63,544 bases of DNA, filler included, from Folioceros fuciformis (GCA_049999805.1; 7 parts of 7 records of this genome joined end to end with filler, not necessarily neighbours in it); one strand, 5' to 3'. Shown: positions 1 through 63,544, numbered from the whole stretch's first letter. Numbers and translations are program-made. Notes: generated by a model not told the origin, from the sequence alone.

Positions 1-589
1 CCCAATTGGGATTGGATTTTTGTTTTTGGGTCTGTGCATGTGCCTCGGAGAAGGATGCAAGGTACGTTCAGAACTGGATGTTCTCATTCGAGGCAGACTG
101 TTCTGTGCTGCCTTGAGGTATGAGAAGGTGCTTGGAAATCATCAAGATGCTCGGCTCTAGCTCTCAAACTTGTCATACCGCACGTCTCCCTATGCCTTGC
201 ACGTTTCTTTGTAGACTTTGTCAGTTTGTTGGACCAGCAGAGTACATAGATGCCCGTTCTGCAAACGACAAGGGCCAACTTGTTAACTACAAATCAGGAG
301 TCGAATTTCGTAAAACAAAAGGAAAAAAAACCTCGTCCAGGGGAAGGCATGTGATGGGCAAGAGCACAAGAGCCCCCCAGCCTTGGATGGCCATGGAAAG
401 CAGACGGGATTTGATTGGTGAATGCGAAATGAACCTGTCGAGAAGGAGACTGGGAAGTTGTTGGTTGCCGTGCTGGAATTGCAGGCTGCGGTAATTTGGC
501 GGCAGGCATCCAAGGGCAGGTATGCCTTAACAGCGCCTGAGATTCGCTCTCGGACGCCAGATCTCGATGACGGTTGATCTTTTGACGGC

Positions 590-2832
590 ATGGCTTTGGC
601 CCCTCCGTTGTGGTGCGCACCACCAAGTTGGCCCAGACTGCAGTCCACCTTCTTCTGTCTTGGTCCTCCGAGCAGCTTCGAAGCCCGGTCTCCTTGGCGG
701 TCGTCGTGTGAGCATGCTGAAGTCGCAGTCTCTGTGCAGTCTAATCCTCAGATCTCCAAGCCCAATCGGCGATCCCGGTATGGTCAACCGCTGCTGACTT
801 TCAGCCCTGAAGATGAAGATGAGAGCCTCCTCTCCTTTGATGTTGATTCTCAGGTCACTTTCTTCAACACCTTGCACTGATCAGGGCTCACAGTACGAGC
901 AATAAGCATTTAATGATTTGAAGTATATGGACATGAGGCAAGTTGGTTGTTTGGCTGAATCTACACCCTTCCACCCAATGGGGCTTACGGTGATATGTCT
1001 ACCATTGTGGTGCTGTCGATACAGGGCGTGGAGTCAGCATTGGAAGACTCGCAGACTTCTGAGTTGCCAGATAGTATTCAAACGGGTGGGTTGAGGAAAG
1101 GGAACAAGGTGGGAAGAGCTAGTCTGAAATCCAGTGGCAAACCCCTCAGCATTTTGAATGCGGAACAGAACAAGGGACCTGGAATAATTGGGAAGGCTGA
1201 TCGCGAACAGTTAAAGGTGCAGTACCCACTTGGAAATGCACACAAGGTCAATCTTCGTGGATCTTTGACTTTAGATAGTCGGCAGGGGACCCTATCAAGG
1301 AAGCAGTGGGAAGAGCAAGTGTATCGAATGGTTAGACAGCCAAAATATCAAAATGTCACAACCTTTAGACTCACTGCCCCACAAAAAGAGGGCCAGCGGA
1401 CAACCAAGCCATCGAGTTCCTCGATAAGGAGAATGCCACGAAAGCCGTTCTCCTATCTACGAGCGCCACCTAATGTAAGATTCACAATCTTGGCCCTGGT
1501 TCTGCTCCAGTACTATATTTGGGTATGCTAGCTGACTGATGTCTAGTTATGAGAGTCACAGCAGAAGATTTGAGGTTGTTGACAACCACACCCTAACTTG
1601 CTGTAGCATGTATGATATAGAAAGCTGAGCTTTTCAGGCAGCACACTAGGTTGTGTGGGGTGTGATATTTTCAGCAAGCTGTGACATTGTTTTCCCTTAC
1701 AGGAGATGGATAGCAGTAAGATTGGAGATACAAGGCTCGAGTGTTTACAAAGGCAACTTAGCATAGATGACAAGCACCTGCCACTGGTGGAATACCTCCT
1801 TTCACTAGGTCTAGGGGATGAAGACCTTCAGAGGATTGCTGAACGTAATAGGCCCTGTTTACAGCTTAGAGTGGATGCGGTGAAAGGTAGAGTCCAGTTC
1901 TTAGGGAGCTTAGGTATTAAATCTAAGTTCTTGAGTAAGTTGATAGCAAAACATCCACAAATTTTAGAGTATAGAGTGGACAGCATGATAAAACCGAAGA
2001 TAGAGTACCTTAAGAGCCTGGGGATACCTGAAGTAACTGTGGGGAAGATGATAAGGGTGAGGCCTTCGATACTGGAGTGCAGCCTTAAGAACTCTCTGAA
2101 ACCTAGAGTTGACTTTCTGCGGAAGGTTGTAGGGATCAGCGAATTGGACATCTCCAAAGTGGTGACAAGGAGCCCGCAGGTACTGACTCAGAGCATCGAA
2201 GAGTCATTGGAGCCTCAAGTAGATTTCTTTTTACAGGAAATGAAAGTCACAAAGGTGACTCTAGCGAAGATCGTCACAAAGCATCCACAAGTGCTGCACT
2301 ACAGTGTTGAGGAGGGTATTCGACCACGAATTGAGTTCCTGAGGAGTATCGGTATGAGTGAAGAGGACGTTTTGAAGGTCCTCACGCGGATGACACAGGT
2401 ATACTAGGCTTGTGGGTCATTGTGTTAGCTTCTTGATCTTATACCCTGCAGTGACAGGTCACTTCTGCTCTTGCTAAGGTTTAGCGGTTACCAACTTTGC
2501 AGGTATTTTCCTTGTCTGTTGAGAACTCTCTGAAGCCCAAGTACGCATATCTAGTCCGGGAGCTCAAGGGTGGGGTGCATACAGTGGTCAGCTTTCCAGC
2601 CTATTTCTCTTTGTCTCTCGACCAAAGGATCAAACCCCGTCACAGATTTCTGATTAGCTTAGAGAGGTTACCAAAGGGACCCTTTCCAATGAAATGTCTT
2701 GCAGTTACGGATGACTACTACTGTAAGCATTGGGCAAAAGCAAGTATCGAAGACTACCACGCTTTCAGAGATGCTCTAGCGTTGAGAAACTTTGCCCAAA
2801 AGTTTGAGAGAAAAAATACGGTGCAAATGTAA
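590..2832 (+). CDS. mTERF9: Plastid mTERF family protein, mTERF9/TWIRT1-like; exons 590-853, 1025-1474, 1703-2398, 2503-2832 (579 aa)
   Basis: Tandem mTERF repeats (HPQILEYRVDSMIKPKIEYLKSLGI, SPQVLTQSIEESLEPQVDFF, HPQVLHYSVEEGIRPRIEFLRSIGM). The C-terminus SLSLDQRIKPRHRFL...KGPFP...FAQKFERK matches my recollection of plant mTERF9. All three introns are GT..AG, phase 0, and join the ORFs in frame. The Ser/Pro/Arg-rich N-terminus resembles a transit peptide. Confidence 0.88.
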
Positions 2833-2925
2833 TGCCCTCCTGAGGTCGAAATCTTCGACAGTTCTTTCTCCACGGTCATTAGATGAGGTATCCTTTGGGG
2901 AATATGCTCCAAGGGAAGTATCATG

Positions 2926-4210
2926 TTACATTGTTTTGTACCTATCCTCACCTGGGGTATTGTTTGGGGTACTCTTGGTCCTACACATGGCACTCATTCC
3001 TATCTGGAGCTTGTCAATGGCTTCATCGAGTAGATTGGTTCTTGGATATACCGGGGAACCGGGGTTAGTTATGGTTTCACCTCACCTTATATTAACAGGA
3101 TTGGGAGACCTCTACCTGGGAACCGTTACCTTCGATGTTGAGCTGTTTCTGCTGCTACTTGGAGTTTGGATATCCTCTCAGACAGCCTCAGCCCCCAGGA
3201 TGAGAGGGACGAACAGACTCCGGCGCTTATGACTTATCAGGTCTGGGTGTAAGTAAGGCAAAGGTAAACCTACCGTCAGTCTTGGGGGTACTTTCAAGGG
3301 CGTAAGTTAAGGGTGTACTGAAGTTTCATTTCTGTGTCTGGTAGGTAGTATCTGCCTCCAACGACAAAATAAAAAGGTTGTGAATGGATTCTTACAGGCT
3401 CTTCATGGGGATACCTCAAGATTATACCGGCCTCTAACGTCGACTTCATAAGTGAGGACGATCCCTCACAGCACTTGTTATTGGTACCTAATTACATTCC
3501 CCTGAGAAGAATAGGAAGTCAAAGGTTGATTTCTTACAGGCTCTGCATGGGGGGGTAAACCAAGATTATACCGGCCTCTAACGAGGAATTTACAAGTGAG
3601 ATGAATACCTCACAGCATTTGTTATTGGTACCTAATTACCTTCCCCTGAGAAGAATAGGAAGTCAGAGGTTGAAGTTTCAGATCTGTTGGTGTGCTGGAG
3701 GTCCCTACAATGTTCTGAGGGAGCTGCTACCTTTTTGAGTCTGGGTGAGAACTAAGAAATGCGGTCCCGGGAAGAGAGCGAGCCACCGAGTGCAAACGTA
3801 GCGGAAGAACATGAAAGGGTCTACATAATTATTCAAGGAAACGTGAGCCGACATGCAGTTACATGTCTAGCGATTAGTGTAGAGTCACAAATAGTTAAAC
3901 TGGACTATCTCACACTGCCAAGGGTATCACCAGATCTTGCTAGATATTCTCAAAGCATGAGAGGCCTTAGGCTAGGTTGTGTTGTTACAGTTGATTAATG
4001 TCCCCGTCAGTGCCATGAGTTTGTAAACCTGCTTGTCTTGGAATACCTGTACCTCGGACGCCGTCACGGCTTGCAGAATTGGCGAGTCGTTCTCGACACC
4101 TTGCACAATGCACTCAACAACAACTGGATTAGTATACTTACCTGAGATCCCGCACCAGTGGCAGCGACCAGGAGCCGCGGATCGACCACTAGCTCCTTGT
4201 TCCCTGCAAT
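2926..4210 (-). CDS. Possible spliced gene of unknown function, convergent with mTERF9 (partial model)
   Basis: A minus-strand exon at ~3130-3228 (WGLRLSERISKLQVAAETAQHR) joins through a phase-consistent GT..AG intron (3041-3129) to terminal exon 2926-3040 (TNLLDEAIDKLQIGMSAMCRTKS...*). Another exon-like block at ~4141-4204 has TTGCAG/GTAAGT sites. No recognisable domain, and the full model is unresolved. Confidence 0.3.
3389..3673. repeat. Diverged tandem duplication of ~142 bp (3389-3529, 3531-3673)
   Basis: Both copies read TTCTTACAGGCTC...CAAGATTATACCGGCCTCTAACG...GTTATTGGTACCTAATTAC...CCCCTGAGAAGAATAGGAAGTC..AGGTTGA. Confidence 0.9.
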
Positions 4211-4648
4211 CAAACAACTGCACATGTGTATGAGGCGTGAAAGAAACACGAAGCCTTATACCAGGAAGGTGACGCACGATCGTCAGGCCAGTCCTTAAAA
4301 CCTGTCACTGCATCCCGGCCGTCCGATGCCGCGCCAAACGGGTGCGATCTGCATGTCTCGATCCGAAGATTGTTCCTACCCCAACCCAGCTGTCTAGAGA
4401 TGTCCTCCTGACCAGACCAAGGCTCCTCGATGCCCTTGGGCTACAAGCCTTTTAGGCGTCCCCTCGGCCCAGGACTGCCCCGACGGTTCACGGTGCCCGA
4501 GATTGTTAAGGGTTGGTGTCCTTTGGACATGACAGCGGTTGGCCGGTAAGTCGGTTGATCGTCAACCCCGAACGTCGCGTTGCCTGGAGCGCGACGTTTA
4601 GTGGAATCCATAGCAGCCGCAACAAATCCTGACCGTCAGGCTCAGAGT

Positions 4649-4678
4649 GATCCGTGGCGGCGGCCAGCCCACCAATGG
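4649..4678 (+). promoter_or_regulatory. Plant histone-promoter type III octamer composite element (GATCCGCG-N14-ACCAATCA-like)
   Basis: GATCCGTG at 4649-4656, exactly 14 nt, then ACCAATGG at 4671-4678. A TATA-like TTTAAAA lies at ~4703-4709, upstream of the H1-like ATG at 4850. Confidence 0.6.
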
Positions 4679-4849
4679 CGAGCTCGGGGCGCGGCCACAG
4701 CCTTTAAAAGCAGCTGGAATGCGAAGTGGCGCCAAGGAATCGGGACCTTCAGAGGGTGGACACTCTGCCGAAATCGCAGCCCGCGTCGCGGAGCACCATT
4801 GTGCGGCCATGGAGCCCAGGCCAGGGGGAGAATCGGAGTGAACTCAGCC

Positions 4850-5305
4850 ATGGAAGGGGTCGCACACGCTGCAGCTCCGGCTGCAGCGCCGGTGCACCAT
4901 CACAGAAAACGGCGGCTGGGAAGCCACAGCAGGAGCAGGAGCAGGAGCAAAAGCGCCCATGGGCACAAGCGCCACAAGCACCACTCCCGGCATGGCACCC
5001 GACACAAGGGCCACCCGACCTACAAGATGATCATTCGCGATGCCTTCGCCCACATCCACAAGCGCAACGGCCTGAAGCTCAAGACGGTCATCAAATACTG
5101 CGTGGCCAAATACAAGCACCACCCGGGCGGAATACCCAAGGGCTTCCGCAAGCACCTCATGCGCCAGCTCCGCCGCGCTGTCAGAACCGGCAAGCTGGTG
5201 AAGGGCAAGACGGGGTACAAGCTCCCGCACGCAGGTGAGGGAAAGAAGAGGCGACGACGGAAAGGCTACCGCGTGGGCCGACGCCGCAGGCACAGACGAC
5301 GCAGG
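4850..5305 (+). CDS. Linker histone H1-derived Arg/His-rich protein (protamine-like sperm nuclear basic protein candidate), 3' truncated by contig end
   Basis: H1 globular (H15) domain HPTYKMIIRDAF...IKYCVAKY...KGFRKHLMRQLRRAVRTGKLVKGKTGYKL. It is flanked by an HHHRKRR/SRSRSRSKS/HKRHKHH N-tail and a poly-Arg C-tail (KKRRRRKGYRVGRRRRHRRRR) instead of the Lys/Ala/Pro tails of somatic H1. ATG at 4850 in GCCATGG context. Confidence 0.8.
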
Positions 5306-5405
5306 NNNNNNNNNNNNNNNNNNNNNNNNNNNNNNNNNNNNNNNNNNNNTTAATTAATTAANNNNNNNNNNNNNNNNNNNNNNNNNNNNNNNNNNNNNNN
5401 NNNNN
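5306..5405. other. Artificial contig-joining linker (N44-TTAATTAATTAA-N44)
   Basis: Identical 100-bp linkers occur at 5306-5405, 19287-19386, 24285-24384, 30877-30976, 48133-48232 and 59163-59262. TTAATTAATTAA places stops in all six frames. Confidence 0.97.
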
Positions 5406-5774
5406 ACCCAGATACCCCTTCCTATGTTCAAACCATTATTATATTATTTTATTATTATTTTATTATTATTTTATTATTATTTAATCATTTACTAATTTTA
5501 TATCTTTAATTAATATTAAACTAATCACCCAACCCTATGGCCTGGTACCGAACCTAAACCTTCCCAGCTCTGGGACCAAACCTATACCCACTCTTATAAC
5601 CAAACCAACTATTTCCTGGTCAATTAACCTAATTAACACACAGAAAAATAGGAAAAATGACCAGAAAATCAAGGAAAATTAGGGAAAATAAGTTGAAAAA
5701 GAAAACCAAACCATACCACTATTAACCCTTTTGCAACCAAAACAAACTACTACCCCAAACTTTGGAGGTTCACA
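5406..5774 (-). mobile_element. LTR fragment (starts TGTGAACCTC on the minus strand)
   Basis: ~5530-5774 is the reverse complement of 52240-52485, which begins with TG at an insertion junction inside a copia gag. Confidence 0.65.
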
Positions 5775-8344
5775 ATGGGAGCCCTTGAATCCGTCATTGA
5801 GTTGATTGAGTCCAACCCTCCATCCATAGCAGCGAAGAACCCCATCGCTCCTTCATGGAAACGAAACCCAATGTCTCAACGACAGTGGGATAAGTGTGGC
5901 CACTAAAGGTTAAACTTGTTGGCAAACAATGCTCAAGGTTTTGCCACCATAGTAGGCAAAAGCAGTCACAACCTACCTTTGCCTACCACCATCTCTTCCC
6001 CAAGTGCATTCACATTAGCAATCCTTCGTCTCAATATCCCTATCCCTGCCTCCCTGCATCTCATTGAAGAAGGTACCTTCATTCGTAGCAGGTCACTGAC
6101 ACCATGCACGTGGGTGGAATGCAAGTGGGGTGCTATTTGGTCAAACCAAACATTGTACACATTGTGCACTACTATCTTAGCACCTATTTAGCGTGTTTGT
6201 GGTCTACTCATGGTCTTCTAACCAAGAATGAGGTTGCAAAGAAACTTCAATCTAAAACTGAGCAACCTTGAACCCTAAAACTCATCTTGCCCACATCCTT
6301 CATCTACCTCAAAAATTATTTTGTTTTAATTGTGGCAAAAAGCTTGCTTCTGTAAAGGTTTCCCATTTTCAACATGGAATTTGGTAGAAGGTGAATATAA
6401 AATGTCTTTTCATATCTAGTAATTTAGTTATCTAAAGTCAACTCATGTTCTCTATTGTAAGTAAAGTAAAACTTATATAAATTGATACATTAACAGGCAA
6501 CATAATTGTAAAGTAGCAATTCATAATCTTAATAAAGTACCTGAATAAGAAGTATGTTGGAGTCTCGACTTAGAAAGAAACACCATGCAGCTAAAACAAT
6601 TAGTAAAATAATTGTTTGACACATCTATACGAGAAAACATAGTATTAGAAGTTTTTACACTTATATTCTACTATATAAAATGATTTTTTAACCTTTAGAG
6701 TTTGTATATTTATTCTAGTTTAGATTGTAATATCAAAACTCTCTTTTCCCCTAATTGTTTTTTATTAGCCTACATCTTAAAATCACAGTATTATGCTTGC
6801 GCACTCATTAACATTATATGTCTAGATTTTTTGCGCTCTTTGGAAGAGGCTAAAGCTTTAAATTTAGTTTTTTGTATGCAAGGTCATGTTTGAATTTTTT
6901 TTGAACAATTTCTTTCATCTTAATGAACATGTTGATCACATATATGTATTGGTTAAAACACACTAATTTTCGAAATAACAAAATATACAAATCCACTTCT
7001 ACAAATTCCATACCAAATTTGTAGAATAACACATGTAAGTCCCAACAAACCAACCAAGAACAAAGAATGCAAATAGAGGTGAAGTGGCGGGGGCGTTAGA
7101 CTACGTGGAGTAACCTTCTAGGATTGCGGTGGGAGGGTGGNNNNNNNNNNNNNNNNNNNNNNNNNNNNNNNNNNNNNNNNNNNNNNNNNNNNNNNNNNNN
7201 NNNNNNNNNNNNNNNNNNNNNNNNNNNNNNNNNNNNNNNNTCCTAGACTCGAGGCAAGGGACGATGTAGCACAAAGTCTAGAAGAAGAGATGAGGAATCA
7301 TGGCGGCGGCAAGCGGTGAGGGTCTTCTTCACTCCTAAGGAAGGACTCTAGGACGACCCGATGTGCATTACAAATGAGCTCATGTGTTCTGAGTGACCGA
7401 CATGTCGAGAGAGATGTGGGCAAGCAAGTATGGTACCCCTACCAGACACCCGCTCACATGTATCGTGGCCACGTGAATCCCATTTTTGTTGTAGGCTTCC
7501 TCGGAATCACTCCTCTCCGAGCCTGGTCCGCATCCTCCAATTGTGTCTCATTCACCTACAACATTCAACCTTCCCTAGACGTACCTACAACACATCTAGT
7601 AAGTAGGAAGGCACCATTTTGTCACTTGGAAAGGCCCTAGTGCTTCCTCCCATACCGATTTCTAACTACCTACACCCAATACCCCTTTCCTCACAAGTCT
7701 CCTAACAACACCTTCCACAATGATCCAACTGTTTGTCTCCCTACGTTCAACACTCCCGACTAGACACCACAAGAACCTTTGCGATCGGCAACAGAAAGGG
7801 CACTCGCATCTCCCCCTTCCGTTAGGATGTCAACGTAGGCTTACAAAAGTTAAATAACTACTTGTCACAAAACAACTTACAATCCAAAAAACGGTCCCCG
7901 TTCAAGTCCTTCGTTCTACTTATATAGGATTTTAGATGGCTTCATATGTACCACTAGCCACTGCTAGCTTTAACTATGCACACCTACCAAGAGGCTAAGA
8001 CATATCAACAATTGTAAGGGCAGTGCGCGCCGTTGAAGATTAGGACTATTGGCGCCGCCATAAAAGATTCGCCGACCCCCTCTCCAAAAGGGAGTGGTTA
8101 GGACTGCTCCTGAAGGGAGGCAGAGTCAGCAGGTTGAGCTATTGGGCCCTCATCCATTATTGGGATCCGTCTTCTCTTGGATCTGCAAGCTTCCACCGAA
8201 CCTTCCTTTGTGTGGATCTCTTGGGACATCCCTTCACTACCACCTACAAGTTTAGTAGGGAAGGGATCCACTTGTTCTTCAACTTGAGGTTCCTTCCCTA
8301 TGTAGGGTGAGAATGTCCCCTCCATATGTAGGGTCCCTGTTGCT

Positions 8345-8647
8345 CCCCTCGCAAAGAAGGTTCCCTACCCCTTCCCTCGTTGGTAGGTTCCCAACCCCTT
8401 CCCTCGTAGGTAGGTTCCCTACCCCTTCCCTCATAGGTAACCTTTCCCTACCCCTTCCCTCATAGGTAACCTTTCCCTACCCCTTCCCTCATAGGTAACC
8501 TTTCCCTACCCCTTCCCTCNNNNNNNNNNNNNNNNNNNNNNNNNNNNNNNNNNNNNNNNNNNNNNNNNNNNNNNNNNNNNNNNNNNNNNNNNNNNNNNNN
8601 NNNNNNNNNNNNNNNNNNNCCCCTTCCCTCATAGGTAGGTTCCCTAC
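8345..8647. repeat. Minisatellite, ~29-bp unit CCCTTCCCTCATAGGTAACCTTTCCCTAC
   Basis: Several adjacent copies either side of an N gap. Confidence 0.9.
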
Positions 8648-9166
8648 GGGAGTAGATCCCTCTTGTCGCGTGCTCTTCTTAGCCTAGGGCAGCTCCTCAT
8701 GTTCCTATTGCGATCTCTCTAGGTCCATACTATTTTCCTCTTGAAAGTCTGTTGGTAGGGGCACTGCCTCCAAGGCCTCACGGTCGTCATCATGTGGCCC
8801 AAGATACCTTCGCCTTGCCAATGCTGCCAGTTCCTGTCAAAGTTGTGGAAGCATGAAATCTAAATAGATAATAATCAAAGTATTACAAAATTGGTTTTTA
8901 AAGGTCTAAGACTAACCCTGGTTAGTTAACCCATCTCTGGTTAAATAACCCATGTTGGATTAACCCCATTAATACCCCCACTTAAGCTAACATGCTCGGG
9001 GCATACACTGTTAACAAACTACGGCTAAGTACATAACACTAGTTCCAAAAGACACATCCCCTCATTATACTAGCACGCGCAGACACAACATAAGAGACAA
9101 GGAACCGTAGGGCTTCAACCAGAATCGCATGAAGGCGATGCGTTGGCACAAAACATTCAGAGCACA

Positions 9167-9718
9167 ATGCCGCCAAGAACAAGAAGCCGTGGAGCCACAT
9201 GCCAAGGAGTTTCTCAAGATGAGGCGCCTGTCACACACCCACCAACAACTCCAGCACCGCCTACTTCAGCAAATCCCGAGCTATGGACACACCCTACTCA
9301 AGCTCTCCATGGTTTGCGAGTGAGGTGGTGCGAACGATTTGGGATTGTGCAGCAGAGGAGGAGGGATCCAGTTTGCAACCTGCTGCCAGTGTCACCACAC
9401 TTGACCCCATTGACAACTCGGCAAAAGGAGGAAGAGGTGAACAGAAGGTACATACACCGATATCTGGCCCAAAACTCAAGCAGCAGTAGTGCCACCATCA
9501 ACTCTCAGCTGCAGGTAGTCCTCACCAACATAGCAAAGGCAACTAATCTTCTCAAAGCCTAGCAAGCTGAAGAAGATGATCAGCAGTCCATTGTTGAGGA
9601 AGATGTACCTACTCAAGTAGCCCCACAATTTCCATACAGAAGACAACAATGTTGGGTCTGTGCTAGGCAGGATGGAAGGTGCATTGTGTGTGGTAGAAAA
9701 TATCACAAGGAGATCTGA
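9167..9718 (+). pseudogene. Degenerate ORF antisense to the gypsy pol, with a C-terminal Cys/His cluster
   Basis: MPPRTRSRG...ATNLLKA*(TAG 9560-9562) continues in frame as QAEEDDQQSIVEE...QCWVCARQDGRCIVCGRKYHKEI*. Confidence 0.4.
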
Positions 9719-10082
9719 CAGCAAGCAAGTAAGACTTTTCTTCACTAGTCACATCTAGATTTATGAACGACAGCTTCATCCCCTGACTAGGATACTCACT
9801 CTTACATGGTTTCTCACAGGCGTGGACACAGGAGACAGAACCACAAGGACACAAACAAGCCCCAACAAATAGAAGAAGTTAGAAAGCTACAGTGCTGTGT
9901 TTTTGACAATCATCCTGTTACAATAAGTAGAAACATAAGACGAACTACAGAATAGGGGAAAGACCAAATAGCACCAGACAAGTAACTTATCATGGATATG
10001 TAAACTCTCATAACCCTAAAGCTGCAACATGTTGGAAATGGCGACTCCTCAACAACCCTTTCGTAAGAATGTCTGCAGTGTT

Positions 10083-10807
10083 GTTGTCGTGCTAAACAGC
10101 GTCAACTTGATCAATCGACTAACAATCAGCAGCATTGTGTAAAGAAGGCAAATTCCAGTGGTCAAGAACATGACCTTGAGTCAAATGGGCGTCCATCAAA
10201 CAAAATAGTAGCCCTTGCAAATCTTGATCACACTAAGACAGCCAATCACTCATGCTCACACTGCAATGCAACCCATCAATGATTTTTCACTCTGATTATG
10301 AGCAGTGGATTGACAAGTAGTTCCTTGGCCAGCCCGCAGGCTTAGGCTCAACGAGAGAACTTCTAACAATTGCGGGATTGAGCCTAGAAGTTCAGCACTT
10401 ATCTGTCACGTTGCTCCTGGCCGTTACCCCCCAGTCCTCCTCTTCTACACCGTCGCCATGCCGCCCATGCTTGAAACCTCTCCACCGTTTCGCACAATGA
10501 TAGTTCTGAACCCTAAACGGGTCACACGTTCCCTACCTAGCCATCCCTGATCTAATTAGGCTATCCCTGATCTACCTAATTAGATTAATTATATTTAATT
10601 GATTAATTAGGTACCCTAATTAATCAATATGGCTTGACAGTTGTCATGCTAAACAGCGTCAACTTGATCAGTCGACTAACAATCAGCAGGAGGCAAAGAA
10701 GGCAAATTCTGAGCTCTCACTTCCTAGCTAGTCCAGTGGTCAAGAACATGACCGTTAGTCAAATGGGCATCCATCAAACAAAATAGTAGCCCTTGCAAGT
10801 CCAGATC
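10083..10807. repeat. Direct repeat pair (~10083-10228 and ~10641-10807) next to a G13 polypurine tract (minus strand 10807-10819); candidate 3' LTR region of the gypsy element
   Basis: Both copies contain TGCTAAACAGCGTCAACTTGATCA.TCGACTAACAATCAGCAG...CCATCAAACAAAATAGTAGCCCTTGCAA. The C13 run on + lies ~100 bp past the pol end. Confidence 0.6.
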
Positions 10808-10921
10808 CCCCCCCCCCCCAAGTGTGGTGATACTTGGCGCCAACACTGTAGTCAATTCTCGCTTAAAGTGAATTGAGTCCATTGAGCTCTCGGATCAGTG
10901 GTCCCTGTGGTCCCTGGCTCG

Positions 10922-11065
10922 TCAGAGATGGCAATACCACAGGTTCTCTAGCACTTCAGTCAGTGGTGGCTGAAGGCAAAACAAATGAAAACCTCCATTG
11001 CAGCCGTCACACAGCAGCATGAGCTCTGGATCATCAATCCATCTGCACACTTGACATGGGTAATC
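10922..11065 (-). pseudogene. PHD finger at the C-terminus of the gypsy integrase
   Basis: DYPCQVCRWIDDPELMLLCDGCNGGFHLFCLQPPLTEVLENLWYCHL* fits the C4HC3 pattern, with a stop at the last Cys position. Confidence 0.9.
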
Positions 11066-11136
11066 AGCTAGAGGGATCCAATTTGCTGTGACCAGCGTAG
11101 GATCTAAGTTGGGTAGATGACAAGGGGCGCAATTCT

Positions 11137-12149
11137 TCATGTGATCAGTGTTGCCCTCCCATCTGATCCTTCCAGTGACAATACTCCATTCCTGCGCACC
11201 TCTCGCACCCGTAACACGTCTGCTGTGCTAGTTTCCAATATATCCTGTGTTTGCCGTTGCAGGTAAACGTAGTCCCATGACTGAAATTTCCTAACCTTGG
11301 GGTGGAAGCTCCCACTTCTAATGTGAGCGTACCTGAGCGTATCACGATGTTGGGCTATCCTGAGGTTGGCCATGGCCATTGGCATCACCTGTCTAAATAA
11401 GGCTGCACGCTCCCAATGGCCTTGGCCCATGCCGCTGGGTCATCCAAGCTCAGTACCTCCTACATCTGTCAAGCAATGGCCATAGGTGGTACTAGCTCTC
11501 TCCCAAATAGAAGGAAGTAAGGTGAGAAGTTGGCCAATGATGCATGCCTGCTCATTTTGTAGCCCATGGCGATATTTGGCAAAGCCAAGTCCCAATCTGT
11601 CTTAGGCTTGGTCAGGCACAGCTTCCTCAATGCCTGTTTGATAGTTTGCACCATCCTTTCGGCCAATCCATCTGCCTGGGGGTGATCACGACTGGTGCGA
11701 CGGTGATCAATGAGCGCAGCATCCAACAAGTCCTAGAACTCGCCCCTGAATTCAGCACCCTGGTCAGTCAAACATTCGGCGCTGCTCCCAAATCGGCTAA
11801 GCACATTATGTAAGAATGCTTGAGCTGTGCTGCGTGATGCCTTGTCTGGTAGCGCCACCAACTCCACCCACTTGGAAAAATGTTCAATCATGACCATGAT
11901 ATAAGCATTTCCACGCAGTGTGCACGGGAATTCCCTAGCCAAGTCACAGGACCACCTGAAAAACAGTCCCATGATGGGCAATGGCTGTAACTCTGAGTGA
12001 GGGTTGCTGAATGAAGCCTTGACTCTATCACATTGGGCACACTTGGCCACTTCCTCGCGCACCTGTGTGAGCATGTCATGCCAGTGAAAGTGAGGAAGAA
12101 GCAAGCTGTAGGTGCGCTTCACACCAAAGTGACCTAAGTCCTCATGCAC
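11137..12149 (-). pseudogene. Gypsy integrase (HHCC and DDE core, interrupted)
   Basis: ORFs 11733-12149, 11469-11729 and 11137-11430 carry the HHCC zinc motif, WSCDL, TDQGAEF, GLAERMVQTIK and SPYFLLFGR. Confidence 0.92.
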
Positions 12150-12320
12150 CTTGTGAATCAGCCCTGCACGCTCCTATGGTGGTGGCACCAATTGCTCAGT
12201 CCCATTGTTCAGTCTTCTCAGCAAAAAACAATCCCTCCACTCATAGCGGGCTGCTCTCTGCTGCACCTTCTCTTGTTGGTGTGCATCCAGACTAGCATCC
12301 ATGTGTCCAGTCTTCACATA

Positions 12321-13897
12321 CTATAGCGTGGCTTTGTCACTCCACACATCCTTGTGTGGTTGGAAGCGACTGCTGGTGCAACCTTGTACCACGCATAGCA
12401 TAGTCAACAAGGCTGCAGCATTAGGTACCTCCTCCATGTCATTGTCCTGATGAGCATCAGTGTTGTCCTCACTACTCTGCCCAGAATGGCAGGACAGTAC
12501 ATCTGCATTCTGGTGCTTGGTTCTAGGCCTGTGGACCACCTCAAACTCATAATCTTGAAGTATGATGGCCCACCTTGCAAGCTTTCCGCTAAGCTTGGTG
12601 TTGGACATTAGCCACTTCAAAGGCTGATGATCTGTCACCAGTGTAAACTTTCGCCCATACAAGTAGGGTCGAAAATGACAAATTGCCCACACGGCTGCAA
12701 GCAACTCTCCTTCATAGATGGAGAAGTTTGCTTCTGCCCTGTTGTTACTTCTTGAGGCATAGGCAATGACCCTCTGTTGACCTTCAGCATCCACTTGTAC
12801 TAGCACAGCTCCCAGCCCCAAAGTATTCCAGTCTGTATGGAGAACAAATGGTTTGGCAAAATCAGGCTAGGCCATAACTGGCATCTACATTAGTTTGCTT
12901 TTCAAGCTTTCAAATGCAGCTTGACAGTTGTCTCTCCAATCCCACGCTGTCTCCTTGCGCAACAGGTCATTTAGAGGTTTAGCAATGCTGCTAAAGGTCT
13001 GTACATAGACCTGTAGTAGTTGCACAACCCTAAGAACGCCCTGAGAGTGGACACATTGGTCGAAGCCTGAATCTGCTGGATTGCCTAAACCTTGGCAGCA
13101 TGTGGTGTTATGCTATCTGGTAGGATCCTGTGCCCTAGATAGGCCACTATATCCATGGCGAATTCGCACTTGGCTGGGTGGCACGTGAGCTGAGCCTTTC
13201 GCAGTCTTTGAAACAAGTCCTCCAGATGGGTTAGATGAGTGTCAAAGTCCACGCTGTGGACTAGCACATCATCTATGTAGCACAGCAAGTGAGGGGCCCC
13301 TGCCAATACCTTGTCCATGACCCTTTGGAAGGTCATTGGTGCATTCTTGAACCCAAAAGGCATGACCAGCCACTCCCACAGCTGGTGGGCTCCATGAAAT
13401 GCTGTCTTGGGTATATCCTCCTCTGCCACCGGCACTTGGTTGAAACCTTGTCGCAAATCCAACATGGAGAAGAATTTGGACTGTCCGATGTTGTCGAACA
13501 GCTCTTCCGGTGTAGGCATGGGATACCTATCAAGTGCTGTTGCTGCATTGATGGGACGATAGTCCCCACACATCCTCTTTTCAGTCCAAAAGCCTTGGCT
13601 GTCCTTCTGTTCTTTTGGTGGAAGAACAGTAGCGGCTGCGTAATCAGAGTTGGAAGGTCTGATCAATCCAGCCCGATACAGGTCTTGGCAGCATGCTTCC
13701 ACAATTTCCCATTCATATTGGCTCAACCTGTACCTGCGCTTGTAGATCGGTTCAGTGGTGTTGAGGTTGATCCTGAACTTCATGACGTTGCACCTCTTCA
13801 AATCCTTCATGCTGAAGGCAAAACAGTCCGAGTATTGCGAAAGCAGGGCATGAATCCGCTGTTTCTGCCTTGAGTCTAGCTGGGACCCATAATCCAA
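12321..13897 (-). pseudogene. Gypsy reverse transcriptase and RNase H (stop and frameshift between them)
   Basis: YIDD RT motif in ORF 13085-13897; RNase H motifs IAYASR, EGELLAAVWA and LVTDHQPLKWL in ORF 12321-12821. Confidence 0.95.
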
Positions 13898-14124
13898 TCA
13901 AAGGCCTCTGCAGTGGGTGGAGGTTTGACGAGTGCTGACAATCCTGATCCTGAATCCAGCTCCGACACAACAAAAACAAGTTTGGGAGACTTGTGCTCCC
14001 CCCCCCTTGCGTCGAGCTAATAGGACAAGTAACAAAATCCTGGGAAAGGTAGATGAACTGCATCCGGGTGACAAGACAGGGTCTGGATGTGGGAACCCTG
14101 ATCTTGAGGTCTAGTGAACACTTG

Positions 14125-15090
14125 GAAAGCCAAACAAAGGCTAAGTAGACACGTCAAAGCACTCACATCCATAGCACGGCCAAGTGCTGCAAATCTCTGT
14201 GCCCTGGAGGTTTGAGGTGTTGCTGTACGGTGAGTGTGAAACCCCATTATCTGTTCCCTCTCCTCCACTGTGGGCTCCTCCCTCACCTTTGTATCCTCAT
14301 TAAAGAGCATGCTAGGTCCGTTATTCCTGTATACATATGAGCCAGGATAACTGACCACTATAGGCAAAGTCTTCCTTGGTTGACCTGGTGTGTTGGTAGG
14401 AAACCATGGAGCCCTCTCCTTGGCTGTGATTGGCTTGGGCGTGTGATTGTTGTCCAGCACGTCTTGGAGGAGTTGAGTGGGGTCCCGCTGTTGCTGCTGT
14501 AAGGCCAAGTTCAAAACAGGCAATGGGGCAAGATTTGTCCAGTAATTCCTAAGTCTGTGAGCATAGCTGCCCACCTGGGCAGCATCCATGGTGAACGGCG
14601 TGCCAATGACCTGCTAGATGACACCCATGTCTTGTCGTAACCATGGGCGAGTGTCCAGTTGAGCTGGTGTGTTTTCCAGTAAGTAAGCCACTGGTGGGTG
14701 CTGATCTTGGAGCCATCGCAGCACTTGCACCAGATCCCTAAATAAGCCTGAACGATTGTTGTGCAGCCTTGCTCCTTTCCCAGCTTGGAATAGACCCTGG
14801 CACTCCCATCCTGCAATTAGCAGATCCACAGTCCCAATAGCCTGGACGTGTGCTTGCTGGATATACCGGATGTTTTGTGGAAGAGCACTACACATGCTCG
14901 TGCTGGCCTGCCGGGAAAATTGCTGAGGGTACTGCTGCTGTAGCAAGTGCACTCTATAGGCTGCAATGTGCCTAATAGCTGGGCAGGCATCACAGTAGAT
15001 GTATTTGGAAACAGTGATGCCACACTTGAGCACTGCCTCTAGACTAGTGCACAGGCCCCCAAATAGCTCCACCAAGGTAATCCATTGTAG
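14125..15090 (-). pseudogene. DNMT3-like C5-cytosine DNA methyltransferase domain embedded in the gypsy pol
   Basis: Motifs in canonical order: I LVELFGGLCTSLEAVLKCGI; IV DLLIAGWECQG (catalytic Cys codon at 14800-14802); V RSGLF; VI YLLENT; VIII DAAQVGSYAHRLRNYWTNL; IX EEREQIMGF; X QRFAALGRAMDV. Same frame as the protease ORF, broken only by single TAG codons at 15205-15207 and 14614-14616. Confidence 0.9.
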
Positions 15091-15204
15091 TGTAGCTTGC
15101 CACGTGATGACAGCTTGTTGGATAGGAGAAACATTTGTTGTCTCTCCTGTAGCTGGGTCAGTAAGAGCCTGCCGCAGTACTTGCATGACACGAGTGACAG
15201 TCTC

Positions 15205-16359
15205 CTAAGCTTGTTGTAGACGCCCCTCGCTAGCTGTGAAGACTCCAGATGGGACCTGGGAGTGCAGTTGCGCTCCTAGTGCATCTTCTTTAGGGGCGGG
15301 GACAAGAATGTCTTCGTCCTCCCCACACTCAGCTAGCCATACTTGAGTACGGTGGTCTGGTGGTAATGAGGGCATCGTCACATCCTCGCATGTCTGGATC
15401 TGCACTATGCAAGCTTGCCTTACCACCAGTGTGGCCTCGGCTGCTTGTGTGGTGCCATGCAAATCCAGTTGCAGGTAAGCAATGCGCTTTCCCCCTTGCT
15501 GCCAACCTGGCCTGTAAAAGGCCTGTTCTGTCCAGTTGTCAATAGAAACTCCCGGAGGGAACAAAAATTCCTGTCCCAACAAATTGTCATAATTGGTGGC
15601 TCCTATGACTAGGTAGCGCACCGTCAAGCTCACCTCATCCGCTGTGTTGGGCTTCAAAGTGATCTTGACCGATTGGGGTGTTTCACCTTTGACAGGCTCA
15701 ACCGCTCTTGATGCTGTGCGAATATTCCGAGGGGACGGCTGCAAAGCACTACCTTCCAGTCGCAGCCTGGCAGCTAGAACCTTTCCTATGATAACTGGTT
15801 GTGCTCCCATGTCCAACAACACTGGTCTAGGCACAAACCCATTCACCAGCACGTGGCTGCCACGGTTGTCCACCAGCACATTGCCAATTGTGGCTTGGTG
15901 CCGATTTGTGGGTTGTACGACTGGCAAACCCTGACTTTCACAAGCAGGTAGTGCAGCTTGCACCCTCTTGCTTGCAACAAGTGAATCCAGCCCCGACTAA
16001 TCAGAGCAAGACAGTGGGATCTCAGCCGGTGAAGGTTGCAACATGATACCCACAGTGTCTTCTTCAAGCCCCACATCTTGCAGGCTAAGTAAGGGTGCTT
16101 TGTGTACCCTCTTCAGTAGCTCCTTGTGCGTTAACACCATAGTCAATAATTGGACAGCTTGATCAGACTTAGGTGTTTCCGGCTTGTGGCGCTGGCTGGA
16201 AACTTGGTCAGCTCCTTGTTCCACTTGATCTCCCTTAGGCAAATGGTCTGCCCCTCTTACTGGTACGTTGGACCCTGGTGGAACCTGCTGGAATGACCTA
16301 GGCATTGCAGCCCTAGCACCCTGCTGCCGTGTAGTGACCCTAAACCCTAAACCCTTCAT
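15205..16359 (-). pseudogene. Gypsy aspartic protease region
   Basis: VLVNGFVPRPVLLDMGAQPVIIG...YDNLLGQEFL. ORFs 15997-16359 and 15205-15963 share one frame. Confidence 0.8.
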
Positions 16360-17947
16360 CAGGGTCAGCTGTTGTTTTGATAGTCACCAATTCCACCACA
16401 CTGGCAGACTTAGCAGCATTCAAGCTGGCTGCCAATGTGCTGACCTGAGTGGTCAACGCTGCCATGGCTGTCTCTAGGGCTGTCAATTTGTTAGCCTGGG
16501 CAGCCGTCTTCTACTGATCCTTGTCACGCTTGACTTGGCTCTTGCTGATGGGACTCCCTCCTGAAGCTGCTCCTGCTGAAGCACTTCCTGAACCACTCGC
16601 TCCTGCAACACTGTTAGGCTTAGTGGCAGCGGTAGTGGTAACACTGGAGCCTATCCCTGTCTTCCACGGTCGTCGCTCTGGATATTTTGAAAAACAAACC
16701 ACTTCAACGTGGTCAATTTTCTAGCAGTGGGTGCAACGTGAGGAGTCAGCAACCACCTTACATGCAGGCAAAAGATCGTCAGCACTGCCACACCTGTTAC
16801 AAAGTGTGCTGACAATAGCTGTTGCTCCGGCCTTGGTGGGCTTAGCCTCCCTGCTCTTGCTGGCAACGCCTTGGGTGATTGACAAACTGCCCTTCCCTGA
16901 AAACATCTGTTGGCAGTGGTGAAAGGCTTTTGAATGCTAAGAAGCATACACTGAGAAAGCTAGTTCCTTTCTCTCCACTTCTTGGTAGACCTGATCTAGC
17001 ATGTTGTTGTCACCATACTTGTCAACTAAGGTGGTAAATAGCTGATAGTGAAACAATGGATCAGTCTCCAAGGCAGCCAGAAACTTTTGAGCCGCCTCTT
17101 GGTCGGTCAGCATGCTCGTACCATCTCTTAGCTTCTGCAATCGTCTAAAGGCCATCTGGATAGTCTCACCCTTCTTGCGTGCAAAGGCTGCAAGCTCCGC
17201 AATCTTCTCCGGAGTCTTGGTTGGAAAGGCTCTGTCCAGGATCACAAAGAAATCCTCCAGGGGATTGTCGTGCTTGGGCACGTCCAACTTGTCCGGGATA
17301 TCAGTTGTAGCAGTGGCCATTTCTTGCTGAGTCATATTTACCATCGTAGGTGGTGGGATTGATGTGGCAATAGTGCCAGCTACAATCCCTGCTTGGTGAG
17401 TGGCCACCGCAGTGGCCAACAAATTGTTGTATGCCACTTGAAGGGTTGCCGTGTAAGCATGGTTGAGATTTCCTACCACTGCCAACATTTCCAATGCATG
17501 AATCTCAAACAGGTCCAGGGCTTCATCAGCTAGATACCCAGGAAGCTGTTCAAACATATACCTATGAGTATATGCAGCTTCATGCTTAAACTTAACGCGA
17601 CTGGTTAAAAAGCCATAGAACAACTTGAAATCCCTGAGGGTCTGCGTCCCTGGCCTGCTAGAAAACTTTTCATACTTGTGAACAGGTGCCCTCGATCCCT
17701 CCATGGTATCAGACTCCTCGAACTCCTTTTCCTCCGAACTGGTGTCACCACTGATAGTCTGAACAATGTTCAATAGAGGCAACCAGCTCACTCCTACCGC
17801 CCTAGCAGGTCCAAATACTTCCCCAATGCTACTCTGGTCTGTGACACACTGGCTAGGGTGTTGATCACTTGACTCCTCAGCTAGTATCTGTTCTGGTGAA
17901 CTAGGCTTGGCAGCCATTGACGACGTGCCCTCCGCCAAGGTACCCAA
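16340..17947 (-). pseudogene. Gypsy gag-like region with zinc knuckle
   Basis: ORFs 16937-17947, 16721-16906 and 16511-16702 are one frame split by stops. It contains FARKKGETIQMAFRRL (gag-like) and CTHC*KIDHVEVVC (CCHC knuckle). Confidence 0.7.
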
Positions 17948-19387
17948 GATCGCCGTGGAACGGTCCTACTCCTCAGATGGTAGGCTGGCTCATCGTCACT
18001 CCCATTAGATTGCAAATATAGTCCATGCAAAAACCAAACAAGGTCGGTGATTAGCAGCGATTTAAGAGAAATAGAAATGTAAGAGTGCACAGCAACCTGT
18101 GCCTACTGACCAAATCTGACTCTCTGCTAGACCATCATCAGGCCCACGCTGTTGACAGCCAAGTGTCCACTATCCTGAAGTCTCATTCACTCAGGGTCTA
18201 GACAAACCAATACTTACAGCTCAGTAATCAGCGTACCACCCTCAACCAGACATCCAGCAAGGTGAATATCCTGTCCTTCTCTTAGCTCACCAAAACTTTA
18301 GCACGGTGAGCCCACACCTTGATCCTAACAAAGGAGGGCGGGCATCTCTCTGTGCACACAGCGAGAACCATATATGATTATCGACAAAAACTCACAGCAC
18401 ACCCAATCAATGGCCACAAAGTTCAGGACAGTTGTTGGAAGTGGCTTCACATACAAAAACGTAATCACACAGCTTCACGACATTTTCCAGTGGTGTCCAG
18501 CCAGGGCAATTCTCTGCATCAACTGACTGACACTCACTGCTACCAATAGACGTTACTGCATATATCGGTGTCCCCACGAAAACTTCACAAGTGTTGATGC
18601 TAATCCCAGTGATGTCTCCCACCAACAACATCAGCAAAGCTCGTTCACGCCCTCAGAGCCTGTGGAGTGATTTCTTGCACCCAAGAACCTCCCAAGGGGC
18701 CACACATTCCCCTATTGTCGTTGCAGTCCTATGGTTCGCTCCCAAGGGAGTGAACTAGTGCCAAGGAACACTACCTATCACACTTCTACCTATCAGCCGG
18801 TCTATAGGTCTGTCCATACACTCACAACAAAAGGGCTAGAAGCCTAGCCTACCCCCTAAGTCAGCTCACCCAACTCACACTCCTGTTCTTCAGTCCTCCA
18901 GCTCTTCTTGATTCCCACTTCAGCCACTTCCTCCTTACTTCAGTCCTCCAAGATTCCCACTTCAGTCCCTTCCTTTTCACTTCAGTCCTTCACCCTCCAC
19001 TTCAACACACACTCCTACTCTTCAGGAGCTCACTCTTCACTTCTATGCATTCCACTCCAACTCTTCCTCTCTTTTCTTCAGCTCTTCCCCCCTGGAAATT
19101 AGGGCACAATGGCTTCACTTCTTGCAGCCTTCAAGCATAGTATGGATCTAGGACTAGATAGCCCTTCAGCTCACGGTCCTGTTCCTTCACTTCAGCCAAC
19201 CTGCGATTCATGTAGCCCTTGCGGATCCGGCCACACGGATCTTGACAGCCCCGGGATCCCCACGTTCCCCTAGTGGCAAGGGGAATNNNNNNNNNNNNNN
19301 NNNNNNNNNNNNNNNNNNNNNNNNNNNNNNTTAATTAATTAANNNNNNNNNNNNNNNNNNNNNNNNNNNNNNNNNNNNNNNNNNNNA

Positions 19388-19530
19388 GGTGGTGCCCAAG
19401 TGGCGCCCAGGTGGTGCCCAAGTGGCGCCCAGGTGGTGCCCAAGTGGCGCCCAGGTGGAGCCCGCATGGCGCCCAAGTTGCGCCCGCGTGGCGCCTGGGT
19501 GGTGCCCAAGTCGCGTCCGCGTGGCGCCCC
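19388..19530. repeat. GC-rich 22-bp (2x11) tandem repeat in a copia 5' leader
   Basis: AGGTGGTGCCCAAGTGGCGCCC repeats lie downstream (minus strand) of the PBS at 19575-19586. Confidence 0.85.
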
Positions 19531-19574
19531 TCCCCCTCCTAGATGGCCATCTTCATGGTCTTGCTCCACAACCT

Positions 19575-19940
19575 GCTCTGATACCACTTGTAGGATCACT
19601 GGAGGAGCATGGTGGAGGAGAGGAGAAGAGGAGGCAGAGAGGAGACGAGAAAAAGAGGTCACATTGAGAGTGGTTGGCAAGGGAGCTCAAGGAGGTATTT
19701 ATACCCTCTAGAAGAGCTCCCTAGGAAGCTTCACAAGAAGCTCACAGGAAGCTGCGCAAGAAGCTTCCTACAGATTAGCTTAAGCTAATCTAAACTAATG
19801 ATACTTAACTAGACACTAATCTTAGACTAAACACATTAGTCTAAGCACATTNNNNNNNNNNTAGTCTAAGCACATTAACTAGACACTAATCTTAGACTAA
19901 ACACATTAACCTAAGCACATTGGGCTTTAATAACCCTACA
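19575..19940 (-). mobile_element. 5' LTR (19589-19940) and tRNA-iMet PBS (19575-19586) of a family-A copia element
   Basis: TG..CA-bounded and homologous to the LTRs at 35885-36180 and 40389-40696. Followed on the minus strand by TGGTATCAGAGC. Confidence 0.9.
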
Positions 19941-20724
19941 CTAGTGACTTCATCAGTCCTGAAGTTTAGCGACCCAAACTACCAGTCATATCCCTAGTCT
20001 AAGCTGTTTTCTTCCACACTATTTACAGCCACACTTGCACGACTACCAAAGGAATCAGGCTCAGAGGAATCAAGGTCATGTTCGGAAGGAGTGGTGAAGC
20101 TCTCATCCGATCTTGGAGAGTTTCTCTTCCTACGCTCCATGTAAGAGATCCTCTCCTCAGTCTCAAGGCTGTGCTCTTCCTCCAGCCTTAATTCAGATCC
20201 TGCAGGGCAAGTGGGAGCTTAATAGGGAACTATGAGAAGAAAGCAACGGAGATGCTGGCACAAACAGTAGACCGGGCACACTCACTGTAAAAACTGACCA
20301 CATGGCGCTCAAACTCGCGGCAGTGTTCTATCCTCACTCGCACCATCTTCAGGTGGGTTTAAGGGCACTTATACCACAGAGGGGTAAAAGGAATAGCAAA
20401 AGAACCAAGGCTCACAATCTTGGTTTCCTCATCAGAGTGTGTTGGAACTGGAAATCTTATCAGCACAACAGGCCTATAGTCAGAATCAGCATACGCAAAC
20501 TCACTAGCTTTGAAGCGGAGCTTGTCACAGTGATCCGTTGAAAGAGACTTCTCTTTAGGGGTAGCTGTCTTGCAGGGAGCTCCCTTACACGCAGTGCCAA
20601 CCTTTGTCTTATAGGCTATAGCCTCTGACGAGCGCCGCTAATCAAGAAAAGCTTTGGTGGTGCCGCTTGGCCTCCCTCGCGAACGCCTTCCGCCTCTGCC
20701 ACCTTGAGCAGCAGGAGTAACCAT
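19941..20724 (-). pseudogene. Degenerate intron-containing gene with an N-terminal AT-hook, cut by the copia LTR
   Basis: The frame from ATG 20724 reads MVTPAAQGGRGGRRSRGRPSGTT...MVRVRIEHCREFERHVVSFY. A GTGAGT donor and CTGCAG acceptor lead in consistent phase to SELRLEEEHSLETEERISYMERRKRNSPRSDE. Four in-frame stops. Confidence 0.45.
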
Positions 20725-20798
20725 CTTTGCCGGTCCTTGCTGCTGAGAGGAGGCGGCTGTTTGAGTCGGTTTGTTCAAAAACTGCCCTAGCTTGTCAC

Positions 20799-23700
20799 TG
20801 TTGAGTTATCGAGCTCTATATGAGCTAAACTCATGTGGTGTTAGTTACCCCGGTTGGGTTCATACTAGACTAGTTCTAGTTATTAATGAACTTATGATAG
20901 TGTAGATTATCCCATGTTGAACCTGGAAGTTGTGTAGCCCTGAATGTACTACTTAAATGGGGACCTCAGACCTCCACAGTAAAACAGTGGTGACATGTAT
21001 TGTTTTTTGGTTGTGACCACCAATACCACCCTCTCTTCTCTCCTCTCCTCTCCTACACTTGCACATAGACTAGAGTTGATCCTATTGAAATGGTATTAGA
21101 GCTTGAGAGCCCGATTGCCAAGCGTAGCCTAGAGCCGGAGAGCCAGGCGGCTACACCTAAAGGCGGTGCAAGATCGGCGTAGGAGGTGCTGCAAGAGTGC
21201 ACACCAGGAGCTCGAGCATAGGAGGTNNNNNNNNNNAGGTGCTGCAAGAGTGCACACCAGGAGCTCGAGCATAGGAGGTGCTGTAAGAGTGCACACCAGG
21301 AGCTCGAGCAACTACGAGGAGTTGGAGCAAGCGTGAGGAGTTGGAGCAAGCGTCCCGGCAGCTAACTCTCACATCGGTGTGTGCAGGAAGTGAGGAGAAG
21401 GGCAACAGGGCCCTGTCGGCTTGCTGGACAGGCTGTTGATCCTCAGAGTCCTGTGAAAGGGTTGACAGGTGGAGGCAACAGCCGCAGCAACCTCAGCAGC
21501 TGCAAGAAAGTGTGCTAACCCTAGCTTGGCAGCAAGGAAGGAATTGACAGGAAATCTCACGGGAGCTTTGTCTGGAAAATTCTGTAGGAGCTTATTCCAG
21601 CAAAATCTGCAGGTGGCCGTAAGTTGTTTCGGCTAGAGGCTGTGAGCAGACTGTCAGAGTCTGTAAGGACACAGAGCATGAGACAATCTGGTTCACGCAA
21701 GGCAGCGTGATTCCGCACCATATTGCTCTCAGGAAGCAGAGACTTAAGGTTTTGTGAGTAAAACTCTAGTCAGAAGGAGTCTGGTTCCTGCAGACATTTA
21801 TTAGGTGTGAGTACTCAAGAAGGATTGAGTGTCAACCTTGAGTGGTGGCAAGAATGGCCAGTGACAATATTAACTAGATCGTGTAGGAGAAGCTGGACAA
21901 AAACAACTTCCATGCCTGGAAGTTTCGTTTTACAAATTGTCTTATGGGAAAGGGTTATTGGGACTACATTGAGGGGGAGCATGAAAAACCCCCTGTAGTA
22001 CTTGAACGGAATGCAATAGTGGAGCATATTAAAGCGTTGAAGGATTGGAGTCAAGGATCTCGGAAGATCATGTATTGGCTGTCAATCAGCATTCATGACA
22101 CCATGATTGGGCACATACATGATGCAGAGTCGCCCAAAGAAGCATGGGATGAGTTGGTCAAACTCTATGAGACCAACACGAAGGCGAGGAAACTGTAGTT
22201 GAAGAATGACTTCAACACAGTTATGAAGAAGAACTTGACAATCAATGAGTACGCGTTAAAGATCAAAGAGATAGTGGAATCTCTTGCATCCATTGGTGTT
22301 AGTGTGGAAGATGACGACAAGGTCGAAGTTTGCTTGCGCGGGTTAACACCTGCCTATAAGAAGTTCAAGACTTCCATACAGACTCGGGAAAACATTCCCA
22401 ATTTCTCAGACTTGATTTCTATGTTGATCATAGAGGAGAAAAACCTAGGGCGAGGAATCATTCTCTAAGCCTAAGGAAAACTCTGAGCAGGCCGTCTACT
22501 CTAGTAGAGGCAAAGGTAGAGCCCAAGGTGGCAGAGGGCAAAGAGGTGGTAGAGGTCGGAATCCCTACCAAAATCAGCAACAGAATTAGGAGTCCCAGTA
22601 CAAGAGTACACGTGGAAGAGGAGAAAATTCTCGAGGCTGGGGGAGTTGAAGAGGACGTGGAAATCAACAACAAAATGATGCAAATGCAGACAATAGTGGT
22701 TGCTGGACTTGTGGTAGGTTAGACCACTTCAAAAGAGACTGTCCACGGAGAAATCAAGGCAACATGAGGCAGCAGAACAATTATGCCTCTAGCAACAGTC
22801 AAAATGACTCGGACAACATGTTTGTCATGCAGCATATGCTTAACTCTATGTCTGCTATTGGATCCACCAATGGTGAGATTGTGTGGTATGCGGACTCAGG
22901 AGCTTCGAACCACGTGACATGCCACGGGGAATGGTTCAAAGAAATGCAGGTGCTTGACAAACTTGGATATGTGGAAATTGGAGATGACACAACACATGCA
23001 ATTGTGCATACAGGAACTGTACCTATGAAGATGCAGGATGGCAAAGTGAAGTGCTTGGTCGATGTTCTTCACATACCCAACATCACAAAGAACTTGGTGT
23101 TAGTTGGGCAGATGGTTGAGCAAGGACTGCAGGTTAGGTTTAAACCTGCAGGACTCTTTGTTGAAGAGTGCAAGAAAGACGGTCGCCTGATTGCTCAAGG
23201 ACAAAAGGTTGGACGGATGCTCACCTTGAACGTGGAGGTTCCTAAGCTGAAGTTAGCCATGTTTGCGAAGGGTACAAGGGTAGTGACAGACCTAGACATG
23301 TGGCACAAACGCATTGGACATGTAAATGTGCAGAAGTTGAAGTCCATGCAGCATCAGAAGGTCGTCACAAGCATATTCAAGCTTATAGAAAATGGACTGC
23401 AAGGTGTATGTGAAGCATGTTAACTTGGGAAACAACCTAGGAATGCATTCCCCCATCACAAACATGTCAACAGACATGTGTTGGATGTTGTGCATTTAGA
23501 TGTATGGGGTCCTACACAGACTGCATCAATCGGAGGATGCAACTACTATATGAGCTTCATTGGTGACCACACAAGGAAGGTGTGGGTCTATTTCATGAAA
23601 GAAAAAAGTGGAGTGATCACTCATTTTCATACTTTCAAGGCAATGGTTGAGAACCAGACAGATAGGCACATCAAATGCCTAAGATCTGATGGAGGGGGAG

Positions 23701-24284
23701 AGTACTTCTCCAGAGAGTTCAGCAAATTCTTATCTGAACAGGGCATTCAACGGCAATACTCATGTCGTTATATGCCACAACAAAATGGAGTTGCAGAGCG
23801 CAAGAACAAGCACATAGCACAAGTGGCGAGAGCATTGATGACAGAGAAGATGATGCCTCACTACTACTGGGCTGAAGCTGTAAACACAGCGGTGTACATC
23901 ATGAACAGAACTCGCACAGCAGCGGTGCATAGTGTAACACCGGAGGAGAAGTTCACAAGGAAGAAACCCGACTTTTCACACTTAAAGGTATTTGGTTGCA
24001 TTGCTTATGTCCATATTCCGGATGAATTGCGGACTAAGCTTGATCCAAAAGCAGAAAAGTGTATCTTTATTGGGTATTCTGTTATACAAAAAGGATATAG
24101 GTGCTAGAATCCTAGTACACAAGCTATAAGAGTAAGCAAAGACGTAGTCTTTGATGAAATGGCTAGCTGGTACTTTGAAGTACAATCAAGTGGTGTAGCT
24201 GATGTGCATGAAACTGAGGTAACAAGCAATGCAAGTCAACAATCACAAGTGTTGAGTGGACCGCAAGCGTCATCAAACTCGACA
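20799..24284 (+). mobile_element. Degenerate Ty1/copia element (LTR ~20799-21088, PBS 21091-21102, gag-PR-INT from 21854), truncated at contig end
   Basis: Mutated PBS TGGTATTAGAGC; gag EKLDKNNFHAWKFR; WYADSGASNH; WHKRIGH; LRSDGGGEY; PQQNGVAERKN. 39-bp tandem repeats in the leader at ~21180-21312. Confidence 0.92.
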
Positions 24285-24618
24285 NNNNNNNNNNNNNNNN
24301 NNNNNNNNNNNNNNNNNNNNNNNNNNNNTTAATTAATTAANNNNNNNNNNNNNNNNNNNNNNNNNNNNNNNNNNNNNNNNNNNNTCCATGCTTCCGCTAA
24401 CATGGTATCAGAGCAGAGTTAATCTTAGTGATTTTTCTGTCTATAGGATCTTGGGATGGTGTTTGTAATTAGCACGTCTTAAGTTGGATTTTCCATGTTT
24501 CTTATGCATTATTTTATGTAGTCATAAGAGTACAGGATTATGATTTTCCGGATGTTTGGATAGTGTCCAATCTTTTGATGGGTAGTCGGATGTGTAGTGT
24601 TTTCTGTCAGGATTTGTG

Positions 24619-25113
24619 ATGGCTCGAGGCAGGCAACGGTATTCATATGAGCCATTGCCACAATTTTTGATGAGACATTTTTCTCATAAAAATTGTATGT
24701 CAGAAAGGCCTGAGCCATTTCGTGCACCTAATAGGCCAGCCACATACCTGAGGAATTATTATCCACCAGCATATTCTGGAGAGAATGAGAGAGCTTTTCT
24801 GCATTCTCAATTTCAGCGATTTTTCTGTAAGAAGAAATCCAGGAGCAAGGTGGCAATTCCAACACTACAGCATTTGATTACCCGGCTTGACACTGCTGTA
24901 TCCTTGTTACTGCGAGTTCTGGAGAATCAACGGGTTGAGGCGCTGCAGCTAGATGAGCTATCGTTGAAGATTGCAGCCCTGAGTGGAGAACGAGCAAAGA
25001 CACAGAATACAAGTCATAATTCACCACAGAATTGGATTTGTACGTGTTCCATGCGTTCCTCAGCGGCGCCGGATTCCCCTTCAGCCCGCGTGCCGATGCC
25101 CAGGCACATCTAG
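24619..25113 (+). CDS. Extra upstream ORF (~164 aa) between PBS and gag of the copia element
   Basis: Open frame with a heptad-like segment LQHLITRLDTAVSLLLRVLENQRVEALQLDELSLKIAAL; no recognisable family. Confidence 0.4.
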   Translation: MARGRQRYSYEPLPQFLMRHFSHKNCMSERPEPFRAPNRPATYLRNYYPPAYSGENERAFLHSQFQRFFCKKKSRSKVAIPTLQHLITRLDTAVSLLLRVLENQRVEALQLDELSLKIAALSGERAKTQNTSHNSPQNWICTCSMRSSAAPDSPSARVPMPRHI

Positions 25114-28100
25114 CAGCAGCCCGTGCGATTGAAGGTCCAGATCTGGAGCGTCGCGCGCGTGAGGTTGCTGCTTCAGTTGCTGGCCTCGACGGACTGCTGA
25201 AACGAAACGAAACGTTAAGTTAGGTTTCCGGTGGCGGGCAAACTAACTTGAGTTTTGTCGTTTCGTTTTGTTTCGTTTTTATGGTGACTGTTCTGTGTCT
25301 TACCTCTCGTTTAGTCAGCCATGGAACAGAATTCACAGCATAGACTCACCAGGCTGGTTGTGTCTGTGCTGCTTGGTGAATGGATGAGGACCTTGATCTT
25401 GATACCTTGGCTGAATCATTAGCTCGTTTAGCGTTGACTTCCGTAGCTGTAGGATCAACTGTGTCCGCCCCTTCACCTGGTTTGCGTCCAGCTCTTCCTT
25501 TGCAGTCACAGATGGCTGTTCCCACAAGCTCTGCATCTGGTGCTACGGCTAGTTCATCAGCTCCTCCACCATCTACAGCCTTTGTACAGTTAGGTTATGG
25601 TGGAGATTTTAAAGAAAAAGACAGGTTTGATGGCAAACCTGGACGCTTCGAAGGATGGAAAGCTAGGATGAGAGCGTACCTGGATGCGAGAGATGTCTGG
25701 GAGTATGTTGACGGGTCACTCCTAGATCCATCAGCAACAATTCCTAAGGGTACACCAGAAGAGATAGCAAAGTGGAACAAAGGAAATAAAGTTGCCTTTG
25801 CTATGCTACTATCAGGGCTGGATGAAACGACTGTAACTGAAGTTGAGTTTCTTGGCTCTGCTGCTGCTGTTTGGAGTCAGCTCAAGGACACCTATCAAGT
25901 GCAGAACATTCTGACATTAGTTGCTGCAAGGAATGAATTTTTTGGTTTGAGGTTGAAAGAAGGAGATTCAGTTGGAACACATGTCACTCGTCTGCGTTAC
26001 CTGCGTGCTCAGCTAGCAGCGTTGGGTTGCAAGATGACCGANNNNNNNNNNNNNNNNNNNNNNNNNNNNNNNNNNNNNNNNNNNNNNNNNNNNNNNNNNN
26101 NNNNNNNNNNNNNNNNNNNNNNNNNNNNNNNNNNNNNNNNNGAGGAGACAAGGTTTTGGTTGCTAAAGTGAAAGGGCCTTGGAAAGGAAAGACTAAAGGA
26201 AAACAGCAGCAGATGTTCTCACCTGGACAGTCTGCTGGCTCCTTTTTGTCTACTCCAGTGAAGCGCCAGGGAAACTGTAATTGGTGTGGTGTAGCTGGAC
26301 ATTGGGAAAGAGACTGTAAGAAAAAGAAAGCAGGGAGTCCGAAGCGCGAGAGTAAACCTGAAGCTCATGTTGCAACAAAGGACTCCAGGAATCCTTCTTC
26401 TTCTTCAACTCTTCCCAGAAGTAGCAGTACTGCGTTGACAGTTTGTCTCACTTCTTCCTGCCATGGTCCATCATGTTGGTTTGTCGATTCTGGAGCAACA
26501 GCACATGTCTGCAATGATAGGGATCAGTTTGCAGCTTTTCGCACACGGTCTTACCCACAATCTGTTTTTGTTGGTGACTCTCGTGCTATACAAGTCAAGG
26601 GAGCTGGCATAGTACACTTGTCCTTGCCTGATGGTTCGTCCTTGACTTTAGAGAATGTCCTTTATGTACCTGACATGAGTAAAAATCTATTATCAGTCCG
26701 AGCAATTGCACAAGGTTCTACTTACGGTTTTAGGTTTGAGGACAAGTGTTGTTACCTTTACATGTTGTCTGAGCCTGAAACCTACATAGCCAAAGCTACA
26801 CTGTGTGAGGACTTGTATCAGTTAGACACAGTGTCTAAAGACAAAGCTAGAGTTCTTGTTTCTTCTGTCAGTGCTCAAGCTTACCTCTGGCATGCTCGCC
26901 TAGGTCATGTGAATCGCTCTAAGCTGGATTTGATGTCCAGGTCTGATTGTTATCGGGAACGTCTTCCTTCTTGTTTCAAGCACTTGCCTGTGTGCAGCGC
27001 ATGNNNNNNNNNNNNNNNNNNNNNNNNNNNNNNNNNNNNNNNNNNNNNNNNNNNNNNNNNNNNNNNNNNNNNNNNNNNNNNNNNNNNNNNNNNNNNNNNN
27101 NNNCTTGCCTGTGTGCAGCGCATGTGCCTTATCCAAAAAGAAGGAGCTCCCTTTTCCTAAGTCTGCCACAAGAGCAAAGGGAATCTTGGATTTAATTCAT
27201 GCAGACATTTCAGGAAGAATGCCTGTCAAATCACTTGGAGGCGCTGAGTATTATCTTACCTTGACTGATGATTATTCACGTTATACCTGGACATTCCCCA
27301 TGGCTGTGAAGAGTGAGGTGTGTGACATCCTTTTAGCTTGGATTCCTATGGTTCATCTGCAGACAGGACAACAGGTTAAATGTTTCCGTACCGACAATGG
27401 GGGAGAGTTCACAGGAGGAAATGTGGATGCCTTGTTTCGTCAGTACGGAATCACTAGGCAACTTGCTATTCCATATACCCAGCAACAGAATGGTGTGTCC
27501 GAAAGGAGGAATCAAATTCTTATGGGTATGACACGGAGTGAGCTGTCTTGGTCTGGATTGCCTAAATCCTACTGGGCTGAAGCTATTGTCTATGCTACAT
27601 ATACTCTGAATAGGGTTCTTACCTCTGCTGTCGTTGGTCGGACTCCATATGAGGCCTTCTGGGGTCGAAAACCTAGTATTCTCCATCTGCGAGTGTTTGG
27701 TTCACTTGCTTATGCTTATATTCCTGCACCCAAGCGAAACAAGTTGGATGATAGGTCTCAGCCACTTGTGTTTGTTGGTTATTCAGAGGAATCTAAGGCT
27801 TACAAGTTGCTGGACCCTGCAACTAAGAAGATTGTTCTAGCTCGAAGTGCTACTTTCAAGGAACTTTTATTACCTCGTGTAGTGTCCTCTGTAGAGCAAC
27901 TTGATGCAGGGAGTTCTGGTGAATCTGCAAGTCCAAGTCTGGAGCATGAGTCAACAGATGCTTTAGTTCCAGCTATTTTTCCTATGTCAGATGGTGAACC
28001 AAGTGTTGTGGATGATGCTTCAGACGTACATGGTTCCTCTACTTCAGCTGTGAATCAGAACTGTGAGCAAGACAGTGAGCAGATTTTAGTACCTGATGTA

Positions 28101-30183
28101 CAAGGGGCTGATGTTGTGGAGCCTCTTGACATTCCTCATGATGATGGTTCAGATTCCTTGTCAGTTGCCAGCAATGCAGAGTCTGTTGCTGATGATTCAG
28201 ATACTTTGCCTCATGACACTACAGCTGCAGAGGGAGTACAACCACCTATCATTCATGAGTTAGTACCAGCTGAAGATCCTCCTCCACCAGCTGAAGATCC
28301 TCCTCCTAGGTATCCAACAAGAGAAAGGAGAGGACGAGCTGACTGGATGGAGTCACCATACCAAGCTGTTGATTTCCGGAGGTCTTATGCCCATGTTGTT
28401 GATGTTCATGTGCCTGAGGTGAGGCCAGATCCACAAAGCTATTCGGAAGCCTTGAATGGACCGGATGGTCATCATTGGCGTATCTCCATCGATGATGAAT
28501 ATAATTCTTTGATTAAGAATCACACATGGGAGCTTGCTGATCTCCCGCCTGGCCGTAAGCCTATCTCCTGCAAATGGGTGTTTAAAACCAAGTTGAAGTC
28601 AGATGGTACTATAGCACGCTATAAGTCACGCTTAGTAGCAAGAGGTTTTTCACAGATACCTGGTATCGACTATGGTGACACTTTTTCACCAGTAGTGAAG
28701 CCACCCTCTATACGTATTCTTCTTGCTATGGCTGCCGAATTTGACCTTGAATTGCATCAGATGGATGTGTGTACAGCCTTTCTGCATGGTGAGCTTGAAG
28801 AGGTACTGTACATGCTCCAGCCTGAAGGGTTTGTGGACAAGAAGTTTCCAAAGAAGGTGTGTAAGTTGTTGAAAACAATCTACGGTCTTAAGCAAAGTCC
28901 TCGAGCGTGATATAAACGAATTACAGCTTTTCTAAGGAAACATGGCTTTATTCAGTCTCCAGCAGACTCTAATGTATTTTACCTTGCTGTTGGGTCTTCC
29001 TTTGTCATACTTGCCCTTTATGTCGATGATGCCATCCTCCTCAGTGACCAGATGGTACACATGGATAGGGTTAAAGCCTTGTTGCGTACTGAATTCGAGA
29101 TGACAGACCAAGGCCCTCTTCAATACTGCTTGGGTGTACAGATTCTGCGGGACAGGAGTACACATTCCATTGTACTTCATCAGACAAAGTATATTAAGGA
29201 AATATTGAAACGCTTTCATATGGATTTAGCCAAGCCTTTATCTACACCTTCTGCAGTGGGGGTAAAACTTACTGTAGAGCAGTCCCCTCAAGATGCAGAT
29301 GAGGTGGAGTATATGCCTACAGTTCCGTATGCAGAAGCTGTAGGCAGTCTTATTTTTCTGGCGAACTGGACCCGGCCTGATATCAGCTATGCTGTGAGTT
29401 CCGTTTCTCAGTTCCTGAAAAACCCAGGGAGAGCACATTGGTCAGCTGTTAAGCGTATATACAAATTTCTAAAAGGCACTCTTAATTATGGTTTACACTA
29501 TATTTCAAGTGGAAATAGAGATCTTACACTTACAGCTTTCACAGATGCTGATTGGGCATCAGACGCTGACTCTTGTCGTAGCTTATCAGCTTATGTTTTC
29601 ACCTTGGCTTCTGGTGCTGTGAACTGGTCTTGTAAGAAGCAGTCTTCCTTAGCCCTGTCATCAACAGAAGCCGAGTATAAGTCTCTCACGAATGCATGCA
29701 AGGAACTTGAGTGGGAAAGGCGTTTCCTTGAGGCAATTCGCTTACCACAGACTGATCCGACTTTGCTCTTCTGTGACAATATGTCAGCAATTGCCCTAGT
29801 CTCCAATCCCAGGTTTCATGCTCGTACAAAACATATAGAGCTTTACTATCATTATATCCGGGATGTGGCAGATAGAGGCATAGCCCGCGTACAGTACATC
29901 AACACAGACTCTAATACAGCTGATATATTAACTAAGGGCTTGCCTCAGTTCAAACATTATCAGCATATGGCAGCTATGGGACTGAAAGAGTTCTCCCTAC
30001 CTCTGCCTAAAGCCTAAAGTACAAAAATGTGGCTACAGCCTGTCAGTCATGAGCAAACAAGTGTGTTTCTTACAGTTTCAGATAGCTGGGAAGGCTGCTT
30101 TCTGTCTGGAGGAAACTCTTCACCTACACATGAGCTGACAGGCTTTCAGAATACACACAGTGGATGAAGCTGTAAAGCGCAAA

Positions 30184-30629
30184 TCAAGTCGTGGGTGTGT
30201 TCTGCAGTTTACCGTATCCCATTTGCTCCAGCCTTCCAACGATTGTCGTGAGTTCTTCTATGGTCGGAGGGATCTCGAAGCCGCAGTTGTCAGGAGTCTT
30301 TGCAAGCAGGTCCCTCAGCTCCAGGACCTTGTCGCGCGCCACGTCCATTGCCTCTCTGGCTTCTTCACACTTTAGGGCAGTCTTCTGAAGACGGCGCAGA
30401 AGCTCGAGGTCGGCTCTTCGGAGGATGCTTGCTGCCTTTGCCATGTCTGCCGCGACTGCTGCTGGGTTGGAGAGCTGCGCCAGAGCCCTTGTGGAACGTC
30501 GACGCGAGTTGTCTGTCTTCAAGCTTCCACCAGTCTCTGTCGAGATGCACCCGTCGCGATCAGAAACAGAGTTGCTGAGAGGCCCATGACGATCGCGCTT
30601 AAGAGCTCCAGAATTGCAGCGGGCTCCAT
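30184..30629 (-). CDS. Antisense ORF(s) between copia pol and PPT: hydrophobic N-terminal helix followed by a coiled coil
   Basis: MEPAAILELLSAIVMGLSATLFLIATG... from 30629 (stop at 30519-30521) overlaps a second frame (30184-30522) encoding LELLRRLQKTALKCEEAREAMDVARDKVLELRDLL. Confidence 0.45.
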
Positions 30630-33315
30630 GCTCTGTGCTTGCGAATGTGAACCGGCGTCACGAGGTCTCAGGAAGATGCAGTGAGCGTAATGGTGGCACG
30701 AGTGGTAACGGCGAAGTAACGTGGCTTTAAATGGTGCCCGTTTACGTCCCGTTGAAGAAGCGATACACTCGGTGTAACTCAGAGCTGGTTTGAGTTGCAT
30801 GTGGTTATCCCTGGTAGGTTAAGAGGGAGTGTTACGGGTTAGGTTAACCCTGATTAAAGTAACCTACCTAGGGTTANNNNNNNNNNNNNNNNNNNNNNNN
30901 NNNNNNNNNNNNNNNNNNNNTTAATTAATTAANNNNNNNNNNNNNNNNNNNNNNNNNNNNNNNNNNNNNNNNNNNNTTCAGGTCTCGATCGGTTGCAGCT
31001 TACACACTGCACTACTGCGCACAGGTTCATGCTCCCCATCCTCAAGACTGTCAACTTGGGTGCCCATCATACGGCCGCCTTGAGCCGGTAAGTACCGTGA
31101 CGGTCTTCCTTCTCCCCCTCCTGGAGAGTAACGCCGTGCGGATCAATGACGGGTTGCAGTCTGCAATGGATTCGGTTTTCTTTCGCTTGATGGATGCCCT
31201 GGCGGATATTGTAAGCTCCGCCTCCTCTTTGTCTCAGAATGCAATTTTGGCTCCTGAATGGAATCTCAACGGCCATGTTATTCTGCACGTCCTGAGAGGT
31301 TGTGCAAGCTTGGGCTGGAAATCGCTGGCAACAATGGAGAGCGGCTTGCGAGCCAGGACATCAAGGAAGGTGATGCCTTCGTAGTCCCATGGGCAGCAGC
31401 TAGGTAGGCAGTCCAGGCAATCATTCCATGGTTAAGCGTAAAGGTGTAGCAACAAAGAGCAGCAGCAGCCGAAGCCATCAGTCTTCAGCTACAGCAACAA
31501 AGACCAGCAGCAGCAGAGGGACGCCGGAGGGCAAAGAAGGGATCACGCCGCACGGCCACCTTGTCATCCGGGATGTAGGGCCGCGACCGGATCTGCAATG
31601 TCAGTACTGCAGAAAGGTTAGTCACCACAACCGCCGCCGCTCCAAGACTTTACCCGCACCACCATCACTGCCGTTCCGCCGCTCCACCATCACTCCCGCT
31701 CCACACTCTAGCATCCAGACTGCAGCAGATGGACCCACAAACGCCCTCCTTCATCGCAAAACGAACGCTACCATCTACACTTCCGTCCACAAACGTCCTC
31801 CTCCATCGCAAAACGAACGCTACCATGTACGTTGGCTACATTCGGGAGCGTGTCCAGGAGAAAGGTTGCTGGAGCACTTACTTGAGAAGCTGGCAATATT
31901 CCTGGAACAAACAGAAGGTTTTGGGGCAACACACAAGATGAGAACTTGGCGTGGATAAGGAAACTTGGCATGGATAAAGGCTGGCTGCCCGTCTCAGCTT
32001 CGATGGTTGGAGAGTGGCGATCGGCTGGCTACTTCGCATTTCTGGCTGCTGACAGAGTAGAGTACTCCGGCGCGGGGATTTCTGACGCTGCTCGGGATTG
32101 CACGACCTGATGCTGGTTAAGGCGGAGGGGGAAGTCGGAGGCTGCACTCCGCTGCGTGGGGAGGCGGTTCTGGCGCTTACGTGCTGCCCCGGCCGCGGTG
32201 ATTTCGAGGAACCTCTTTGGGATGGTTGGTGGGGATCGGTGTCGCCGTTTCCTCGGAGAGTCTGAACTCTGTGGGAATCTCGTTCGGGAACTCTGAGCTG
32301 TTGGTGGCCAGAGCTGGGGAGAAGGGGCAGGCAGCTTAAGCTTCATCCCCGCCGTCCGATATCGTGGATCAGGGTGAAGGTCCCGTGGCTGTGGACTGCA
32401 GGCAATCTCCATCTCCATCTCCTGATGCTCATGCAGGTGGCTGTGTGGCGGTTGATTCTTGGCAAAGCGAGAAGTGACAGCACCTTGCTCTGATTGCAAT
32501 TGGACCTACAGCAAGTCCTGTGTTCATTGTTTCAGCCTGCTTATCCAGGGACGTGCTTATCCCTGGACGTGTACATGGTGCGGACATTGGTGAAATGGTC
32601 GTTTGGTAGCTCGGACTGGCTGGAGGAGTAAGGATCTGGAAGTTCAAGTTGCTTTTCAGTAGGATGAATGCTCTGGCTATGTTAGGCCTGGCCATGTGTC
32701 TGATATGTATAATTTGGTAGTTGCAGCTCTCTAGTATCGGAGAGGGAGTTTCACAAGCTTGCTGACGAAGTTCTGAATCATCTTCAAGAGCAGTTTGAGG
32801 TAAGACATCGTTCTTGGTTGTATGGAGAGCAGTCTGTGAATCAGGAAACGTCTGCATAGCATTACTATCCCCCTTCTATGATGCAGTGGCCCGGCTGGGT
32901 TCGACGGGAAGTAACCTGACGAGGCTGAGGAGCCTAGTTCTGAAGTCGGTGGGAACGGTTACTTCTGCCAAAAGGAGACTTCGCTCTGATCTAGGCAGAA
33001 GACTTCGCTCTGATCCATCATGCTGCGAAAGCTGTGCGGGTAAATTTGCTTGCGCTCAGTGATATTGCTCTACTGTTCTAGAACCCCTGAGCAAACTCAG
33101 CACGTTTCATGTCCTTTGCAGGAAGCTTTCTCTTGCAAGCTTATCGCAAGGTTCTGGTGTGGGTGGAAGGTTTGTTCCTTCTCAATTATTTCATGAGGTA
33201 ATTAATGAGGTTTTTTCCTGTTACTTAGTCGCTGTTACTTAGTTTTATGCCTTGTTGGGTTAGACCATGTTCATTTCATCTGATTCTTTTTCTTCTTTGT
33301 GTTGTGTAGAGAGCT

Positions 33316-34205
33316 ATGTCGGTTGCAGTTCCCTACTGGGCAGATCCTGCTAAAGATGCTGATCGTTTTGCGGAGGCTGAGATGCTTTACAGGTAGTGAA
33401 GAATTGTTGCCTTCTGGTTTTTGATTGTTTGATGTTCGACGTAATTCTGACGCCTACCTTGTAATCTGCAGAGAACAGAGTTCTGTTGATCCCCCTGCGA
33501 ACCTAGATTGGGTTCCCTGGCTGGTTGAAGCAGCTTCAAAGAAACATGAAACTTTGGAGATTGTAGCTTCTCGGCTTTTCCGGAAGGGGATGGCATCGGG
33601 AATGCATAATGGATTAGTAGTGAATTTTGTTAGTTCTTTTCCAGATCTATTTCTCCTAAAACAGCAGTGGTGTGTGTTGGCTAACATGACTGTTATTTAT
33701 GATCCTACTAATCGATTTGTACACTATCTGTAAGTGATTGCCTTACCTTGGTTGCCTCGCTTTGAATGTTATCAAGTTGAAAAACCTTGAAAAATCTCTA
33801 GCAATCAATGTGGTGGCGGTTGGTAGATGTGGCTGGAGGAAATGTGAAGGCAAATTTCCAAGCCATCGTAGCAAGGCAAGCACCACAACTGGTCCTGATT
33901 GGGCTTGTGAGATCATCTCCCCCAAAGCAGGCAAGAACGATACGGAAGGCGGGAACAAATATCTAGCCCTAGAGTGGCATGGCGTACCTAATTACTGGTT
34001 GATTCATCCGCTCAAAGGTTGGATCAACATCTATCAGCATTCTAATCCTTACACGGCTGACAATTGGGAAGCTGGTGGCAGCTACACCCATGTCATGCGA
34101 GTATATGCTGATGATGCCCCAAGACGCTTGCCTCCTTTTGATCTCATGTTTGACCCTAGTGAGTTGTTCACGAGGCTGCTGGCAATACGGGAGAGTCCGA
34201 GTTGA
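33316..34205 (+). CDS. Uma2-family (PD-(D/E)xK-like) putative endonuclease, bacterial type, 3 exons (33316-33392, 33472-33729, ~33827-34205; ~237 aa)
   Basis: LEIVASRLFRKGMASGMHNGLVVNF (Uma2 N-terminal E..G..M....H pattern), GWRK, GPDWACEIISP, NKY...GVPNYWLIHP, LPPFDL. GT..AG introns are phase-consistent, but the third-exon acceptor is weak. Confidence 0.75.
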
Positions 34206-34244
34206 GCAGGATATTTGATGAACTTTTCCAAGTGGACATACAAT

Positions 34245-35035
34245 CTGGGCAGTCTCCAAGTATATACACCTAGCTCCGACTGATTCCAAGTGTGGACATA
34301 AAATCTGGACAGTCTCCAACTAACTGGATACTTTTCCAAGTGTGGACATACTATCGGGACAGTCTCCAAGTATACATCTAGGACAGTCTCCAAGTATATA
34401 CATCTAGGACAGTCTCCAAGTATATACATCTAGGACAGTCTCCAAGTCTAGGAAAGTCTCCAAGTATATACATCTAGGACAGTCTCCAAGTATATACATC
34501 TAGGACAGTCTCCAAGTATATACATCTAGGACAATCTCCAAGTATATACATCTAGGACAGTCTCCAAGTATATACATCTAGGACAGTCTCCAAGTATATA
34601 CATCTAGGACAGTCTCCAAGTCTAGGACAGTCTCCAAGTATATACATCTAGGACAGTCTCCAAGTATATACATCTAGGACAGTCTCCAAGTCTAGGACAG
34701 TCTCCAAGTATATACATCTAGGACAGTCTCCAAGTATATACATCTAGGACAGTCTCCAAGTCTAGGACAGTCTCCAAGTATATACATCTAGGACAGTCTC
34801 CAAGTATNNNNNNNNNNTCCAAGTATATACATCTAGGACAGTCTCCAAGTATATACATCTAGGATAGTCTCCAAGTATATACATCTAGCTCTAATTACGA
34901 TGGGTATCCCAACTCCGGCCACTCCGACTCTAGAAACAAGTGATAACAAGTGATATGACAAGACAGTCTCCAAGTATATACACCTAGGAAACAAGTGATA
35001 TGACAGGACAGTCTCCAAGTATATAAACCTAGCTC
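34245..35035. repeat. Minisatellite, 26-bp unit CTAGGACAGTCTCCAAGTATATACAT with 18-bp variants
   Basis: About 20 near-perfect copies at ~34355-34890 with degenerate flanking copies. Confidence 0.95.
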
Positions 35036-35291
35036 CGATTGTTATGGGTATCCCGATTCCGGCTGGTATTCCGATTCCGGCTCCTTAAATGGGCATCCCG
35101 ATTCCGGCTTCTGAAATGGGTATCCGGTTCTGGCTCCTGTAATGATAGTACCTTTCTAGTCTTATATTGTACTCACTCTCAGTTACACTTTATTCACTCT
35201 CATTCATGCTTTCAATCATTCAGAAAGGTATTCACTCTCACTCATGCTTCCGGTTATTTCATCCTCATTCGAATAAGTGTTCCAGATTACC

Positions 35292-35428
35292 TCATGTGTC
35301 TTTGCACTATATAGGGCATGTGTCTTTGCACTATATAGGGCATGTGTCTTTGCANNNNNNNNNNTATATAGGGCATGTGTCTTTGCACTATATAGGGCAT
35401 GTGTCTTTGCACTATTTAGGGCATGTGC
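35292..35428. repeat. 24-bp tandem repeat GGCATGTGTCTTTGCACTATATAG
   Basis: About five copies spanning an N10 gap. Confidence 0.85.
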
Positions 35429-35495
35429 GATGGCAGAAATTCTTTGAACGCCTTTTGCATACCCGGGAAGCTCAAGCTCATTTGTATCCTCGTGG

Positions 35496-35879
35496 TCATA
35501 AGTACCACCAATATGAAGCTCTAGCTCTTACTCCATTAATTTCAAACAAAGATTCCCTTGCCACATTACTTGCCTCTATCTCCATATCACCAGGTCCACT
35601 ACTTTCACAATCATGAATTGCCTCTTCAAGCCGTGCATTATCAAAACTATCCTTTTCCTGTATGCACATGTTATGTAGGATAAGACATGCTTGCACCACC
35701 TTAGGGACATATTTGTTTCATGTCCAGCCGTTTGAGAAGGCACTTGAAACGAGCTTTTAACATGCCAAACACATGCTCTACAGCCATGCGAGTACTACTC
35801 TGGACAAAGTTCCAATTCTACTATACTAGTGAAAATCCATCTCTTGAGCCTCTATATAGTGTTAACATGTAAATACGAG
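35496..35879 (-). pseudogene. PIF/Harbinger (HARBI1-like) transposase, C-terminal part
   Basis: NWNFVQSSTRMAVEHVFGMLKARFKCLLKRL...VQACLILHNMC. Confidence 0.88.
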
Positions 35880-35884
35880 GCTAG

Positions 35885-38800
35885 TGAGGGATCACTAGAA
35901 GGAGCTACATGGTGAAGGAGGAAAGGAAGAGAGGCAAGGAGGAGGAGAAAAGAGAGGACACACTCTCACAATAGAGTCCCACAATAGCAAGGGAGCTCAA
36001 GGGGGTATTTATACCCTCTAGAAGAGCTCCCTAGGAAGCTTCACAAGAAGCGCACAGGAAGTTGCGCAAGAAGCTTCCTACAGATTAGCTGAAGCCAAAC
36101 TAAACTAATGATACTTAACTAGACACTAATCTTAGACTAAACACATTAGTCTAAGCACATTGGGCTTTACTAACCCTACAACCTCCTCCTTAAAGGTCAA
36201 TTTACCTTCATAGGAGAGTAGTCTACCTCATGCCCAAGAGTGTCCGAGCTTGTGCGAATTGCTTCGTAGAGAGCCCCTTAGTAAGAACATTTGCAGGGTT
36301 CTGACTGGTGTGAACTTTGACAAGCTGTACCCTCTTGTCTTCCAACACCTCTCGAATGAAGTGATACTTCACTTCCACATGTTTGGTCTTCGCATGAAAC
36401 ACTGGATTCTTCGCCAATTGGATAGCACTCTAGCTATCACAATGCAACACTGGCAGCTCAACCTTGATCCCCAAATCTCCCACTAAACGAGCAAGCCACA
36501 TGGATTCCTTGCAAGCCTCAATCGCTGCAACATACTCGGCCTCTGTGGTAGATAGCGTTATGCACGATTGCAAACGAGATCGCCATGAGACTGCCCCTCC
36601 AGTGCACATGAAGACATAACCTGATGTGGACCTCCTTTTGTCCATATCCCCTGCATAATCAGCATCCGTATATCCCACTACAGATGTATCTTCACTACCA
36701 AAACATAAGCACAAAGCTTTCGTACCATTGAAGTACCTCATAACTCCTTCCACTGCCTCCCAATGCTTCTTGCCAGGTTTTGACATAAACCTGCTAACCA
36801 CTCCCACTGCAAAAGCAATGTCAGGACGTGTAGCAATCATTGCATACATCAAACTCCCTACAGCTGATGAGGATGGAATTTTCTCCATTTCAACTTTGTC
36901 CTTCGCAGAGCTTGGGCAATCCTTGCTCGATAGTTTCACATATGGAGGCAACGGAGTACTCAATACCTTCCCCTTCTCCATATTGAAACGTTGAAGCACC
37001 TTGTTAATGTATTCAGTCTGAGACAAGTAAAGCAAATGCTTTTGCCTTTCTCGACGAATGCGCATGCCAAGAATATGGCTTGCCTCTCCCAAGTCTATCA
37101 TGTCAAAGCGAGCATTTAACTTTGACTTCAACATTGAAATCTCATCACTGTTAGTCCCAGCAATTAGCATATCATCCACATAGAGGACCAAAATGAACAA
37201 GCTTTCATCCTTAACTTGCTTCATATAGAGGCAATGATCCTCATCGCTACATTTGTAGCCTTGAGAAAGCATAAATGAGTGGAAGTTGAAATACCACTCC
37301 CTAGGTGCCTGCTTCAAACCATAAAGGCTCTTCTTTAACCTGCACACCAGATTCTCTTTGCCCTTCTCAATGAAACCCTCTGGTTGCTACATGTATACCT
37401 CTTTCTGGAGATCACCATGCAGAAATGCCAACTTCACATCCATCTAGACAAGTTCCATGTCGTGCCTCGCAACTAGGCCAAGAACACATCGCAAGGTGGT
37501 CATTTTGACATCTGGTGAGAAAATCTCATCAAAGTCAATACCTTGCTATTGCTTAAAACCCTTAGCAACTAATCGCGCCTTGTACTTGGGTCTGCCATAA
37601 TGGGGTATGTCCTTCATCTTATACACCCATTTGCATGGCAACACTTTCTTGCCCCTAGGCAACCGAACCAACTCCCAAGTTTGGTTCTTGTAGAGCGAAT
37701 CCATCTGCGACTGCATCGCCTTCTCCCACTTGTCCTTGTCAGTCACTGACATGGCCTCTTGATAACAAGAGGGCTCCCCACAATCCGTCAACATGACATA
37801 ATCAAGAGATGCAACATACCTGTCAGGAGGACGTGAGATCCTTCCTGACCTACGAAGCAATGGCGCCTCGACCGGAGCTGGTTGCACTCTCTCGTCTTCT
37901 ACAAGGGGAGGAACTTGTTCCTACACATCACGACGTTCAATTTGCGCGGGACAATCAAATCCATCTTCTTAGAAGACCACCCGTCGCACCTCCACAGTTG
38001 GAGTAGGCTTCTTATGCATCTTGGTCTCATTGAAGAACACGTCATTGCTGCGAACCATCCTCTTGGCTTCTGGATCCCACAGTCAGTATCCCATCTCACC
38101 GGATTCACCATAGCCAAGAAAAATACATTTCTTGGACTTAGGTGTTAACTTGTCCCGAAACTCCTTCGGAACATGGTAGTATGCCTCCAGCCAAACACTC
38201 GTAGATGCTTGTATGACGGCTTCTTTCCAGACCACATCTCCTCTGGAACCTGCTCATTCACAGCCCTATTAGGAGATCTGTTAATAAGATGCATCGCAGT
38301 GACCACTGCTTCTACCCAAAATCCGTTAGGCAATCTAGAGTTTGACAACAAACTACGTATCCTCTCCTGGATGGTCCTATTCATCCGTTCAGCCACACCA
38401 TTCTGGGGAGGAGTATACGGCGCAGTCAATTCTCTCTTGATTCCCTTGGAATCACAGAAGGACTGGAAAGCCTTCGAGACATACTCTCCCCATTGTCTGT
38501 CCTCAGACACTTCAGCCGGAGGCCAGACTGATTCTCCACAAGGGTGACGAATTTCTGAAACACTGTCAGAACATCATTCTTTTTCCTCAAAGGATAAACC
38601 CACACCTTGCGTGAGAAGTCATCAATGAGAGTGACAAAATAGGATGCACTGCCTAACGATACAGTGGGCATAGGTTCACAAACGTCACTGTGAACCAATT
38701 CAAGAGGTTTACTTTTATGTTTACCTCTTGCTCCATGTGGTGACTTCGTGAGTTTCCCATACAAACAGTGCTCACACACGGAGAAATCGGAGAAGCCAAA

Positions 38801-40696
38801 AGTAGGAACGTAACCAAAACGAGATAAGATCTTCATTCCTTTTTGAGACATATGTCCTAACCGTCTATGCCACAAGGAAACACTTGGCTGTTCCGTTACA
38901 CAAATCACATGATCCTGGATAGTGGTTACCTGAAGTGAGTATAAAGTGTCACACTTGGATCCACGAGCTAACACAAGAGAACCTTTGGAGATCTTCCACG
39001 AACGATCTCCAAACCAATAGTGGTAGCCAGCATCATCCAATTATCCTATGCTTATCATGCTTTTGGTCAACTTCGGAACATGCCTAACATCCTTCAGTAC
39101 GAATGAAGATCCATTGTCAAACTTCAGCTGCACATCACCAACGCGTGCAATCTCGCATGCGTAGTTATTTCCAAGCCAAACACATCCTTTCCTAGTAGCA
39201 TCATAAGTGCTAAACCACTCCCTATGCGGAGTAACATGGAAAGATGCTCCAAAGTCAATTATCCAATAAGAGAATAAGTGACTCTCCACGGCTGTCAGCT
39301 GTGCAGAATCGAAGGAAGAAGAAGTAAGAACATCTCCATCACCAATAGAGTTCACCTCGTCACGCTTGACACTTGGACTTTCCTTGTTGTCGCTCTGCTT
39401 CTTCTCCTTTGCTTTGTCCTTCTTGAACTTCTCGCAGTCCTTCCTGATGTGACCCTTCTTGTGACAATGGTAACACTCAACATTGTTACGACTACGAGAT
39501 TTGCTACGGGAAGAACTTTGCTCCATGTACTTCCCCTTTGAAGTGGACCTTCCTCTCACCATGAGGGCATCAGAACCTTTCGAAGGTTCCATATTCTTCC
39601 TGTTCACCTCCTCTGTTAACAGGCTACCTTCTACATTTACAATGGTAAGACCACTAGCATGAGCGGAATTACTCAGAGCTGTACAAAAGGTGCCCGAGCT
39701 CTCAGGTAATGTGACCAACAGAAACATAGCTCTCACGGAATCTGGGAACGAAATACCTTGAGATGAGAGCTGGGTGAAAATGGTATTGAACTCATTCAGA
39801 TGATCGGACATCCTCGTCCCTTCCTTCATCTTCAAGTCCACCAGCTATTTCAACCAATACACTTGAGAAGCCGCACTTTGCTTCTCGTACAGGTCACACA
39901 ACTTATGCCATAGCTCGTAGATTGTGGTCTTGTCTTTCACGTTAAAGTGGACCGACTTCGACAATGTTAGCATGATGGTAGACCTAGCAAGATCATCTAG
40001 ATCCTGCCACTCATCCTGAGTCATGCTAACAGGTTTCACTCCTAGCAACTTGATGGGCTTGATCTGCTTCTTCTGTACTAGAACATTATACACTTGTTCT
40101 TTCCGGAACGGGAAGTTAGTACCCTCTAACTTCTCGATATTGAACATGACGTTTTCTGAGGACGTCATGATTCAAAATCGCTGTAAATCAAGCAAAAGGC
40201 TAGTTAGAAAACGGTTGAAATAAAATATGGATTCTGCTACCCTCACCCTCGTTCCGAATCGGCTGTCCACAAGCCAACTCGGCGGGCCTAAATCCCCGAG
40301 CGGGGCAGTCCGGGCGCCTGGGGCGTCCCGCTGGCCGGGCTCGTGCAGCGCTCGACTGGCCTGGCCTGGCGCCCTGGCAAGCGCCTTTTGAGGGATCGCT
40401 AGAAGGAGCTACATGGTGAAGGAGGAGAGGCAAGGAGGAGGAGAAAAGATAGGACACACTCTCACAATAAAGTCCCTCAATAGCAAGGGTTCTCAAGGGG
40501 GTATTTATACCCTCTAGAAGAGCTCCCTAGGAAGCTTCACAAGAAGCGCACATGAAGCTGCGCAAGAAGCTTCTTATAGATTAGCTTCCTATAGTTTAGA
40601 TTAGCTTAAGCTAATCTAAACTAATGATACTTAACTAGACACTAATCTTAGACTAAACACATTAGTCTAAGCACATTGGGCTTTAATAACCCTACA
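35885..40696 (-). mobile_element. Full-length degenerate Ty1/copia element (family A): LTRs 40389-40696 and 35885-36180, gag-pol 40168-36223
   Basis: Paired TG..CA LTRs; PPT TTTAAGGAGGAGG; imperfect 5-bp TSD GCTAG (35880-35884) / GCCAG (40697-40701). Motifs CYHCHKKGHIRKDC, WHRRLGH, PPQNGVAERMN, YVDD, YTDADYAGD. The canonical PBS is missing after the 5' LTR. Confidence 0.95.
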
Positions 40697-40701
40697 GCCA
40701 G

Positions 40702-41545
40702 TACCCTGCTGATATCACCCGCCAAACTATACTGACCTATCTTAACGCGATCACACATATGCCCAAGTGTGGTACACTTGAACAAGTTCCAATCATTGAG
40801 ACTACGTGCCCAGCCGAAATCGTAATCCCATACATAGCAAAGGGTAGAGAGTGTAAGTTGTAGCAATTGAGAGTAAAAGCCCTTGCGATTGTAATAGTCC
40901 GCTTTGTAGCAACTGAGAGTAAAAGCCCTTACGATTGTAATAGTCTGCCTTGTTGACAGAGGGTCCTATTATCGGTATGTGGCTACCATCCACAGCCCCT
41001 GCAACATATGGAATGCCTCGAATGGCTTCAAACTGGCTAGCATACCTTTGCATACGAGCCTTCAATGATCATGAAATATAGGTATGATGTAAGGTTTGCA
41101 CAAAAGTGGTGAACACATACACATACAGTAGATGTTCCGTATGTAGAGAGATCCCCAATTATTTGCAATTTGTCACCTCCTGCAAGCTTAAGTAAGGACA
41201 TAGCAACTTTATGTTCAAGTAGCACACCTTTCCTCTATGAAGTATCTCGAGTTGTAAGCACATGATTGAGCTTGGCACAGATGGCGTGAAATGTGGATTT
41301 TGAAATCCACATTCTTCTCTTGAACATTGCATCATTGTATGAGCCCATGAGCTATTGGTCAAAGAATGACTGGCTTCTAGGATATATCCATGTACTTTTG
41401 GCAATGGGAGAAGCCCAGCTGTCTTGAACTTGCAACTGCAAACCTGTGCCCCAAGAACCCAACACCAATGCCAATGATGATGATCAGCCGCTTCAATGGC
41501 TACATATGCAAGGACGCTCAGCATGATTGCTTGCAAGAGGCGCAT
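40702..41545 (-). pseudogene. PIF/Harbinger (HARBI1-like) transposase, N-terminal and catalytic part
   Basis: EHKVAMSLLKLAGG, GAVDGSHIPI...DYYNRKGFYS, GWARSLND, LAGD. Frameshifts and a ~46-bp internal duplication near 40865-40950. Confidence 0.9.
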
Positions 41546-42184
41546 GTCTGTAGGTTCTATTGCAATCACGGCGCCTAGGTACACTGTAGCCAAGGGAATA
41601 TGGGAGTGCGATGCGTGGACAAAGTGAAGCGATGGAAGAAGCCACGAGATAAGATACAATTTTTAATATCTCCTATTAAATTACCTAATAAAAAAACCTA
41701 TATTTTATTATATTAAATAATATAAGTAAATAACCATGTCATCATAATGGTGAAACCATTTCATCACTCTATATGTGAAATGGTGCCGCCGGTCCTGGAA
41801 AGACCGGCCAGAGCAAGTGTGCCAAGACCGACCTGCCATTGTGACAATGTGTGAATCCCGCCTCACATCGCTCTAACCCTCACGTCTCGCGGCAACCTGG
41901 GCAGATGCTGTCTATTAAGAATGTGGGGAATGCATTTGGGTCTATTTTTCTCCCATCCCTCCATCAACCCAACATCTTTAGGCTCAGCTTTTACATCCGA
42001 TTGTGGCCATGGCATTCTCTACGTCGCGTTCCGGCTACGGCGCTGCATAGTGCACCAACATTCGGTGGGGTCGGGAACATAACATAGCGTCCTTCATCAG
42101 CCACCAACCAAACAGCCCTTGCCAAGATGAGAGGAAGGCCAACTGACCAAGGGTCAAAAGGCCTAGGAGATGATGAAAGGTACT

Positions 42185-45100
42185 TGTTAGAGGTTACTTA
42201 TGTAACCTATGGTTAACCTAACTCGATTACTTATATGATAGGGTTAGCAATACTTGACTATATAATATACAATGTTCTTATTTCTTAATACACACTTTCT
42301 CTATATATGCTTTCTTGCGTCTAGTTCTTCTATACTAGAGTGTCATGAGCACTTACAGAAAGTATCATGGTATCAGAGCAATCAGTGCTCTGAGTCTTCC
42401 GCTGCACATTCTCTAGTCACTAGGTGTAATGTTCAGTTAGTGAATAAGAGGTGTCAGTGAACCTCAACCTTCTCGAGATGGGAAGGTTGAGATTTGCTGA
42501 CATCTCCATGCTACCAACCTGCACAAAACACGTTAGCTTAGTTTGTCTTTTCTATCTAGTTGCTGCTTTGGTGAATCAAGTTGTTCAACTCAAGGTTCTT
42601 CACTCTTCTGCTTCAATCAGTTCAACCAGTTGCTGCATTGTATCTTGAATCCTTGGTGCTTGCACGAGAAGGAGTTAGCGTTGTGGAAAAACATCCTAAC
42701 GATCTCCAGATCTGAAAGGGTGCGAGGTAGTTTTAGGGATTCTCGTGCGCTGGACAGAATGCTCATAGCAGGTCATCCCTGCTTGTTGATTCATTCAAGT
42801 ACTAGGATCTCTATTGGTGAAGTGCACTAGCTACCTTCTGGTCACCTACTGAGTAGTCTTGGCAACCTGTCACATTGAAATGAACCGTTGTCAATTTTCA
42901 GTTAGGGTTTTCTTGTTTCAAGTTCACGAGACATTTCTTAGGATTCACTTAAAACAGCACTTACCCGTTCGTGTCTGGGCTAGCGTCGTTCTATTTCCTG
43001 TGAATCCAGTTGGTTATGTCATGGTTTGATCTAGACAGTGACTCTAATAGCTCTCCCTTCTATTTGCTTTACTTTAACCCATCACTCCCTGCACAATCGA
43101 CAACACTTAGTAGCCCTAATATGTCGACAGGTGTAGTTCCTTAGTCTACGTCTGCAGGATCCCTCTACTCTGGAGAATTTAAGGAAAAAGATCGATTTGA
43201 TGGAAAGCTACTTTGCTTTGAGAGTTGGAAAGTTCGTATGAAGACAAACTTGGATGCTAGAGACATTTGGGAATATATGGATGGTTTGATTCCCATCCCA
43301 TTCCTTGTTCCCGCCACAACAACAATACAACCGTCAGCAAATGAGAAAGCAAAATGGAAGAAGGGCAATAAAATCGCCTTCGCAATTTTGCTATCCGGCC
43401 TGGACGAGACAACTGTCACTAAAGTTGACTTCCTGGAATCAGCTGAAGCAGTTTGGAATCAACTTTCGGAGACTTACCAGGTTCAAAATATCTGTACTTT
43501 GATTAATGTTCGGAATGACTTTCACAGTCTTAGGCTGAAGGAGGGGGAACCAGTTGGAGCACATATCACTAAGTTGAGGCACCTGCGAGCACAACTTGTT
43601 GCGTTGGGTACCAAGATAACGGATGTGGAAATGACTGCTCAACTGTTGTCTAGCCTGCCTTCTTCCTTTCAAACATTTATCTTTAGTCAAAATGCCACTC
43701 TGCATGATGTATATAAGGCAGCAGCAAGTGGACAGCCTTCGACCTTGAATCTGAATGAAATAGTTGGGGCACTCCTGCAAGAGGAGCAAAGTTGTCAGCG
43801 AGCTCATTCAGGTTCACGGCTTCGTGGTGAGAAAGTCCTTTATGCTACAAAGGGCAAAGGACTATGGAAGGGGAAGGATAATAAGAACAAGAAAGACCAA
43901 AATTTATCTGGTCCTCCTTGTTCTTCTTCTTCAGCCACCAAGCGCCAAGGTAGTTGTAACTGGTGCCAGATACCAGGTCACTAGGAATGTGACTGCAGCA
44001 AGAAAAAGGCTGGTGAGCCCAAGAAGGATGCAAGATTTGAGGCTCATGTTTCTACAAAGGAACTTAAATCGTCACCTGCTCGACAGCAATCTGCTGGCAG
44101 TAGCAGTACAGTTCTTATAGTTTGCTTGACCTCCACCATTGAAAATTCTTGGCATTGGTATATTGACTCAGGAGCTACTGCTCATGTTTGCAATAACTAG
44201 CAGATGTTTTCAACCTTCCACGAACAGAAGACATTCTTGTCAGTTTTTGTAGGAGATTCTCGTGGTGTAGAGGAAAAAGGAACTGGTGAGGTTGATAGAC
44301 CTTTGCTTGATGGCTCCACATTGCATCTTCAGGATGTTCTGTACGTTCCTGAAATGGGTAAGAATTTGCTGTCCATTCGAGCCATTAGTGAAAGCCATAA
44401 GTATGGCTTTAGGTTTGAAGATTAGACCTGCTACATCTACTCACTATTTGATCCAGAAAGTCATGTTGCTAAAGCTGTCCTTGTTAATGATCTATATCAA
44501 CTAGTGACCATACATAAGTCCAAGTTTAGTTTACTTACAGCTTTGGATGTTCAGGCTCAAGTGTGGCACACTAGGTTAGATCATGTGAACAAATCCAAAC
44601 TTGATTTGATGTCTAACTCATCCTGCTATCATGAGCGTCTGCCACCGTGCTTTAAACACCTTGCACCTTGTAGTTCCTATATTCTGTCCAAGCATAAAGA
44701 ACTTCCATTTAAAAATAAACAAGCTACACGTGCAAAGCAAGTATTGGAGCTGGTGCATGTAGACATAGCTGGAAAGTTACCTGTCAAGTCCCTTGGAGGT
44801 GCTGAATATTACTTAACAGTGACGGACGACTTTTCTCGCTACACATGGACTTTCCCCCTCAGATCGAAAAGTGATGTATTTGAAACCATCTTCACTTGGA
44901 TCAAGATGGTACAGAGACAAACGAGTAAACTGGTGAAGTGTTTCCGTACTGATAATGGCGGAGAGTTCACAAGTCGACAGTTTGATGAACTCTTTGAGGA
45001 GTATGGCATAACAAGGCAGGTTTCTGTGCCCTACACACAACAATAGAATTGTGTGGCAGAAAGGAAAAATCAGACCCTCATGGGCATGGTTAGAAGCATG

Positions 45101-46407
45101 CTTTCATGGGCTGCCCTTCCAAAGAAATATTGGGTAGAAGCTGTGGTTTGTGCTACTTACATCTTGAACAAAGTAGTGACTTCTGCTTTGCCTGGTAGAA
45201 CTCCTTTTGAAGCCTTTTGGGCTCGAAAACCTAGTTTACTCCACTTGAAGGTGTTTGGGTCTCCAGCTTTTGTGTATGTCCCTGAAGTCTAAAGGAAAAA
45301 GTTAGATAACAGAGCTCAACCTCTCATCTTTCTAGGATATTCAAAGGAGTCTAAAGCCTATAAGTTATTTGATCCTTCTATGTCTAAGATTACCTTGTCA
45401 CAAAGTGCTACTTAATCTGAGCTCACTTCTCCTCATTCTGATCTTGAAGTTACACGATTGTATTCATCAGAACCATCCTCCACAACCCAAGACTTGTTTG
45501 CTGGTCTAGACGTAGAGCAGACTCAAGTTCCTTTTCCTTACCCAAATTCTAATGGTGAAGTACTTATTCCGGCTGATCTTGCTGCTAGATGAGTGGAACT
45601 TGATGTTTTGCATGCACAGGATGTCCAACCAGCTATAGATCCTGCCAATCAAGATGACGACATTCAGTCAATTCAATCTGAAGACTCTAACATATCAAAT
45701 GGTTTTACAGCAGAAGAGGTTCGTCAGGATGTTGTGAATGAGGAGGACTTATTTGAAACTGATGTAGTAGCTCCTGTGGAAGCCCCTGAAGATGAATCCT
45801 CTCACTATCCAGTGCGAGAGCGCAGGTCCCGGGACAATTGGCTTGAACCTCTGTATCAAGCACCTGATTTTCGTAGACATGGAGCACATGTTACAGATCT
45901 GCATATGCCTGATGTATGACCAGACCCACAGAGTTATTCAGAGGCTCTGTCAGGACCTGATGCTGAACATTGGAGAGTCTCCATCGATGATGAGTACAAC
46001 TCGTTGATGAAGAATGACACATGGGAGCTCGCAGACCTACCCCCTGAACGTAAGCCAATTACCTGCAAATGGGTTTTTAAAACCAAGCTTAAAGCTGATG
46101 GCACTATATCTAGATACAAGAGCAGATTGTACCCAGGGGATTCTCATAGGTTCCAGGTGTAGATTTTGGAGACACGTTTTCACCTGTGGTGAAGCCACCT
46201 TCCGTCAAAATCTTACTTGCCCTTACTGCCGAGTTCGATCTGGAGCTTCATCAAATGGATGTTTGTACAGCCTTCCCGCATGGAGAGCTTGAAGAGGCCC
46301 TGTATGTGGTTCAACCTAAAGGGTTTGTCAGTCAGAAGTGGCCTCACAAAGTTTGTAAACTACTGAAGACAATCTATGGCCTTAAACAGAGTCCTAGAGC
46401 ATGGAAT
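42185..46407 (+). mobile_element. Degenerate Ty1/copia element (LTR 42185-42367, PBS 42368-42379, gag-pol from ~43121), interrupted within RT
   Basis: TGTTAG..CA LTR then TGGTATCAGAGC. GEFKEKDRFDG gag (same family as 25380), [16 protein letters not shown]. Homology stops after [10 protein letters not shown]. Confidence 0.92.
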
Positions 46408-48132
46408 AGTGTCCAACCCAGATGGGCATATTCCGCCATTTTGGGCTTCGCAAGGTTTTGGTGCTGAAAACTCGTGTCAGATATCCACATTTTCCCATGT
46501 TCTTGTCAGGAGAACCCAAAATGTGGCCTAAAAGAGTGTTGAGTATAAACTTAATCATCAATTGTTTCCAAAGTACTAGCAAATTTGCGGGTGTCATTGC
46601 AATCAAATACATGACAAAACCTCGTAGTATGGCGGGTATCACGTAATTCACGTGTTATTGGATTCCATGTAAAGTCATAGGTGTTTGAGCGATACCTCAT
46701 ACCAGGTGACCCTATTCCTCAAAATTATCACCTGTCGATATCTATATGCCTTTATCAGAAACGGTGGCGAGATAGAACACCAATGACCTGGCGCGGAACA
46801 AGCAAGAGTGCACCGGTAGACCGGCGCACTCTTGCTCTCTTTAGTAAAGTGCGCCGGTTGACCGGCGCACATTGCGAAAGGCACATGTATGTCAAGTTGA
46901 AAACGAAACTTGACTGGCGCTATATACAATAATTATCATACCAGTTTGTACTTAACACTTTTATCTAAAAGGCTTATAAGTTTTCATTATTTTCAGGCGG
47001 CAGTGTATCCTGGTCGCGATTGAGGACGTATAAGTTTCTGCGAATGAGAGTCCTCGTTCGGGAGGAAAGCTGTTTTTGGCGTGTCAAGTCAAATCCATAT
47101 GCTAGAATAAAAGTGTCTTCAATGAATAATGTATCTATATGCTTCCGATGTCTTCTGCTTGACCTGCATCTGCGACCGCCATGTAACCCTCTTGGCGGAG
47201 CTTCATGTGGTAAAATCATCTCTTCTTGGTAACGACCCTCAAAGGCATATGAACATTTGGTAACCCACCATTGCACTTTGACACATGGTTTCTCATATGT
47301 AATATCTACCTCTAAGACTTTGGCAATCCAAAACGGCCTATTGTCTTTGTTAGTCTCGCAAGGGACTGCAATCATATGCCCTTTTTTCTATTTCGGTTAT
47401 ATACCCGTTCAAACTGTTGCGGTCGTCATTGAGGTCCGTCTCCCACATACATGCCCCCACATACATGTTTCTTCCGGGAATCTTGCGGATGCGTGGATTG
47501 TGAACAACCATTTTGTCTGGTATGGTAACGGGTGTGTTCAATATTTCTGCCGCCTCCTGATTATACCACCACCAAGGAGAATCAAGGTCTCTTTCTACAC
47601 CAGAGTTTATAGAATGCACGATAGCCTCTTGCTCTGCCCAAAACCCATCCCACCACAAGTTCTCGCCTGATCCTAAGTGTTGTCGTAATCGCATCTCCAA
47701 TTTTGATCTGATTTGTGCCAGATGATATTCAACGACATTGTCCGGAACTGTCCTTTTTTTTTTTGCTCGTGGATTGTTGATGTAAAAATGGAGTAGCTTT
47801 GATATCTGTGTTCGGAATATACCTCAGAAACTCGATACCCTCATCCGGCGACCAAAATTTGTCTGTACAATACTGCTTCCCACGCATCACTGTTATAAAG
47901 CCCCGTTCACCTCGGCTCTCCCTTGTGATCTTGAACTGGTGTTGGAACGATATATTGTGTAGTGGGTGAACAGCTAATACATTCTGATAACCGGCTTTTC
48001 CGTAAGGTATAGGCCACACAAATCGCCGGAAGTTTGGCACCTCCTTTACTTCATGCACTGCTGGCGTAGGTGTATAAGAACTTTGCATAACAGCGATGAG
48101 TGCAAGTAAAGTTAGTGCTTCTTTCCTTCCCA
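46408..48132 (-). mobile_element. Inserted putative DNA transposon, 3' part of a DUF7869-type transposase-like gene with a C-terminal beta-barrel domain
   Basis: ALTLLALIAVMQSSYTPTPAVHEVKEVPNF...LHNISFQHQFKI...KQYCTDKFWSP resembles the segment after the GHTHEDID motif in such proteins (from memory). MIAVP...PFWIAKVLEV...VKVQWW is SH3/Tudor-like. Frameshifted; the catalytic core would lie beyond the contig end. Confidence 0.5.
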
Positions 48133-48232
48133 NNNNNNNNNNNNNNNNNNNNNNNNNNNNNNNNNNNNNNNNNNNNTTAATTAATTAANNNNNNNNNNNN
48201 NNNNNNNNNNNNNNNNNNNNNNNNNNNNNNNN

Positions 48233-48707
48233 GAAGATGGGCATCTAGGCAGAGGCCGCAGCAGAGCGAGAGCGGGAGCCAGGGAGCACGGGGTGTGCCC
48301 CGAGAGCAAGGTGACACCAAGCCTTGAGGCACGGGGCGCCCAGGCCTCGAGCGGATGGGCGCATAGGTGCCAGGAGGGTGCCGTGGGCACCCCGGCCGTA
48401 GGAGCTAGGGGGTCGGCCCCGGCTGCCGAGCCCTGTGGGCTGCCAGGCCTCGCTGAGGGGCACGGCCAGGGCCCGGCCAGCGGGGCCGCCAGACCCAAGG
48501 CACCACTGGGGGGCGCCAGAGCGCGACCAGGCCACGGGCACTGCGGGAAGCTTGGGCGCTGTGAGCGCCATGGCGTGGGCGACGCGGGATTGTGAGCGCC
48601 GACGCTGAGAGCAAGGGTGCGAGCGCCGAACTGATCCCGGCCGCGGAAGTCTGGATTTCGATCGGACGACGGGACACTGCAGTCATGAGCGACCGAGGTC
48701 TACAAGT
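48233..48707 (+). mobile_element. GC-rich 5' leader and probable gag start (ATG 48685) of a family-A-like copia, interrupted by another element
   Basis: GAAGATGGGCATCTAGG matches the post-PBS leader at ~19537-19555 (reverse strand); GGCGCC-rich like 40260-40385. Confidence 0.55.
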
Positions 48708-51700
48708 TGTGATAGCCGATTCGAAACGAGGCGTGAGGGTAACTATAGCGATTTACGCGATTGCTAGGTAGGATCGATCATAGCACGCTTGAGCAAGGGA
48801 GTAGCGATCGTGCGTGAGCAAAACTTAAGGCAAGAACAATAAAAATGGGTATTGGAGTTTGCGCGACTTGGCGCATATGAAGTTTGATGAAAATGGCTGT
48901 TAACTGCCTCCTTAATAATTCCTAATTAATACGAGTTGCTAATCTAAACACTTCCAACACCCCCACTCAACAAGTATTGCCGTAATCTCGTCTGGATGTG
49001 TGTTTGTGTTCTCTCACGCCTGTTGCTTGGCACAGCTCCAAACCTGCAAACCGAGAGCATGCAATGACCATGTATGTTCTAACACATTGTCTACACTATT
49101 GCTCAATCTGCAAACCTAGACTGCGCCCAACAACTAGCTCTTGATCATCCTCCTACAGGTACAAGTCCAAGGCACCTACAATGTTTAAAATGCTGCTCCG
49201 CAAACAGTGCCTTGGTTAAAATGTCCGCCGGATTCTCTAAAGTTCTGATGTAAATTAATCTCACCTCGCCTCTTGCGACCACATCTCTAACAAAGTGATG
49301 ATGAACCTCTATATGCTTTGTTCGGGAATGAAAAACCGGGTTGTTGGCGAGGGCAATCGCCCCTTGCTTATCACAATATAGTTCTGTTGGTTCAGCCTGA
49401 GTTTGCCCAATGTTATCCAAGCACCTTTGATCCCAAATGGCTTCCTTGGCAGCCACTGTCAATGTCTTGTATTCTGCTTCGGTACTTGATAGACAAATGT
49501 TTGCATTTTTCTTGCACGACCAAGAGATTGGTCCACCAGCTAGTACAAAGACATATGTAGCGACGGACTTCCTGCTGTCTGGGTCTGCTGCACAGTCACT
49601 ATCACAAAATCCTACCAGCTCAAGCACTCTGCTGTCCACACCCTGGTAAATGATGCAATAGTCTGCTGTATGCTTTAAGTATCTCATAATCCGCTTGACC
49701 TAAATCCAATGATCTTTGCCATGGCTTGCTAGGAATTGAGAAACAAGATGCATAGGAAACATAATATCCACCCTTGTCAAGCACGTCACGTATATTAGCG
49801 TACCTACTGCTTCTTTGTAAGGCACCTTTTGCATTTCCTGAATTTCTACTGTTAAGGCCGCTGCTTACTCTTTTGACAACTTCACACCTGTAGACAAAGG
49901 AGTATTGCTGCCATGGGCCTCCATCAGATTAAACCTGCTAAGCATGTCATTTATGTACTTCTTCTGCGACAGTTTGATCGACCTCTTGGATCTATCCCTG
50001 ATCACCTCGACNNNNNNNNNNNNNNNNNNNNNNNNNNNNNNNNNNNNNNNNNNNNNNNNNNNNNNNNNNNNNNNNNNNNNNNNNNNNNNNNNNNNNNNNN
50101 NNNNNNNNNNNAGGGGACCTATGTCCGTCATTTCAAACTCCGCCTTCAGCAGATTTTTTACTGTGATTAGCAAACTAGCCGGACCTGGTGTTGCTACTAG
50201 TATCAAATCATCTACATACACCAACAACAGCAGGTACATTCCCTTCCTTTTTAGCACATACAAGTTGCAATCAGCTGTGGCCTTGGTGAAACCACACTTC
50301 AACAAGAAAGCATCCAACTTGTTGTGCCACGCTCGTGGGCTCTGCTTGAGCCCATAGAGTGTTTTGTTCAACTTGCACACAAGGTGTTCGCTTCCCTTTT
50401 TAACATACCCTTCTGGTTGCTGCATGTAGATTTCCTCATCCAAGGTTCCATTCAAAAAAGCTGTGCGAACGTCCATCTTTTCAAGATCAAGATCTTCATG
50501 TGCAGCCACGGCCAAGACAAGTCTAAGGGTCAGAAACTTCACAACTGGTGCAAATGTTTCAAAGTAATCTTCTCCTGCACATTGTGAGAATCCTCTCACC
50601 ACCAATCTTGCCTTCAACCTTTCTACGGACCCATCAGCATTAAATTTAGTTTTGAAAACCCACTTATTGCTGATTGCTCTCCTGTTCTGTGGCAGCCCCT
50701 GCAGGGTCCAAGTTCCATTTTTGATCAAGGATGCATACTCATCCTCGACTGCCTTCCTCCAGCCATTAGCATCTGGGCCATTGTATGCCTCTTTCATGGT
50801 TGCTGGATCAGTTGGATTCACGTTGGCTGCAACGACTGCCAACACCTGAGCAATTGTGAGTTCATTATCCGGGTGACCTTGCTATATGGTAGCCAGGAGG
50901 GATGAAAACATGGGTGCTTCTTCCTCATCACACATGTGCTCGTCCTCTCCTGCAGAAAAGTCCCCCACTAGATGCGAACTGTCCACCTCTCCTGTGGAAA
51001 AATTAGTACGGCTGTGTCTACTGGTCCATTGTTCAGACCATTAGAATGCAGGTGCTGTGTGAGTCCTGGTTGATGCTCGTGCTGGTGGTACTTCAGATGC
51101 CGCTGGAGCTTCTGGAGCCTCCTCAAAAACTTCGTCCCCTGCAGAAATCAAATCTGAGTCTTGAAGCACCTCCTCCACTAAATCTTCGCTAGATATATCG
51201 AAGGTGTCCTCTTCATCATGAGATACACTGTGCTTGGATTGGTCAAATACTGCTGGTTGGACTTCCTCCAGATTGTCCAATGCCATATCCAGTCTACCAT
51301 GCCCAAATTCGAACGTGCTAACTACATCTTCTTCTTGTGTAGGGGCAGCTTCAGGCATGGAATGTGAGGGCTCACCTCCACCAGCAGCAGCAGTGTGCTT
51401 GTGCTCCAGCAAGGCAGCCATCTGCCATCAAACCGCTAATTGTGCTGAAGGTGCTAGTATGCTATGTGCATCTATTGAGAACAGGTCATGGACTAAACTA
51501 CCTACGGCAATTGTTTTCCCTGACTGTTTGATTAGGCACATGGACTTCTTAAAAATAACCTCATTGTGATTATCTAATGTGAGCTGATGAACTGAAAGCA
51601 AATTCTTTGTTATACTTGGAACATGAAGTACATTTCTAAGTGTGAGAATGGAACCACTTCTTAAACGTAGGTTAACATCTCCTACTCCATGTATTTCTAG

Positions 51701-52239
51701 CTGACTATTGTCACCTATTAGCACTATTTGTGGGGTACTTTTCTTAACATAACTCATAAAGACAGATCTATCACAACAAATATGGGCAGTTGCCCCAGAG
51801 TCCACATACCAGCTTCCCTCGCAAGAGCTGGTTGCATTCAGGCACACTATTAGTTCTTGATATGTATGACGGAACCTCTTGGTCGGCTTCTCATTAGCGC
51901 TGCATTCAGCTCCTTCCACAGTAGAGGTCAGACTCGGAGGTGAACAAACCATGAGTACCAACGGCGATTTCTTCTCCTTCTTGGCAGCCACATGTGCCTC
52001 AGGTAACGGAACACGCCTCGGCTCATTATTTTTCTTCTTCCTACAGTCCCTCTCCCAGTGGTTGGGAAGGCCGCACCAATTGCAGTTCCCTACTCTCTTC
52101 TTGTTTCCTGATGACTCTCCTGGTCCACTCGGGTTCGACCACTTGCTCTTGCCAACCTGCTTGTTGCCCTGTGGCTGTCCAGGTCTCCTAGGGCCCTTGG
52201 GCCTTGCAATGAATAGAGCTTGACTTCTAGGTGGCTTGG
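48708..52239 (-). mobile_element. Ty1/copia element with the integrase core deleted; 3' LTR ~48708-48959, PPT ~48960-48970
   Basis: CNWCGLPNHWERDC and WYVDSGATAH are followed directly by an acidic linker and RT (KMDVRTAFLNG, YVDD) and RNase H (FCDSDCAAD). The 5' part of gag is cut by the LTR at 52240. Confidence 0.9.
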
Positions 52240-52775
52240 TGTGAACCTCTAAAGTTTGGGGTAGTAGTTTGTTTTGGTTGAAAAAGGGTTAATAGTGGTA
52301 TGGTTTAGTTTTCTTTTTCTACTTCTTTTTTCTAATTTTTCTTTATTTTTTTGGCTACTTTTCCTATTTTTTCTTTGTGCTAATTAGGTTAATTGACTAG
52401 GACATAGTTCGTTTGGTTATTAAAGTGGGTACAGGTCTGGTTCCAGACCTGGGAAAGGTTAGGTCCGGTACCGGGCCATAGGGTTATTAAAGCCCAATGT
52501 GTTTAGACTAATGTGATTAGTCTAATTAGACTCATGTGATTAGTCTAATTAGACTCATGTGATTAGTCTAATTAGACTCATGGGATTAGTCTAATTAAAC
52601 TAATATGATTTGTCTAATTAAACTAATATGATTAGTTTAATTAGACTAATGTAATTAGTCTAAGATTAGTGTTTAATTAAGTATCATTAGTTTAGATTAG
52701 CTTAAGCTAATTTTTAGGAAGCTTCCTGCATAGCTTCTTGTGAGCTTCTTGTGAAGCTTCCTGTGAGCTTCTTGT
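52240..52775 (+). mobile_element. Composite LTR fragment (5530-5774-type module plus family-A module) with internal 23-bp palindromic tandem repeats
   Basis: Begins TGTGAACC and from ~52480 matches family-A LTRs. TGATTAGTCTAATTAGACTCATG repeats at ~52510-52665. Truncated by the LTR at 52776. Confidence 0.8.
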
Positions 52776-55700
52776 TGTTAGGATTTTGTAGAGCGGAGCT
52801 AGAGAAATCTCATAGTTGGCAAAAAGATAATTAATTACTCAGCAAAAAACCGTTTTTAAATACAAGTGTAAATGACTCTTCATATATTGATGCTTCAAAT
52901 TAGGGTTTACTAATAAACCAAGACTTAAATCTAAGCTACGTGGTTACCTATACCAGGGATGGTATGCTAACACACCCCCTTAACCACGAGGCGACACGGT
53001 AACTGCGACAGTCCCAGAAGCATGACGAGTTCGCTCCCGTTGATACTGGCAACCTGCGCACTCGGGATCGCCATATTCCTCCTCGGACAGCATGTGCAGA
53101 AGGAGCTGCGAAGAGCTGCGCGCAGAATGCAAGCAAAGAGAGTATCATATGCGCACTGGAGAAAACACGACGCAGAACTGGAGATGACTCTGGCGGGATG
53201 GTAAATCAAGCTGTCGATAGCTGTGAGCATCGACCCAGAAGCTGGCCATACTCCATCAAGACGATTGAGAAGGCGCGAGCTGGTGATGAATAAGCTGGCA
53301 ACGGCAGCGAAGATTCCATTGCCAGAGTAGCATCAGGAGCCGTGATTGGATGAGGGCGCTGAAGATTCATCCACGGACAGCTGATGCTCATCTTGGCGAG
53401 GTAGCTGTAAATCCCTAACCCGGCAGAGGAAGGATAGCCTGATAGTCTGTAAGGCCCATCTCTGCAAGAAAAAGGCTGTGCTTGATGCGAGGCAGCGCCT
53501 TTGTGAGTAGATCAGCTAGATTCTGATTTGTAGGGATATAAGCAATGTTGAAGATCTTCCTTTCAACAGAGTGGCGCACAAAATGGTGTTGAATCTCAAT
53601 ATGTTTCGTACGGGCATGAAAACGAGGGTTCCCCACCAAGGCAATCGTCGAACGATTGTCACAGAATACAGTAGTCGGCCGAACCTGAGGGAATTTGAGG
53701 CAAGCAAGGAAACTCCGTGCCCACTCTGCCTCCTTGGCAGCATCGGTAAGTGCCTTATACTCGTCTTCGGTCGAGGAAAGGGCAACTGAAACTTGCTTTT
53801 TAGTGCTCCAATTGACAACTGCCCCAGCAAGGGAGAAACAATATGCAGATAAGCTCCGACGAGTCTCAGGGTCCGAGGCCCAATCTGCGTCGGCATAGCC
53901 TTGCAACACAAAATCTGTATCAGGTGAATCACCACGGTAACAGTCCATATGTTGATGTGCCCTTTAAGTATCTCAATATACGTTTGACCGCTCCCCAGTG
54001 ATCCTTCCCAGGATTTTCGAGAAACTGAGAGACACAGCTCACAGCGTGCTGGATATCAGGTCGAGTCCAGCATGCTATGTAATTTAAGCAACCGACTGCA
54101 TGTCGGTACGGTATATCAGCCATGTCCTAAGATTCCTCATCTGTCTTGGGAGACTGATCACAGGTAAGTCTCAAACCTACCACACCAGGTGTGCTTACAG
54201 GTTTTGCTTCGAACAAATTAAAACGTCTAAGAGTTTCATGCACATATTTGGTCTGATGCAGGATAAGGGTCTTGTGGTCACGATCCCGAAGCAGTTGAAC
54301 TCCGAGAACAAAGGTAAGGACTCCGATATCCTTCATGTCATACTGTTTATGTAGCATCTGCTTGACCTAGTCTAGAAGTTCCCGATCATCAGAGGCTAAG
54401 ATGGCGTCATCCACATATAAAGCCAAAATAACCAAATGTCCATTTTTGGAATACATGTAGACATTAGAATCAGCGGGGTTCTGAACAAAACCAATGGACT
54501 TCAGGTAAGCATCGATTGTTTTATACCATTCACGAGCACTTTGTTTTAAACCGTAAATGGTCTTCTTAAGTCTGCAGACCTAGATTGGGTGAACAGGATC
54601 CACAAAACCTTCAGGTTGCTCCATGAAAATGTCTTCCTCTAATTCACCATAGAGGAATGCAGTGGAAACATCCATCTGCTCAAGATCCCAGTCACGAGCA
54701 GCAGCCAAGGCAAGAATCATACGGATGGATTGTGTCTTGACTACAAGACTAAAGGTGTCGGTGTAATCCACACCAGCAACTTGTGAGAAACCANNNNNNN
54801 NNNNNNNNNNNNNNNNNNNNNNNNNNNNNNNNNNNNNNNNNNNNNNNNNNNNNNNNNNNNNNNNNNNNNNNNNNNNNNNNNNNNNNNNNNNNNGAGCCTG
54901 GACTTATATCTGGCAATCTGGCCTTTGGCGTTTAATTTATGCTTAAACACCCATTTACAGCTGATAGCCTTGCGTCCAGCAGGTAAGGGGCAAAGTTCCC
55001 AAGTATCATTCTTGATGAGAGAATCATACTCGTCCTGTATAGAAGGTATCCACTTATTCTTATCTCGGCCTAATATTGCTTCTTGATAAGATCTGGAATC
55101 TGTAGGGTGCTCCGTTGAAGAGGAGAAAACTGTAGGGAAGTGAGAAACCAGCCGCGAGGATCTAGGGTTTCGAAAATCAATGGCCTCATATGGTTTTTCA
55201 TGCCACTGATCCCTAGGGTTTCGAGTGCGACTAGGGTACCGTCGCTCTTCAGGAGCTGAGGGCTCATAATTCTGTACTGCAGGTTGAACAGGAGTTGGGT
55301 GTAATGCTTCATCATCATCAGAGGAGGCATCTACATCAGAAATAACATTTTCCAAGCTATCCAGCTGATCAGCATCATGATCATGAGGTTCAGGGTGTGT
55401 TGCTTGAGGTTCTGTCTCTGCATAAGGTTCAGGCGGTTCAGGCTCAGCATCTTCTAACGGCATGTCAGAAACAGGAGACGGTGGCTGAGCAGGAACTGGT
55501 AAATCAGCCCCAGAATCAGGTGGAGTGCCACCCCCTGAACATGAACCGTTATGAGTTCCACACCCTGAACCGTGAGCAACACCACCTGAAGCAGGGAGCA
55601 TATAGAAATCTTGAGGAAATTCAGAGACAGCAGTGTCGAAGTCATCAAAAGGATGCTCAGGGGATGCGGCAGCATCAGCAGATTGGTGAGTAGCTGGACA

Positions 55701-58700
55701 AGTAAGCTCCTTAAAGGTAACACTGTGGGCAAACGAGCAGCTGCAAGAAGAAGGGTCATAAAGTTTGTAGGCTTTAGTTTCTTCGCCATAACCGATAAAA
55801 ATAAGAGGCCGAGCACGATCCTCTAACTTTTTACGTTGCTTGGCAGGAACATAAGCATAGGCCGGGGAGCCAAAGACACGAAGATGAAGGAGGCTTGGCC
55901 GACGGTGCCAAACTAACTCAAAAGGTGTCCTTCCCGCAACAGAACTGGTAAGCAACCGATTTAGTATGTAAGTAGCAGTGACCACGGCTTCAGCCCAGTA
56001 AGCCTTGTGAAGACCCGACCACTGTAGCATGCTGCGGGTCATGCCTAAAAGAGTCTGATTGCGTCGTTCAGATACGCCGTTTTGTTGCTGTGTATAAGGG
56101 ACAGCAAGCTGGCGTAATATGCCTTGATCAGCCAAATATTGATCAAAAGCAGGGTTTACAAATTCGGATCCATTGTCGGACCGCAAGCACCGAAGTAACC
56201 GACCAGTCTGTCTTTGAACCATGGTAAGCCATTCTTGGAAAACTCCAAAGGTGTCTGATTTCCGCTTGAGAGGGTATGTCCAACTATACCTACTATAATC
56301 GTCTGTGAGAGTAAGGTAATAATTGGAACCGCCAAGAGAAGAAACATGTATCTTACCTGAAATGTCTGTATGCACCAGGTCAAGAACATTAGAGGTTCTA
56401 AAAGCGACAGTGGTTGGAAAAGGCAGTTCCTTTTGTTTGGCAATAACACAAGAATCGCATAAGGGAAGATCCTTAAAGCACTTGGGCAAAGGCTCCCGGT
56501 AACAGTCTGTATTTGACATTCTGATCAGCTTGTTTTTATTAGCATGACCTAGGCGTGCATGCCAAAGTTGTGCTAAAGCTGATTGAGTTTGTGAGGCCAC
56601 AAAGGTACTTCGGGCTGGTGAGCAGCATATATCCAGTTGATACAAGTCATCCACCAAGATACCCTTGGCGATAGGAGCAAGTTGATCTTTATATTTAAGG
56701 AGGCAGCAATCAGCTGCAAAGGTGAGATCAAACCTGCGGGATCTCATCAGCTGACTGACTGATAAAAGATGCTTTGCCATATTAGGAACATAAAGAACAT
56801 GTTCCAGCTGCAAGGCAGAGCCATCCTTAAGGCGGAAAGTACATGTGCCTGAACCGAGAATCTTTAGTCCTGTACGGGTAAGCTCATCACCAAGTAAAAC
56901 CTTTTCTGTGGTATGGGCAGGAACATAATTGCTAAGTAATTTCCTGTTGTGGCAAATGTGCGAAGTCGCGCCAAAATCCAAATACCAGGAGTCAGGCTCA
57001 CATGCAGAGATATGGTGACTCACTGTCATAACAACGGGCTGCTTGCCAGAAGATGATGCTTGGTGAGACCGGTCTTTGGAAACCGTATGTGCCTCAGCCA
57101 CCTTATGTGACTTCTCGGCCTTTTTCGGTTCTCCATTCTTTTTCTTCTTACATTCCCGTTCCCAGTGTCCTTGAATTCCACACCAATTACATGAACCAGC
57201 TCTCTTTCCTTGAACTGGCTTGACAACGCCACTTCCTGGAAGTGTGTTCTTTGCCTTGCCCTGAAACTTACTCTTGTTTGAATACAGTACTTTATCAATT
57301 TTCGTCTTGCCTGTAGTAGAGTGATGAACTCGGCTTTGCTCTTCTTGGAGTAAAGCTCCAACTACATCTATAAAGGAGATGTTGGGCGTTAAGCCTAATG
57401 CTACTGCATGCTGAGCAGCATTTAGGATAGCACCATAACTGGAGACGAAAGTTTGATAACTTGGTGGGAGGCTGCTGAGGAGCTGTGCAACTGCGTTAAC
57501 GTCATCAAGCTGTGTGCCTAGAGAGATCAGCTGTGATCTCAAGAGCTGAAACTTGGCAACGAAGGTACCAACTTTCTCACCTTCCTTCATACGTAGGGAG
57601 AATAATTCGGTACGTACAGTGCACAGCGTGTGAATATTTCTGACATCGTAAATTTGTGCCAGTTGCTTCCAGATGTCCTCTGCCTTAAGCAGGTAGGCTA
57701 CGTCTGGAACAAGAGCCTCATCTAATCCACTGATGAGTAGGGCACGCGCAACGCTGTTGGCGTTCGCCCATCTGTCCTTCTCATCCTGTGTGGCATTAGG
57801 TGGAGGTTCTGCATACTGTCCTGTAACAACCAACCAAACGTGTCTGGCTTCCAGGGCCGCGCGCATCCGGACACTCCAAACTGGGTATTTGGTGCCATTA
57901 AACCTGTCACGTTCCTTGAATTCAATAGTGTAAGCAGGCTGATAAAGATGTGGTTGTGCAGCGTGCGGACCAGGTACAGATGGGTTTGAAGGAGGAACAG
58001 GTGGCCCTGGAGGATTCGGAGGTGGTGTGGGGTTTAAAGGAGGAGGAGGTGGAATTGGTGGGGCTTGTGCGAAACCACCTAACCCACCATACCCACCATA
58101 ATTCCCTCCGAAACCCGTGTACCAGTTTGGGATTCCGAAACCTCCAGGTGCGGTATAAATCCCAGCCAAAGGATTCGGGAAGAGCCCACCGCTGCCAACA
58201 GAAGGAGTCGTGAAGAATCCTGGTACTGTCGCGCCGCTAGGATTGTGGGCGATTCCACCAGCCGCTGCGGAGACACCTCCCGATGCAGCAACTCTGCCAG
58301 GTAAGGCGGCTTCGCCTGAGACACCCCTCCTGGGTGTTGAGGTTCCCTGTGTCTGAGTTGCGACCCCAGCAGAATGTGCGCTGGAACCAGTTGCTGGTGA
58401 ATTGCTGTGACTTGTGCTGGGTGCAGTGCTTGCATTGACACCCGTTTGGGCCGCAGAGGATGCGAAGCCATCTGCGTCGCCAGAGTCACCTTCATCACCG
58501 GAGCCGAACTGGATTCTGCCATCACTCATTCTGCTGTACAGTATCGCGAACTGGAACTGTAGACCTGCAGGTGAAAATCACGCACCACGAGACCTTGCGG
58601 TTACAGGTATGAACCAGTTAGGTTCCACACCCGCGTGCCGATTGGAATTGTTGAGTGTCTTCGACGCTGTAAGTTGCAAGTCTGTCGATTTGATCGATCG

Positions 58701-59162
58701 CGTCGCTTCAAATCTCACATTCCTTGTAATGGCATCTTGCGATTGATGCAGAGATGCGCGCGTGGGCAAGACGAATCAGAGAAATGCAGATCTTCTCCGA
58801 CGTCTTCGAGTGGCCTTTCGATTCATCAATGTCTCGCAAAATGCTAGGCTGACGGCTTCGTCCAAATCAGTTTCTGATTGTAAAACACTTGGATCGTTTC
58901 CCACAAGAAGATCCTCCAGCAGAGAGTAAATTCTCTCACACCTGTCAATCACATTGCGTAGTTGAATCTGTCGAGGAGGCCTCTGCGAATGAGAGCTCTC
59001 TGCCTGCGAGGATCTCCGCTAGGTAAAATCCTGATCACAATCAGACGATTGTCTGCAATTCCGAGAGTGATTTGAAGCCGTTTTCAAGCAAGGTCTGACT
59101 GTCCTGAAACTGTCCGCAACTGGGCTTCGTTCCCAACACGCGTTGGTCGCAGGTCTGACATT
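52776..59162 (-). mobile_element. Ty1/copia element: gag-pol 58529-53415 (1262-aa ORF spanning one N gap, stops in RT), PPT ~52973-52985, 3' LTR 52776-52972
   Basis: IEFKERDRFNG, CNWCGIQGHWEREC, WHARLGH, RSDNGSEF, QMDVSTAFLYG, YADADWASD. LTR bounded by TGTTAG...CTAACA. Confidence 0.95.
53022..53345 (+). pseudogene. Antisense ORF between copia pol and PPT: N-terminal transmembrane-like helix plus basic helical region
   Basis: MTSSLPLILATCALGIAIFLLGQHVQKELRRAARRMQAKR...LAGW*IKLSIAV...RRLRRRELVMNKLATAAKIPLPE*HQEP*. Confidence 0.5.
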
Positions 59163-59495
59163 NNNNNNNNNNNNNNNNNNNNNNNNNNNNNNNNNNNNNN
59201 NNNNNNTTAATTAATTAANNNNNNNNNNNNNNNNNNNNNNNNNNNNNNNNNNNNNNNNNNNNGACTTGAAGTCCCAAGTCGTTGGCTAGACCATAGACAT
59301 GGAGAACCAGCTCAGAGTGGCGTAGGGAGGGCTGGAAAGATTGCAAACTGAGATGGAAACCATCCATGCTGACAAATGTCAGGGATGGAGGAAGCGGGAT
59401 ACAGACATACGGCAGACCAGGACCGTTATACAAAGGAACATAACCGGGTAAGTTGGCTGAGGCAGTCCAGCAGGTGGAAGAGGAATGGAGCAAAT

Positions 59496-62400
59496 TGTTA
59501 GAAATCAAGCTCTAACTGAATTATTATTAAGAGCATACAACACTTAGGATAGTGTAGATTATCCCATATTGAACTCGTAGTTATCTATCACCTAAGTGTT
59601 ATCAGGATATACTAGGATATTGCATACTAGGATATTGCACCCTCGAGACTAAGGCTTACCTTATCGAGGGTTGCCCCGCCTGAAGGCTATATATGTAGCA
59701 TCCTGTGCACCATAAAAAAGGAACAGTGGAGTCCTTCTAAGCCTGTGGTGTTATTTCAACATGGTATCAGAGCCAGAGAGAGAGTGCCGGTGCCACCGGT
59801 GGCTATGGTGGGGGCTCGAGGCTATGGCCATGAGCGTGAAGGTGGCTGGCAACGCAANNNNNNNNNNGGATCAGACAATATCTCTCAGGTCGCGGCGTAG
59901 GAAGCCGGAACAGGCGCGAGAGTGTTGGTGCGTAAAGAAGCCTGAATCATGGCTAATGTGCAGGGATCAGACAATATCTCTTAGGTCGCGGCGTAGGAAG
60001 CCGGAACAGGCGCTACAGGCACAAGAGCGCGTGAGAGGCGCGAGAGTGTTGGTGCGTAAAGAAGCCTGAATCATGGCTAATGTGCAAGGATCAGACAATA
60101 TCTCTCAGGTCGTGGGAGAGAAGTTGGATAACAAGAATTTTGCTTTGTGGAAGTTCAGGATGAAGAACTTCTTGGTAGGTAGAGGCTGTTGGGACCTCTA
60201 CACAGGTGATGAGAGTGAACCAAAGATGGATCGTACTCCATCATAGAAGCAAAAGAGCAAAAGACTGCTCACAAGCATTAGACTGAGAGAGCATGTAAAG
60301 TGTTACACAGGCTCTCCTTAAGCATTTCAGATGCTATGGTCATATGGTCATACAGATCACGGGATGTGAGTCTCCGAAGGATGCATGGGACATACTCATG
60401 AGGAACTATGGAAATGCCACACATGCTAGGAAAATCCAGTTGAAGCAGCAGTTCAACAACTTGTCATGAGGTAGCAGATCCATACTCGTATATACAACAG
60501 AGGTGAAGACCGTAGCTGATCAGCTTGCTACAATCGGNNNNNNNNNNGACGGAAGATGACATGGTTGCAGTTACTCTGAACGGACTTGGCAAGGAGTACA
60601 AGTCCTTTGACACATCAATCTCTGTGAGACTTGGGATGAATTGGTTGCTTTGCTGCTGCATGAGGAAGTTAAGCTTGGTCTGAACACAGGTTCAGGTATA
60701 TCTCAAGGGAGAGACACTGTTTTGTTTTCTAACCAGCGTGGGAGAGGCCACAGAGGTCGTGAGGACGAGGAAATGCGCAAGGCCAGAGAGAATCTGGAAG
60801 TTTTAGAGGCGCAGGTAGAGCCACAAGAGGAAGAGATGGTTCTTTTCAATCTCATGACCATTCCAATAGAGACAAGGAGTGTTACTTACTGTGGTAAGGT
60901 TGGTCATATTGCTAAGGACTGCTATAAGCAGCAAGCAGACATGAGAGGAAAAGGAAGGCAGCATGGGAACTATGCCTCCTCTAGTAATGCTGGAAATGAC
61001 CAGGATAGGTTGTTCGCCATGCAACATCTCTCTGAACAGGATGAGCAGAATGATGAGAGATGGTACATTGATTCAGGAGCATCAAACCACATGACTATGC
61101 ATGGCGAGTGGTTTAACAAAGATGGATGCAGGTCCACATGGTCATGTGTGTATAGGAGATGACACACAACATGACATAAAGCACAAAGGAATTGTTCCTC
61201 TTAGGATGCCGAATGGTCAGCAGAAGTTCTCTTAGGATGCCGAATGGTCAGCAGAAGTTCTCTTAGGATGCCGAATGGTCAGCAGAAGAGTCTGCAAGAT
61301 GTGTTGCATGTTCCAACCATTACAAAGAACTTGTTGCTNNNNNNNNNNACAAAGAACTTGTTGCTGCAAGATGTGTTGCATGTTCCAACCATTACGAAGA
61401 ACTTGTTGCTGCAAGATGTGTTGCATGTTCCAACCATTACGAAGAACTTATTGTCTGTTGGACAGATGGCTGAACAAAATCTGCAGGTTTGATCTAATAA
61501 AGATGGATGCTTTATTGAAGAATATGATAGAGGGCGCAAACTGATTGCTAAATGTAGTAGGAATGGACGGATGATCACTCTAGATGCATCCATTCCAGAG
61601 CTAAATGCAGAAATGTTTGCAAATGATGCAGGTGCCATACGTGATNNNNNNNNNNAATGTTTGCAAATGATGCAGGTGCCATACGTGATGTTGAAATATG
61701 GCGTAAGAGGATTGGGCATGTGAACATAGTTAAGCTGAAATCTATGCAACAAAAAAGCGTGGTGGAAGAATTGCCCAAGTTCAAGTACGCTGATCTTGGT
61801 CATGTGTGTTCTGCATGTCAATTTGGAAAACAGTCAAGGTTTCCATTTGTGCGACACGTGCAGAACAGCTCGAGACCTTTGCAATTGATACACTCTAATG
61901 TATGGGGTCCTTCACAGAATGCATTGTTTGGAGGAGCCCACTACTATGTCTCCTTCATTGATNNNNNNNNNNATTCAGCTGCTCGATCTCTTGTCTAAGA
62001 TCAGATGGAGGGGGAGAATATGTCTCAAATGAGTTTGACAAGTATCTTGCAGATCATGGTATACGAAGACAGTTGACTTACAGATACACACCACAGCAGA
62101 ATGGTGTTGCAGAGAGGAAGAACAGGGTAGTCATGGAAACAGCAAGGGCAATGCTGAATGAGAAGTGCTTACCTAATGATTATTGGGCAGAAGCAGTGAT
62201 GACAGTAGTGTATGTATTGAATCGAACTCCTACGGCAGGAATTCATGATGCTACACCAATTGAGAGACTATATGGCTATAAGCCCGATATTAGGCACTTG
62301 AAAGTGTTTGGGTGCGTTGCATATGTGCATGTACCTGATGAGAAGCGTAGGAAGCTGGATCCTAAAGCAGTGAAGAGTGTTTTTCTAGGGTATGCACGAA

Positions 62401-63544
62401 ATAGGAAGGCATATAAGTGTTATGTGTCATCCACACATGAGATCCTGATAAGCAGGGATGTGGTATTTGATGAGTTAGCCTCCTAGTATAGCAACTCAGT
62501 TGCACTACCCTATGAAGAACCCACAGGGGAGAGTACTGTTAAGAGTACTCCAGCAAAGAGTGAGGATGTGAACAATGGTGGATCACCAACGGTAAATCCA
62601 TGGTCTGGAAGACTGCGGAATGGTAAACCGAAGACCACTGACCCGGACATGTCACTGAGGGGGAGAGTAGAAAGCAGCAAAACTGGAAACGAGGGATATG
62701 AATCCTCAAGTAGTGAGAGCATTGACAGTGAGTTTGGCATTCCGTCTGTGGAAACGCCAGGTGCTAAGGAGCAACAATATGCAAGGCAGGTTCAAAATGA
62801 ACCAAGACCAAGGAGATCTGAGAGGGTTAGGAAACCCATTGACAGGTACACCTATACAAGCTACAATGCGCAACATTATGCGTATATGACAAGGGTCACA
62901 GCTTGTAAGGAGCCAACCAAGTTTGCTAAGGCAGTGACAGATGATAAGTGGTGTCAAGCCATGGATGAAGAATACTCAGCATTAGTTGAGAATGGAACGT
63001 GGGATTTGGTTCAATTGCCTGATGGCAAGGTTTCTATTGGTTCTAAGTGGGTGTACAAGCTGAAGTTCAAGTCAGATGGAACGCTAGAGCGTTACAAGGC
63101 CAGGTTGGTTGCAAAGGGATATGCACAACAGTATGGTCTTGATTATGAGGAAACCTTTAGTCCAGTAGCCAAGATGACAACTGTAAGGACAGTCATAGCA
63201 TTAGCAGCAGCTAAAGGATGGAAGTTATGGCAAATGGATGTCAAGAATGCCTTCTTGAATGGTGAGTTGCAGGAGGAAGTGTACATGGAACAGCCTGAAG
63301 GCTATGTTCATCCTAAGTTTCCAACATACGTCTGCAAACTGAAGAAGGCATTGTATGGACTCAAACAAGCACCTAGAGCATGGAATGCTCGTATCACAAG
63401 CTATTTGAAGGAGCGAGGGTTTGTGATTGGAGACGCAAATCACAGTCTGTTTGTAAAACAGACCAAGGTAGGACAAGTGTGTCTTGTCGTTTATGTTGAC
63501 GACCTGATCATCACAAGAGATGATGCAGATGGTATTGCAGATGT
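59496..63544 (+). mobile_element. Degenerate Ty1/copia element (LTR ~59496-59761, PBS 59762-59773, gag-pol from 60073), runs off the window in RT
   Basis: TGGTATCAGAGC; EKLDNKNFALWKFR gag (related to the 21854 element; the LTRs share GATAGTGTAGATTATCCCAT); WYIDSGASNH; PQQNGVAERKN; QMDVKNAFLNG; YVDD. Confidence 0.93.

Follow-up and report, generated by a model that had tools for sequence, protein, structure and literature searches.

Does the retrotransposon copy at this locus carry a cytosine methyltransferase of its own inside Pol, or is the methyltransferase-like block foreign to it? The locus lies in a 63,544-nt window (the whole stretch of DNA analysed here, filed under Folioceros fuciformis). 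Our answer, held with a probability of roughly 0.7, is that the copy is both decayed and non-autonomous and belongs to a multi-copy Ty3/gypsy-type element of the order termed type A below, with a DNMT3-like C5-methyltransferase (MT) between protease (PR) and reverse transcriptase (RT) and with an integrase (IN) followed by a PHD finger.

The element, which reads as Ty3/gypsy-type, occupies the minus strand from ~17917 to 10895 (all element features below are on this strand) in the order gag, protease, C5-methyltransferase of ~330 aa, RT, RNase H (RNH), integrase and C-terminal PHD finger. The gag-like region (16235..17917) starts with the Met at 17917 and is open to 16235 only with TAG read through (TAG=X). 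Pfam gave no match on ORF 17965..16937 of this region; a degenerate CCHC-like knuckle lies near 16801-16760, and the segment 17677-16670 shows 35% identity (tblastn) to the N-terminal part of the relative P0182. The aspartyl protease domain of Pol (15562..15852) matches PF13650 (E 2.6e-5) at residues 178-273, and PF13975 (E 4.7e-5) up to residue 274, of P0001, the translated PR-MT frame. It is followed by the methyltransferase domain (14101..15093; residues 38-368 of P0002), the RT (13124..13582; PF00078, E 8.9e-31), an RNase H of the Ty3/gypsy type (12549..12863; PF17917, E 4.2e-38), an integrase with H2C2 zinc domain and rve core (11469..12170; PF17921, E 5.9e-13; PF00665, E 6.2e-11; PF13683, E 0.0045) and, at the C-terminus of Pol, the PHD finger (10925..11056; PF00628, E 8.5e-11). 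Pol thus has the order PR-RT-RNase H-IN with a gypsy-type RNase H and an H2C2 integrase, and the methyltransferase sits after PR. The PDB chains closest to the PHD finger are PHD fingers of KDM5/Lid, BAZ2A/B, WSTF, UHRF1 and ATXR5. In this copy a TGA at 10924-10922, a site with another base in the sister contigs, truncates the finger; the stop after it is at 10897-10895.

About 75 nt past the Pol stop the element strand reads 13 consecutive G (10807..10819), a candidate polypurine tract, next to a 3' tail (10083..10807) that holds a pair of direct repeats, 10640-10807 and 10083-10229, ~78% alike over 171 columns and ~410 nt apart. The 5' leader (17918..18571), in which no LTR was recognised, abuts a very high-copy repeat starting near 18572, followed by the scaffold end. 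No direct repeat joined both flanks (the best local alignments scored 23-28, below the maximum of 30 reached by shuffled sequence), a search of the 5' side for a partner of the 3' repeats gave no match, and neither a primer-binding site nor a target-site duplication was found in the flanks; the label 'LTR retrotransposon' therefore rests on the protein domains.

The methyltransferase motifs I, II, IV, VI, VIII, IX and X stand in the normal linear order, which is not circularly permuted, unlike that of DRM. The motif IV variant GWECQ with its retained catalytic Cys, singled out by the original prediction, is present, together with the ENV-type Glu and both Arg of motif VIII (RxR); Glu stands in place of the Pro of Pro-Cys. 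Among 172 relatives, Glu precedes the catalytic Cys in 107 and Pro in 53, and a reading of GWECQ as decay was rejected on this count. The PF00145 profile, proposed earlier as a check of the domain, matches the window copy (E 1.4e-4) over motifs IV-VI only, but at 21.9 bits falls 0.1 bit below the gathering cut-off of 22.0 and is borderline alone; the relatives P0220 (50.2 bits), P0007 (45.5) and P0108 (31.6) pass it. When the 396-aa block (P0002) was compared with PDB chains by phmmer, the 29 highest-ranked of 47 rows were all DNMT3A/B/C, led by 6brr_A (E 6.5e-9), and aligned in normal order over residues 44-253 (motifs I to VIII) and 314-353 (IX-X), with E-values of 0.14 for M.HhaI and 0.87 for DRM2. 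A profile of 36 family members ranked DNMT3A (9.4e-25) and DNMT3B (5.4e-21) ahead of tobacco DRM (7.9e-13), DRM2 (1.8e-9), M.HhaI (2e-9) and DNMT2 (1.7e-3), and returned no DNMT1 among PDB chains at E<=0.01; three collinear stretches of the profile align to DNMT3A in matching order, whereas DRM aligns only in separate parts.

The AlphaFold2 model of the domain (mean pLDDT 86.4, pTM 0.84) predicts a methyltransferase fold, and all Foldseek matches listed for it in the PDB (ranks 1-49) are DNMT3A/B/C (E 7e-17, TM 0.77-0.81 on target). Among solved structures, the domain ranks by profile E-value closer to DNMT3 than to DNMT1/CMT, DRM, DNMT2 or bacterial enzymes, and the prediction of a non-permuted DNMT3-like enzyme between protease and RT of a Ty3/gypsy-type element is supported. 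The mammalian DNMT3A/B/C catalytic domain is its best match in sequence and fold, with shared motif order and a short VIII-IX interval; the window domain differs in its ~20% identity, the lack of ADD or PWWP, Glu-Cys for Pro-Cys and its place within a retroelement polyprotein.

Similar proteins are numerous: 1,536 library proteins resemble the methyltransferase at E<=1e-3, and 225 cluster representatives do so at <=1e-30. Pfam on the uninterrupted relatives P0220, P0236 and P0237 gave CCHC-PR-MT-RT-RNH(-IN), and the window is collinear with P0181 (identity 42% in MT, 54% in RT and 50% in RNH-IN), P0182 and P0087. Among 239 stored domain-bearing proteins, 28 have the order PR/gag-MT or MT-RT and 158 the order RT/RNH-MT or MT-IN; in the other 53, MT stands alone. 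Two green-lineage element lineages carry this methyltransferase, type A with the order gag-PR-MT-RT-RNH-IN and type B with RT-RNH-MT-IN-PHD. In FastTree trees (midpoint-rooted, without outgroup), the window groups with 14 of 15 type A proteins in a single MT clade (173 sequences, 339 columns; support 0.969) and with all nine type A proteins in a single RT clade (89 sequences, 262 columns; support 0.954), with 73 of 78 type B proteins in a separate RT clade (0.957). The window element belongs to the type A clade. No PHD finger was detected in the 28 type-A-like relatives, most of which are truncated.

The kind of element is already known: a Gypsy Pol ORF with a Dnmt3-type domain, KnitGypsy-Dnmt3, was described from Klebsormidium nitens in 2018 (de Mendoza et al. 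2018, PMC5890265), which bears out the earlier statement that methyltransferase-carrying retrotransposons had been reported for Klebsormidium. According to the published description, on which this likeness rests, both elements are multi-copy and have an intronless, non-permuted Dnmt3-type domain in a Gypsy Pol ORF with key catalytic residues kept; KnitGypsy-Dnmt3 is a streptophyte element of another host (PMC5890265). The main text of that article uses neither 'PHD' nor 'protease'. Its DIRS-like split direct repeats (A-coding-B-A-B), as reported there, are half-matched here: the two 3' repeats at 10640-10807 and 10083-10229 are consistent with 'B ... B', and a search of the 5' side for the intervening stretch gave no copy. 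No Klebsormidium protein was among the best 90 or best 150 matches listed. SymbioDIRS-Dnmt3 of Symbiodinium also has a Dnmt3-type domain inside Pol and is, in the account of the same article, the only retrotransposon DNMT with demonstrated de novo CG methylation (PMC5890265); it differs in being a DIRS element with tyrosine recombinase, in its dinoflagellate host and in its independent acquisition.

Closer in domain order are four Closterium proteins (P0236, P0237, P0230 and P0108; NIES-53, -54 and -65), filed as 'unnamed protein product', which share CCHC-PR-MT-RT-RNH-IN and the RT clade with the window but have only 31-34% identity in the methyltransferase and no detected PHD. The type B polyproteins of chlorophytes and metagenomes (for example Haematococcus lacustris KAJ9527864.1 (P0014), Chlamydomonas eustigma proteins and locus L001) have the same methyltransferase family (34-41% identity), a C-terminal PHD finger and gypsy-type RT/RNH/IN; their methyltransferase, however, lies between RNase H and integrase, and they form their own clades in the MT and RT trees. 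New are the family size (225 cluster representatives), the two domain orders, kept apart by the MT tree and the RT tree alike, and the Glu-Cys variant; the family is large, little described and spread over the green lineage.

The novelty for land plants claimed by the original prediction is not established. The window consists of separate scaffolds concatenated with N44-TTAATTAATTAA-N44 spacers, and every named carrier of the methyltransferase family is a green alga (Closterium, Haematococcus, Chlamydomonas eustigma and Chromochloris). Whether the host is instead a green alga (streptophyte or not), or the scaffold a contaminant of the assembly, is in our estimate an even call, and in either case the claimed novelty would fall away. 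The closest relatives are metagenome or sequencing-run assemblies, and the scaffold of the element (5406-19286) is tied to its neighbours by artificial spacers only. Against this, other scaffolds of the window hold Copia elements of plant type that carry DUF4219 and Retrotran_gag_2, as well as an mTERF exon whose best named matches are angiosperms (39-46% identity, versus 30% for a chlorophyte), although, the window being a concatenation, this plant-like gene lies on another scaffold than the element. In runs of the same organism from two studies, the repeat at the end of the element's own scaffold has an extremely high abundance, which argues against a rare contaminant. This Copia, mTERF and repeat evidence does not separate bryophytes, ferns or lycophytes from charophytes.

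In intact copies of the type A element, the methyltransferase would be translated within Pol and might then either stay joined to RT or be freed by the protease, and it could methylate cytosines in the newly made DNA of the element or in DNA at the site of integration. The route put forward by the original prediction, from Pol cleavage through packaging to methylation of new cDNA, is an inference. The PHD finger, which we take to be most like readers of unmethylated H3K4, may through its link to the integrase steer integration to chromatin with unmethylated H3K4, and the two domains together would resemble host DNMT3 in pairing a reader with a methyltransferase. A chromatin reader at the C-terminal end of the integrase, believed to guide integration, likewise occurs in chromoviruses and in LTR elements with a PHD finger, such as REM1 of Chlamydomonas (cited in PMC6673714); these elements are not known to carry a methyltransferase. 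Possible pay-offs are self-marking as 'host-like' methylated DNA, self-limitation or cDNA protection.

It is unlikely that the domain is a pseudo-enzyme or acts on RNA, its fold being kept for nucleic acid binding or Pol architecture with no DNA methylation. Such a role would fit the prevalence of Glu over the near-universal Pro before the Cys, and the yeast assay of the Klebsormidium Gypsy Dnmt3 domain, the only published test by that article's account, which gave no methylation and was called inconclusive by its authors (PMC5890265). Yet SymbioDIRS-Dnmt3 domains are reported there to methylate CG in yeast (PMC5890265), canonical Pro-Cys persists in the 53 relatives counted above, and the catalytic Cys, ENV Glu and motif I Gly (each 172/172) and both motif VIII Arg (172/172 and 171/172) are kept across diverse relatives, a pattern expected of a working C5-methyltransferase and not of a scaffold.

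The window copy itself is dead, as predicted, and non-autonomous. Its PR-MT portion is a single frame (16383..14017) broken by three internal stops at residues 129, 393 and 590, which, like the terminal stop, are all TAG; one TAG (14616-14614) lies inside the methyltransferase domain. The coding-frame segments contain 19 stops (17 TAG, two TGA, no TAA), pol has at least three frame changes, and the methyltransferase has lost 10 of 67 family-conserved positions, including a Ser invariant in 172/172. The preponderance of TAG, and a C in sister contigs at the first base of two TAG codons (rows 13087 and 16513), a synonymous change if TAG=Gln, might suggest that TAG is sense or read through and the copy less dead than it appears. 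We consider this very improbable: neither the frame changes nor the lost positions are explained by it, an intact Copia ORF in the window uses 57 Gln codons and TAG in none of them, decayed Copia copies bear all three stops (seven TAG, five TAA, four TGA), and the window is without any tRNA gene.

The methyltransferase is an integral Pol domain, because uninterrupted relatives have the same order and sister contigs bridge the PR/MT boundary, in line with the earlier view that the block is no random insertion. Its being a one-off, whether through insertion of a host DNMT3 fragment or pseudogene in a gypsy element or as a chimera of the assembly, is already contradicted and has a negligible probability, since the element's lack of delimiting LTRs and the frame changes flanking the PR-MT frame are outweighed by that shared order, the recovery of the same clade in the MT and RT trees, PR-into-MT contigs from two studies and the absence from the window of any other copy or fragment pointing to a donor.

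The type A element is multi-copy, with diverged sisters in the same organism's sequencing runs. Contigs matching at 80% or more number 1133 in X1, 1247 in X2 and 71 in X3, many of them on the flanking high-copy repeat; within the element, single positions are covered by 5 to 10 distinct sister contigs. One sister contig of 1359 nt spans PR into MT (14542-15894), and another of 3965 nt holds PHD, IN and RT parts together. The parting of the methyltransferase from RT by a change of frame, as stated earlier, is confirmed: RT and methyltransferase occupy different frames (-2 and -1), and a frame change lies within 13807..13897, where the PR-MT and RT frames overlap and are both open. Sister contigs from X1, X2 and X3 have a length-changing replacement inside 13807-13897, the change not being divisible by three, and its phase joins the MT and RT frames.

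On the minus strand of the element scaffold (5406-19286), stop-to-stop ORFs and Pfam searches gave the domain order gag-like, protease (PR), methyltransferase (MT) block, RT, RNase H (RNH), integrase (IN) and PHD finger. The gag-like ORF (17965..16937) had no Pfam family. The aspartyl protease (PF13650, E = 2.6e-5) and the MT block share one frame (16383..14017), which TAG codons interrupt three times and also terminate. They are followed by RT (PF00078, 8.9e-31), a gypsy-type RNase H (PF17917, 4.2e-38), integrase (PF17921, 5.9e-13; PF00665, 6.2e-11) and the PHD finger (PF00628, 8.5e-11). Read with TAG as X, the element consists of five minus-strand frames, gag (17989-16235), PR-MT (16383-13807), RT (13897-12971), RNH-IN (13241-11469) and PHD (11341-10922), and therefore contains at least three frame changes within Pol, one of them between MT and RT; gag sits in yet another frame. 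The original prediction had placed protease and MT in a single stop-broken frame separated from RT by a frameshift, and the shared frame and domain order show this description of the sequence to be correct. The expected match of the MT block to PF00145 was seen, but it stayed borderline, at 21.9 bits just under the cut-off of 22.0.

A search of PDB chains with the 396-aa MT block, read with X at the stop, placed DNMT3A, DNMT3B and DNMT3C chains in the top 29 of 47 rows (best E = 6.5e-9), with matches spanning residues 44-253 and 314-353; M.HhaI and DRM2 scored 0.14 and 0.87 in the same search. A profile built from the block and 35 short relatives scored DNMT3A at 9.4e-25, DNMT3B at 5.4e-21 and DNMT3C at 8e-21, followed by tobacco DRM (7.9e-13), Arabidopsis DRM2 (1.8e-9), M.HhaI (2e-9) and DNMT2 (1.7e-3). 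Its alignment with DNMT3A runs through three collinear segments; the motif order is thus unpermuted, as had been proposed from the DNMT3-like motifs. The AlphaFold2 model from this alignment reached a mean pLDDT of 86.4 and a pTM of 0.84, and the best 49 Foldseek matches listed from the PDB were all DNMT3A, 3B or 3C (E = 7e-17; TM 0.77-0.81 on target). Profile and predicted fold confirm the MT block as a DNMT3-like C5-methyltransferase, a label that takes solved structures, not a tree, as its reference.

All 172 non-identical relatives retain the nucleophilic Cys, an ENV-type Glu, the first Arg of motif VIII, a Gly in motif I and the Ser of C-Q-D-L-S; the second Arg of motif VIII is kept in 171. 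Preceding the catalytic Cys we found Glu in 107 relatives, Pro in 53, Ser in 5, Asp in 4 and other residues in 3. The GWECQ variant of motif IV, noted earlier with its Cys retained, is thus a family trait rather than damage. Judged by its sequences, the family keeps invariant catalytic residues, and its enzymatic activity is putative. In PMC5890265, the Klebsormidium Gypsy Dnmt3 domain produced no methylation in yeast, a result called inconclusive by its authors because human DNMT3B failed too, and two SymbioDIRS-Dnmt3 domains methylated CG in the same work.

In a HMMER search of 1.84 billion cluster representatives, 1,536 proteins reached E ≤ 1e-3, of which 225 reached ≤ 1e-30. Identity to the best relatives is 35-43%, and many have lengths of 1,200-3,500 aa. 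Two domain orders were evident by Pfam: CCHC-PR-MT-RT-RNaseH-IN (type A) in P0220 and the Closterium proteins P0236, P0237, P0230 and P0108, and RT-RNaseH-MT-IN-PHD (type B) in P0003, P0010, P0014 and P0016. With pieces of the window as phmmer queries, 239 MT-bearing proteins, a set of top matches and their cluster members that is neither random nor non-redundant, were divided into 28 of type A, 158 of type B and 53 with the domain alone. The window element is collinear with P0181 (identity of 42% in MT, 54% in RT and 50% in RNH-IN) and P0182 (gag 35%, PR-MT 39%), and also with P0087 and P0220. Type B, the more numerous lineage, has MT between RNase H and integrase and the PHD finger at the C-terminus; a PHD finger is possible in both lineages.

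Midpoint-rooted FastTree phylogenies without an outgroup grouped the window with 14 of 15 type A proteins for MT (173 domains, 339 columns; support 0.969; P0184 outside) and with all nine for RT (89 domains, 262 columns; support 0.954), where a second clade held 73 of 78 type B proteins (support 0.957). Since the two trees agree, the two orders represent two element lineages and not sporadic captures. A single ancient MT acquisition followed by domain relocation would fit these sequences; two MT captures from related donors are a possible alternative. Insertion of a host gene into a gypsy element as a nested event was rejected, given that relatives have this domain order in uninterrupted ORFs, that both trees recover one clade and that contigs of two studies span PR into MT.

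Among the named matches listed, all carriers of the MT family were green algae, with Closterium as the only named type A carrier and Haematococcus lacustris, Chlamydomonas eustigma and Chromochloris zofingiensis as type B hosts. A metagenome scan with the family pattern returned 62 loci, of which only two stand out as clear relatives, L001 (type B; E = 4e-55) and L002 (E = 1e-19); the remaining 60 lay at 2e-9 to 1e-4. In L001, type B forms a single 2,027-aa ORF (1400-7483), and no terminal repeats were found at this locus.

For sister copies, we aligned contigs of three public sequencing runs (X1, X2 and X3; two studies, all labelled organism A) to window positions 9500-19200 at ≥80% identity. 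This gave 1133, 1247 and 71 contigs, respectively, many of them on the high-copy repeat at 18572-19200. X3 may be an RNA run; its contigs count here as sister sequences, not as signs of transcription. Single positions within the element carry 5 to 10 distinct contigs; copy number cannot be read from this depth, which counts contigs instead of reads. No contig joint excises the MT block alone, and a 1359-nt contig with 163 differences spans protease into MT (14542-15894). PHD, IN and RT parts occur together on one 3965-nt contig. Where the PR-MT and RT frames overlap for 90 nt (13807-13897), contigs from X1, X2 and X3 carry a shorter replacement stretch; the change in length is no multiple of three, and its phase joins MT and RT in one frame.

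The window copy is dead, as predicted, with 19 in-frame stops, at least three frame changes in Pol and 10 of 67 conserved MT residues lost. At the other 57 of these columns (≥80% conservation) the family residue is retained; among the losses are Thr282 to Ile, Gly298 to Ser and Ser139 to Phe, the last at a Ser that the whole family keeps. A TGA at 10924-10922, for which all sister contigs have a different third base, truncates the PHD finger where the last zinc-ligand Cys is expected; 8 further codons and another TGA follow. The element is a dead new member of an already known kind, the retrotransposon-borne Dnmt3.

Its stops are mostly TAG: 17 TAG, 0 TAA and 2 TGA in 2,312 codons (non-overlapping segments of 10925-17989, minus strand), compared with 47% TAG expected under a generic mutation model on the element's codon content, in which CAA (73) and CAG (74) are equally common. 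At two of the TAGs (13087 and 16513), sister contigs have C as first base, and the CpG observed/expected ratio is 0.35. We read the TAG excess as C-to-T decay focused on CAG, that is, CHG-context methylation. Three other origins were rejected: RIP-like CpA-to-TpA mutation by the lack of TAA despite 73 remaining CAA codons, APOBEC-type TGG-to-TAG editing by the absence of Trp from relatives at all 10 TAG positions that could be aligned, and a host-wide TAG=Gln code by an intact Copia ORF with 57 Gln codons and no TAG. The TAG-heavy pattern sets the element apart from the decayed Copia copies in the window, whose stops are mixed (TAG 7, TAA 5, TGA 4).

Six gaps (5306-5405, 19287-19386, 24285-24384, 30877-30976, 48133-48232 and 59163-59262) consist of N44-TTAATTAATTAA-N44, a spacer with stops in all six frames. 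The window is therefore a chain of separate scaffolds, and neighbourhood across gaps is artificial. Other scaffolds carry plant-type Copia, with at least six elements or fragments (54894-58577, minus strand; 22650-30017, 36430-40033, 43145-46129, 49865-52288 and 60611-63542). In one of them gag-PR-IN-RT is an uninterrupted ORF of 1,228 aa, and the rest show mixed stops and changes of frame; a Copia polyprotein search gave 6 matches at 26-29% identity. The only host-type genes seen, both on the plus strand of a different scaffold from the element, are an apparently intact mTERF exon (1700-2400; PF02536, 2.5e-41) and an ORF with a linker-histone domain (4559-5353; PF00538, 3e-7). The best named mTERF matches are angiosperms at 39-46% identity versus 30% for a chlorophyte, a difference that does not separate land plants from charophytes. 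We consider the odds of a land-plant host for the element roughly even and its land-plant novelty putative. Scans of the window gave no Rfam matches and no tRNA genes. Tandem repeats with unit lengths of 11 nt (11 in-register copies, GC-rich) and 27-29 nt lie at 19387-19540 and 8361-8519.

Cytosine methylation is the main route of transposon silencing in green organisms, so a transposon with its own de novo methyltransferase inverts the usual picture. In intact copies, MT would be made within Pol, beside RT, and its target could be freshly made element DNA or the site of integration. The PHD finger resembles above all those of KDM5/Lid, BAZ2A/B, WSTF, UHRF1, ATXR5, AIRE and PHF21A, most of which read unmethylated H3K4 or H3R2. 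Pairing a DNMT3-type enzyme with an integrase-linked H3K4me0 reader would resemble the combination of ADD and catalytic domain in host DNMT3. Purposes suggested in print, namely self-marking of cDNA as host-like, deaminase protection and self-limitation, are all proposals.

Methyltransferase retrotransposons had been noted for dinoflagellates and Klebsormidium, in agreement with the literature searched, where retrotransposon-borne DNMT3 appears only in Klebsormidium, the sole streptophyte case, and Symbiodiniaceae; a 2026 preprint mentions 'streptophytes (Gypsy-DNMT3)'. In the text searched we found no description of chlorophyte type B elements, the copies in Closterium, the Glu-Cys dipeptide or the pairing with a PHD finger, some of which, like the Klebsormidium domain order, may stand in supplements.

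The most far-reaching reading, to which we give about one chance in five, is that the host is an embryophyte and the element belongs to the first land-plant retrotransposon family with its own DNMT3-type MT, a streptophyte branch of an ancient, green-lineage-wide 'self-methylating' gypsy group; an H3K4me0-reading integrase PHD and a de novo MT would then copy host DNMT3 logic, and the CAG-to-TAG excess would record heavy CWG methylation, possibly by the element's own enzyme. The window adds another host with a multi-copy family of MT elements. More important is the access to a very large family, with 225 cluster representatives below 1e-30, two domain orders, invariant catalytic residues, a recurring PHD finger and, in 107 of 172 members, a Glu-Cys catalytic dipeptide. 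It offers many natural sequences for asking whether the enzymes are active, in which sequence context, and how a retroelement benefits from methylating DNA. Should the host be a land plant, the family would be relevant to plant epigenetics as well.

At the element ends, no LTR pair emerged from repeat searches (8000-21000; 1-30000), from self-BLAST or from aligning the two flanks locally. The Pol stop (10897-10895) is followed by a run of 13 G (10819-10807) and, downstream of it, two direct repeats (10640-10807 and 10083-10229). These 3' repeats resemble the 'B-A-B' part of the DIRS-like arrangement that a figure legend of PMC5890265 describes for KnitGypsy-Dnmt3, with the difference that the 5' partner was not found in the window element. 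One contig each in X1 and X2 joins 10806/10807, at the base next after the 13 G, straight to 18442/18543 in the 5' leader, skipping the entire coding part; candidate explanations are a deletion derivative, an end-to-end junction and a homopolymer assembly effect. The CT-rich repeat at 18572-19200 adjoins the 5' side of the element, and its summed contig depth, in the thousands for X1 and X2 and in the hundreds for X3, is far above that of the element.
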